From Epithemia pelagica (Eukaryota; Protista; Bacillariophyta), in NCBI GenBank assembly GCA_946965045.2, contig OX337233.1, positions 1,736,001 through 1,800,000 of the forward strand: a stretch of DNA of 64,000 nt. The letters run 5' to 3'. The notes beneath the pieces were generated by a model, which searched no databases, had not been told where the DNA came from, and was given only the letters and a program-made list of their open reading frames with translations. Position numbers and translations under genes: made by a program. Below are positions 1 through 64,000 of this stretch, in pieces (the first letter of the stretch is position 1; the number at the start of each line of letters is the position of its first letter).

Positions 1-1254
1 CATTTCTACTGTTGCCTTGAATACTTTGAATCAAAGACCATCTTCAGTGGAAACTTGGAACTGACTGCCTCTTCTTGGTGAAGTGTAGGTGAAACTGGCC
101 ATTTTGTTGTTTGTTGTTGAGCAATATATGCATACCCATTTGAGTTTCTGTCTGAAAAACTTGAGTGCCCCTGTTCTCCTGGGAAAAGATCCTGTTTTAT
201 TGATGAACTTGAAGAAATCCTGATTTAACTCAGTGTATCCTGACAAACACCTGCATTGAATGCATTCATAACCAGAGTGTTTATTTTGGAAATGATGGTT
301 TAGTATAGTTTGGATTTGCTCAGCTTCTGTGATTCAACAAGCAAAGGCATTGTGGTAGAGCTAGTGCTCATCTACCCCAAAATTATAGACACTTTACTCT
401 GCAATTTTTGGTCTGCAAAGGGTTGGGTTTGAACATTTGTCCCTCAATGACCATGTCCAAATGTGAGATTGTTTGATCCTTTTCACAGAACTGTGGAATC
501 ATATGTTTTCAGAGTCCATGACATTCTGGATCAGCATGAAAAAATTGGTGAGTGGGGGATTTTGTGGAGGTTGAATTTCACTGACAGAACTTACATTGGA
601 TTCCATGGATGCCAGTGATATGTCAATTGAACAGAAAGCTTATTTGTGTGGAAGAGTTATTTTTCTGGACTCTGGTTAGGCAAAGACAACTCAATTTGGT
701 GGAAATGGAAGAAGCTACTGGGAGGTCATCAAACACTCTTTTCTTCAGTTGTCATGTTGAGCCGACAATCCTTGGATTGAGCATGTCATTGTGCTCAATG
801 GGGACACTTCTTCTGCTACTGAGGACACTGCTGCTGATGCTGTGGTTCTTCTCAATGACTCATATGAGCATCAGCAATGGTGTGAAGGCTCAAAGCAAGC
901 CAGAGAGGCTTTTGTGGCGCCAGGTGTATCAGAAGCGTCTCAAGCATCACCTCAAGAAGGTAGAACCAACAGCATTGCTGAGACACAAAACACTTCTTCA
1001 CAACAGCAGAATCCTCCGATAGCATCTCCACCCAACCCATTTCCTTTTCCTTCCTTAGTCAATGAAACCACCTCGTCTCTTCTATCACCAGAAACACGAT
1101 CTCAAACTTCTCCTTTTTTAACCAACCAACAATTGTCCATCCTTGATGATCGTATGGACGTGCAGTTCGGCACAGCCGAGAAGCATGGTAACAACTCTTT
1201 GCATGAAATCAATTTCACAATACATGACAGCATCTACGGAAATCCCCAAAAATG

Positions 1255-2083
1255 TCACTATAATTGGTGATCCTGGATCAGGAAAGATTACAGTTGGTTT
1301 ATTTCAGCATGGTACATGGTTTGAATTGCTATTGCAGTTCCCTGTTGGGTGAACGTGTGCGAGAACTTGGAGGCTCCCATCTGCACGTCTTCTTTTGTAT
1401 TCCGGTGCAAAAATCCAACAGTCCTGGACATTTAGCAGACTTGGCACTTTTGACTTTGATGAAAGCTCCATCACGAATTCAATTCCTCCGACAATTAGAT
1501 GTTTTATTGTTGGACAAAATGAGTCAAATGTCAACAGAAATACTCTCAGTACTGGACATTATTCTTTGCAAAATAAGAACATCAACATGTTTTATGGGTG
1601 GTCTTAACAATGGATGTCCTACAGCTCCTACCAATTCATGGACGACCTCCCATTTTGTCATCCCACATGTTTGCCTGTCTCTCTTTTGCAAGATTAATAC
1701 ACAGTGTTCAGGCTGGCTATGATCCAGATTTTTGTCTATTGCAGCAGATCACACGTCTTTTTCCTTCTGAATTTACTGATGAAAAATGTCGACATTTCAT
1801 TTCGTTGTTAATTAAGTCCTGTACTTTTGTTGACTTCTTTGATGATCCTGCAATTCCCAAAACAGCAACTTATATTTTTGGTAGAAAAGCCCCTGGTCAG
1901 ATAATCCATGCGCAAGTGATGACAAAACTCAAAATTGAAAATCGTTACCGGTACAATTGTGCAAAAGATGATGAAGCTCAAACAGAAACTTACTGGATGC
2001 CTGCATCTGATCTTGCTACTTCTTTTCTGAACAGAAATTGCAAAGAACCAGAAGAACTCCTCCATATTACCAAAACATTCTAA
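1255..2083 (+). pseudogene. Degenerate PIF1-family helicase (Helitron-type), frameshifted and truncated
   Basis: Walker A IIGDPGSGK (~1260-1286), Walker B-like LDVLLLDKMSQMS followed by LDIIL..IR..FMGG, then motif III DVLQLLPI, spread over three frames; ends KEPEELL. Confidence 0.65.
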
Positions 2084-2459
2084 ATTTACATTTTCCTTTC
2101 TGACAGACAGCCGAAGCAAGATGTCGTCTCGAGGGAGCAGTAATTTTTAAGGTACTGGTTACATTGATTGCATCGAACATAACCCAACTCACCCGACACA
2201 TGTATTTCGTCGCCAGGGTGACGCGCGACAAAGTGTCTTCGCAACGCCGTGCTGATTCCCGCCTCGTAAGGGCAGAACGGTACCGGGCACGCCGTTGTTG
2301 TTTATTTGGATGGCTTTCAAACGACATAGTTCCACTGACAAAATACACTGCATGGTCTGGTACCGATTCTGGTACCTTGGTTTCCGAACTGAAATAAGTA
2401 TAAGGACTTCCTGCTTTCCTTGGATTAGAAGTTCTCTGTTCTTTCACTCCCTTACTCAT

Positions 2460-4617
2460 CATAGGATTTAACCCATTTCAGGGTGAGACTGGATACTCCT
2501 CATTCAAATTATGAGACAGAGAAACTCCTCTAAATAGATGTCTCAACACCGGTAGTATTGTCAAAGAATTATCAGTCGATGACATTGAGTATCTTGGTGA
2601 CCTCGCTACAGCAAGGGTTCCTTCACTCATCCATCAACATTCCAGAGATGACAATGTAACACCAGGTTTCCAAAACATTCCGAGAGTCTGATTGGTCTAA
2701 CATACCAGACAAATTTAGACCACAAGTCAAGTCCTCTCAGCAACCCTCTGTGCCCACATACTGATCATATTTATCTGGGGTTGTTTCTTCATCGTCATTG
2801 TCAGTGTCCTTTACATGACTGTCAGAAGAGAAACCAATGCTCCAGCATATGCCTACTCCTGTGTGTGCAGCAATGTGCCAGTCTCTCTGTTGTGTTATGC
2901 TGTCCTATTGTGAGAAAAAGACTTAGACAGAGATGTCAACACTTTCTCTGTTGGTCCTTCGTTCATCCCCTGTTGGGACCTCAAAAGGCTCCTCATCTTA
3001 CACCTCATGAGGTACCTAATAATTGTGCTAGAAATCCACATTTTTTATGAGCATAAGTATTGGAACATTGACTAGTATTGACAAGTAATTTTTTCCCCGC
3101 AAGCTTTGGCAATCCCACCTTCATCAACCCTTTGTGGACATCACTGTTCTACTTTGGTGGCTGAAATGTATGGAATTGTTTTAACTAAACCTACTAACCA
3201 ACCTAATCCTTCTACCCAAAAGTTCTGCTACCCAACCTTACAATGCTACCCAATCTACAGATATCCTCAATGCTTCCATGGAAAACTATATAAAGGAAAT
3301 TGACATTCGGCTGTTGAGTCAACTTAGAGGGGAATTAAATTACCACTGTGTTACCGGCATTTGTCCATCACCCTAATACATGAATAAAGATCTCTATTCC
3401 TAGTCATTGATATGAGACTTATGATCAGACGTGAACAGTCCTCCTTCCAATCAATTCCAAAGGTGTCTGCTCCATGTTGATTGGGAGAAAGCTTTGTACA
3501 CGCAACCCCTAAGAAACACGTGCTTGGCTTTGAGTTTCTGAAGGTGCACATTGTGACTGATGGGTACCAAGTCGGTGCACATTCCGTTGATCTTGACTAT
3601 ACGGTTGACAATATTAGACTGTACACTCCTTGGCTTGCAATAGAAATCCATAGAAGCTGTGCTGCCTTGATAAGGACCATTGTGTTAGCACACCTTTTGT
3701 GATATTTTGTCGATACGGCTCTGTGATTAGCAAGTCAATCGCATGTTGGCAGACTTGGCAGACTTGCTCGCGCAAAGTTATGTAGTACTGCCTGTCTGTT
3801 CCACCGCTGACCCCGATGGCTTCGTTCCCCAGTGTACCCTTATTTACGACGTCTCACCTCACTCGGCCGACTCCAACTTGACCTACTGCTTGGACTGGAG
3901 ATCTACCTTCACTCTCCTCTTCACAGCTTCAACCATCCTTTCCCATCAGCATACTAACTCAATGTCGCCCCTGTTCTGACGTTATACACCCAGTTACCTT
4001 CTTCCGCCTCGCCCTGACCACAGTGGTGGAGGATGCCGTTGCACTGGTGGAGCTGGTGGTGGCGGCAGCTCTTCCTCATTACTTGACATTGGATCCTCGT
4101 CATCTTCTTGTACTTCCTACTGCATTTCCTCACCCTCCTGATGCTCTTCTTCTTCCTCAACTTCTTGCTTTTTTGTTTGGTGATTGCTTGGCATCTTGTT
4201 CCTGTGTCTCGTCTGTTTTTCTTGCTGCTTGTTGGATACTGCGCTGCACCTCACATTTCTCATAAGGGCCAAAATCATGCTGTTGCAAAGAGAGATGCCA
4301 TTTGTTCCCTTGGGCTCCACAGCAGGGCTTTCAGCACGAGTCATTTGATTGTTGAGTCGAATTCGGCACCAAGTTTTTTGGGTGATTGAGATTCTGTTGA
4401 TTGGGGTTTTGGTTTGGAGAGGTCTTTCCAGTCTTTGACCGACCTTGGACTCCTTCCTTTGGATTGATATTCCCTTGGGGAAGATTGGTTGCACCACAGC
4501 AGGGCTTTGAGCACGAGTCATTTGATTGTTGAGTCGAATTTGGCACCAAGTTTTTTGGGTGATTGAGATTCTATTGATTGGGGTTGGCAAAGTGAGAATC
4601 GAGTTTGATTGTTGCAT
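2460..4617 (-). mobile_element. Highly degenerate Ty1/Copia (CoDi-like) retrotransposon remnant
   Basis: Manual minus-strand translation gives gag-tail-like YKKMTRIQ, integrase-lead-like KAAQ...ASQGV, and DDEETTPDKYDQYVG / NVLETWCYIV, which parallel DAYTPEELDEYL / PILDTRYYDV of the Copia at 32.7 kb. Many stops. Confidence 0.45.
4318..4585. repeat. ~90-bp direct repeat, two copies (4318-4407, 4495-4585)
   Basis: cacagcagggcttt(c/g)agcacgagtcatttgattgttgagtcgaatt... repeated at 177-bp spacing with about 3 mismatches. Confidence 0.9.
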
Positions 4618-4632
4618 GAGCTCGGGATGATC

Positions 4633-4675
4633 GCCATCCCACAGACAGCCTCGATGAGGGGCTGTGTGGGATGGC
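4633..4675. other. GC-rich imperfect hairpin
   Basis: gccatcccac...acagcc-loop-ggctgt...gtgggatggc: 10-bp plus 6-bp stems. Confidence 0.7.
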
Positions 4676-6534
4676 TGGTTGCTTTACCGACATGATGGGG
4701 CCAAGCAGGGACCCGACGGATGGACGATCTCGAGGCGCGCTTCGAACCGATGGGCACACCTGCCTCTGACCCCCAGGGCTGTACTCCGTGCCCAAGCGAC
4801 GACCATAGTAGTCTTGGTGGCAGTCGTGGGGGCTTATTCATCCGTCACGTGTCGCGATACACCTAGCAATTATGTCCGTGTCCTCTCCTCGCTCGCGCTC
4901 CTCTTGTACTCAGAAGACCGTGAAGAACAAATAGGAACGTTTAATGTTTATGACCCGTAGTTCTAAAAATTAACATACTTTTAAACCTATAATGAAATCC
5001 TCCGCAGTGTTTTTTCATCGCTTTTAGATACGGTCATTTGAAAAAGGACCTAAAGTATGAGCCCACACTACTTTGATGGGCCCTTAAAGATTCGGCCCCG
5101 CAAAGGAATGACAACCCAGCAGATAATGGAGCTGCTTCCTGCCGTGGAGAGTACGTGCAAAGTTTGCTTTTTTTACAGAAGAATAAAGATCGAATGGAGT
5201 GCCAGGATACCCCAAAACGCTAGAACCAGATGAGATTCATGGCAGGATTGTGCGAGTGCCACGGTCCATGACCAAGCGGAACAAGGTCGAGACCGGAGGT
5301 GACACTGGTCACGCCCCAGACATGGAAGGAGCTGCTGGTGGTGATGGCAGTCAAACCAGCACTCTTGAGTTCCAAAATCAGGCAGGTCGCTGTGTGATTT
5401 GAATAACAAAAGTCTGAACACTCACCCTACCTGTTGTTTGCTGGTTAGGACAACGAGTCTGAGTTCTTGCGACTCAAACCAATGAATTTGATAAGTAAAG
5501 TCTTTGAAGTCTATGCCTAACACCATGGAGTGTAAGTGGACAGTTATAAACTCCTGAAGAGTGGTGGAGAAAGAATTGACCCAACACAAACACCAGAAAC
5601 ACTGCAATTAGAAGATCAATGCAGAATTAAGTGCTTGTTGGAAGTAACTGCTGGTTTATTCTAAAAGAAAGAATTGTGACTGGTGCTCTATACTCGAGAG
5701 ATTATTTGTATGGTCCTTCCAATTCCAACGGGGCAGTTGGCTGTTAATGTTACCTATATAGTGTGACCTGGACCACATGATGATGAGGACAAGTGTGTAA
5801 CCTTTGTTGAATCAACCTAAACAGTAACTCTGTAAATTTCTTTCTTTTTCATCAAGTGGGCTCTAAATGTTCTCTTACTTCTACACTTATTGTCTTGTTG
5901 TATAGATCAAAGACTTTCAGTTTCAGTTTCTTTGCTGGTCAGTGTCTTCTCTGGTTCTCAAGGGATGGATATTAACCCTTTTCCCAAGGGAGAGTCTTCC
6001 ATGCCAGGAGAGGTGGTGCCAATGATCTTGGAGGCCACAGTTGGAGAAAGATGGCTTCAGTCCGGTTGTGTGCTTGAGCACAAGCTCTGCCTTGTTTCTC
6101 AACAACAAGAAAGTGACAAACGTTCACTAGCTTCCATGTTCCAACATCCGATCACTTGTTAGTTCTTCATAGAGATGAATCAGGGTTGTTTGATCCTGTT
6201 TCCTCTTGTTCTTCCCGTATCAGAATGAGAGATAACAAGTAATATGTCTGCTACTGAATTATCTTGATAGATAACACTGACTTGTATTTTGCCGGGGCTA
6301 CTCTAATGGACAAAACATGGTTGATGAATAGAAACAAATACAAAAAAGGTCTGTTACAGGATGTTATATACTGCAATCAAAATGATTTGGGACCATATGT
6401 TACATTCTTACCAATTTGGATTGACGCAATTTGAGTAGTACTTGTGATGTACATACTAGTAGACAATGTCTCTATGTTCAGGATTGACACAATTGAAATA
6501 TTATTTCTGGGACGAACACTAGTAAGTCATGTTT

Positions 6535-7400
6535 CTATGTTCCTTTCGTTTGCAAACATGCAATTTTGGCTTCCGTCCTTGTCAGAGGAAATATATTGTC
6601 GTTTTTTCCAACAACTGCTGTCTTCAAGTAACAGGAAAGGGTGAACACACATCCCTTCACTAATTTCTTCAAAAGGCAATGATATTTCATTGGGTTGAAA
6701 ATGATAATATCTCCATGTCGCAAGGCTACCACCTGTGCATGCACTGGGAAAACAAAGTAGCATAGAATTTGTTCCAAATCAGCTTCTTCTGGGTCTACCT
6801 TCAGAGCTGGCACAATGGAATATCCAAAATCACAGTCTGTATGTGTCCGAATGCAATGGACGAGAAAAACTGGATCACAGTCTGTATGTACTTGGAGGTA
6901 AACATTCCGTCCGAATGCAATGGATGAGAAAAACTGGGTGGCTCTATGCCCGTCGTCAATCATTGTGATGTCTTGGTGAACAGCCGCATTTCTGAAACCT
7001 GTTAAGTTTGACCAATCAACCCATCGCTCAAAGATATCTTCTAACCGTTGTATAAAACTCACAAGAATCTCCTTCTCTTTGGTGGACATCATGTTAAGCT
7101 TCGACTGTACCAGACTGTACCAGTCCTCTACCCCCTCGGTTAGCATGGATCCCAACGGCAATACTCTTGGAATTTTGGCTTATCCATGCCAAAATGGTTG
7201 ATTTGGGGCCTTTTTCTCCACACTCTTCAACACTTGTAGAACAACATGGACAGCATGGTCTGGCAGCAATCTAAATAGATAGGGAGGTTTAATGAACAAG
7301 GGGGCTTCATTTTTCGTGGCTTCATTTTTTGTTGGACAGAAAATAGAACCACCTCGGACAGTGTTGGTGACCTTCCAATCATGCAATGAAACCAACACAG
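6535..7400 (-). pseudogene. TET/JBP-like 2OG-Fe(II) dioxygenase (transposon-associated type), relic 1
   Basis: SIAFGRNVYLQVHTDCD (HxD), CYFVFP...VALRHGDIIIFNPMKYHC (distal His), SCYLKTAVVG. Upstream frameshifted segment reads KSIAVGIHANRGGRGL. An internal duplication copies HTDCD. Confidence 0.7.
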
Positions 7401-8213
7401 GTTTACCATAGTTTGGTGAACCCTCAGAAAAAATGACTTGAGAATTTCATTGTTCATTGTAAAAACAATGCCAGACTTTTCAAGAATAGAAGCAGCAATG
7501 TGAGCTTCAGCCGGTGAGCTTCAGCCGGAAGAGGCTCCACTGACAACAGCTCTGACTGTTGTTTCCTGGCCTTTTGTTCCATCGTTGCTTTTGCCTTTTA
7601 GTGTTTGCTTGAGCTCCAGCCTGGACAATCCACTTAGCTCCCATTGTCCACAATGAGCTTCATGTTTTGGTTGAACTGAATCAATGAAAAGGAACTGTTA
7701 CACTCGTGCTGCTTCCACTCTCCTTGTTAGAGAATTTCTTCAGCGTTGAACAAATCTCTTCCGATGACAACAGTTTAGTTTGCCCCATCTTAGGAGAGGT
7801 GAGACTGCCCTGACTATGAAAGTCTGGGTCCAAGTGGCCAGTCATTGGAGCTTACCAAACCCAAGTCAATAGCTGGATTTTCAGCTCTGATCCATACAAC
7901 AAGGTGCAAAATTCAATTGAAAAGTGTTTCTGAATGAAGCATCGGTGCATCAAATGGGAATATTCCAGCAACAACAGCGTGAGAAGAACTTTGGAACGGT
8001 GAAGAGCAATTGAAATTCCAACTAACACTAAGAAAGTTATGGACAGTCAAAGATTTGTTGTCTAAGGATGCTTTTTTGTTGCTGTGTGGGTTCTTGCTCT
8101 TGATAGTCAGTCTGACTGTGGAGGACCACCGTAGGAGCATTGGCTCTCCCGAGCAAAAAATCCTGTTCCTTCAAGCATTGAGACAAGGACCGGGGTGGCA
8201 GTTGGAGAGCTGA

Positions 8214-8302
8214 CAAAGCCACCCTATTTGAGAGCAAGCTCTCCCTAGCATGTTGCCAAAGCCACCCTATTTGAAAGCAAGCTCTCCCTAGCATGTTGCC
8301 AA
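8214..8302. repeat. 43-bp tandem duplication
   Basis: caaagccaccctatttga(g/a)agcaagctctccctagcatgttgc x2. Confidence 0.9.
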
Positions 8303-8613
8303 GACAGGCGACCAAATTTGGTGTGACCGCCTCACCTATTTGGAGGGGATATAATGGTGAATGTTGTGTCTTCTTGTACATAGTTCTGACCAAACAAAGT
8401 ATTCAGTGATGTTACCCCCTTGGACATTTTCCATATGGAGGGAAGTGATTTTTTTGAATTGGGGGTGGTTTCAGAATGAATGGTGGTAAAGTTAAGAATA
8501 AATGCTGGAAACTACTAAATTATGTTATAAGAGGTAAATGAAGTCATGCAAAAAACCCTACCGTTCACAATTCCCATCTTTAATGTGATTAAATTAAACT
8601 ATTTTCCTGGCTA

Positions 8614-9406
8614 CTGGAACACTCGGAACTATGTCCTCTTCGGCGTTTTGACCACATAGCTAGAGGACACTTGTTGTCTTATGACCACATAGCTAGAAGA
8701 CACTTGTTGTCTTATAGCTATCATAGACTAGGTATCTTGTTGTTAATTTCCTGTTTGTCGAGTCTGTCATTTTCAGGGAGCAGGGCGATACATACAAATC
8801 AGTGTGACATAATTGATTGTTGTACTGAGATCTCTTGTTGTCTTGTTGTCTTTGTCTTGATGTCTTCTTGTCTTCTTGTCTTTGTGTTGTTGTCTTCTTG
8901 TCTCCTTGTCTTCTTGTCTCGTTGTCTTGTTGTCTTGATCATTTTGCGTACAAATAGTGACTGTACGATGGGGGAGGGCAGTTCTCGAGCACGTGCAGAA
9001 TCCACGGTTAGTTATGGATCATCTGGGACCGTGCTTTGGTATATTTATAGTACCTTTGTACCTTTAATATTGTACCGATGTACACTACCATACAACTTGT
9101 CTCTTAGCCTGAAACCATTGCCCTTGAAATGGGAACGGAATGTTTTGTAAGTGGAGTCGTGCATATTGACCGTCGAGAGCGGGACCAACAAATCGATAAT
9201 AATTAGCTAGTGTAGATCTCAGTACAACAATCAATTGTGTCACACTGGTTTGTATGTGTCGGCCCGCTCCCTGAAAATGACAGACTCGACAAACAGGAAA
9301 AAGACAACAAGATACCTAGTCTATGATAGCTATAAGACAACAAGTGTCCTCTAGCTATGTGGTCATAACGCCGAAGAGGACATAGTTCCGGGTGTTCCTG
9401 TTCCAG
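8614..9406. mobile_element. Non-autonomous foldback/MITE element with ~190-220-bp terminal inverted repeats
   Basis: 8614-8833 is the reverse complement of 9214-9406 (ctggaacactcggaactatgtcctcttcggcg ... gtactgagatct). The left arm carries an extra 33-bp tandem copy. The interior has a (ttgtc)-rich tract and no credible ORF. No TSD seen. Confidence 0.85.
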
Positions 9407-10082
9407 ACAGAAAATGAAGAAACTCACCCAAAGAACGTCATAGCACTCAAAATATCCATGGCTGAAAGCTGCAACAGACGGACTTCACATGACTTAATAT
9501 AATTCATGAATGAATCTACTGACAGATAGACTACACATGACAAAACTTTCTTGTACAGGCTAGCTGTTTTCTCTCATGTGAATTTGGTGACACAGCCCAA
9601 AGATACACCACCTAGAAACATAATGCCTCTGCTATCTCAAATCATTACCCGTGAATGCAGGGTGAATCTGTCCTAAAAGGAATGCAAAAGAGACTCAGAT
9701 ATGTTGTAGCACCAACTTTGGTATCCTTGTCTTTGTTAGAATTCTCACCGTCTATGATGGTTTGATTCTACATCTCATCGATTCCCCATGTCACATAGCT
9801 TCATGCTATCGCATCATGCATCATATGAATCGACTCTAACTATTCCAAACCTGTTGCCGCCAAGAACCTAACACACTCATAATCTAACAATATCACCATT
9901 TATCACATCCTTCTTTGTGTCCCGACTATGCTTTTGATAGACTTCGACTTGCTTTCCTCTCTTACCCGTGGAGAGGTATGTATCGGTTCGTGACTACCTG
10001 ATTGTCTGCTCTAACGAGCATCGATGCCCCTACGATTCAGAAAGAATTGTAACAGATTACCAGTCTCAAATCTTATTCCCTT

Positions 10083-10810
10083 GTGTTCGCCAACCGTCAT
10101 CCCGGGCAGGCTGATAGCCTTGTGCAACAGGAACTGATGCCGACACCGAAGGCCTCCAACACATCGGTCAACGTTTCCATCGACAGTTCCAGCAGCAACC
10201 CATTCGAGACTCCAACCCAGCCTCAACCTCCAACCCCCGCGCCGTTACTCCGGCCTGCAAGTCCGCCATGTCCGCTAGTACCTTCTCGATCCCGTCGTAC
10301 CACCCGGTTGATTGCTGATCACATCAAGTACTTCCGTCAGCCAACTTGTGCCACCTTCGACCCCGAGCTCCCCAGATCGAACGCGAGTTCCAATCGGTGA
10401 CCCACATTGTTGACCAAGAAGACATCGAACGTTTGAACGACCAACTTCATCGTTCTCCGAAGCGTCGTTTCATCTTGGCCGCCCTTTCGGGCAACCCTAT
10501 CCGTGCTGTCCACCTTCGCTTCCTAACCTTCGAGCATCCGGCACGGTACTACAATACCATCTATGTCGTGAACGCGATGACTTGCCCTCTGCCTCCTAAC
10601 ATCATACGCCTAGATAACTACGTTGCCTACATCCACGAGGTCCAATACGTCGAGGACCAACATGCAACTATCTACCTTTTGCCTGCCGAGACCGAGAACC
10701 ACTTGGCTGAAGGTGATACCCCTTCCTCTGTTGCTTGTGCTGCCCCATCTGAGTCTGGTACCGACTCTGACTATTCGGAAGAGAGTGAAGCCTTGGAAAC
10801 CGAAGCTTAA
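10083..10810 (+). pseudogene. Unknown ORF, frameshifted (10083-10400 and 10346-10810)
   Basis: Pro/Ser-rich N-terminus overlapping a globular-looking segment (RRFILAAL...YYNTIYVVN...YVAYIHEVQY). No family recognised. Confidence 0.35.
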
Positions 10811-11021
10811 CGCCAATCGCCTTGAGGGCCTGTTAGCACTTTTCGAGCACCTAATGTGCACCTCAATTAGACATAGTCGAGGTGCAAATATCCTCATTTC
10901 GTGCACCTCGCCCTTAACCGGAAATTAGAAGAGCACTTAGTAAGAGTTAAGCCGTGTCATTTTTTCTCATTATCTCATTTCATTCATTGATCGTACTAAA
11001 GGATCTCCTTACCTACATCAT

Positions 11022-11609
11022 GTCGTCTTCTCCTGATCAAGTTGCATCGTCTACATCCAATCCCGAAGCCATCCCTGTCTTTTCTAGTGCCCCCAAATTC
11101 TACAACAAGACTCGCGGTGAATCTGAAGCTGTGGCACTGATCATGGCATCCGACGACGTGTGCATTGTACACAACAATGGAGTTGTATCTCAGCAGCTAG
11201 ACCGTGTTTACGAAACACGGTTCGTGAAGCAGGAGTCCTGTTTCGACAATGATGATCAGGCTGTCTTCGATGCTGTTTCGAAGCATCTCGGACCCAAGCA
11301 CGAAGGACGTCCTGTTTTCTGGCAGCAAGTTTGTTGCGACTGCAAGCAAGATCCTTGTTTGAATTTCCAGCATGGACAATTTATCTATTTTTCACCTGGA
11401 ACGCCGCAACAAGTCGAAAAGAGAAATCCAGTACCAGTTGTACCGTCGCATGTCACGCACTCTTCAAGGCGAGCTTGGCCGTGGCAATCGTCGCCTTCTA
11501 CCAGCCTGCTTGGTCGACATCATTCGTGACATTCTCCCCAATGAAGAGGGTGAAGCGTATGTTGGTTATCGCGCTTAGAATAGGAGTAGATATAAAAGAA
11601 TCTTACTAG
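11022..11609 (+). pseudogene. Small unknown protein with CxxCxxxPC motif, frameshifted near 11385
   Basis: CCDCKQDPC then, in another frame, YRRMSRTLQGELGRGNRRLLPACLVDIIRDILP..YVGY; looks like one conserved small domain. Confidence 0.45.
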
Positions 11610-11616
11610 TACTACG

Positions 11617-14600
11617 TTACATTTCCACTACCTGTCCTCCCTCATTACCATCATTTTCATTATGTTGTTCGTTTGTTGTGTCTTCATTCTCCACTTCCTC
11701 ATTGTTCTCTACTTGTGAATCCTTGTCTTCATCCTCATTCCGTGCTCTTTTCCTCCTCCCTCGTCCAACTTCCTCTAGACCATGTTTCAATCGAATATCA
11801 CAAATAACTGGATGAGCTTTGTTGATGGTATAATCATACCGTCCACTGTTGCTCTTTTGGAAAACGTGTTGCCTGACTTGTGAATGTAGGATTTCAAAAC
11901 ATGTCAGTCCCTTGAAACTTGGATGATCATGCATTTTCCAACCCTTGTTCGCTCTGTCTTTAGAATGAGCCAAATGGGCAACAAGGCCACATTTGGCGCA
12001 TTTGCCAACATTCGTATACATCCCCCCCCCCCCCTGGCAATTTGCCTTTCATCCACCAATATTCGACCATGCACACAACACACCGGGCTCTACCTGTGAT
12101 TTCGACTGGAACATGGCCGTCGACACACCGTGGATTGTCAGGTATGGATGCTGTTGACTGCTCCAGGTCGTCACTTGTACCCTCGTATTGTAGTAGACAC
12201 TGCGCAATAATGGTATAGAAGCCGTGTCTTGAAAGTCGCTTGCGTCTGCCTCTGACAGTTTGCTCATGACAAGAGAGATTCCATGCAATGTATGAGTCAA
12301 GAGCATGCAATCCACGACTGCGAGGTATATTTTCTTATACCATTTTTTGAAATGCCCTTTCGTACCAAAGGATCCTGCTTGGATCCTCATTTGGTCTCCT
12401 TTGTCCACGGATCCCATGTTTTGTTGGTACACTATCAAAGGATTTGGACAATTCAACTCTTTCTTCCTCGATCCAACTTGGCGCTTTACCACCCCGTGGC
12501 CAGTGTCCTCCAAACTAGAGACGAATGAGACAACCTTACTGTCAACCCACTGCCCACATAGGATTCCATTTACTAAGTCATGGATCACTTTGAAAGTGCC
12601 ACGGTTGTCCTTTGATTTCGACAAGTTCATTAGCGACTTGTCCCATCCGAGTCGATTGGAACGAACCGTTGCAGTAGAGAAACAATGGAACCGTTCTCGA
12701 AGAATGACCGCAAGTTGTGGGGCCATATCCCGTTATCCATACTGATATGGTGCATACCTTGTGTTTCTTTATTAAGGCCCAAACCATAACAAACATTCAA
12801 AACAGCTTTCATTGTAGTCGGAAAGCGATGAATACTAGGGCGGATATACGAGTTGGTTGCGTTAGCACCTTGATAGACATCAAGATGCAATATGGCATAA
12901 CTGGAGGAAGATGCCATAATGAAAAAGTCCACCCGAAATCTCTGTGGCTTGTCTTTATTGAACTGGCGAACCGGGCACATTCGCGAGCGACAACCCACTC
13001 CCCCCTCGTCAAAAGCCATGTCTTTGGGTACAAAGAATGTCTTCCTCGATGTCTCGTTGAGTTGGTTCAATAGTGTACGAAACTGGTAGCATTTGTCCCC
13101 TCCGCCAGCAGCCGCAACCTTGTTCTCGGGGTGAAATGCCCCACGTATCTGCCGGAAGCGATTCAATGTCATGTACTTCACGGCAAAACCCCGACTATCT
13201 TCAATCTCCACTGGAGGGACATCTGGTCCTAAATTGTAGGTGACGTTAGTTGTCTGGAAGTAAGCAGTGTACCCCCCACCATCAACCGGGTTTAGAGACA
13301 TTTTAAGCAAGATGCCCAGGAACCTGTACATCTCTTGGATTGTTACGTCTTTCCATCTTTGTGAATGGTAATAACCATTCCGAGACGCGTGCCGCAACTT
13401 CAAGTGTGAATGGTAGTACGCATTTGTGGACGAGGTAAGATTCGAGACCATCTGATTGGTCATCCCACCACATCTTTGGAAACACTCAAAGGGTGTAGAA
13501 AACGTTTGCCAAATTCCTGGTCGTAATCCTTCGCCCCCAAGGTACATTGATTTCTGGCGTTGCTCTGTACCAACCCAGTTGTACCCAACTGTACTCTCGC
13601 GTTCCTGGTACTTGAATTCTAGACTGCGTAAAACTTCCAGTAGCGTCTTCTGGTTATTGTCGTCTTCCGCTGAACCATTGTCATTTGCCTGCTGGTCATT
13701 CGCCTGTTGTTCGTTTTCGGCCGCTAAGTTTTCCACAACAACAGAGTCGTCGTCGTCAGAAGAGACACTTGCCTCGTCCAACGGATTGCCCGGCCTATCA
13801 TCAACGTCCGAATGAACAGATGCCTCTTCGTCGTCAGACGAATCCGAGAGAATGTCGCCCTCGATCGCTGCCAGGGATCTCCGCGTCACTATTTGGTTGA
13901 TTGGAGCCTCAATGGTTTGTGTGTTGTGTCCAGCGACCATCGGTAAGTCATCTGGTGGCATCGTACGAAGCATTGCCCGCCCTTGGGCCCGAAGGGTGTC
14001 CTCACTATTCGATTGGTTTCCCCCGACCATGTTTTCACGACCATGTGGTGCGGTTGGACGAGCACCAGTATTCTTGGTCAATGGGCTGTTGACAGGAACT
14101 TGGTTGCCAACTCGAGTAGGGACCGCAGGAGCATTGTTTTGTTGTTGCTGAGGCTGTGTACCTCGGCTGTTAATTTAAGTATTGATCAATTCCTTGTTTG
14201 TCTGACTGGAAGTGAACGACACAACTGACCATTCGATTGGAATATTGTCGCCATGTTGCCACTCAATGAAAAAGGTGTAATTATTTCTCTTGGCAGGACA
14301 AGCAACAATTCGACCATTCAGCATGTATGGATTCGAGTCAGACTGTTGTGGAAACTTTGCAAGGAAGGCATCGTGAAAACCGTCTTTCAACCAAAACGTG
14401 TGTGGTGCTCGTAGTTGTTGTTTCGCGAAGGAGAATCTGTTTCTTGTTTGCTTCGGTGGTCGGTTCAAAGTCGTTGGTTGTTGTGCAGGAGGAGGACGCA
14501 GCTGTTGAGGAGGTTGTTGTTGTTGCTGAGGAGGGGGTTGTGAAAAAGGGCAAGGTTCTTGTGGTGGAGGTGACTGCAAGGTTGGGGGGTTTGGATCTTG

Positions 14601-14657
14601 CGTAACGACAATTGGGCCTTCTTTTTCAGAAGCATCTTCAGTGGCGTTGCCCGACAT
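11617..14657 (-). mobile_element. piggyBac-family transposase pseudogene (~1000 codons)
   Basis: MTLNRFRQIR, MAFDEG (D1), NKDKPQRFR, HISMDN (D2), TVRSNR, WVDSKVV, YQQNMGSVDKGDQ (D3), C-terminal RCVVC...CAKC. ORF 14657-14175 is in frame with the 14081 ORF across one TAA. Frameshifts near 12730, 12310 and the 12021-12035 G-run. TTAA-flanked TIRs not identified. Confidence 0.9.
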
Positions 14658-15160
14658 TGGACTATTAGGAACCCAATGGTTCGATCCTTCGAATACTTGT
14701 TGAATGGATTCTATACGCCGTGGTACTTCTAGTTCTTTTCATCAACCTCAAACAAGTGGCATCTGTCAGGGTATCAGATGACTGCCAAAAAATGAGCAAA
14801 ACTGCCGATTCTTCTATCGAAAATTTGACGATGATACAGTCATAATTGAACTATATTGTCTTAGAGTAAAATTTTCAAAATTTCACCAGCTTCCGTTTGG
14901 AAGTGTTCATTGTCCTCAATACAAGGTAGGAGAAGAGATATGATTGATCAAATGAAATGGAGGTGCGTATGTGAGTCTCATTTTGGAATTGAGGTGCACA
15001 TGTGATACTCGGTGTTGATTGGCGTTAATTACTCATAGCTAACTCCCGTCCTCTCAAAACCTTTCCAAGACTTAAACTCAACACACATCCGGGTACCCCT
15101 GGTCGCACAACACGCCGCACATTCCTGGCAAATCGCAAAAATTTGGATTAAGTCTCGCCA

Positions 15161-16994
15161 ATGAAGTCACCGTCATCTGAGAAATCTGTCAGCACAGTTA
15201 CTGCCGCATCCCAATCTCAACAAGACCTAACGGCGTTCAGAAAAGGAACTAAGCGCGACTCAACTGCGTATGAGATATTCAAGGATGAACGATACTACGA
15301 TTCATTCTGGCGTGTATTCAAGACTACAGCTAAGGCCCAAGGTCTATCCAATGTCCTGAATTTCAAATATACAGCACCCAAAGACGATGAGTATGCTAAA
15401 GAACTTTTCCAAGAGCAAGAAGTATTTCTTTACTCGGTTCTTGTCCGTATCATCCAGACTGACCAAGGTCGAGCCTATGTACGTGAACGTGAACATGATG
15501 AAGATGCGCGTGCCGTATTGCAGAAGTTACATTCCTTGCATACCAAATATGATCTCACAAAGCGAGAAGTCCAACACTTAACCAACTACATTTCCAATCT
15601 ACGTCTTGACGACAAATGGCGGGGAACAACACGTCAATTTCTTCGACACTTTCAAGAATAGCTACATTTGCTAGACAATCTAGTGGCATGTCTGATTGCA
15701 TTCCTGATCGTACCAGGATGACTTTCCTCATGCAGGCTGTAGAAAAGGTACCGGAGTAACAAGATGATTCAAGCACCGTCGTCAACAACGTCAAGGAAAG
15801 TGCAAACACATGCCCTTGACATTGATCCGAAACCTGATCCTGCCTCTGATGACAACTCGCCTGGCATGGCTTCTGAGCATCAAGATGATTCAGATCCGGT
15901 TACACAATTTATAAACCAAGCCATGACGACTGATATCAATCATCCTGCAACTGACTTGACTAGTGTCCTTTCTAACGCCAAGTCCAAGACGAGCAAGAAG
16001 GTTACTCTCAACGCCAACATGCATAAACAAGAAGAACATGTACCACGCTATTTGTATTCCAGGAAATCTACTCTACCAGGCAATCAATTGATTGACCGTG
16101 GTGCTAATGGAGGACTTGCTGGTTCTGACATGCGCATCCTTTCCAAGACTGGCCGTCATATCACTATTGTGGGTATTGATAACCATGAACTTACTGGACT
16201 TCCTGTCGTCACATGTGTCGCAAAGTTTGAGACCAATGATGGACCTATTGTCGGCATCTTCAATGAATATGCTTATTATGGCAAGGGCTTATCTATCCAT
16301 GCTCCTGGTCAATTTGAACATTTCGGACTTGCTGTTGATGAATGATCCGTTAAGGTTGATGGTAAGCAACGCATCACTACACTTGATGGTCGTGCTATCC
16401 CTCTTCATATCAAGGAAGGATTAGCATATATTCACTCCTTGGGTATCTCCAGTGACGATGATATGAACACCTTACCTCAGATCATCTTCACGTTGCCCGA
16501 CACCTGGGACCCCGGTGTTTTGGACCATTCACATTCTCCTACATCCTCTGACAAGCAACGATTCTAATTGGAAAAAGTCAAGACTGATGGTAGTATGCCG
16601 AATCATCCGTATGACAATTATGGGGAGTACACTGATCGCGTTGTCTGCAACCTCAATCTCCTTTTGGACTTACCATGTGATCATGGACCTGGCGATGCAC
16701 CCTTCTTTTCTATCTATGCTGATGAAGATGGTAATGATCCTACCCTTCATGCCTCTGTTCACCGTCGTTACCAGGAAGCATATGACTGGAAGAAGGTCCG
16801 TCCATTCTTTGGTTGGTAATCTGAAGACGTTATTGCCGATACGTTCAAGCACACCACACGTAATGGTAGCATTACTTTTGATCAAGACACCCTCAAGAAA
16901 CATTTTAAGGCTGCTCCATGCCCGCCTTCCTCGCCGTTGTACAGTCCCCAATTTGAATCACCCATGGTTGTCAATCTTGCAACGAACCATTTAA
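15161..16994 (+). mobile_element. Ty1/Copia (CoDi) fragment: gag, protease, start of integrase
   Basis: Gag FRKGTKRD...AQGLSNVL...TDQGRAYVRE; protease IDRGANGGLAG; several nonsense codons (15659, 16343, 16817); truncated before RT. Confidence 0.85.
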
Positions 16995-18369
16995 GTCTTG
17001 AATCATGTTACAATTTTGTCGTTTTCGGATGTCACAAATATCCAGACATTCTGGAATAGTCCATAAATTTGTTGGAGAGTTAAGTGTATTGATTGGGAGC
17101 ATAAATTTGGGGGACATTTCATGACGCCCAACTGTCTGTCAGGACAAAGAAAGTCGAGCCAGTTTTGCAGAGGGTTTTCTTTCTGTTGTTGTTTCACATT
17201 GTCTATGGCTGAATCATTTGATGGTGGTTGGAGTATATTGTGTGGTTATGCTTCCAAAAGCGTGGGGCTGGGGATGGGTGATTGTAATCAAATCTTCTGA
17301 ATGTGTGTGTTCATCCCCCACAGTCATCTCTCCATAGGAAGAGCGATGAGATGTTATTGACGAGTGAAAGAAGACAAGACAACCCCGTAGATCTCGACTT
17401 GACCGAAGACAGAGTTCACGATTTAACCGAAGATATGATACTATCTCCTGTGACCATGGAACAGATAGTCAATTGGTTGGATATGACCACGAAGCAAAGC
17501 CCTAATCGAGACTCGGCCAATGTTGTATTCGTCGTTCCTACGGATTCCATTGTGACTTCAAGTACTTAAGTATCAGAATCTTACAGCTAAGTAGGTCTAT
17601 TATATCGGATTGTTGTCGGCATGTGGAATGTCTACGTACTACGATTACTTAGTCCCCCCCCCCCCCTTTGACTTCGACGCAACGGAAGTGTACAACATCT
17701 CCTCCTCGTCGTGATTTTGTCGGGGGCATTTTTCGGGGGCCTAACTCCTCGGTTCCCTCTTCTTCTGGTGAATGACAGCAGAGCCCATGTTTCTGCAATA
17801 TTTCTCTGGTTACTGCTCCAGCACTTATAGCGACAGCAGATAATATTGAAAGGTTTTTTATACAAAGTTCTGGAGTTCATGGTTTTGAGTGTTGTGTGTT
17901 GTGTTAAATTCTTGTAGACGTGTTGGAGAGAGGTCGGGGATGCCAAAAGTTGAAACGGGGTTTCCAAAAAGTTTCAACAAAAAGTTTCAAACAAAAGTTG
18001 AAAGTTGAAACTTTTTTGTTCTTTGCCATGAAGCCAGTACCCCAGATCTGATAACCGATGTTGAGAACCACCCACATCAAAAGTCAAAAGTCGATTTTTC
18101 CATGATTTTTGTCACCCGTGAAACAGGGCCTAAGAAGAGTATTTCTAGAGAGTTAGCAACCTGCTGTGAAGATGAACTACAAAGGTAGCATTCGACAAAG
18201 ATGAGTTGACGTTTTGATTTGTTTTGAAATGACTAAATAAATTGTTAGTTCCCACGACATGAAACCCAACGAGATTTCTCACCTATCTTACAAACAACAT
18301 TTTGAGAAGAACTTGAATCCATGGGTGCAATAACTTTGCAATAGAAATGCATTGGGCTTCTTAAAGTAA

Positions 18370-18939
18370 TCCCGTATATGGCTGGTGAGATTGCCCTGGA
18401 TTTGGCACTCGTCCATGCTGTCAGCTACAACAAAGTAGAAAATCTGTTTGGGCAGTTGTTGATGTCATTCACAATTGTTCCAAACTGTGAATGACTTTCA
18501 CATCCTCGGACAACAACAAAGCCTGGCAGAAGGATTGAAGGCATGGAGTGGTACAGGATTTGATTGCTGTACAGGGGCCATTGATGGAATCCTCATATGG
18601 ATTGAAAGGCCATCCGAAATATGATATGGAGTCAAGAAATTTTTCTGTCGAAGGAAGAAAAAGTTTGTATTCAATATGCAAGGTCTATGCAATAGTAATG
18701 GCAGATTTCTGGATGTCTCAATAGGCCACCTGGTTCAACATCAGCCTACCTTACGTTTGTCCCCAGTTCATTATAATGGAACGTTGAAAAGCCCAACTTC
18801 CTGGCGCCTGGTCTGGCCATTTTTGGACAAAATGCTTGCGTCTCATGCCAGTACATTGTGGCACACTTAAAGAATATTTCCGGTGGAGCACAAGATGCCT
18901 TCAACTTTTACCAATCTCAGCTGCACATAAGGATAGAGT
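18370..18939 (+). pseudogene. PIF/Harbinger (HARBI1-like DDE_Tnp_4) transposase fragment
   Basis: GFDCCTGAIDGILIWI, KKFFCRRKKKF, NMQGLCNSNGRFLDVSI, DAFNFYQSQLHIRIE; cut abruptly at 18939. Confidence 0.75.
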
Positions 18940-20189
18940 CAGGGTGCTGAAGTTGACCTTTATTTTTTTGGACTTATTGAATTAATTTCCAAAATTTTAA
19001 CGTTTTCAGGAAAGTTAAATCGAATCACGTCACGTTGCTTTGCACTTTTTGGCCCTACTGTCAAATGCACTTTTCTTGAAAATGACTTAGAACTAAAAGT
19101 GTCTAAATCGTCAAGTCCCTCCCTGTCGAATACCACTTTGATTCCCACTTTCCAACCGCTTAAGTTCTTGACTTTCCCGGCAAAGTCACAGTCGAATCGT
19201 AGCCACTGATATCTGACTTTCTTACCTCCATTTAATTTGCGACTTCCCCCAGACTGACTTTGTTGTCACTAATCAAATCGCCTGCATCGGCCAAAGTCAA
19301 CATATAGTCTGATACCACCTAACACTAATGATACCAGTCATTTTGCAACAACCCTCGTCCAACGACATTGTTTCATCTTATCTCCTGGGACATATAGTCT
19401 GATACCACCTAACACCAATGATACCAGTCGTTTTGCAACAACCCTCTTCCAACGACATTGTTTCATCTTATCTCCCATGTCCGCCGCAACAACCAACACC
19501 GTCATTGGATGTGGTGCCAGCAGAAACAACAATGATGACAAAGCCAACTCCAACAACGACAACGACTCTCCTTCTGCTGAAGTGATGCAGAAGTACAAGC
19601 AAGAGAAGAAGCCCATTTCCTTTCAGCAAGCAACAAATCCGTATTCAAGAACCTAAAGTCTTCATTATGGGGTCTTGTTGGCCACATTGACTGGGTACGT
19701 TTAAAAAATAACGCTACAAGAATCAACCAGTGGACACATCCGAGTATCTTGAATCGGATGGAAACACTCGAGACAAGTCATTACTCGGGATTGCCAAGAG
19801 ATTGACCATTTGTCCATTGTGCTTTGCAAATAAGAGATCTCTTCAAATCCATCATCATCCACGGCAATTCTGGAGTATCTTCAAACATCCAGCAACATTG
19901 TTTGAAGCACCACAAAGAAGACGTTGACAAGAAGACTCGCGAAGAATGTATCAACAAAAATAACAACCAGAAAAGATTTCTTCCTTCGTCCCGACTACCA
20001 TCACTTGTGCAGATGCAAGGAAACATTTTCACATCAAGATTTTTGAGAATGGGGTTTCCTTCTCATATAGTAGAGAAACGTGCCTTTCGAGCTCTACTTG
20101 AGTACGCAGTGACCAACACTTCTGTCCTGAATTTGCATGACTGCTCCATTGCAAACGGAGCCATGATGGCTAATGGCTATGCAAATTGA
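18940..20189 (+). mobile_element. 5' end of a probable hAT element with BED-finger remnant
   Basis: Begins CAGGGTG at the Harbinger breakpoint; AAAGTC/GACTTT motifs recur in 19000-19300; frameshifted ICPLC...SSNIQQHCLKHH resembles a BED finger. Confidence 0.5.
19300..19475. repeat. 90-bp-period tandem duplication
   Basis: acatatagtctgataccacctaacac...tttcatcttatctcc at 19300 and 19390. Confidence 0.9.
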
Positions 20190-21023
20190 GTTGTAATTGC
20201 ACCGGAGAGGAGTGCTGAGCTTTTCCTTGATCTTATCACCAGTGAAAAAGGGCATCACATCATCTGGTATTAGTGCATGTCTTGTCTGAAAGTCGTTGTG
20301 AAGGTCAGGGTACACCTTCAAAATTGGCCAAAGTTCTGCATTCTTGACTTTGTTGGCACAAATTTCATAAAAGTTCCTGGGGTGTACTTCCAAATTCCTG
20401 GCATTTGTGACTGAACAATCTTGCCATTCATGAATTTTCACGTACACGTCATAGACCTTGCCCTGCACCATGGCATGGAACAGCCAAAGATAGGGTTCCC
20501 TGCTAACCTGTCCATCCTGAAGAATGCAAACAGCAACGCGCCAAGAAAACTACCTATATCACAACAAAGCAAGAGCTGTTGGCATTGGTTTATGATATAC
20601 AAGTGCATCTACTTCCAATACACAATATCCATGTCTACTCCAGCCATACCAGTACTGTCTGCGCCATGAATATATCAGTCATGCACCCTGACCAGACCTG
20701 CACACCCACACACACACCTTAGTCCTAAAGCTCACAATCATTAACATTACCATTTCATCACTTCTTCAGTGTCCTGACTGTCCCTATGATAGAATCTTTG
20801 ATTTGGCTTTGTTCTCTGACCCGGGGAGAACTCAGCTATCAGTTGGTAATCGATTGTGGCTCTTCTAGAGCATGTATTGACAGATCTTTACTAGCAGTAA
20901 AGGTAGATTTATGACCAAGTAGCCTTGTGGCCAAGAATGCATTTCTGGTGCAGAGTCACAAAGACAGGCAGTCATGAAAGCAACAATTTATCAAACCAAC
21001 TCTTCATCATTGCATGTTAATCC

Positions 21024-21705
21024 ATGCTCTTGCTCCAAAAAATTTATGATGCCGTGTTACCGAAGGATAGTGTTTTGAAGTGCTGCAGGTGCCAGCAATA
21101 TTCCCCTCTATATAAAGGTGTTGGAGTGCATTTGAAAAGAAAGATAGGTCAAGTCAACAAAGCTCCTCCCCGAACTCGACAAGGCAAACAAAGAGAGAAG
21201 AAAATGGTTTTGACTTGTTGTCATGGTTTGAAGAAATTGAAATCCCAGCCCTAGAGCGACTGTGTGAGCAGGTTGCAACAAGTGGGAAGCGGCCTATCGT
21301 GCGATACCAGATGGATGGAGCTGGACCACATCAGGCCACGACCCTTAACAATTTTCTTGAAGAAGCATCTGCCAAGCGTCAATGGATTCTTAAATTTCAG
21401 CCGTCCAATTCGCCCATCACAAACGTGAAGGACGACTGTGTTTTCCCAGCCCTGGGATCACAAAGGGAAGTCAAATTTTTAGCCCAGATGAGTTGTGGGC
21501 AGCAGTAGAAAAGTGTTGGAGAGAGTTCAGTTTGGACTCGCTGGAACGTGGCTATGTGCGGCATAGCCAAATTGCGAGTGCATTGATTAAGTGTGAGGGT
21601 GGCAATGATTTTGTCCAGGATCGTGGAGGACTTCATTACAACGCAAGGAATTGCTTTATGACAGTTTGTGATGACAATGGCACTCCTGTTGGGGTTCAAA
21701 GTTGA
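21024..21705 (+). pseudogene. Tc1/mariner (IS630-like) DDE transposase fragment
   Basis: RYQMDGAGPH and QPSNSPITNVKDDCVFPAL match QxDNAxPH / QPxNSPDxNxxD; followed by WAAVEKCW; frameshifted. Confidence 0.7.
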
Positions 21706-22554
21706 AATGGTTTCATGGTACAGTGACACGAACGACAACAATGAATATGGGTTGTCAACAACAACCCAGCAACAACACACAACAAAAGCTAAAGTACAAG
21801 ATTCTGGATGTTGGAGAAAGCTTGAAAGACAACCTTGCAAGGATGACATCTGCTGAGATCAGAACTCTATTTCATGAGCTCCTTGTTCACCATGATTGGA
21901 TCCACGCATTGCTGAGGCTTTTGTTGCATTGGAGGATGCCCAATTTTTGGACAATGATGATGATTGAATTATCACTGATTTTTAGAGTAGTTTCAATGCA
22001 TAAAGGCAAGAATAGAATCAAATTCAGCATCTCATTGAAATGTCTCTAGCTTTAAGGTTGGAATTTGCGTTGGTACCTAGCGTGCTTTCTGCACATAGAA
22101 AGCGTGTTACACACATTATCCGGATAAAAAATATAGGAGACCGGAGTCTGGAGTAATACTATGTTTACTACTAGGAATGCCGACGACGAGGGCTGCGACG
22201 ACGAGGGCTGCGACGACGAGGGCTTAGGATGACGAGGAGGGCAATAGCAACGAGAAGTGGACCACATAAGCGAGTTTGCCAAGGTTGACCTCACGCAGTC
22301 CATGACGAGGAGCTATTTACCCGATGAGAAGTCCTAAGTACCAACAAGTGTGCCCCGGTAAGAAGGCCTAGACACAGTAAAAGTTGTTAGCTTCCTTTGT
22401 AACGAAACGGTCTTGCTTCTTCTTTCCTGTTTTCCTTTCCTTTAAGATTCAAGACGATACGTAATCTGTCTGTCGCAAACAACAGTGTGGTAGTTTGGAC
22501 AGCTTGTGGTTGGAGACGACAGTGTGGTAGCTCTTCCAGAAGATTACGTTCCTC

Positions 22555-24524
22555 ATGGGCAGGAATGATAAGAAGAAGTCACGTTCCAAGGTTTTGGAAG
22601 AGGATGATCTAGCATTATTACAACCCTTGCTAGAGCAGCTACGAAAGGCAAACGAAGATACCCGTGGAAAGAAGAGGAAGCGACTGTCCCGACGTTCCTC
22701 AACACAGAGACGTAATTACAAAGATGATGGCTCATTATCTTCTTCTACCTCTGATTCAAGTCCAACTAAGTCCATAAAAATGGGTATGGTGTCCAATTTG
22801 ACATTGAAGTCTCAACCTCCACGCCAACGGCGACACATGCAACGTAAACTTCCAACGTCCAAAGTACCCTATTCGACCTCATCTTCATCCGAATCGTCTG
22901 ATGATGATGACCCAAGTGATGACGACGATCGTTTTCTGTCGTCATCTTCCCATGATGATAATGCGGCGCGTGTCCGAGTGGCTGCTAAGGTACGACAAAA
23001 ACAAATCCCGTCCAAAATAGAAAAGGAGAAGAAGCACCAACACCAAAACGTCACACCCACCCCAGCCATTGCTCCATTCCCTGAAGACAACGATCTCTCT
23101 CTAATTGAAGAGCATCGTTGTCGTTTCAATCAACGTGTATTTGGTACTACATTCGAATATGATGATGATACAGGGACCTACCTTCAACCTGTCCGTGAAT
23201 TCGCCCGTAATTCACGAATTCTAACGCGAGAACAATTGGAAGATGAAATATATATTTTACGTCACTGGAAAAACGGAGACTCCCATGCGAAAGCCCCTCC
23301 AAAGGGCCAACCGGATCCTAGGACAGGTGTTGGATTCAGAGCACTGCATCCTCTTGGTAGAACCAAGAAGTTCCAACGTCGAGAAGTTCGCAAAATCTGG
23401 AAAAACGGCTCTACTCAGTATGTTCTTTTTGATCAAGGTCGTCGTGTGTTGGCGGCTGATGAACGGGAGCATCATGTGAGTGTCGGTTACTGGCTATGTG
23501 AAGAAACTACACATAACACGCTCAAATCCCGCTTTGCCAACATTACAAGTCGACAAGTGAAAGACTACATTCTTGGCTGCCCACGGTGTTCCATGCGGAA
23601 AAAAGAGCACCACCACATCGTGGTGCTGTCAAACCCATACGTTCACTGGCATTTCGAGATTGTTTCCAGTGCGACCTTGTAACAATGATGGACGAAAACG
23701 GCAAGGGTGAGCTGGATGTTCATGGCGTCGAAATAAAATATATTTTGAGTTGCAAGGACCACTTCACACAGTTTGTCATGCTTTCTGCTGTACCTCCAAA
23801 AAGGACAACTGCTATAGCCCATCATTTGTCAGTGATGTTTGGTGTGATAGGTTATCCATCGATTTATCACACAGACAATGGTCTGGAGTTGTGCGGAAAT
23901 GCTGTCATTGAAATGATAATGAAGCATAACCCACATATTACAACTTGCCAAGGACGCCCACGAAAACCAAGGGATCAAGGATCGATTGAAAATGCGAATA
24001 AAAGTATCAGGAATATGGTACAATCGTATGTGGCAGAAGAATGGTCAAAGGACAATACTACTTAAAATTGAACAATGTCTCTTGGGCGGACGATTGCAGC
24101 CATTAATGGATCCATGAGGAGAACTGGAACAACGCCAACTTCAGCCTATCAAACTGTCTTTGGGATTCCATACTTCGAACCTTTCGGAGGAGTAACGGGA
24201 TACTCTCTGTCCGAAATACGCAGTGGAAACACTCCTATCGAAAGGAGTATCAATAGTGGTAGTGTTGAAATGTTTGAACATTATGCTGCTTGTGGTGAAT
24301 TAACGACAAATGATGTGCCTTTGTTGGGTGATCTCGCCACAGATCAAGTGATAGCATTGATAGAACAAAACTCTGGAATGGAAATGCCAGAAGATGAAAT
24401 CCTAAAAAACTTTTCAACGCAGGAGTGGTCCACTGTGCCAGAAGAGCTACGACCTGGTAGCACCCATCAAGAGAGGGGATTGATTTGCCAACCCACCACG
24501 CCCTCAATATACAACAGCGTATGA
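22555..24524 (+). pseudogene. Ginger/KRBA2-like integrase (retroviral-type DDE) pseudogene
   Basis: H2C2-type region (...KSRFANITSRQVKDYILGCPRC); CKDHFTQF (D1), YHTDNGLE (D2), GRPRKPRDQGSIENAN (E); SAYQTVFG. Frameshift ~23610-23640, stops ~24063-24071. No RT or LTR. Confidence 0.8.
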
Positions 24525-24570
24525 CAGTGACACATCCTCTAATGGAAGAGAACGACAGGTTCAGGCGGTT

Positions 24571-25530
24571 GTGACTCTATCCAAAATGGCTGCCAACAAC
24601 AGCTATAAACAGAAACAAACACAAGAATCACGTAAATCGACACAAGAATCCCTAGAAGAAGTGAACAAGTTGACACGAGAATCCTACAAGTCAACACGTG
24701 AATCGCACAAATTAAAACAAGAATCGCACAAATCAACACATGAGTCAAACAAATCAAAACAAGAAGTTGACAAGTCAACACAAAAAGTCAACAAGTCAAC
24801 ACCGGAATCGCACAAATCGACACACGATTCCAACAAATCAAAACAAGACGTGGACAAGTCAAAACAAGATGTGGGAAAGACAACACAAAAAGTCAACAAG
24901 TCAACACCGGAATCACACAAGTCAACACAAAAAGTCGACAAGTCAACACAAGATTCCCAGAAGTCAACACAAGAAGTGGACAAGTCAACACAAGAAGTGG
25001 ACAAGTCAACGCAGGAATCCTGCAAGTCAACACAAGAAGGGCACAAATCAAAACAAGAAGTGCACAAATCAGAACAAGAAGTTGACAAGTCGACACAAGA
25101 ATTTCATGAATCAACACAAGAAGTGCACAAATCAAAACAAGAAGTTGACAAGTCGACACAAGAATTGTATGAATCAGAACAAGATATCCACAAGTCAGCA
25201 CAAAAGTTGGGAAAATCAAAACCAAAGGTCCACAGCAGACCAGATTTAGATGAGATTGAGATTGAAGAAACAGTAACAGTAACAGAAGGCCATCAGGAGA
25301 TAGACAGGAAGCCACTACACACAGTGTACAATGAAGTGACTTCCACAAAAGCATTTGTCAATGCTCATCCAAGTGATAAATTTATTGTTTGCTATCTGCA
25401 GAGCAATCTGACTTCCCTTGACCAACGGAAGAAGACTCCATCTAAGGGCGTCATTATTCGCAACTCAATTATCGAAAGTCGGTGCGGTGTCATGCACCCC
25501 CGAGGTGCATGCACCTCCTACATTATCTAG
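24571..25530 (+). CDS. Low-complexity ORF built from a 21-bp (7-aa QEVDKST) tandem repeat
   Basis: More than 20 degenerate heptads over 24600-25210; directly downstream of the integrase remnant. Confidence 0.5.
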   Translation: MTLSKMAANNSYKQKQTQESRKSTQESLEEVNKLTRESYKSTRESHKLKQESHKSTHESNKSKQEVDKSTQKVNKSTPESHKSTHDSNKSKQDVDKSKQDVGKTTQKVNKSTPESHKSTQKVDKSTQDSQKSTQEVDKSTQEVDKSTQESCKSTQEGHKSKQEVHKSEQEVDKSTQEFHESTQEVHKSKQEVDKSTQELYESEQDIHKSAQKLGKSKPKVHSRPDLDEIEIEETVTVTEGHQEIDRKPLHTVYNEVTSTKAFVNAHPSDKFIVCYLQSNLTSLDQRKKTPSKGVIIRNSIIESRCGVMHPRGACTSYII

Positions 25531-25795
25531 ATAAAATTTGCACAGCAAATATCGAAAGTCGGCGGGGGGTCATGCACCTTTTAGGTGCATGCGCCCAGTG
25601 CATTATCTACAATTCATGCGCGCATGACACATCGAAATCATGCGCATGAGTGTCCGACTCAGGTGCCCCCCAAGATGCACATTACCAACATCCAATCATG
25701 CACACATGGTAATCGAAATCATGCGCATGAGTGTCCGACTCAGGTGCCCCCCAAGATGCACATTACCAACATCCAATCATGCACACATGGTAATC
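25471..25795. repeat. Four-unit ~80-bp array with internal palindromes
   Basis: Units start ATCGAAA at 25471, 25551, 25631, 25712. Units 1-2 contain catgcacc-N5-ggtgcatg; units 3-4 are identical and contain tcatgcgcatga. Confidence 0.9.
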
Positions 25796-25953
25796 AGTGT
25801 CACGCACATACACCACATTTTGCAAATCGTGCATTACATTCACTAGTATTTTTTGAAGTACTGTTTCAATCATTTGCTTCATGAGTCTAGTCTATTTCAT
25901 ATGCCTCTTTCGCGGCTTTCTTGCAACTCCATTTCGTGAACTGGACAGAAGGT

Positions 25954-27090
25954 TCAACCTTGAACGATAAGATCTCTACACAAAAACTCCATGAACTTGT
26001 CACTCCGATCTCCAGCTCTATCGACCTTTCGTATCTTCTCCTCCACATTCTCAAAATAATCAAGTCCTTCCTCAGACATTCCTCTCGACGAGTTCAAACC
26101 ACCAGAGTAAACATGTTGTGCCACAAATGTTGTATCAATCTGAGTATCAGTATCATGTTCATCATACCAGTTTCCTCTACTGGATTCCCAGAGTTTTCTC
26201 TTGAACTCTTTCCTTGCCTTCTTTACCCATACATCCCAACAGTCTTTCAGTATTGTTAAGATGAGTGCCTCATCATTGATAGTGAACCTGGTCATTGCCT
26301 CTTGCCAGCGTTCTTTCTTCTTGATCTCCGGAGCCGTGTCAAGGAGATTGTAGTCTATAACATCCTTGAATATAGTTTCACCATACACAGCAGCACCAAA
26401 CACCTCGACCAGGAAAACATATGCCGCATTATTGCATCCAGGACCTCTCAATTGAGCCATGTCAGCAAGCAAAGGCATAGGCCCGAAGCCTTTGTTATCA
26501 TTCAACAAGTTAGGAAACGCTTGTCGGAGAATCCCACCGTCATGATTGCGCCAGAGGTCAAGAAAAATATGCTCTAACAACGGTAAGCAACATAATGTTT
26601 CAGTGTCGAGAGATGGCATTCATTAATCACGAGTTGGATAGAGCAACTTACTCCGGAACTTTCTGTACATGGCAGCAAGAATATTTGACCGCTTTTGTCT
26701 GAAGCGATCTGCCATATAAGGCGAATGAGTTAACCACCAGTTCTCACAATCTTCATCAGACATGATCTTTTTCGGGACAAAATATTTGTTTGTGAAATAT
26801 TCCTTTCCCAACGTCGTCCAAATGATTCCTGTTACTGGACAGTCATTTTCTTTAGAAAAGTACTTGATAAATCGCCACGCATGGTCGTTCACAAATTCAA
26901 TAAAAATCGGATCGGAACATGCCTCTGGCATCTTTTTGTACTTGGTTGAGCTCGACACAACAGTAGCCGGTGCAGTAGCAGCCATTGTATTACCACCATT
27001 GAAAGTGTTAGGCTGTGATCCTCCCGTTGTCGTGTCAGATTCTTGTGAAGGCTGATGATGCTGTTCCTCGTTCATAAACGCTTGATTCAT
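25954..27090 (-). CDS. Two-exon transposon accessory protein (type seen beside Plavaka/CACTA-like transposases); exons 27090-26652 and 26573-25954
   Basis: GTAAGT...TTAG 78-bp intron (26651-26574) joins the two ORFs in frame (KFRK/HIFLDLW). Motifs FIKYF, RQKRSNI, FTINDEALIL, RGMSEEGLDYF. First in-frame ATG at 27090; the family link is from recall. Confidence 0.65.
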
Positions 27091-27130
27091 GATTTCATGG
27101 TCATCTGGAACACCACCGATATCTGCAGCC

Positions 27131-27860
27131 AAGGTTCATTTTTCGGGTCAGCCCCAATCCCGACGGGTAAAATGGTCTCAACGCATCTCGTCACGCCTGC
27201 ATAATCACTCAAAATCACTATTGTAAATTTTGTAGGATACGGTTGTATGTACGTTATTCTAATCTTGAATAAGCTTATGTATTCGAACATCCATAAGACT
27301 ATTTAAGAATGAGAAAAATCTAGCGAGCGAGCCTGCGTCGTGGTTTTTGTATCCATCGGATACAAAAAATGTATAAAATGTATCCAATGGATACATGGGT
27401 ACAACTGGGGACAAAGGGGGTACAGTTTGTTCAAAAGGGATCCTTCGCCGAATGTACCCCCTGTGTCCGTTTGGTACAAAAGGGTACATAATTTATCATA
27501 TTTGTTAAAGAAGGACCTTACGGTTGACTGACAGGTTCATATTTTGGGTTGGATCTCGTCGCGCCGGCAAAATCAATGAAACTCACTATTGTAAATATTG
27601 TAGGACTATTTAAGAATGAGAAAAATCTAGCGAGCGAACCTGCGTGTCCTGGTGGTTTTTGTATCCATCGGATACAAAATATGTATAAAATGTATCCAAT
27701 GGATACATGGGTACAACTGGGGACAAAGGGGGTACAGTTTGTTCTAAAGGGTACATCGTTTATCCTTCGCCGAATGTATCCCAGATTTGGTCCTGTATCC
27801 GTATGGTACTAAAGGATACATCTTTCATCAAATTTGTTAAATAGGGGCCTAGTCGGTGAC
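27131..27860. repeat. Tandem pair of a ~330-400-bp non-coding element rich in TGTATCC/GGATACA palindromes
   Basis: Units 27131-27530 and 27533-27860 share aggttcat starts, CACTATTGTAAAT (27216, 27584), gactatttaagaatgagaaaaatctagcgagcga, tgtatcc-atc-ggataca and atgtatcc-aat-ggatacat. Confidence 0.85.
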
Positions 27861-28011
27861 TCACACGTGTCCTTGTTGATTACTTAGCCGTCATGTATTA
27901 AATGCGACTTCTATTTAGTCTTGCAGGTTGCGGTCATGTTTTCTACCAGACTGCTGGCGCGCGACCAGTTCTTTCGCCACCTAGCACCTAGCCCACAGAC
28001 GATTTTTGTTC

Positions 28012-28803
28012 CTAAGATACAAATATGGGTGGTGTCCCTGCTGTTCCTGCTGCAATAGTAGATGACATGTGCGAAATTGAAGAAACGTCAGTAGCCATAC
28101 AATCAGCTATTGTAACCATCCCATGAGTGCCCATATTAGAGTCGTCCTCCATTGGTACATGTTCAAACTTTTTGTTGCATTTTTGTGGACTTACTAAGCA
28201 GAGATCCAACCGGAAAATGGGATTCATTGCGATCAAAACCGAATTCGTTCTGGTGTTCATTCACACTTCCATTGGCATATGGAGTGCTGATGTTTTGAAG
28301 TGCCCTATCCCTTTCCGTCCCAGTCAAGACATTCAATCCTGCATCATTGTTTGCATCATCCTCATCCGATGGTTGTGTTTGCAGAGCTTCCTCAGTCCTG
28401 TTGTTGTTAGAATTGCAATTCGATTCTCTTTCAGACGTCGTCGTCTCAACCAATAAATTACCACTTCCTTCGGAATTTCGTCGTTGCATTGGTCCGACTG
28501 TTGACCTTCCACGGGGACACTCACACCAAAAATGTTACCTTCTTCCTCGTCATCGTTGGATTCGAGGACATCGCTTAATCTTTTCCGTCCACTTGTCTTT
28601 GCTCGCTGTTCTTCCCCCCGTTGATTCGAAGTATTCCTTTGGTTCTCGTTCTCTTTATTTCGTTCCTTGTTTTGACGATTAATCTCCTTCAGCTTTTGTC
28701 GTCTTGCTCTTTCTAACTCTACCTGTTTGGCTTTGTAGTGGATATTCCTTTCCGAAGGTGCTAATCTCTGTCCTGGTTGTGTTGTCCCTCTTGTACCTGT
28801 CAT
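28012..28803 (-). pseudogene. Low-complexity charged ORF fragments divergent from the Plavaka-like start
   Basis: ATG at 28803; K/R/E/N-rich ORFs in successive frames; may be the displaced N-terminus of the 27090 gene. Confidence 0.3.
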
Positions 28804-29258
28804 CTTTCGAATTTGTGAAAAAGAATGTTATGAAGCATACTGAGAATGATTCTCAAACACATTAACACGAGAAAAACACATTCGTGGGTAATACTCATCT
28901 CAAATTCAAACCATCCAAACCGAATACGACACCTGTGTTGTCCAAACAAACAATCGATCGATCGATCATTGGCTTTTGTTTAGGAAAAGGCGCTATTTCG
29001 ACGGACTTGGTACGACAACCAAATTCAAACCATACAATTCCAACCGTTGGTAAGGGGACGCGCGCATACAACAACATGGCATGCTCGATACTTTAAAACA
29101 AGGACGAAGCCCGGCTCGGTAATTGGTCGCAGATACGCCAGCCGAGTCGTGTTCTGGGTAGAATAAGACTTCGTCACAAGATTGAGACATGTCATTGAGA
29201 TTTGCATTCTTTATCTTCGACGAGAGTGCATGTTACTTGTCATTTTGTATTCGTTGCC

Positions 29259-29625
29259 ATGGGTCGAGTGAGAACAATACGAAAAAGATCAGCTTTCGAT
29301 CGAAAAAACGATTCAACTGATAGAACAAACAGAGTCTTCCCACGATCACACCAGGAACACGAAACTCGGGTTCGTCGCTATTGTCAACGACCATTTGATT
29401 TGAGAGGCATCACTCGACATGAGAAGTCCTGTTCTGTAGATCAACGTGTCCCTCAGCAGTGTATACCAATAACGATTGCCAATCAAGAAAACGACAGTGA
29501 TATGGATATTGATTCTTTGGCAGGTGCAATGGATTACTTTTTGGACGAGGAGGTCGAAGAAGAGGAGAATATACGAACATACACCAAACCATATTACGTT
29601 CCTGGCGAGACACAAAAGATAATTG
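29259..29625 (+). pseudogene. N-terminus of a probable Plavaka-like transposase (Zn finger plus acidic tract), fused in frame to Copia gag
   Basis: MGRVRT...(R)RYCQRPFDLRGITRHEKSC resembles a CxxC...H...C finger with the first Cys as CGT; then an acidic stretch; gag-like sequence starts at NFEACQQYF. Confidence 0.45.
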
Positions 29626-30263
29626 ATCGAAACTTCGAAGCGTGCCAGCAATACTTTTTGACTGTGCACAGTGCCGCAAAGACGGAAACGCAGGACGACT
29701 CTCGCAAGATCGCCGCTGCTGGTATCACCCCAAGCAAAGGAAAGGGAAAAGGGCGCAACCAGAAAAAGAGCAAGAAGAAAAAGGACCGCGTTCATGCTGG
29801 TCACTACGATGCCGACGAATGGGCAGACCTGACGGAGGACGAACGTAAACAAGTCCTGGCTCTTCGCAAAGAGCGCAAAGAAAAGCGGAAGCTTGGATCC
29901 GTCACCACAGACAACTCTTCCAACGCATCGTCGAAGAGATCGAAAACGTCGCATGGGAGTAATGCTGAGGACGCAATCTCAATAGACATTGACGAAGACG
30001 ACGCTAAGCCGGAGGCTAAGACCAACGTATCGGTCATTATGGAAGTAGACGAGAGCTTGCTTGACTCCTCTGTTGACAACGTACCGCCGCCAGACAAGCA
30101 CTCTAAGTTCCGCGCTTCCGCCTCACCTGCAAAATCATCCGAAGATGATGCGCAGCCGGCAAAGTCCTCAGCTGGCAACAGCTTTGGACGTTTCGCGCAT
30201 TAGGCTAAAGCGCAACCGAACGAACCCGGATCTGCGTCCGTCAAATCCGTACGTACTCGCCCC

Positions 30264-30761
30264 ATGGGGGAATACGAGACCTATCCACCGATGTGGCAAT
30301 GGGAAGAGGACAGATGTCCTGATATGAGTCATATGACCATCCCACCAGTCCCGGAAGAGGGCGACATCTTTGTGAAGCTGCCGCTACCGGTCAAAGGCAA
30401 GTATGCTGAAGGGACTCACAACGTCCGCACACTTACCAAGAATGACCAAAGCATGCTGAAAGGAGGCTTCCGCGAAGAGATTGACACTATTGTCCACAAT
30501 AGTCCAATTTGGTCTAGGCGCTGGTCTAAAATGTCAGGCCATGAACGTGAAGAGCGCCAAATGTACTATGTGTGCAAACGCTTAGCCGAGCACACGGAAG
30601 TGTTCGACGAAGCGTTAAAATACACTATGCTTGCCAATGGACAATTGGCTGCCGCAAATGAAAGGCGTAATGTATGCGGTTGTCATTCCGCCGATCTTGA
30701 ATTTGATGTCCGTGACCCGAATGTCTCTGACAAGTCTGCCGACATGTCTGATTCCTCCTGA
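30264..30761 (+). CDS. Extra ORF between gag and pol, unknown function
   Basis: 165-codon ATG ORF of ordinary globular composition, ending 7 nt before the pol ORF. Confidence 0.4.
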   Translation: MGEYETYPPMWQWEEDRCPDMSHMTIPPVPEEGDIFVKLPLPVKGKYAEGTHNVRTLTKNDQSMLKGGFREEIDTIVHNSPIWSRRWSKMSGHEREERQMYYVCKRLAEHTEVFDEALKYTMLANGQLAAANERRNVCGCHSADLEFDVRDPNVSDKSADMSDSS

Positions 30762-30767
30762 TGGAGT

Positions 30768-33700
30768 GTGCCCTGTGTATCCGCTGCCGAAGCAGTAAAA
30801 ATTGACAAAACGAATCTTATTGTTCAATCGAATGCACATGAAGGCACCCATTCTCTTTATTCTAACCGTTTCGCACATCGTCTATGTGCTATGAACACCG
30901 ACGAATATAGTGTTGAGACCATTGAGCTCACCTGTGAGTTGGACTCACATGCGGACACCTGTGCCGTGGGAAGAGACTTCGTAATGCTCTCCGAACCCCA
31001 CCGCTATATCAGTGTGCATCCGTTCGCGGAGGAATATAATCCGCTGACCAATGTCCCTATTGCGACTGTTGCTACTGTCTGGACTGACAGCGAAAACCAG
31101 TCTTCCTTGCTTGTCATCCACCAAGCATTGTTTTTAGGGGACCGTATGGGCAGTTCGTTACTCTGTCCGAACCAGATGCGTGCCCATGGCATCGTTGTCA
31201 ACGACGTACCTAAACAGTTTGACCCGCACAGCACGCATAGTATCCACGTACCGGATGCTGATCTCACCATCCCGCTCACCATGGCTGGTGTGATAAGTGG
31301 TTTCGCCACTCGCAAACCCACTTCTGACGAGCTGGAACACTTGCCAAAAGTTGTGCTAACTGCCGATAGCCCATGGCAACCTCGTTCTGCCGCCTTTGCG
31401 GACGCGGAGGAGAAACTGGGTGTAGCTGCCGCTACTGTCGTTCGCAATGGCGATCCAAATTCGATTGCCGCATCCTCCATTCCACGACTCATCAAAGCAG
31501 TGCGAACGTACCAGCATGCTTTTGCCAATCCATCACCAGATCTGGACGCCGACGCACATGGCGACGACCTGTACAAACGCTTGATAGCGACGGTCACTGT
31601 TCAACCAGAGAAGGAGGAGCCTGATGTAGTCCCGGAGGACAAACGTGAACGTCGGCTGTACATGATCAAGACTGCTAAAGAATCTTCCCCAGCCAATCCT
31701 GCTGGAAAGGGAGTGCTTGACGCAGCCGTACTGTCACAACGTTGGGGCATTGGTTTACCCAAAGCAAAGAATACGCTTAAAGTGACGACGCAGGCTGGAG
31801 TACGAAACGTATTAATCCCATCTGAGCGTAAGGTCCGTAAGAAGGCACCGTGGCTCAAATTCCCTAATGTGAAAGGCCGTTGGTTCTCGGACGAGATGTT
31901 TGCGAAGGAAGTATCACTGAACGGGGATACGGGCGCCTCGATCTTTACCGACGGCAAAGGATTCGACCACGTTTATCCCTGGAAGTCGAAAAAGCAACAT
32001 CCTGAAGGATTGATGTCTTTGATTCACAATGTAGGGATTCCCCAAACAATGGTATCTGATGGTGCCCGAGAATTGTTCCTAGGGAAGTCCCGTGAAATAT
32101 GCAACGAGTACCGCATAAAGATGGAGAAAACGGTTCCTTATAGTCCATGGCAGAACGCCGCCGAAGCGAGCATTCGTGAACTAAAGAAGGGAGCTGTCAA
32201 AATTATGAGGACTACCGGCGCACCACGACGTTTATGGAGCTATGCTCTTAAATGGTGCTCACACGTACGGCAACTCACGGCATCCGATATCCCTGAATTA
32301 GATGGACGTACACCGTTCGAGCATGTAATTGGCTCAACGCCAGACATCTCTTCATTAGCCATGTTCCAATCCTATCAGCCGGTGTATTATCGCATGCCCA
32401 TGGCACAGTTTCCCTTCGAAAAAAGACTGATTGGCCGATGGTTGGGCTTAGCCGATGATTGCACCGACGATATGGCCTATGAAATCCTAACGCAAGAGGG
32501 CAATCATGTCACACGGAAAGATGTGTGGGCCATTCCGGAAGACGACCTGAAGAATCCGATGATTCATCAGCAGTTGTTGGACTATGATGCCGCTATTCAA
32601 ACGCAAATGAAAGAGCCGCCATCTGATGGCACAACTGGGAGCGATCCACCCTAGACCTCTTTGACGAAGGTGAACTTCTAGAGCCCTTGTTCCCAGAGGC
32701 CGAAGCCCTGGAATCCGACGCGTACACGCCAGAGGAACTAGACGAATATCTCACCGCTGAAGTCATGCTGCCGCGAGGAGGTGAAAGCGCTCGAGCGAAA
32801 ATCATTGGACGCATGAAAGATGCTCATGGGCGACCTATTGGTGAGCGCGACGCAAACCCAATCCTTGATACCCGGTACTACGACGTACAGTTTCCGGATG
32901 GATCGGTCGAGTCGTATGCAACCAATATGATCGCAGAGAATCTGTATTCGCAAGTTGACCCGGAGGGCAATGCGTTCAACACATTGAAAGCCATTGTGGG
33001 TCACCGCAGTGATGAGACCGCAGTTAAGCGAACAGACGCATCGTTCCTTGACGGCACATCACACCACACAACGAAAGGCTGGGAATTGCAATGTGAACTG
33101 TCCGATCAATCGACTGTTTGGCTGCCGCTCAAAGACGTCAAGAATGGAAATATGATTGAAGCCGCCGAATACGCAGTATCCGCTGACATCGCAAAAGAGC
33201 CTGCTTTCGCATGGTGGGTGCCACGTGCACTTCGCAAACGAGACCGCATTATCAAAAAGGTAAAGTCACGTTATTGGAAGCGAACGCACAAGTATGGCAT
33301 TGAGCTGCCCCACTCTATGGAAGAAGCTCTGGCGATTGACCGCCGAACAGGGACTGACTCGGCGCAAGGCTATTGAGAAAGAAATGAAGAACGTTGGCAT
33401 TGCTTTCGAATTTCCAGCTGATGGCGAAGTGCCTCCTGGATACAAGCATATTCCCTGTCATATGGTTTTTGATATCAAATCAGACCTGCGACAAAAAGCA
33501 CCGTTAGTGGCCGGAGGCCACAAAACTGATCCACCCAAAGAATCGACCTATTCTAGTGTGGTATGACGCGATAGCGTACGCATTGCTTTTACTATCGCTG
33601 CACTAAATGGTCTAGATGTTCTCGTCGGGGACGTGCAAAACGCATATCTCAACGCACCGACTAAAGAGAAGACCTATACCACCGCGGGACTCGAATTTGG

Positions 33701-34997
33701 ACCAGATAAGGTTGGACAACCTGCACTGATAGTGCGCGCATTATATGGTCTCAAAAGTTCTGCCGCAAGGTGGCGTGATCACATCGCCGCAACGCTCCGC
33801 GATATGGGATTTAAGATGTGTCAAGCTGATCCGGATGTATGGCTTCGAGCGAACACTCGACCATCTGATGGGTTCCAGTATTACGAGTATGTTTTGGTCT
33901 ATATTGATGATCTGCTGATTGTTAGTCATGATCCCAAAACCGTGATGCAGGACCTGCAGAGGCGCTATACGATCAAGCCCGACAGTATCAAACCGCCAGA
34001 CGAATACTTGGGATCCGAAATTCGTTGTTATACTATACCCGACACGCAAGATCCGTCGAACCGTGATCGTTGGGCCATGTCCGCTGACAAGTATTGTAAG
34101 CGTGCTCTTGCCGAAGTCGAAACGGAACTGGAGAAATCCGGAGAGAAGCTGAAGTCAAAAGTGACGACGCCGATCGCCGATGGATATTGCCCGGAATTGG
34201 ATGCGACTCCTGAACTCGACGCAAGACGTGCAAACTAATACCAAGGACTGATCGGTATTCTCCGTTGGATTGTTGAACTCGGTCGTATCGACATTACAAC
34301 CGCAGTCTCCCATATGTCCCGTTTTATGGCGCATCCACGAGAAGGACATCTCGAGCAAACGTTGCACATCTTCGCGTATCTGAAAAAGTAGGATAAATCC
34401 GCCATTGTGTTTGACGACACAACCCCTGACTTCGACGAGTCACGTTTTACCCGACCGGATTGGTCTGAGTATTATCCTGATGCTGCCGAGCCGATTCCGC
34501 CAAACGCACCAGCACCGCGTGGAAACGCTGTCACCACGACTTGCTTTGTCGATGCTGATCATGCTGGATGTCGTGTCACACGGCGCTCTCAATCAGGAGT
34601 CCTACTGTTCTTGCAACGAGCACCGATCATGTGGTATTCAAAACGACAAAACACTGTTGAGACGTCTACATTTGGCAGTGACTTCGTGGCGATGAAAACT
34701 GCCATTGAAATGATTGAAGCATTTCGTTATAAGTTGCGAATGCTGATGGGTATCCCGTTGGATGGAGAGACGAATGTGTTTTGCGACAATGAATCTGTGT
34801 TTAAGAACTCAACGCAGCCGGAATCAGTCCTAAAGAAGAAGCACAACGCAATTGCTTATCATCGGACTCGTGAAGCGCAAGCTGCTGGACATGTGCGCAT
34901 TGCATGGGAAGAAGGTGAAACGAATCTTGCCGATATCCTAACCAAACTGCTACCCGGACCTCGATTGCGATTCCTGGCCCAACGTATCATGTGGTAG
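30768..34997 (+). pseudogene. Copia pol: protease, integrase, RT, RNase H, disrupted
   Basis: ELDSHADTC; MVSDGARE...PWQNAAEASIRELK; HMVFDIK, DVQNAYL, LYGLKSS, YIDDLL; FVDADHAG, FCDNESV, NLADILTK. Frameshifts ~32650 and ~33360; stops at 33564, 34236, 34389. Confidence 0.95.
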
Positions 34998-35109
34998 CAC
35001 CCCTTTAAGATCCAAAATGGGATCGCCCCTTTTGAAGAATAGTCCGACGTACTGGACCGGCCTCTGCTGACATGACGAACTAAACGAAGTTGCCCACCCC
35101 GATTTTGTT

Positions 35110-35290
35110 CGCGGGGACTGAATAAATAATCACGGGTGCCCCCTTTGTAACCTACGAAGGGCCTCGCCATACCTCGCTACGCATCGCCTGGCATCGCCCG
35201 GCCCCTAGTTATGTGTTCGCTAGTGGGTACCATGGTCGCTGTTTGGCCCCTACGTGAGCGATTTGCCCCCAAAGGGCACCCCTAGTTAAG
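35110..35290 (+). repeat. Polypurine tract and truncated 3' LTR
   Basis: gcggggac then TG (35119) 120 nt after the pol stop; internal inverted pair gggtgccccctttg / caaagggcaccc; no terminal CA located. Confidence 0.6.
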
Positions 35291-35292
35291 TT

Positions 35293-36315
35293 GCCATAAT
35301 TTCTGATAGTTTGATTGTTGCAAGCCGTATATTGCGTCTGGCCGTCAGTTTTTATTCAGATGGCATGTCAGACACAAACCATTTGCCATTTCCTCTGGGC
35401 GTTATGGTAGAGGTTCCCGGTGGTAACAACCAAAGAAAACGACATCGGACAGCAGGTCCATCGACCCCATCAGTTGGTGACGATAGCCTTGGACAACGTC
35501 GATACACTGAAGTAGTCGAGGTTATCGTGAAGTATAAATCAAAGACGAATCATGGTATGACATTACCTGGATTTTGTCTCCACTTTTTCAAGATCCATCA
35601 TCAACGTTTCTATATGCACATGCACAGTGACCAACAGGGCACTAACCAACTTGGAACAACAGAAAATCCATATGTTTTGTTGACTGGATGCACAGAAATA
35701 AAGATCAACCATCCACCCATTGGGACTATCCGGACACATCCCAACTATCAAAGTGAAGGCCCATGGCGGGATTGGGTCATGGCCAAGGTACCTCGTAATA
35801 AACGGAAACCTTTGGACGAGATTTACAATCTTCCTTTGGGAGACATGGATACCGAACTGTGTCAGACTATATGCTTTCTTTGTATTCCCTTCGCACAACA
35901 GACAGGAGAAACACATCAACCAGAGAGTACCGATCATACAGCAACTCATGTACTGCTTCGAACAACATATGTTCAGTCCCAAACAGACCTAAAAATGTCT
36001 TCTGTTCTTTTCAACAGATGGAGAAAACGTTTCGACATGGAGAGAATAGCCGAAGTCGTTATGGTTCCAGTCCAGAATATCATACGACTAGTTGGTGTTG
36101 TCGACGAGAACTCAGAAATGATTGAAGAACGAGATGCAGTCCCCCAATTTCTCCATTCTTCAACAGAACGTGAGCTATTGCAAGAAGATAACCGTAATCG
36201 AGAGAATTTCTCTGATATTGTTTGGGCTGTTCGTGATATAAAAGAATGGGCAGTGGAATTCAATAAATCTGCCACTCCAAAATTGAAAGACAGGTATAAG
36301 GATCAAGAGTCCTGA
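35293..36315 (+). pseudogene. C-terminal third of a Plavaka-like (CACTA-related) transposase
   Basis: IRTHPNYQSEGPWRDWVMA, ELCQTICF, SSVLFNRW, VMVPVQNI..LVGVVDE, terminal VRDIKEWAVEF match the C-terminal pattern I recall for Plavaka transposases; catalytic core absent. Confidence 0.65.
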
Positions 36316-36506
36316 GGGATCTCGTGAAGATCTCGATTGGTAGAGGGGCGCGTTGGTCCATGCTCGCCCCACTTGTAACGCCAGACGACCTTTTCATGTT
36401 GTATTTATCTCTCGTCACTCAATTTTTCTAAAAGAAGTAGAATCTTTCACACTCCGATCAACTCAATACTCGAAACAAGTCATATATTCTGCTCTTGTTG
36501 AATAAC

Positions 36507-37715
36507 ATGGTTGTAAATCCGTACATCTCCCAAAAGAAGTCTAAGCCAATTGGTAGTAGCAAGGCCGGAAACGAAAGTCAAGTTCTTCTCGTTGATAGTA
36601 CAAGCCAGAAATCAAAAGAGAACAGCAAACGACCTCTATGTGAACACCACCCGATAAATCCATATACAGCCAAGAAAGTAAAACACGAACCGTCACACGA
36701 TCCCTCCAAGTCCAAACCAGACGATGCCACTGCTAACAACACAAATTCTGGCCTCTCCACACTTGTTCAAATGATCGAAAACCAAGAAGAAGCAACCACA
36801 AGTACACACAAACTGCCGTCACCATTCCAAACTGCTTTAACAGCAACTAAGGAAACCGTAGGTGTGAACATAAAACCGATGAATACGACAGAGAAAGCTG
36901 AGGAGTCCAAGAGGTCTAGCATCACCAACCCATACAACAAGAATATAACAAACCCATACAAGACGAAGCCGAAAATAAACACCAATCATGGAAAGAAAAT
37001 CCCATTACTACGTGATTCACCACCGATGTACAAGCCTCGACCGAATCGCGAGAAACTCAACCCTGAGGTTGTTAAATTCACCGAGCTTGTGAACCAAATC
37101 TATGGGTCCAACGATGTTAAGCCCGAACCCATGTGTCCCTGGTGTTTTGTAACAGATAATCTGTCCACCGACAGGTACTTGACCGGTAAATGTTGGCATC
37201 GTTTTGGAAAAACACATTCATGTGTGGAAAATTGTTATGGCTGTGGTGTACCAATGAACGGATGCGATTCAGGTGGTAACGAGCGATGTTGTACTGACGC
37301 CTTGTATATTCATGATTCTATGAATATAACACGTGAAGAATCAGACATCAACAAGGTTGCACTTGTGTGTAAATGCTGTCTTCGCCCGTGTAACTCTTAT
37401 TCTGAATGTGTGTATTCACATGGATGTTGGAACTCTCCGAACAAACATTTCGTATGGAGATTTTGTCATATTGCCGGGCGTGCTTTGGTATACTCTGAAC
37501 TAAAACTGAACTGTAAAGGACCAGGGAGTATCCCGAAACATGCACAGGATATAATCAAAACTGCCACAGAGTTGATGTACAATGAACTCCGAGATCCTTA
37601 TGAGTCATCGCAATACAACTCACCATTTTGTCATGTTATGGACCAGGATTCATCGTCAAAGTGGTTGGTTACAATGTCTTTCGGGAACTTCCACAACTAT
37701 ATGCCATTCTTCTGA
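36507..37715 (+). CDS. Unknown Cys-rich protein, copy A (intact, 402 aa from ATG)
   Basis: Disordered N-half with NPY repeats; C-half CPWC...CWHRFG..HSC..NCYGCG...VCKCCLRP...SPNKHFVWRFC...SKWL...FHNYM. Confidence 0.7.
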   Translation: MVVNPYISQKKSKPIGSSKAGNESQVLLVDSTSQKSKENSKRPLCEHHPINPYTAKKVKHEPSHDPSKSKPDDATANNTNSGLSTLVQMIENQEEATTSTHKLPSPFQTALTATKETVGVNIKPMNTTEKAEESKRSSITNPYNKNITNPYKTKPKINTNHGKKIPLLRDSPPMYKPRPNREKLNPEVVKFTELVNQIYGSNDVKPEPMCPWCFVTDNLSTDRYLTGKCWHRFGKTHSCVENCYGCGVPMNGCDSGGNERCCTDALYIHDSMNITREESDINKVALVCKCCLRPCNSYSECVYSHGCWNSPNKHFVWRFCHIAGRALVYSELKLNCKGPGSIPKHAQDIIKTATELMYNELRDPYESSQYNSPFCHVMDQDSSSKWLVTMSFGNFHNYMPFF

Positions 37716-38155
37716 CACTGCTACAATACTCTGATGTCATCGAAGTACTCCCGACAAACTTAGGTAAATAACACAATAGGAACAGTTAATCGCATCACAG
37801 TCGCCATCATACCAGTAGCTCCATCGTATCGCATCACAGTCGCCTTTTTCTGTCACATGTAAAATTTCATAGGAAGAGTTCAGCAGCGACAGAGAGACAT
37901 AAACAGAAAACGAGAATGGACAAACGCCGACAGGAAGCCAAGCAAGGATCTCCAAAGCAGGGATCTGACGACGACTATGATCCGGACAACAAAGATGGGT
38001 GGAGTGAAGCAAAGGGACAGTCTGGTTTCAAAGAGGACTCAGGTAGTACCAGCTCCGGTAGCAAGGAAGAGTCGAACAGTGATGATAGCGAACAAAAACT
38101 CCTGTACCCGCTGTGGTTTCGCTAAAACATCCTCCACAACAGTCAGGTACTGGGG

Positions 38156-39269
38156 ATGATGAAGAATCTACAGATCATGGTTCATCTGCTACCACCCTTC
38201 TCAAAAGAAACTTGCCCCGGAAGGCAAGAAAGGAACCCACCGTCAAATCCGTATCGAATGCGACATTTTCCAAGAAACGTCTACCTCGCCGGAAACAACC
38301 GGCACGAAAAACGTTGGGAAACTGGGAACCAGATACGTCGGAAAACACCCGCAAGGAAAACAGTGCGCGGGGGTTCTTGGCACCCAAGTGATGGACCATC
38401 ATCTTCTGCCCATGGTGGTTCGGAAACTCCCAATATTGCCAGAAAAGTAGCTGCAAACAACTCTCAAGGACCAGGAATTCATATCAAAGAACCAGCACGA
38501 ACAAATAGCTCTTTGAGCACTCACAAAATGGTCGTTGATGAATTCATCTCCTTAGTGGAAAGTATTTCTGATCGGACTCGAGACAGTAAATCACCCTCAC
38601 CAATTTGTCCTTCCTGTCTTGTTTTCGGAAGAGACCCTTACCACATCTTCGGGAGTGATGGACACCTGTGTAGTATCTGCTGCCACGGATGTGGTATAAA
38701 CCATTATCGATGGGAACACCTCAGGGATGATTACAAATGCCGCTCGTTTCTATACCAGGACAAAAAAATGGGGCAAGAACACGAAGAAGCTTTTGACAGA
38801 GACTGCCGATGGCATTGACAGCGTTAAACGCATCATAACCGAACTCCCAGACGTTTGTAAATCTTGTTTACGTCCAAACATGACCGGAATCAATCAATGC
38901 CCAAACCTTGGTTCGTTATGTTTCACTTCTCCGAATAAATACTTTGTTTGGCGGTTTTGTGCCCTGGTGAGGGATGCCATATTTACACAGAAAGAAAAGG
39001 GTGATGATTATGTACCGCCTCTACACTCTACGGAAATTCTACGGCATATGCGAAAACTCATACAGAGTTCGATTCTCCATGCATGGAAGGAGGTGGGACA
39101 CACCTATTACCAATCACACAAAGAGTTTTCACCATTCTCACACGATTCTGGAGAAGAAACATGGTCGAAGTGGTTATTCTCTTGTCCACCGAACAGAGGA
39201 TTTTACAATTACATGTTCATCTTCAACGTGTGTTACAAGGCATGCATGTCCGAGGTGGTCGACAAATAG
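38156..39269 (+). pseudogene. Unknown Cys-rich protein, copy B (one frameshift ~38765)
   Basis: CPSC...HIFG..GHLCSICCHGCG then VCKSCLRP...SPNKYFVWRFC...SKWL...FYNYM, collinear with copy A; shift at an A7/G4 run. Confidence 0.7.
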
Positions 39270-39917
39270 GGGTCGAAGACCTGCCCAAAAGAATGATTTC
39301 TTCGGACAAACAAGGGAGAACAATTCAAATCTATATATCGTCGTAAAAACCCATTCCTTTAAGTTCCAGTAAAACCACAAAACCTCCTTCTCTTAAGTCC
39401 GTGCAGTAATTATCTTTCTAGCCAGTTGCATTCACATTCGAATTCTTTACTCTTGATTAGGAGACTCTTGCTGACGGACTCTTGCTTATGAGACTCTTGC
39501 TTAGGAGCTTCTTGCTAGTCTGTGTCGTGCTTCTTATTTGGCAGTCCATACCTAACACCCAACAGGTCTATTGCCTTGTCCACATCCTCCATTGGAATTA
39601 TATCTGAAAGCCAATGAACGCTACATGTATCATCATGCAGTGCTCATGGGTTTTGCCTCAGATTATCTAAGTCCAATCAAGGAAGTGTACAAGGTAATAG
39701 GATCTGAAGGGGTTGCAGAGGTGTACTTTGGAGACCCTTGCCATACCGAGTGTGAATTCCTCATCTTTCAAGGATTAGGGTAAATGGGCTTACGACAACA
39801 TTCAAATCTACCAAACAATGGAGCTAGAAACCATATTCTCTTCATAGCTTCAACGGCAATTCTCGGTGAAGCGTTCCAAGACTCAATAGAAGCGCTAGTG
39901 ACAGCGTTCACCGTGGC

Positions 39918-41489
39918 TTACTCCAAATCCTTGGGCGGTTCCGAATCCTTACTAGGTGGTGCGGCTTGTTTCTGGTCAGTCATGTTCAAGTCCTCAGCGG
40001 CAATCGCTTGCTCCGAATCCATATTCAAGTCCTCAACGGCAATGGCCTGCTCCGAATCCTTAGGTGGTTCCGCTTGCTGCTTTGAGTCCACCTGGATTCT
40101 AGGTGGTGCGGCTTGTTTCTGGTCAGTCATGTTCAAGTCCTCAGCGGCAATCGCTTGCTCCGAATCCATGTTCAAGTCCTCAACGGCAATGGCCTGCTCC
40201 GAATCCTTAGGTGGTTCCGCTTGTTGCTTTGAGTCCACCTCACGAGTTGCGGTAGCAGTCGCTTGCTCCGTGGCTTGCTCCGAATCCTTAGGTGGATGAT
40301 TTGTGGCAGTGGCATGAGTTGTGGCAATGGCTTGCTCCGAATCCTTAGGTGGGTCCGCCTGCAGCTTTGGATCCTTTGGTTGGTCCTCGTCCATGGCAAC
40401 GGCTTGAGTTGTGGCTTGTTTCCGGTCGGCCATGTTCAAGTCCTCAGCTGCAATGACCCGCTCCGAATCCTTCGGAGGTTCTGTCTGCTTCTCTGAATTC
40501 GAGTCCTCCCCGTCTTGCATCCGATCCGTTGCCTGTTCAGAATCCTTAGGTGGTTCCACTTGCTGCTTTGAGTCCACCTCACGAGTTGCGGCTGCACTCG
40601 CTTGCTCTGTGGCTTGCTCCGAATCCTTAGGTGGATGATTTGCGGCAGTGGCATGAGTTGTTGCAATGGCTTGCTCCGAATCCTTAGGAGGTTCCGCCTG
40701 CAGCTTTGAATCCTTTGGTAGGTCCTCATTGGCATGAGTTGTTGCAATGGCTTGCTCCGAATCCTTAGGTGGTTCCGCCTGCAGCTTTGAATCCTTTGGT
40801 AGGTCCTCATCCATGGCAATGGCATGAGTTACGGCATTGGCTTGCTCAGAATCCTTCGGTGGTTCTGTCTGCTTCTCTGAATTCGAGTCCTCCCCATCTT
40901 GCATCCGATCCGTTGCCTGTTCAGAATCCTTCGGTGGTTCTGTCCGCTGCTTAGAGTCCACCCCATGAGTGGCGGCTGCAGTCGCTTGCTCCATGGCTTG
41001 CTCCTCATCCTTAGGTGGATGATTTGCGGCAATGGCAGGAGTTGTGGCAGTGGCTTGCTCCGAATCCTTAGGTGGTTCTGCAGTCGCTTGCTCCGTGGCT
41101 TGCTCAGAATCCTTAGTCGTGGCAGTGGCTTGCTCCAAATCCTTAGGTGGTTCTGCAGTCGCTTGCTCCGTGGCTTGCTCCGAATCCTTAGGTGGATGAT
41201 ATGCAGCAGTGGCAGGTGGATGATTTGCGGCAGTGGCATGAGTTGTGGCAGTGGCTTGCTCCGAATCCTTAGGTGGTTCTGCCTCCCGCTTTGAATCCTT
41301 TGGTAGGTCCTTGTCCATGGCAACGACATGAGTTACTGCATTGGCTTGCTCAGAATCCTTAGCGGCTTGTTTCCGGTTCGGACACTCCGTGACAGCCAGG
41401 TTCGACTCCACTTGATTAGAATCGGTTGTGGCCTGCTTCTCGTCGTGGTCATCTCCCAACTCTCTTTTCTCATTCACTGTTGCGTTCAA
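39918..41489 (-). repeat. Coding repeat tract (PPKDSEQA-type units)
   Basis: 17 PPKD motifs with higher-order block duplications; acidic and Ala/Thr-rich. Confidence 0.9.
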
Positions 41490-42130
41490 TGACCTTGCGT
41501 TCGCCCCCCAAAACTAACCAATCGTATGTCCGTCCTGTTTTGTATGAGTATGAACTGACGTTCCATGTCGGATAATTCTCCCATCCCATGCAATGGAACA
41601 TCCGTGGAACAGACGAAGACATAGTCCACTGAATGTTGTTTCCCTATACTTGATGAGCACATTAGGTAGGACGAAATACCAATCACGTGTACTTCCTGGT
41701 TTGGTTTCAGTCCATATAGTAAATGAAACTGATGCGTCATGGATGTCATAATGACTTGCGTTCATTAGGTCACAGCTTAATAGCATGGACGTAGAGACAC
41801 CTCTCGATTCCCCACCGAGCACATCTGGGATCTTCCCTCCACAATTTGTCTCCATATGCCGTATTGCTCCTAAGACCCCAGGGAGTTTCCGCTCGCAAAA
41901 CCTTCGTACACCGCAACTTATTTTTGGTAGGACCCTTCCTGTATCCGTGGCGATTTTCAGGAGCTTGTCGGAAAATACAGTTTCTCTGTCCCCTGTTTTA
42001 GCACAAGTACCAACCGTTGTCATCAAACCTCGGTCACAAGTGTTACACCTGGCGTTGGATGCACGTTGTAGTTCGTTTCTATCAATAAACATACAAGCCC
42101 TCTCATGCATTAATGATAACAGGTTGTCAT
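41490..42130 (-). other. TET/JBP-type 2OG-Fe(II) dioxygenase domain of the giant gene
   Basis: NASHYDIHD (HxD 41745-41753), WYFVLPN, GLCLRLFHGCSIAWDGRIIRHGTS (distal His 41565-41567). Confidence 0.7.
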
Positions 42131-43879
42131 CTGATCCAACCAATGAAGTCACTTTCAGGTGAGAGATACTTTCCGGTCCTCCTTGGAATTGGCGTGTCCT
42201 TATAATGAAGACTGCATCACCAGACTCGCGTTGATCATATCGTAAGCAATTCAACTGTTCGTCATCGTCTATGTTCTGGTAGAGCGCTCCCTGGACATAC
42301 TTCCGACAACCACGTTTGTTACTTGAATTTCCAGGTTCCAGGGCCGCCCTGTATTTTACTCTGAGATCGTGTTGACCGGCCGTTTTCGAATTAGGATTCT
42401 CTGTAGTGTAAAAGTTGGGGGCAACAAGAGGCGCTCCCGATTCGATGTCGTTGAGTTGATAACATTCGTGTGTGTTTCTTGTTCTTCTAATCCAATCTAA
42501 AGACCAAACATTCTTGATGTTCTTTATGTAGGCTCCTTTTGCCGGTTGTCCATCAGAATGACGAAGACGTAACCACGACAAGGGTAATGGGACCAATGAC
42601 GACAGAGAATTTGGCAAGGCACACCCGGAATCCATTGAACGTGTTGATGTATAGAATATACCTGCCAAAGGCATGATTAGAATGATATCATGGAACAGAT
42701 GATCCTTTGATTCTTCACAATTCTCTTTTGACGTTTGGATTTGAATGACCTTGTCGTCGAATGCTGATTTCATGACACTCGGTCTCCCTCTCCGAATGCG
42801 GTTACACCTTTCTAACGTACATTCAACAAGGAAGGCACACGGGGATGAATCGACCAGATTACTAGGATTGCGTTGCTTGACGGTGAGCGACCTGTCTCGA
42901 AAGGCACAATGACTGGCTGTGTCCTCTGTATTTTCTTCAACATTCTCCTTCATACTCTCATACACTCGACTCAGTTTTCCCATTACATTCGGAAGATTGG
43001 CGGCCGACACTCCATCCCTTTTGAGTAAGTCGTTTAGACACAGTTTGAATACTATGTGGTCTTCATTACAGGCAAAACAACACGACAACAAGTTACCGAG
43101 TAGATCCATCTGCTTCTCACGGTCAATTCGTGGAGAGAACAGACACATGGCCTGATGGTCATCTTCGTTTGGTTTCGAGTACTTCATAGGAAAACCACTG
43201 GGGGTCTCTTCTTGTCTTTTTCGAAACTTCTTCAAAGTCTCTCTTGTCAAGGTTAGCTTGGATAAGCCTTTCTTTTCCACTTCTTTGTTTGTCGGTAGCA
43301 GTTTGGGATCTGTGTATTTTGTTACTTTGGTCGGTCTGTTGGTGGTTGCTTCAGAGTCGTCTTGTTCAGGTTCTCTTCTGGCACTCTTTTTCCCGTGACC
43401 ATCTGCTCCTATTTCCGGTGTAGTACCTTCCGTCAATGCCTCTGTTGTTTGTGAATCATCACAATGTCCTTGCCTAGATGCAAGCTCGCGATTAACCGAA
43501 GGGTGACTGGCACGAGATGATGGGTCGTGATTTTGGTTCCATCTATTCGAACCGCTCCGTTCATGAGTATGCGAACTATGATCATCCCACCCTGGCCTGT
43601 GTCCACCGGTAGACATGCGTTCTCTTTGATCACTATTTGCGGAATAACGACCGTCATTGTTTCTTCTTTGGTTTATAGCGGGCGACTCTCTTCTCTCCCG
43701 GTAAGTCCACCGGTTCAGAGGAGGACTCCTATAAGTGGATGAAGGATGGTAGTCGTCAGTATGATTTGGTCTCCAATCATGATATGAAGATCAATTTATG
43801 TTGTGTGATCCATGGTTGTGACGTCTATCACAGTCCAGAGAACCACCACTATTCTTCCACCGGTTGAAATTAGGACTTG

Positions 43880-44119
43880 CGCTTCCTGTTCTCATTGTCG
43901 TTTCACCTTGTGACGGACAACAGCCCCACCCATCCGATGTGCTTCCTGTTCTCATTGTCGGTTCACCTTGTGACGGACGACAGCCCCACCCATCCGATGT
44001 GCTTCCTGTTCTCATTGTCGGTCCACCTTGTGACAGACGACAGCCCCACCCATCCGATGTGCTTGCTGTTGTCTTTGTCGGTCCACCTTGTGATGGACGA
44101 CAGTTCCAACCGTCTGATG
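43880..44119. repeat. 60-bp tandem repeat x4 encoding SDGWG units on the minus strand
   Basis: gcttcctgttctcattgtcg...cagccccacccatccgatgt at period 60. Confidence 0.95.
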
Positions 44120-44629
44120 GAACAGAAACACCCGGTACTGCTGTTGGGTTCTTCGCAAGTCCCCAAGTCTGTCCACTTTGTGATGGCCCTGACACTCCTC
44201 TCATTGGTTTTTCCCTACTCCCCAAGAATCTTGTTGTGAGTTCAGTTCTCTGGACATATTATTATTACTGCTCACAGATCCCCATGATGAAGACACTGAT
44301 ACACTTGGATTCATAGCGGAAGTATTTTCGGTATTCCTTCCCCAAGTGAACGGACTGGCATGACGAGAATGAGATGCACTTGCTACTCCAGTGACCTCTC
44401 TCTTCCCACATGTCGATATTCCTGTCAAATTGGAAGAACAATTTTGCTCTCTAGATCCTGTCGCACGATTCTGTGTACTAATTGTTGGCGGTTCCTCTAA
44501 ATTGATCACAACGTCAGTTGTCGGTGAAGGTGGCGGTTTATATTCTCGTTTGTGTGTCACGATACTGACGATACCATCTTCATTGATTCCATTCAATGCA
44601 TCGAAATACTTAAGATGTCTGATTGTATC

Positions 44630-45045
44630 TCGACACTTGGGGCATGTCTTGTTACTTTGTCCTTCCTATTTAACCACTCTCCTATACACTGTCGACAGAA
44701 GCAATGATCACAGTCCTTGATCCGACAATCCACAAATCTGTCCTCACACACCATGCAAACTTGGGGCATGTAACTCTCGACAGTGACATCTGTAGCTTTT
44801 GGCTTCCCCCCTTCAGATCCAATAGGATTTGATATCTTCTTACTAACCACAGAGGTCTTATCTCTAGAAGAACCGAAAAGATGCTCGTTACCAGTGATCT
44901 TCTTGTTGCACTTGGGGCAAGTCACGCTATGATGTCGAAACCAAATTCGAAGGCAACTTCCATGTACCTTGTGTCCACACGGGTACAACGAACAAACCTT
45001 GTCATCATTTTTCGTTTTCAAGGGACGTTGACACAACACACAACA
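44630..45045 (-). other. Tandem RING-H2 and RING (C3HC4) fingers
   Basis: CVLC...CGHKVHGSC...CPKC; CMVC...CDHCFCRQC...(frameshift) CPKC. Confidence 0.85.
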
Positions 45046-47679
45046 CTGCTTCCATGTTGTGTCCTCGTCGAGAGTAGTTTGGACAACCTTTTTCGTCTCG
45101 CAAAGAACCGCGAGCTGTTCAAGCGACTCTTTTGGGCAAAGCGAGTAGTTAGGTACGTAACGCAGCACATCTGCCTCGTTGCTGAAGACATCAGAACAAC
45201 CTCCATCAGACAAGCTTCCTCTTAGACTTCTCTCGTTATTGTAAGCGTCCCAATTCTGTGAATCACCGATTTTGTCGACACTCTTCCTCACTCTGGAACA
45301 TAGCGTTAAGGGTCTAAATTCATTGTCTTCCAGAGCCATTTCAATCCCCCTAGCGAACTCGCAGTTGTATCTGATTTGATTTGATTTCCAAGAGGTGGTT
45401 GGTCTCATTGTCGAATCTACTTCCCCATACTTGCGGTGTTTCCCATGTGGACGATCCAGCAGTAGATCCCCAAGAAAGCGCACCACAATTGCTTGGGGCA
45501 TCGGTTTTGGTCCTGATCCTGATGGCTTGGGCATCTGAACAGTCCGGTATGTCCAGTCCTCCGCATCAGTAATATCACCCTGGTCCTCCCAGGGTTTCAG
45601 AATTGCACTATTTCCGTCCTTATCGACGATACTCCATTTCTTCAGGATGTATTCACACGTTCCTTTCCAAAAGGTAGGGGAGCGGTTGTTGACAGGCTCA
45701 AAGATATGACAGATCTTCTTCGAAAACTCACATACCAACAATGCCGGATCAGTTATGTCATGTAAGGAAGTTGTAGCAACGATCACCAGTAAAGTCGTTA
45801 CACCTTCTACCTTCCAAGACTCAATAGGTATGGGATTTAGCATATCATCAGACTCTAGAGCTGTTGTTGCCACCCTGTCAACATAGACGCGTTCACTGTG
45901 ATAGCGATGCACCATAAGTTTAATGCAAGTATCGAATGATGTTGCATCAAGTCCGAGTCGTCCTTTATTGCAAATCAGATCGCGACGACGATTGCGATGT
46001 GGGATATGTAACACATGGGATGCCGATAGGATATCGTCGTTGATCAATCCACTGAATTTCTTGCACTTTTTACAACAAAAGACCACTTGGATATCAACTT
46101 CGGTATTTGGAATCTCTAGACCTGAAGCATAGTTAGTCGCCAATTTCATAAAGGTTTGGAGTTGCTCTTGTAGCATTTCCGAGTCATCTTTCGCAAATTT
46201 AACAAGATAGTTGTCGCCAATGTTGTCTAACGGTTCATCAGATTGTAATGAATCAGTCGACCGAATGTGTGGCAAGGGATCTTGTACTTGGGGAACTTCT
46301 ATGAATGAAACTGATGGTGATGGAATTCGAGTCTGTTGTCCACCTTCTATCGGAATCACTTGGACAGGAGGTGGTGGTGCCGATTTACGCTTCAGTGCTA
46401 TTCTGTTGAAGGTTTCATGTCGGTTACCAGTTGCCAATGTCGTAGGTTTGTCACTATCTGTCACGCTTTAAGTCGGTTGGGAAGGGAGTGCCGGCCTCTT
46501 GGAATCCTTGCGTGAATCGCGTTCACTCTCCACAGTCTTCGTTCTGCTTTTCCGTGTCGAAGGTGTTACATGGTCCGTAACCGAAGCATGGCGTCTACTG
46601 GCTGCAACCTCTTTCAATTTCCTGGAGGATAAGGATTCCTGTTTCTCATAGAATGACGCTACGATATAAAACATCCCATTGGTATTCGTCGTAGAGGCCT
46701 TGTTTTTCATCCTTTCTTGAAGCGAATCACGTTCATCAATATATTGATTGAACCAAGTATCTGGCATGGTATAAAGCAGCGCCTGTTCCATTTCAATATC
46801 AGTGAGAAATGGCTTTCCGTCATCTGCCTGGAGTATGGAATAGATCTGTTTCATATGCTCCAGGGCCCAGGTAACCTTCGAGGTTGGAACGGATCGAGGT
46901 TTTCGGTACTGAGAGACATCTCCAATCAGGTAATTCTTGAGTGAAAGAGCAACACGACCAAGTCCACTTTCATCCCCAGCAAATATCCCATGATGACTGA
47001 GGAAATGTCGGAAAACATCCATCAGGCTAGTATAATCGGCATATTGACATGAGGAATCAGGGAAGGCTTTTCTCCAAATAGAAGCACAAGATCCATATAA
47101 GGTTTTGCGGAAAAGAGATACCGTAGTCTTCAATGTAACACTGTTATCCTCTTCCATTTCTGAAATAAGTCGTTGGAGACAGTATGCCGTGTGACAGCAC
47201 AAATCTACCAAGGCAGTAGCATCACAAATTGGTAGATAGACATGGACTTGGTTGGTACCCTGCGACATAGAGACCGTCGAAAATTTTCCTGTTTCAGGAC
47301 CACATACACACTCATACCAATACAACATATTCTCGAAATTGATCGGAGACTCGAGGCAATCAGCATCTACTGTTCCCGGATGTACACTCGGACGAGTAGT
47401 AACCGGTGTAGTCGTATCTGCCAGTCGTCCCGATCGACTGCCACAGTGTCCCTCAGATCTCGTTTGTTCCCTCGAAATACTTTGTTCCGAAGCTCTGGCG
47501 TGAGTATCCCGATGGGGAGAAGGGGGGTTCTTGTACCGTGGTCCTTTCACAGCTTTTCTCCTTCCTGCCATGATCACAGAGAAAGATTTCAGATGGAGAA
47601 TGTCCCAAGATCCGATGTAGGGGCCTTTTGTTCGTAAGGCTTATCTTCAACGGACCAAGTCTCAAAATCCGATGTCGGC

Positions 47680-49185
47680 AGGACTAGGGAGAGAGATCCA
47701 GGAACTTCCTTGACGAAGCACTCTTGTTGTAGCGTATCCTCGCAGTAGTCTTCTAGATGGAACTTCCTTAAAAAAGCGCCTTTGTTGTAGCGTCTTCTTC
47801 CAATGACCAGGTAAGGAAGAATCAGAAGCCCGATTAGCCTCTTCCTATCAACACGACAAAGTCCAATGTCGGCCTTTTGTTGGTAGTGTCTTCTGTGGAG
47901 TACACAGGACTAGGGAGAGAGGAGGTCCAGGAACTTAGCGCTTTTGTTGTAGCGTATCCTCGTAGTAGTCTTCTAGATGGAACTTCCTCAAAGAAGCGCT
48001 TTTGTTGTAGCGTCTTCTCCCAACGACCGCGCAACGAAGAATCAGAAGCCCGATTAGCTTCTTCCTCTTAACACCACAAATTAGGAAGAGCGAGCTACTT
48101 GTGCAGCTCTAGGAAGCGCTTTTGTTGTAGCGTCTTCCACGAACAATCGTCGTCTTCTTAGTGGAGAAGGAGTGTGGAAGAATCTGAAGCACTTTAGTTA
48201 TAGTTTCGACAGATTCACTTCGATCTCTCAACAACACCAAGTAGAAAACAAGGGCGAGGAACTCTACCCTTCAAGCTGCTCCACCCCCAGAGGAAGCGCT
48301 TTTGTTATAGCGTCTTCCAGTGGACAACCACAGTCTCGTATCAAGTGGAGAGGTAACAGGATAGCAGAAGCACTTTTATTGTAGTGTCGACCGGATTCCT
48401 TCCCTCGTATCCACCCAACGTGGAACAGTGATCTATCCCTGAGGGGGGTGCTCTTCGTCTTCCCTCTTCGACCCTTGGAAAAAATCAGGGTAGAGCAACC
48501 GGTTAGTACCGTGTTCACTCAGCTTGCTTTGACCTGTCCTGATTTTCACAAGAATCTTAGAGGTAGTATCTGGACTTGACGAGTACTAGCAAAAAGACTT
48601 GAGGGGCCAAAAGTCGCTTTGATTGTAGCGGTAACTTTAATAGTGCCCCCAAGTTGTTTCTTGTACACTGGACTGTTGCTTGTTTTCGAATGATGTCGGA
48701 AGGCGGTCGATTGGAATAGTAATGGGCGATTCAACAATCAAATATTGTCTTCTTCCTTTCTTCTGACGATTGAGATTTGTAGGGAAACAAGGAGAAGAGA
48801 AGGAGAATCAAGAAGTGGACCAAGTCGAAGTCGCTTTGATTGTAGCGGTTACTTTCGTGGTTTCGACTTGCTTGCGATCAGAAAGAACAAGAGGATGATT
48901 CAACAATCAAAATAGAGTCTTCTTCCTTGCTTCTGGTGGTTGCGATTTTCAGGGAAAGGAGGTGGAAAAGGAGGGAGAATCGAATGAGAGCTCTGTCAGA
49001 ATTCTGCACCAGTGGTAACGTTTGTGTCCTCTCTTGCTTGTTTTGATGATCAATCAAACAATAGGATGATTCAACAATCAAAGAGATACTTCTTCTATGC
49101 TTCTGGCGGTTGAGGTTTTCAGGGAAAGGGGAAGAAGAAGAGACAATAAAAACAAACCGATTCAAAAGTCGCTTTGATTGTAGCG
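47680..49185. promoter_or_regulatory. Upstream region of the giant gene with eight CGCT-N8-AGCG motifs and a ~170-bp duplication
   Basis: Motif at 47777 (variant CGCC), 47939, 47997, 48117, 48297, 48615, 48832, 49170; duplicated block ~47680 / ~47905. A regulatory role is inferred. Confidence 0.45.
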
Positions 49186-49871
49186 ATTACTTTCTTCTTT
49201 CTCCTTCCTTGTACACTGGAATTGCTCCTTGTTGATTCCGAATTGAATTGAAGATCGAATAGAAGTGGGAGAGAAAAGGATTGAACAATCAAACTCTCAA
49301 TGAGACGTTTTGGGGGGAACACCGTGTTTCTCTGCTAAGAAACAACAAACGAATGGGTAAGAGAGGCTGGTTGTTATGGGGAGATTCGATGATCTCTTGT
49401 TTCTACTTACCGTTGTTCTATTTGTGTCAGGTTCCTTCGGGGTCTTTTGTATCAAGAAGGTTGTTGTTGTTGTTGTTGTTGTTGTTGATGCTCTTGTGTT
49501 TTTTGTTGTGTTTTGAGCAGCAGGGAAAAAAGAGAGGATCGGATGGAGGGAGATGAATGAGTAACGTGGTTGGTTGTTGGTTGTTAGGTTGTAATAGGAA
49601 TTCGTTGATATTACATGTAGTGGCAGTATTTCTCAGCGGTTTACGGTTGGATTGGGGATGAGAATGTCTTGGACATTCTCTGGGACATGTCATGGCGTCA
49701 GAGTTTCTGGCAGCTGCAGTTGTGACGTGTGTGGTCGCGTTTTCTCGTGTAGGTGATGGACAGACCGACTATTTGGTCTCGTTTCAATTGTAGGTGACGG
49801 ACAGACCGACTAGCGCCTAATTTATTGCTCGAGGTACATGTGCTATCCCTAATGTGCGCATTAATATTAGA

Positions 49872-50000
49872 AATAATGCGCATAACTGGGAAATAATGCG
49901 CATTATTTCCCAATAATGCGCATTATTTCCCAATAATGCGCGTTATTTCCCATTAATGCGCATTATTTCCCAATAATGCGCATTATTTCCCAATAATGTG
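49872..50000. repeat. 20-bp tandem array of the palindrome ATAATGCGCATTAT
   Basis: aataatgcgcattatttccc x~6-7; includes the 24-bp perfect palindrome gggaaataatgcgcattatttccc (49888-49911). Confidence 0.95.
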
Positions 50001-50717
50001 CTCTATAATGCGCTATTATACCTCGAAAAAATGTGGGAGGGCCTGTTTTCCCTCCTTAGATGTCTTCAAATTCCATCTGGATCTTGTCTCAAATACTTCT
50101 TTGCAGACAATTCAACAAACTGGCTTCCAAATTCATTAGTATACACTTTTGGTGTTTTGACGTCCCACTTTTACAAGAATCGTTCTGTGGTATTTGTCAA
50201 TGCTCCTGTGAACTACACTGGCTATACAATCGACAAATTCCGAAAAGACTCTGGTTATATCACTGAAATTTCCAAAGAAGACCCTTATTTGAAAGACATT
50301 GTTGCTCTTGTATTGGGATATGACCATTTCGTTGTGATGCACTTTCGCATTCCAGAGAAGAGGATTACAGTCTATGATGGACTGAGTGGGAATGACCTGA
50401 CAAAGTGGAACAATAGTTCCCTAGTCATATTATGGCGATATGGCCTGATCAGTGTTGATGATTCTTCAACACCTTGTCACTGTCTTGAAAGTGACCACGG
50501 GATTCATCGAAATGAAGATCTCTTGACAATGGCCCATGATTCAAGAATGAAAGGTCTTCAAAAGGATAGTCATTCGTGTGGAATTCTTGCATCATTAGCA
50601 ATTATTCATCTCATCCGACCTGTATCAAAAAACCAGAAACGAGGAAAGACCTACATCCAAGCCGATGTCCCCAAGAAACATGGCGTTCTACTGTTGGTGG
50701 ATTGTTCCAAAAAATGA
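49998..50717 (+). CDS. Ulp1-like (C48) cysteine protease domain, transposon-associated
   Basis: DHFVVM (His), VYDGL (Asp), QKDSHSCG (Gln/Cys): complete catalytic set; true start uncertain. Confidence 0.75.
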   Translation: MLYNALLYLEKMWEGLFSLLRCLQIPSGSCLKYFFADNSTNWLPNSLVYTFGVLTSHFYKNRSVVFVNAPVNYTGYTIDKFRKDSGYITEISKEDPYLKDIVALVLGYDHFVVMHFRIPEKRITVYDGLSGNDLTKWNNSSLVILWRYGLISVDDSSTPCHCLESDHGIHRNEDLLTMAHDSRMKGLQKDSHSCGILASLAIIHLIRPVSKNQKRGKTYIQADVPKKHGVLLLVDCSKK

Positions 50718-51031
50718 CGGAAAAGTGTTGGAAAGACTTGGAATCTGCTATTAGGAACAAAAAGAAGCAAGATATACCCGAAACACCATCACAAGTAATG
50801 AAGCTCCAACATCAAGAATTTCATGCCGCCTTCATTCCTCAGCAACAGCAGAGATCTCCCATGAACACCCGCAATTCCACCAGGACGACCACCAACAAGT
50901 AAGTTGAATTAATTTGTCAAGTTCTTGCAGAAGAATATTTTGTAGGGAAGATGTATGTTCTTAGCCATGTTTTCTTCTTATTAACAATAGACACAGGGAG
51001 GCAAACGAAAACATGTGCAATAAGTGCATAA

Positions 51032-51663
51032 ATGGACCACTGGAAACTAGCACAACACAAAGCGGACAAATTAATGACACTGTTGAAAGAAACAAGACAC
51101 ATTGAGCAACGACAACAGGCCATCAAAATGATTCAAATGAACCGCATGACCGCATTTCATGTTGAAATCGGACAGGCAGTTGCTTTATTTCCTGATCAAC
51201 GTGATCGGTCGACACAAAGCCGCCATGGGATTCACGGAATTGTTTTTGAAACTTCAGAATCTTCCCTTCCATCAGTGAGAATTGCAATACCCGAAGGTAT
51301 AATTGGTGATAAACGTGGCAAAAAAGCGATCTGGTATCCACCAGATATGTATAGTGTCATACATTCGTCTTTGCCTCTGGGTGGTGCGAGACGCATTCTA
51401 CAAGACAGTATCAAAACAAATTCTTTTAACAAAGAGGGCTTTCCAATCATTTCCATAAGGGATGCACATCGAATGGCATATAGTGGAAATGGAGACATAC
51501 AACGTAAGCAACAAACAGGAACACCATCAAGTACCAGGGTTGTTCATGTCAACGCAAAGGGTATCAATGCAAAACAATGAATTGTGGATGCCGGAAACGA
51601 AATGTTCAATGTGGAGAAAGTTGCAAGTGTTCCAAGGAACTATGCATAAATGGGAAGCAATAA
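51032..51663 (+). pseudogene. C-terminal part of a Ginger/KRBA2-like integrase with terminal CXC domain
   Basis: QAIKM...IGQAV...DR...GIV...EGII...YSVI...ISIRDA, then frameshifted CSCQRKGYQCKTMNCGCRKRNVQCGESCKCSKELC*. No DDE core. Confidence 0.6.
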
Positions 51664-51718
51664 TTTAGTACGAGTATCACATCATAAATCTAATAGTATT
51701 AGGATGTCATTTTGGTTG

Positions 51719-53631
51719 TTAATGCCGGTAACGATGTTCCGATGAACCAACCAACTGTTTTTCCAGACGGCAAATTGTCAGTGCAATTGTCATCCCCATC
51801 ATGATGATGGTGATGCACAGATGTGCAATACCACCCATCGACCTCAAGCTCTTGAACAATGACAAGACGCCTGGAAATTTTCTCGACATGAAGTTGGACA
51901 CTTGTTTCATTGTATTGGCAACACGTTCAGAAAGGTCCACGTCGTCATCGTGGAAAGAAATGCTATGAACTGTCCGTTTGAAACGATGAAACATGAGACC
52001 AAATGCACTCATATTACCTTTGTCTCCAGTGTTGCGACGACAATTGGCACCACGTGCGAAAGTTTTCGAGGCAATGAACGTCCTTGATAAGGAAATGAGT
52101 GAATTGTATAATTGCTCTGAGGGATTTACACAACAAACAACAACATTGGACTGAGTAATTGGTCGACGATTGCAATCCAAAATGGTTGTTTGAAAGCAAG
52201 TTGATGATTGACCTCGTTCAGCTATGGGATCAAAGACAAAAACAGAGGATAGAAGACTATTGTACGAGGCTCCAGGAACCTATCGCCGACATCCAACTTT
52301 GTTTGAATCGGATTTCCGGAACAAAGTTTGATAATGATTTCGTCTGGACATGGTTGAGAGACAGTTGGATTCCTCTCCCAACAAATCAGGAGGGAGAACA
52401 GGAGATTCATTGTCGTCCTCGTCAAACTGAATGCAATGTAGAACACGGGGGAATGATATTGATGGATCAACAAGGCCAATGGTCCAAACACGATTGATGA
52501 ACTGTATGAAAGCACCACGTCCAGGGAGCCCAGTTGAATGCACCAATCGTAGCCAGGAGATGGGAAGAGAACTCATGGGAGATTGGGTTATGGAACTTCC
52601 AACGCCATATTCCAAGTCTCCATCACCATTGGAATCATCCAGTTGAAATGCCGTGGTCCAAAATGTGGCAGCATGAGGGGAAACCATAATAATGGTGCAA
52701 AAGACATGGTCATGTTCACTTCCACACAAGGCCTTGGACGTCCTGGTACGAAACACAGTCTCGTAGTACCGAGTTTCGGCTGAGATCAGTGGTTTCTTAT
52801 GTGTTCTTGAGAGCACACAATCAATCAAATAGGCTCCATGAAGTTCTTGAGTGAGTTGAATGGGTTCACCGTCGCGAACCTTGAAGCTCGTATGACACAA
52901 AAAACCTGGGTGGTGTTTTTGCAAAACCAAATATCCGTCAAGAATGCACCGGGTAAGTACAGGGATGTCAGGACATGGTCATGTTCACTTCCACACAAGG
53001 CCTTGGACGTCCTGGTACGAAACACAGTCTCGTAGTACCGAGTTTCGGCTGAGATCAGTGGTTTCTTATGTGTTCTTGAGAGCACACAATCAATCAAATA
53101 GGCTCCATGAAGTTCTTGAGTGAGTTGAATGGGTTCACCGTCGCGAACCTTGAAGCTCGTATGACACAAAAAGCCTGGGTGGTGTTTTTGCAAAACCAAA
53201 TATCCGTCAAGAATGCACCGGGTAAGTACAGGGATGTCAGGAATGGAGGTTCAAACTGGCGACAGAAATATGGAGTTGATTGATTGCATTGAATGTTTGA
53301 TAAAGTCCTTTTGTAGAGACGGTGGGAAACAAAGGGAATACATTTCTGTTAGAAATAAATTGAAGTTGGACGTATCGAAACAACCATTAACATGTTTCTG
53401 AGGATTGGGATGTGCTTTGATGACATGGATGATCCCAGGTGGACGGTTGGATGTGACACCTGTCCTTTTATGTTTGGCAGAGTGGTTTACCTTCATGCTG
53501 ATGATGTGAGGTTTGGATCGTACCAAGGAAAATGGTCTTCGGTTGTGAAAGATTTTTAAATCAACACATGAAAGATAGGAAATAAGTACAAAACGATAAG
53601 TATTATGTGTTGATTTGACTTGTAGGGACAA
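51719..53631 (-). pseudogene. Diverged second copy of the unknown-domain plus TET/JBP module, HxD core deleted
   Basis: LPISWLRL.HS.G.PGRGAFI vs LPLSWLRL.HS.GQPAKGAYI; SNKVGCRR*VPGASY vs SNKRGCRKYVQGALY; NCRRNTGDKGNM vs NARCNTCDRGLM; then jumps to CTSVH...TVGWFIG. Confidence 0.75.
52703..53241. repeat. 269-bp near-perfect tandem duplication
   Basis: Units at 52703 and 52972; one mismatch seen (aaaaaacc / aaaaagcc). Confidence 0.95.
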
Positions 53632-54305
53632 GTCAAATCAACACCGACAATATGCTAATTTGTACACTACAAATTGGAATTTTGTTTTAATATGTATTTT
53701 GTGTTAATTTGTTGGGTAACAGTATCATGACTCAAAATGTCTGTAATTGTATGATTGTTTCCATCATTTCCTCATCAATATTTTGACAAAATAGCACAAA
53801 TATACAAACAGACTTGCCCTTGAGATGAATGATGCTCTTCCATGGTATTCTCTTTTTGAGATGAATCATGAAGAGAGTCCATGGTTGAACAGTAAGTCAA
53901 GGTTGGAGGGAGTGGAGTGTTCCACAGAAGAGGAAGCCCTCTGAACATGAAACCTGATTTCCTAGTTTACAGTTGGATGGAGGTTGCAAGCAATTGATTT
54001 TCAAGGAGAGGTGACACACCAATAAAAATTCAAAACTTGATTTGAAGCTCAAAAAATTTTTCTACCATCCTACTGGGCCCCCCTGCCAGCCTCAGCATAG
54101 ACAGAATATTTGTATTCAAAGGTCGAAGTCCTCATCAATGAAAGGCACTTGGATTCAGACAATGGAGTGCTGTGTTTTCAGCATTTGATACCAGAGGACA
54201 AGATGAATGATCATTCAGGGTAAAATTTGCAATAGGTCCAAAATCTTGAAGACACTGGTAGATAGTAAATTCTACTTGTACAGCAAAACTAGATCGAAAA
54301 ATGGT

Positions 54306-54379
54306 GCCGGTGTAGCTCAGCCGGTTAGAGCGTGGGTCTAATAAACCCAAGGTCGTGAGTTCGAGCCTCACCTCCGGTA
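54306..54379 (+). tRNA. trnI: tRNA-Ile (anticodon AAT)
   Basis: Cloverleaf: A-box TAGCTCAG..GGTTAGAGC, anticodon loop CT-AAT-AA, T-arm gtgag-TTCGAGC-ctcac, acceptor stem with one mismatch, T-rich 3' flank. Confidence 0.92.
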
Positions 54380-54607
54380 TTTGTTATTTTGAGTTTTCTC
54401 ATACTCGTAGAGAAATACGCGCCTGTTCCACTAATACGGATAAGTTCTACATTAGGGGACACAAGACACACCACACCGACGATTTGTTTCCTCAACGTCG
54501 AATGATCACTTTCGGATTGGGGGGAGTCAAACTTGTTCAGGACCCATTATTTCATTATAAACCATTGATCGATAAATTGTGAACGAAATGCTGAGCGTGT
54601 TTGCACA

Positions 54608-57600
54608 ATGATTGGTCGAAACCGTCGCGATCACAAGAGTAGCAAGAGGACGGCCAAGAAGAAGAAAGACCAAACTAGTACTTCTGGAAGTGTGGACGAC
54701 GAGAACGACAGTCAGGATATCACACAATTCCAGCAACAACAACCGTTTGCAATCTTGGCTCCCCAAAGACGAAAGAAGAAGCAGGAAGCAGCTGCTTTCT
54801 CGTCTCAGTCCCCGACGGGAAGTTCTTCGCACAATTTATCCCCCAAGAGCAATTTTCTTCCGTCTTCTTCGCCTTCTTGGAGCTCGCAGAATACATCCGC
54901 CAGCCATTTGGCCAGCAAAGGTGAATTACCATCCCACTCACAGGACCAACCGCATCGATCACAACAACGTCATACGAGCGCTCCACCCTCTGGCCCCTTA
55001 TATCCAAGTTTAGAAGCAGTCGATGGACTTTCGGTGCGAGTTTTGTATCCTAAAATCGCAGACGACCATGATCAGAGTGACAACAGGTCACAATTGATCG
55101 GAATTCATAATACTGACACTGATGGGAACGCCAAACCATGGAAGCATGTCGAATCACTTACCACTTCCACTCGAGCAGCCTCGGACGCTATGGTAACTCC
55201 GTCGACCTTCAAAACTCGCACCGTAACCACCGTCAGTGTGGACAACGAACGTTGTAACAACAATCATCAAGGAAGCAACAAAGATAGCCCCGCTCTGAAA
55301 TCACCACCGGCTGATACCATCTTGAATCCCTCAGGAATTTCGCCCCCTCTTGTGCCTCAACCTACGCCGGGTGTTGGTACAAACACACAAAGCAGTCGCC
55401 CAACAGGAGCGTCCAGCAGTGTCTTTGGACGCCCCAGCAATCGAGGTGCTTCTTTAGAAGATGAGAACCCTGGTCCAACTCAAGAGCAGCAGAAACCGCA
55501 AACCAGCAATTCGTCCATGAGTACGACTGGAAGCGGGGGAAGTCATCAAAGCAAATATGGACAAATGGCTGCAGCTGTTGCTGCGGCAACTTCCGGAACA
55601 TCCTTGTCCTCTTCTTCGCCTTTGATGGGCAATGTTTCTGCACATTCACTGATGAATGCAACTGCCCCGTCAACAAATAACATCGGTGGACCCTTGGAAA
55701 ACGATAGATCTAGCTCTCTTGTGGGACAGCGAATGATGAATACTAGTGTTACTGAAACAGTAGCCTCACCACTGACCTCAGAACAAACGCAGGGATCTAG
55801 AACCGTGGTGTCCAGAGAAGATGCAGCAACAACGACGTGTGATGAGATCCAACCAGATGACGACGAGGTTGAACAAAACTCAGATGATGGAGATCAGGAT
55901 GACGATGACGACGCAGATTCAGATGACTCAGAATTACGCCTTGCTCTTTTGGAATCCTCAAAGATTGCAGAACGGAGCGGGACATGTGACAGCGGAGGAA
56001 CTCATACGAACACTAATGGGGATGGAGCCGATGATGCTGTGAGTTCTGTAGACCACAGCAATAGCTGGTCGGAAGAACGTCTAGAATCCACTCGAAGCAA
56101 CGCAACAACTTTGCGAACAGTTTGTGAACAGGATGAGGTTGATACAGAAGTGATCGATTTTTGCCTGCAGCAGTGCGAACAAGATCAAACAACTTTGAGT
56201 GAAGTCATTCAACGGCAAGCTGCTACGGCAGTTGATGAAGCTTCTTTGGCAGAACTGAACGATTTGTTGGAGATGAATGAGACATTGCTCAGCGTTATGG
56301 AGATGGCGAAGGAGAAAAAGAAGCAACAAAGTGTACGCGAAAGACCGCGACAAACTACTGATGGTGATGACATAGTCCCAGATGCCTCAGGAGAGGGCAT
56401 CCCTCAGGAAACAACTCTAACCGAAGTAGCCTCCAGTATGGAGATCGGAAAACTGGTTCAAAAGCAAGATATATTCACTTTGATCTGCATGCTAAGATCT
56501 CAGATGGTGGAGCAACGTTTGGAGTCTGCGCTGGCTTTGTTGAAGTTTGCTCGCGGAAGCCATTCCGACGACAACACAAAAGATGGCAGTCGTAGGAACA
56601 ACATGGATACTTCAATATGTGATGAAATACACTCCAGTGGAGGATTACATTCCCTGCTTACTTTGTTCTTAAAAACCACAGCAGAATCGGTGAAACTTGT
56701 GTCTGCGTTGGCTGTGGCGCACATATTACCAGCTAGTGTGGTTGCCATGGCAAGCACTTCCTCCTCGGCTACGGCCGCCCATCACAGTAACATCAAACCT
56801 CAGGTAGGTTTGAAGATAATGGAATGCCTGAGATTTCTCAGTACTGTGCGAGAGCCAGAACAAAATATCCAAGGCGAAATAATCACTGATCGGGAATGTT
56901 GGAAAGCCGCGACAATGGGGCTGGCAACATTCTGGATCCACGCGCTGGAGCCAATGGTTAGGACGACCAGTGTTCCGTCAAACAACAAAAGCTCTGTCAA
57001 AAGTGGATCAGTTGTGCAATACAGTGATATCGGAGCAATAACGCCAACTTCGTTAGCGCCAAGAGGTAGCAGTTCAGGATCTAGCTCGGTCACTGGGGGA
57101 CGTCAGAGACATAATCGTTCTCAAACCTGGTGTGCTTTTAATCTGCGAAGGGAACAAGGAACTGCAGGTATCCAAGAAATTTTGGAAATGGCGGTGACGC
57201 TGGTTATTCGATTTGCAACAAGGGAAGACGCATTCATGGAAGTTGACGCTGCCGACTTGATTTTACTTGTGGAACAAGTCTGTGGTATGGAAGCTGCCCG
57301 CCCTATCGCCGTACGGGAAGGAATATTGCGGGTCTTGGTGAAATGGATGAGATCTTCAGATACTGACAGTAAAACTGATATGCGTATGCAAAGAACCTCC
57401 GTGTTGTCCCTCCGCCATTTAACGTCCATCAAGGACAAGTATATGGCTGGATGGATTCATTCACAAATGGTCAGCTCTGGTGCACTTCCGGCCATTGTTT
57501 CTCTTACACGAGATATTCATTTGAGTTACCCGGTGCAGTTGGCCATTTGTCAAATTTTGGCGTCCTTGTGCATTGCTCCACATACCCGTGCAGCAGTGGT

Positions 57601-60600
57601 GGAAGCCGATTGTATTCATTTTTTGATTGATTTACTTTCGGCATTTGACTTCAACGTTACGACAGGCGACGACGAGTTGGCTCTTTTTGCAGGGCAGGCC
57701 CTATTACAGCTCGCGACTGGAGCTATTCAAAGGGCGGGAAGCCTTGATAGTGGCAACGACAATGAATTGATCGGATTTGCACCACGCGAACGACACGATC
57801 GAATACTCAAGTAAGTTACACCATTCACAGCATTCACAAGGAACTAGGAGTTTTTTGGACCATGTGACATTTGATCCAAATGATACTCATTTTCACCTCT
57901 TGTGTGTGGTTCCAGTGATATCGTTGCTAGGGGTGCGATTGCTTCATTCGTGTCGATTGCTTTGGAGAAAAGGGGCAAACTTCGCATAGTTGCGATTGAA
58001 ACATTGGGTGTCCTTAGTGAAGATATTAGTCCAAGCAGGGGCACTAGACTTCAACTCTGTGAGGATGGAGCGGCTAGTGCTTTGGGGGAAACTCTTCGAG
58101 ATAGTCTTTCTCGAGTTCAGAGTCAAAGAACTGTAGGTCATGCTAAGCAGAGCGATGAACTTCAATTCGATTGGAATGAAGTTCATAAATTTGCAGAAGA
58201 GGACCTTGAACAACTGTACTACGCGCTTTGTGCACTGTCGAATATTCTTGATCCGACGGTTGAGGGGACTCTTATTCGGGCAACTTCGAATGCTGATCCG
58301 ACGGAATCTTTGAGACCACGATCACTTTTAACAACGAGTTGTCTCCAAACAATTGAAAGCGGTGGATTGAAATCAATGCTTCAACTCGCAAAGTTTCCTT
58401 TAGTGGATATGAGAGTCGTCGAACTCGTGGAAGAGGCTTGTCATTCTCTTTCCTTACTCTCACCTTTCTTGCTTTCGAAGGACATTGCGTCCAAAGGACT
58501 GGCTGGATGGGCTGGCCAGGTATTAGACGTTTTCTGCTTCATCGTGGAGAACCTTGAACAGGAGAGCAATAGCGGCGAGTCCGACGACTGGTTCGGAGAG
58601 AATATTGACTTGCATGTCAGCGTGTTGCAAGGCATTGGAGCTCTGGCCAAGTCGGCACCCCTGAAAGTACGAATAATTGATCGCGTTCTACCATATGTAA
58701 TCCGCGCCAAGAACTTGCGAGATCACACGTACGTGTCGAACTCCGCTAGCCAGGCTTTCCAGTCGCTGGAATTTGCAGACGATGAAATGGCCGTCCAGAC
58801 GGCAGGCAATAACGCCAACCTCCTCGCCGATTGGTTCTGTTTTCAAAGGTCGTTTCTGATCCAGACCATGGCCCGTACTGAGATCGTACAACACCTGGTG
58901 GAACGGTGGGGCGAAGCTGTGGCCCATGCAAATCACAATGATCCTACAGGAGCAGCCACAGCTACTAATCTCACCCGTATGATTTCCGGTGGCTCACGAA
59001 GTTCGAATGCTAGCTCCTCGGCTGGTTCAGAGATCATGCTGACTCAAATAGGAGGATCAAACGATGAAATATCGGAGAAAGTAGTGCGATCAATCATTCG
59101 GGAATATCAAGATATTTCCGGAGACATAACGGATTCGACGAATTCAAGAAGTGGAACCCAACAAGATGAACAAGAGTCTCCAGATGGTTCTGATATTTCG
59201 TCGGAACGAGGACTGCTCTTCCAGCAGGGTTATCCTCTCAACCAGAGTAAATGCGAAGCTTCTTGGATTTTGTCACATGCGAAATTGATGAAGGATTGTT
59301 CGTCTCAAGGCCACAAAACGTTGTCGACTCATGTTGAGAAGCTTTTGGATCTTTGCTTTCCTTCCAGACTATTACGTGAGCGAGTCATTCCAACACAAAT
59401 GATCAATCTTGAATCGTCGTACAACTTCCGTACTATTTTGATGCCACAGCGACGTTACTTTTCTTTTCGGCGCGAGGGTTTGCTCCTATCGAGACTCTGT
59501 GATAAGGAACTCGGAGCAACATCTGATACGTCGGAGGTCTACTGGTCACTTAATTTTACAAACAGTTCGTTCGCCGGAGAGTTCCCAGAATCGCTTGTTC
59601 AAGCTCTCTACTTGTGTCCGTCAATCAGTGCTCTATCCTTCGTTGGGAATAGCAGGAAGTTGGATGAGAGCGATGTCAAAGAGGGAAACTCTAGTGATGA
59701 AAAAGGGTCGAGTATGCATGGGGACGCTCCTCCAGAGGGTGGTGGACTTTTGGCAAACCTTGTGGGCTCGTTGCCACCCTGGGTTGCAAATCTTACGTTC
59801 GAAAGAGTTTTGGACGACCAAGGCATGAAAGCTCTGGTTGCCATCCTTGAAACGCTCGGGAGACTGACAGCAGGTCAAGGCTTGACGCGCCAGTCATTTA
59901 CAAAGAAAGTATTGCCCGGGCATAGACGTTCAGCATTGTCCTTGGATGTCCAGGCACAAGGAAGATTTTCATTCTTCGCTGTGCGCCACTCGCCAGAGTT
60001 ATCTAGTGTGGCATGGCGAAACTTCTTTGGACTGGTCGGTCAAACTCATCCAGCAGCTCGACGGCACGCAGAGATGCGCCCATTGTCGAGCCTTCGTTGT
60101 CTGGACATTAGCAATAATGGTCTTGGAGATGAACTGTGCGCAAGCGTGCTTGAAATCATCCATTGCAAAACTTCCGGATGTCGGATTGAAGAGCTCGATT
60201 TGTCTGGTAACCGAATTGTAGAAGGGAAACATGTCCTGAAGGTGCTGACAGGCTACACTCAGAAATATCGCGCTCACAAGCTTTCTGGAGTTCAAGTTCG
60301 AGCAACACCTTGGCAAGCACCTCTCCGCACGCTACACTTGGCTTCTAATGGTTTAAACAGAGGAAAAGCTTGGCTCGAGATAGTTGCGCTGCTCAAGAAC
60401 AATACACTAGAGCTCAGGGTACTGGACTTCTCGGCCAACAAGCTCTTTCTGAACGAGGATGACTACGATAGTGATATCCTGGTTTCGTCCTTGATGAAAA
60501 ATACCTCACTACAATGTTTGAATCTTTCAGGCAACCAGTTTAGCCCAGAAACAGTTGATGACATCTTGGAGCAACTACGGCATGTTTCGAGCGATAAAGG

Positions 60601-62604
60601 CCTTGCAATTATAGATTTATCGAAGAACTCGCCACCTTTGAACGAACGTCAAGAAATCGTTCTGGAAGGCATATCAAGGAACTCACGTAACTCCGTTCTG
60701 CATCGCTTGAATGCGGAAAAAGAAGCCAAGAAGGCGGAAGAATTGGAATTAGCAAACTTGAATGAGGATGAAAGCATTGACGAGGCTGTCGAGGCGCTTC
60801 TATTACAACAAGAAAGCAAGACAGATCACTTATCATCTCTCACGGACTCAACCGAACCTCTTGGAAACAATAAGATCACGGTGCTTTTCTCGGCTCCGCT
60901 TGTTTTCAAAGATGGATCGGAGAATCTTCGTCCGTTTGCAAAGTTAGACTTTGAGATGGAGCGTGAACTACTTTGGTACGTAATTTTAGGGCGTTTTCGT
61001 GTGATCCGCTGTACTCCCCTCACCTCAGCTGTTTGTGAAGGCAATGTCTGAAAGAGGCTTCAAGGGACATCGAGTTGTCCTTTGACTCTGCGACACATGA
61101 CCGCCTTTTGGCAACAATATCAAAGCGATGTGGGTGCTTACATTATTCAGGTCATGGAAATGAACATTACCTGCCGTTCGAGGATGGCAAAGGAGGACCG
61201 AACTGGTTTGAAGTTGAAGATATAAGGAAACTCATTGGTGCTCGACAGGGGGATGTACCTTTTCGGTTTGTTTTCGTCTCCGCGTGTTATTCTGGGTTGG
61301 CCGGAGAGACTTTTGCATCCGCTGGAGTGCCCCATGTTGTCTGCTGTCGGCAGGAGTTTGAATTGAAGGATGCAGCCGCGTTGGCTTTCACTCGGCAGTT
61401 CTACCTGGCACTTGCCGATGGCCACACGGTGAAAGAGTCATTCGAGCTGGGATGCAAAGCTGTTCGGGCGACGCCAAATCTTCGTGATGCAGAGAAAGAG
61501 ATGGAGAAGTTCATCCTTTTGCCAAAAGATGGAAACCACGACGTCCCAGTTTTTGACGCGAAACCAGTTCCACAATGGCCACGATCACTAAACACCGGAG
61601 GTGGCATCTCTTCTCGCGCACTTCTGTCGAAATCTAAGATGGCTGATAGGAATGCGAGGAGTGTTGAACTGGATGTACGCAACATGATTCAAGAGGATCC
61701 TTCTCCATCTCCTCCGCAATTTTTCCTCGGCCGCGAGGTTGACATGTATATTGTCCTCAATCTATTACTTGTCAAACGGCTTGTCAGTGTTATTGGAGAC
61801 GTTGGGGTTGGGCGGTCATCGCTGGTTTGTGCGTTATGCCATTACGTCAACGAACGGAAAACAACGATGAATCATGTTAAACGTATATTCTACGTCAAGG
61901 CGAAACAAGGAAGAGCGAAACAACACAGGGTGAGATCTCTGGTGCAAAGGCTTGTAAAGAAACTTGTTGAATCTGAGACGATTAGTTCTGAAGACTTCGG
62001 CAAAGACGCTGATATTGAATCTCTTTTCGACCGTATCTGTAAAGGGTTGAAGAACGAGCATGCTTTGATTGTATTTGACCGCACCGAATTGTTGGAAGAT
62101 GACGAAGCCAACGAATTCCCCATGTTTCTGAGCAATTTGTTTCGTGAAACACGAAATGTCAGAGTTCTTCTCACGGCGAAAGAAACACTTGGAATTCCCT
62201 CTATCGGTGGCCATGTGGAGCATTATTACAGACTGGGTCCCCTTACTTATGCGAACTCCGTTCGACTGTTTTCATCACTTTGCCCGTACATGCACACACC
62301 CTCAGACCGTCGTCGCTTATACACAAAAATGGTGGCGAACATGGAAGAAGCAGAACTTTTGCCAACAGATCCTGGAATTAGCCGGTCGGTTCGTACCAAA
62401 TTTGATTTGATCGGGAATGGGATCCCGTCCAACATTGAAAAAGCAGCGTATACAATATCCAAAGAAAACTTCATGTCGCTGTTCCGATCCGAGGGACAAG
62501 AGGACAACGAACAGCAGCGAGAACATACACAAACTGGTTTTGAAAACTTGGACGAGGAGGAGCAGCGAGAACATCTTCAAATTGGTTTTGAAACCCTTGA
62601 GTAG
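54608..62604 (+). CDS. Host protein ~2608 aa: disordered N-terminus, GAT-like helices, ARM repeats, RNI-like LRRs, CHAT protease, STAND-like P-loop; exons 54608-57810, 57916-60975, 61041-62604
   Basis: GT-AG introns 57811-57915 and 60976-61040 keep frame (7827 nt total). LRR LRCLDISNNGL / IEELDLSGN / LRVLDFSAN; CHAT LHYSGHG and FVSAC; Walker A GDVGVGRSS; Walker B LIVFDRTE. Confidence 0.88.
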
Positions 62605-63065
62605 ATAGAAAGGGGTCTAAGCCTCGGACTTATTTTTGCAACCTTACCACTCTCGGAAACCTACTCCTAGAAACGTTGAGCTTGGAGATCTCTTCTTTCT
62701 AAAACAGAATGAACGCGAGAGATCTTTGTCCATTTTGCATAATAACAACCGTACTGCAGAACAATGATATGAAGTCCTAGCACCTATTTGTTATGTGAGA
62801 CCTCACAATGATGCCCTGACTTCCAGATACCGTGGTGCAGATTACTTTCATTCATTCATCCGAAAGTACTATCTCCAATAAGCTTGCGACCCAAGCCATT
62901 GTACTATCTTCAAAACCTTTCCGTCGCTATAATACGATAGGAGATGAACACGGCCCGGTGCCAATCCATGAGTAAGGAACGATGTTCCAGTTCTCATTGT
63001 CACTTTTAATGCCCATACATCTCCAATCAAATGTCTGTTTTCGAACATCGGTAGGGCCCTGTTCC

Positions 63066-63671
63066 CTATTCCACTCTTTGACGTTTACGTCGTCTCTGTT
63101 CTTCAGGTCGTTGGTCCAAAAAGGGCAAAACACAACGTAGGATAGTAACAACTTCATTGCTTCGATAGTACGCCGTTTTGTTCGTTTTCCATCCCTCCGA
63201 GGCCCAAACCACCGCTGAAGTAAAGCTATTCAAGGCGGAGGAAGGAGCATGAATCTTACAAACAGTCTTCCACGCTGCCAATTCCAAAAAGTGCATATGA
63301 TGTAAATCCTCTGTTTGCGTCAAAATTCTCTTAACATTGCGATTGGCATTCTCATCACGATTATTAACAAGGGAGCGCGCAAAGATTGCATAACATGAAT
63401 CCCTCCAATAATCGTGAGCCAATCGCTCAATGCGAGGAACCAGGGACTGGAACTCACACACTTCCAGCATGATGCGCTTCATCGAATCATATGACTCTTG
63501 ATTGCTTATATGTCGGTGGCCCGCCAAGTGAGAGCTTAAATTGCCTTCCCCGACAAGTACGTTGCAGAGAAAACAAGCATACTTCTTATTCTCGATGTGC
63601 CGGTGGCTCACTAAGAAATTAATGAAGTTTGATAGACGACCAAAATGTTCCGAAGAATCCGTTGAATCCAT
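63066..63671 (-). CDS. Small C2H2 (U1-like) zinc-finger protein
   Basis: CFLC...HLAGHRH; C-terminal FLELAAWK...VVTILRCVLPFL; an upstream exon is not excluded. Confidence 0.6.
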   Translation of the reverse strand: MDSTDSSEHFGRLSNFINFLVSHRHIENKKYACFLCNVLVGEGNLSSHLAGHRHISNQESYDSMKRIMLEVCEFQSLVPRIERLAHDYWRDSCYAIFARSLVNNRDENANRNVKRILTQTEDLHHMHFLELAAWKTVCKIHAPSSALNSFTSAVVWASEGWKTNKTAYYRSNEVVTILRCVLPFLDQRPEEQRRRKRQRVE

Positions 63672-64000
63672 TGTACCATTGGTATCTCCTGGTCTCCCAT
63701 TGGACGCAAAAAAAAGGTTTTCGTGGAACCGGGATCAAAATGTCAGTAGTCAGTAGCAAGTCTGTCCGTATTCGGAGTACTGTCAGCCATCTGGAGAAGG
63801 TTGAAGTTTTTGCGCCCCGACCGCCGACATACACTCTCTCACAATGGCGTCGAAGAGCTGTCTCGAGTAGTTTGACAGCGACGATGAAGCGATGAGCTAT
63901 CAGAATCATTGAGTTTAAAAAGCAGAAGGACTGATAGAGGACCAATCACGTCGTTCTCGACGGGTGTCTTTACTGGTCTTTCCGTCAGCGTCATGAGATG

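Follow-up and report, generated by a model that had tools for sequence, protein, structure and literature searches.

A decayed giant Plavaka-like transposon in a diatom genome carrying a gene with RING fingers and a probable TET/JBP-fold dioxygenase

A 64,000-nucleotide stretch of Epithemia pelagica DNA (the window) contains a decayed transposon gene which, with high confidence, can be said to encode RING fingers together with a TET/JBP fold. The gene is found on the minus strand at positions 39918–47571. The explanation favoured here, which we consider fairly probable, is that it represents a pseudogenised copy of the principal accessory gene of a giant cut-and-paste transposon of the Plavaka type, related to CACTA/EnSpm elements, and that its product served to counter silencing by the host. 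Transposons with their own TET/JBP enzyme are rare mobile elements that may edit the epigenetic marks that silence them. Published for fungi, the phenomenon is now extended to a stramenopile alga in which there are signs of CpG methylation.

Six minus-strand open reading frames cover the gene (46468–47577, 44593–46464, 44201–44596, 43791–44225, 41514–43616 and 39918–41489). They fall in frames 0, 0, 1, 2, 2 and 2, and are thus separated by three in-frame stops and two frameshifts. A comparison of positions and frames shows that they form a single frame of ~2,550 codons running from 47571 to 39918, as a previous sequence-only reading had proposed; about 120 stops would be expected in random sequence of that length, and three are present. 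A sister copy, L001, is 97–98% identical and reads through four of the five breaks. The stop TAA at 46468–46470 is TTA (Leu) in L001, the TGA at 43791–43793 is CGA (Arg), which makes this break a CpG transition, and the TAG at 41514–41516 is TGG (Trp); protein P0002 also has Trp at this last position, and its alignment continues past the stop. The fourth of these breaks, at ~44668, is the loss of one G that splits the second RING; L001 has EWLNEEGQSNKTCPKCRDTI here and reads NKTCPKCR, which restores the last Cys pair of the finger, as predicted from a repair of the frame. The fifth break, in the A run at 44207–44216, is out of frame in both copies, with five A residues in the window and seven in L001, where six would be in frame. 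Three stops and two frameshifts had been described correctly, and one frameshift does lie in an A run; the other, which had also been attributed to an A run and placed at 44660, is a 1-nt loss relative to L001, situated 8 nt away and outside any such run.

L001 has breaks of its own: deletions of 52, 1 and 2 nt, and a 4-nt insertion within a G run. These are seen independently in public runs X1–X3; for three of the window's break sites (41515, the A run at 44207–44216, and 44667), the comparison with reads covered the L001-type sequence. With five breaks in the gene, ~850 transposase residues gone and a nested copia element, the window copy is pseudogenised and cannot make the protein. It belongs to a GW-containing subfamily, of which the searches turned up no copy that is intact.

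The TET/JBP-like module is at 41517–43169 (minus strand) and consists of a helical N-terminal extension followed by a double-stranded beta-helix. Structural modelling of the 550-residue C-terminal module predicts a confident fold (pLDDT 89). Every one of the 15 best solved-structure matches of the model is a TET/JBP enzyme, and AlkB/FTO rank clearly lower; TET2, CMD1, CcTet and NgTet1 are the best of the 15. Matches in the AlphaFold DB and the Atlas are Tet-like or JBP1/TET families. A region previously set apart as an unknown domain is accounted for in the model largely by the N-terminal portion of the TET/JBP catalytic fold, together with the helical extension.

The family comprises 934 sequence clusters, and 56 members were scanned with Pfam. 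Numbered on a 700-aa piece, the HxD motif (H622, codon 41751–41753; D624, codon 41745–41747) is invariant in these 56 relatives. The distal His (H671, 41604–41606), which directly precedes the penultimate strand, is kept in 46 of them. R683 (41568–41570), 12 residues past the distal His, lies where model strand 535–538 begins and is retained in 51 of the 56; its position suggests that it is the 2-oxoglutarate-binding Arg. The HxD…H dioxygenase assignment is thus borne out with a complete HxD…H…R set, including the Arg that the sequence-only reading had not considered obvious. The Pfam TET models PF12851 and PF20515 do not match the window piece at E values up to 1, and with a limit of E 0.01 they match none of the 56 relatives; no PDB chain was found with a sequence profile. 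Membership in TET/JBP therefore rests on the fold and the motifs.

In active copies the Fe(II)/2-oxoglutarate dioxygenase may oxidise 5-methylcytosine on element DNA, and methylation-based silencing would thereby be counteracted. On the sequence and the structural model, we place such an anti-silencing function slightly short of an even chance. Perhaps the enzyme instead writes another mark and does not demethylate, for example by hydroxylation of T as in JBP, formation of a glyceryl adduct as in CMD1, or removal of 6mA as reported for CcTet. The element's DNA could in this way be tagged as self, or its excision or integration affected. This alternative is considered unlikely. Among the solved structures, the best matches are oxidases of 5mC in complex with DNA. 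CG methylation is reported for diatom transposons, and decay at CpG is evident in the copies: 65 of the 341 differences between the window copy and L001 are CpG transitions, which fits copies that were methylated.

The N-terminal half of the protein begins with a conserved domain at 46471–47571 (minus strand, start ATG at 47571). It shows 27% identity (E 2e-28) to the N-terminus of a 1003-aa ORF of L002 and 35% identity to a 364-aa ORF of L010. The domain had been called Gag-like, a label that the searches do not uphold, as four diverged members have no Gag-related Pfam match at E up to 1 and a profile search gave no PDB match. The middle domain (45430–46182, minus strand) is 22% identical (E 8e-13) to the L002 ORF, which is intact and colinear with the first two pieces of the window frame. 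Peptidase_C48 is found in 69 of the 100 nearest Atlas clusters (score 0.89, 156 shared features, lead level), and these language-model features provide a lead to a Ulp1-like fold; there is no Pfam match, PF02902 included. The earlier description of a dead Ulp1-like domain survives to this extent only. As judged by eye, the window and L002 do not share the residues at candidate His-Asp-Cys triad positions.

Two zinc fingers follow, and both score above Pfam gathering cut-offs, in agreement with the RING-H2 and RING originally proposed. The RING-H2 finger at 44905–45045 (minus strand) matches zf-RING_2 with E 6.7e-8 (33.1 bits, cut-off 27.3), and the second, a C3HC4 RING at 44630–44763 (minus strand), matches zf-C3HC4 with 26.7 bits (cut-off 21) and zf-C3HC4_2 with 27.6 bits (cut-off 27).

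The WG/GW tract predicted downstream of the RINGs is located at 43539–44344 (minus strand), contains a 60-bp tandem repeat at 43881–44103, and has the A-run and TGA breaks within or beside it. It is Ser/Gly/Thr-rich, disordered and of low complexity, with 11 Trp in 378 residues, nine of which adjoin Gly. It is a candidate Argonaute-binding hook. The diverged L005 subfamily also has a GWG repeat tract, which follows the RINGs in frame and is built from a different repeat unit. At the C-terminus is an acidic tail of PPKDSEQA-type tandem repeats (39918–41513, minus strand), unequal in repeat number between the window copy and L001. Since protein P0001 runs from the TET module directly into the tail, the acidic repeats belong to the protein, as had been supposed.

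It may be asked whether the long frame represents separate RING and TET products, with a linker that is open only because repeats happened to expand in what was once a spacer or intron. The best-preserved relatives, of the L002 type, do retain a RING ORF and a TET ORF separated by a stop and 180 nt and in different frames, and in one copy a MITE-like sequence is inserted within this spacer. Proteins P0003 and P0004 consist of the TET module alone, with an NLS-like PKKKRK motif at the start; in other organisms the module stands alone with a separate RING gene adjacent, and L003 encodes its RING protein in a gene of its own, in convergent orientation. On the other hand, the ~1.4 kb linker is open in both the window and L001 save for independent breaks, and L005 likewise has in-frame GW motifs downstream of its RINGs, made of another repeat unit. 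In addition, an intron is predicted between the L002-type ORFs, of consensus GC-AG type and with a TACTAAC branch site, and its removal would fuse them in frame. We regard separate products as quite improbable, and a single intact protein in the ancestor remains the preferred reading.

The gene sits inside a decayed giant Plavaka-like DNA transposon of 24,626 bp (25438–50063), or ~18.9 kb when a nested copia element is subtracted. In silico removal of 25438–50063 joins the flanks into a 535-codon Ulp1-type ORF, colinear across the junction with the C48-like protein of L002:1821–4190. The upstream half of this target gene is at 24484–25437 (plus strand) and the other half at 50064–50717. The transposase-side terminal inverted repeat is at 25438–25448 (plus strand; CCATCTAAGGG); L011 and L009 have ACGTCTAAGGG at the corresponding end. 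That of the RING-TET end is at 50051–50063 (minus strand; ACATCTAAGGAGG read inward) and matches ACGTCTAAGGAGG, common to L002, L006, L007 and L008, at 12 of 13 bases. The window termini are ACATCTAAGG and CCATCTAAGG, giving inverted termini ACRTCTAAGG, and L002-type elements have ACGTCTAAGG at both ends, in four and two copies, respectively. Copies share sharp boundaries and have unrelated flanks.

Termini of the form 5′-CA..TG-3′ and target-site duplications of 2–5 bp have been reported for the Plavaka/CMC(T) clade (PMC12730594). The termini found here start with ACRTC and not CA. The window copy is flanked by CT on both sides, but only a duplication of 0 or 3 bp would put the target gene back in frame. 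Target-site duplications were not seen consistently, and two L002-type copies lack matching flanks. Near the RING-TET end is a subterminal array of a 20-bp palindromic repeat (49870–50006; AATAATGCGCATTATTTCCC), which, by analogy with the subterminal repeats of CACTA/EnSpm elements, may serve as a transposase-binding site.

The gene order of the element agrees with that of L011, L009 and L010. From the transposase-side end, tblastn with L011 and L010 ORFs detects relics of three small accessory ORFs on the minus strand (25975–28471), with 37–49% identity at 25975–26478, 26641–27084 and 28169–28471. An N-terminal remnant of the transposase, ~residues 1–116, is at 29259–29645 (plus strand; 30% identity to P0203 by tblastn). 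The transposase is interrupted by a Ty1/copia retrotransposon (29631–35358, plus strand), which is 96.7% identical to L001:13342–19068, whose gene carries RVT_2 (PF07727). A C-terminal remnant, ~residues 964–1268, follows at 35383–36294 (plus strand; tblastn identity 54% to P0203 and 45% to P0213), and residues 117–963 are absent from the window. Convergent with the RING-TET gene is a tandem pair of Cys-rich accessory ORFs (36888–39263, plus strand) with 78% identity to a 342-aa ORF of L010 and 44% to a 412-aa ORF of L007; the second copy, at 38531–39263, is the weaker.

The link to Plavaka comes from the relatives. P0213 is homologous to a protein with the Pfam Plavaka domain. The 1376-aa ORF of the relatives has no match in a direct Pfam scan; it matches P0234, itself Pfam Plavaka (PF18759, E 7.7e-10), with a profile E of 1.3e-56 and a BLASTP E of 1e-31 over the Plavaka domain, and has an Atlas score of 0.97. 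The link to Plavaka transposons drawn in the sequence-only reading is supported by the location of the gene in a Plavaka-like element. In one public assembly, 23 TET-module and 26 + 53 transposase sequences are found at ≥90% identity, in three clusters. That the gene is instead a pseudogenised, domesticated host epigenetic regulator, as a RING and TET architecture reminiscent of chromatin regulators and a Ka/Ks below 1 (~0.5 between the window copy and L001) might suggest, is highly implausible, given that it lies in an insertion with inverted termini whose excision restores another gene, that its neighbours are always the same accessory genes and a transposase of Plavaka-like type, and that there are tens of near-identical copies with sharp common boundaries and unrelated flanks.

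The preferred reading is thus of transposon cargo. In the intact ancestor, one protein of ~2,550 residues would have contained, in order, the family-specific N-terminal domain, the possible Ulp1-like domain, two RINGs, the disordered WG/GW tract, the TET/JBP dioxygenase and the acidic tail. The RINGs, as ubiquitin-ligase modules, and the GW tract may have recruited or neutralised host silencing proteins. A more far-reaching proposal is that a single polypeptide combined three counter-silencing activities: 5mC oxidation, RING-mediated ubiquitination of silencing factors, and capture of Argonaute by a GW hook, for which independent expansion would have occurred in two or more subfamilies. This is speculative and on balance doubtful. 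If true, it would represent a transposon-encoded silencing suppressor that works at both the DNA-methylation and the small-RNA levels.

The physical linkage of the enzyme to ubiquitin-ligase and Argonaute-hook-like modules provides testable candidates for silencing escape in diatoms. Annotators gain a recognisable element family; being 19–25 kb in length and multicopy, the elements affect genome size and gene prediction. The window copy, although non-functional, is valuable because it documents the GW-containing subfamily and provides an insertion with cleanly defined limits.

No report of a TET-carrying Plavaka in diatoms, or of a RING–GW–TET architecture, was found in the literature. Among the closest known systems are those of fungi, where TET/JBP genes are carried on Plavaka, KDZ and other transposons (PMC12730594). 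The PlavakaB and KDZ elements of basidiomycete fungi (Iyer et al., 2014; Kojima, 2025, PMC12730594) are likewise multicopy DDE transposons with TET/JBP-fold cargo, for which an anti-silencing role has been proposed, and the Plavaka lineage is the one found here. The present element differs in its host, a diatom-like alga, in a dioxygenase that is recognised by neither PF12851 nor PF20515 and is joined or adjacent to two RINGs, a GW tract and an N-terminal domain, and in its size of 19–21 kb with several more accessory genes. Its termini are ACRTCTAAGG, in contrast to CATCA..TGATG in the fungal elements, and a clear target-site duplication of 2–3 bp is unseen.

Giant Plavaka elements with 2OG-oxygenase accessory genes are also present in red algae (10.1101/2025.02.11.637652). 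Those of Bostrychia, with PAG1–3, are 17–19 kb, have several accessory genes including one 2OG-oxygenase, adjoin tandem repeat arrays, and are mostly degenerate. PAG2 is a methylase/SET protein; PAG3 has a ParB-like DNA-binding domain alongside an oxygenase for which detection was weak. With the cargo sets compared by description, the oxygenase here is, in contrast, clearly of the TET/JBP fold and linked to RING and GW modules.

The module shares with human TET2, Chlamydomonas CMD1, Coprinopsis CcTet and Naegleria NgTet1 the double-stranded beta-helix, a TET/JBP-type N-terminal extension, the HxD…H Fe(II) site and an Arg where the last strand begins. Identity to these enzymes is only 10–15%, however, and the helical N-terminal extension and an invariant Asp three residues past HxD are additional here, whereas the Cys-rich domain of TET2 is absent. 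The GW tract resembles the hooks of GW182, NRPE1 and SPT5L, and the viral mimics TCV P38 and SPMMV P1, in being a disordered, Ser/Gly/Thr-rich tract with repeated GW/WG. Unlike these, the candidate tract is built by a 60-bp tandem repeat within an enzyme-bearing transposon protein, where, by analogy, it could let a parasitic element bind Argonaute.

The RING–GW–TET feature is real, and it is spread over six open reading frames on the minus strand at 47577–39918 (frames 0, 0, 1, 2, 2 and 2), which make up a single frame of ~2,550 codons, interrupted three times by stops and twice by frameshifts, its start codon being the ATG at 47571. The six pieces were searched one by one and not as a joined protein; the 700-aa piece, which holds the TET module, has a 96% identical match in P0001, a protein encoded on the sister copy L001, drawn from the public assembly ERZ21939226. 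Window positions 37412–49193 and L001 are 97–98% identical, non-coding stretches included, and the two were aligned base by base to compare their breaks. The window stops, all on the minus strand, are TAA at 46469, TGA at 43793 and TAG at 41515, where L001 has TTA, CGA and TGG. At ~44668 (minus strand) one G is absent from the window where L001 reads EWLNEEGQSNKTCPKCRDTI, and in the A run at 44207–44216 (minus strand) the window has A5 and L001 A7, the frame being kept only with A6. L001 has breaks of its own (deletions of 52, 1 and 2 nt and a 4-nt insertion in a G run), which recur in contigs of three public sequencing runs. Since L001 reads through the window stops and is broken at different places, the two loci are copies of a single long ORF that have decayed independently. 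A sequence-only reading of this DNA had proposed one interrupted frame, in which repair of a deletion completes the second RING; the L001 alignment bears out both proposals, by reading through all three window stops and by supplying EWLNEEGQSNKTCPKCRDTI at ~44668.

L001 may be an allele of the window locus. Copia insertions sit at different places in the two. Homology between them stops at 49193, in a microsatellite. Assembly error may account for the two window indels, at ~44668 and in the A run at 44207–44216; at three window break sites, contigs of the public runs (Logan) have L001-type sequence only. At window positions 42702–42763 and 43660, the word depth in runs X1 and X2 is ~125 for the L001-type variant and ~55 for the window-like one, and L001-type and window-like sequences, or a third copy, may coexist in the organism of these runs.

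The 623-aa piece contains a RING-H2 and a C3HC4 RING, both above Pfam gathering thresholds; a Pfam search of the other five pieces gave no match. An intact 1003-aa ORF of L002, a locus of a 42%-identical subfamily, is colinear with the N-terminal and the middle/RING ORFs. The N-terminal domain had been called Gag-like, which Pfam and PDB searches do not support, as no match was found even with a four-member profile. The middle domain, read as Ulp1-like, has mostly Ulp1/C48 clusters as its language-model neighbours but no match in Pfam, and the Ulp1/C48 likeness stands as a lead. Past the RINGs is the GW tract, a Ser/Gly/Thr-rich stretch with 11 Trp, nine of them beside Gly. At the equivalent site, a third, diverged subfamily (L005) has a GWG repeat built from a different unit, and this argues for selection on the GW motif. 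The acidic repeats had been taken to end the polypeptide, and the tail is indeed part of the protein, because P0001 runs from ...HTIGWFWGANARS... directly into it.

The TET module forms the final 550 residues of the 700-aa piece. A word search finds few close relatives, and a profile search finds 934 clusters at E ≤ 0.001, 192 of them at E ≤ 1e-30. Pfam gave no TET match for the six window pieces or for 56 relatives of the module, none of which matches any Pfam model, and the module had no match among PDB sequences with phmmer or a profile. A structure model from a 7-sequence alignment was unusable (pLDDT 37); a 56-sequence alignment was required, and gave a model with pLDDT 89.3 and pTM 0.91. 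Foldseek ranks TET2, CMD1, CcTet and NgTet1 at the top (best E 9e-7), and AlphaFold DB clusters and the ESM Atlas add fungal Tet-like families, phage JBP1/TET families and one diatom cluster. The His and Asp of the HxD motif are invariant in the family alignment, and the distal His, just before the penultimate strand, is kept in 46 of the 56 members. Motif set and fold thus uphold the earlier assignment to an HxD...H dioxygenase. The Arg described there as not obvious is nevertheless present, as a conserved residue (51/56) 12 positions past the distal His opens the last strand. The separate 'unknown domain' placed before the dioxygenase does not stand as such: because the CMD1, CcTet and NgTet1 matches begin at model residues 29–110, it corresponds for the most part to the N-terminal region of the TET/JBP catalytic domain, with a helical extension in front of it. 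A second, diverged relic of this TET-module family lies at 51827–53469 (minus strand), 33% identical to residues 19–459 of the relative P0003; its C-terminal catalytic part is missing, and 276 bp are directly duplicated within it (52703–52978 and 52972–53246).

A less probable rival reading is that the RING and TET parts are separate proteins. In relatives from other organisms (P0003 and P0004) the TET module stands alone, and in L003 a convergent gene next to it encodes the RING protein; fusion is therefore not universal. Both copies of the window subfamily keep the linker open as a GW-rich frame, and for this reason a RING–TET fusion in the subfamily's ancestor is well supported. Between the RING and TET ORFs of the L002 type lie a stop and 180 nt that are in another frame. 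A predicted 107-nt GC-AG intron (donor AAG|GCAAGT, branch site TACTAAC 18 nt before the acceptor) would join the two in frame to give ~1,674 residues, and fusion through splicing is probable here. The spacer, or predicted intron, of one copy is occupied by a MITE-like insertion of ~340 bp (L002:9485–9823; ends AAGACTGATTCCAT / ATGGAACCAGTCTT, flanked by TATAT), absent from the copies L006, L007 and L008.

One assembly holds the L002-type TET module in 23 sequences of ≥90% identity, spread over many large contigs. Four copies have in common a sharp left boundary, starting ACGTCTAAGGAGG, with unrelated flanks. A similarity search with the 200-bp left end gave no match to a second terminus, which was found through comparison of two copies that share the opposite boundary, ACGTCTAAGGG read inward. 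These shared boundaries define an element of 21.5 kb whose inverted termini are 10 bp long. It carries, in order, the RING ORF, the TET ORF, a convergent Cys-rich ORF, a 170-bp satellite array, a 412-aa ORF, a 1376-aa ORF and three small ORFs. The long array of the ~170-bp tandem repeat, between the Cys-rich and 412-aa ORFs, is at L002:13089–18813 and also in L006, L007 and L008; the RING ORF is preceded by an array of a 105-bp repeat (L002:5330–6349). Two further copies of the TET-carrying element have PIF1-type, Helitron-like helicase ORFs a few kb upstream (L005:417–611; L006:1–638 and 2947–3363).

For the 1376-aa ORF and three of its homologues Pfam gives no match, even with E relaxed to 10. 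In the Atlas the ORF has Plavaka transposases as neighbours (score 0.97, 220/256 features shared), and a four-homologue profile matches P0234 (E 1.3e-56), a protein that carries Pfam Plavaka (E 7.7e-10) and aligns with the ORF across that domain in BLASTP (E 1e-31). These three results link the ORF to Plavaka transposases, the tie to Pfam Plavaka being by way of the profile search.

The window has the L002-type gene set and order: small-ORF relics (25975–28471), transposase remnants (29259–29645 and 35383–36294, ~850 residues missing) with a nested copia element between them (29631–35358), and Cys-rich ORFs (36888–39263) followed by the RING–TET frame. The Cys-rich accessory ORF is a tandem pair at 36507–39372 (plus strand), convergent with the TET gene; it is kept in all subfamilies (L002, L007, L010), and Pfam gives no match for it other than a weak zf-C2HC5. 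The termini are at 25438 (CCATCTAAGGG) and 50063 (ACATCTAAGGAGG read inward). In-silico removal of 25438–50063 joins the flanks as a 535-codon ORF, colinear across the junction with a Ulp1/C48-like protein encoded beside the L002 element, and the limits of the insertion are thus fixed to the single base. Its ends show no consistent target-site duplication of 2, 3 or 8 bp. The element sits inside a Ulp1/C48-like gene (24484–25437 and 50064–50717, plus strand), and just beyond the terminus of an unrelated copy (L002), 149 nt away, is an intact 789-aa homologue (L002:1821–4190, minus strand). One hint from this is a target preference, another a second repeated element that carries the protease.

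The gene combines a TET/JBP fold, its catalytic motifs all intact, with RINGs and GW motifs, resides in a transposon, and is present in multiple copies, of which the window copy has decayed. The dioxygenase would oxidise 5mC on the element's DNA and so relieve silencing, and the RINGs and GW tract would engage host silencing proteins. Between the window and L001 (37412–49193), 65 of the 341 differences (19%) are CpG transitions to TpG/CpA, one of which made a stop in the window copy; this suggests present or past cytosine methylation of the copies. Less probably, the dioxygenase makes a different base modification. Ka/Ks between the window copy and L001 is ~0.5, which suggests that part of their divergence arose when the lineage was still under selection. 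The window copy itself is non-functional. Host domestication is a further, unlikely reading of the gene.

A limited literature search found no paper tying TET/JBP genes or Plavaka cargo to diatoms. In fungi, TET/JBP genes occur on Plavaka, KDZ and other transposons (PMC12730594); in red algae, giant Plavaka elements carry accessory genes of other kinds (10.1101/2025.02.11.637652), and a brown alga has giant KDZ and EnSpm elements (PMC12477816). Specific to the window are the subfamily with GW tract and acidic tail, in which the fusion needs no intron, and an insertion with exactly defined limits.
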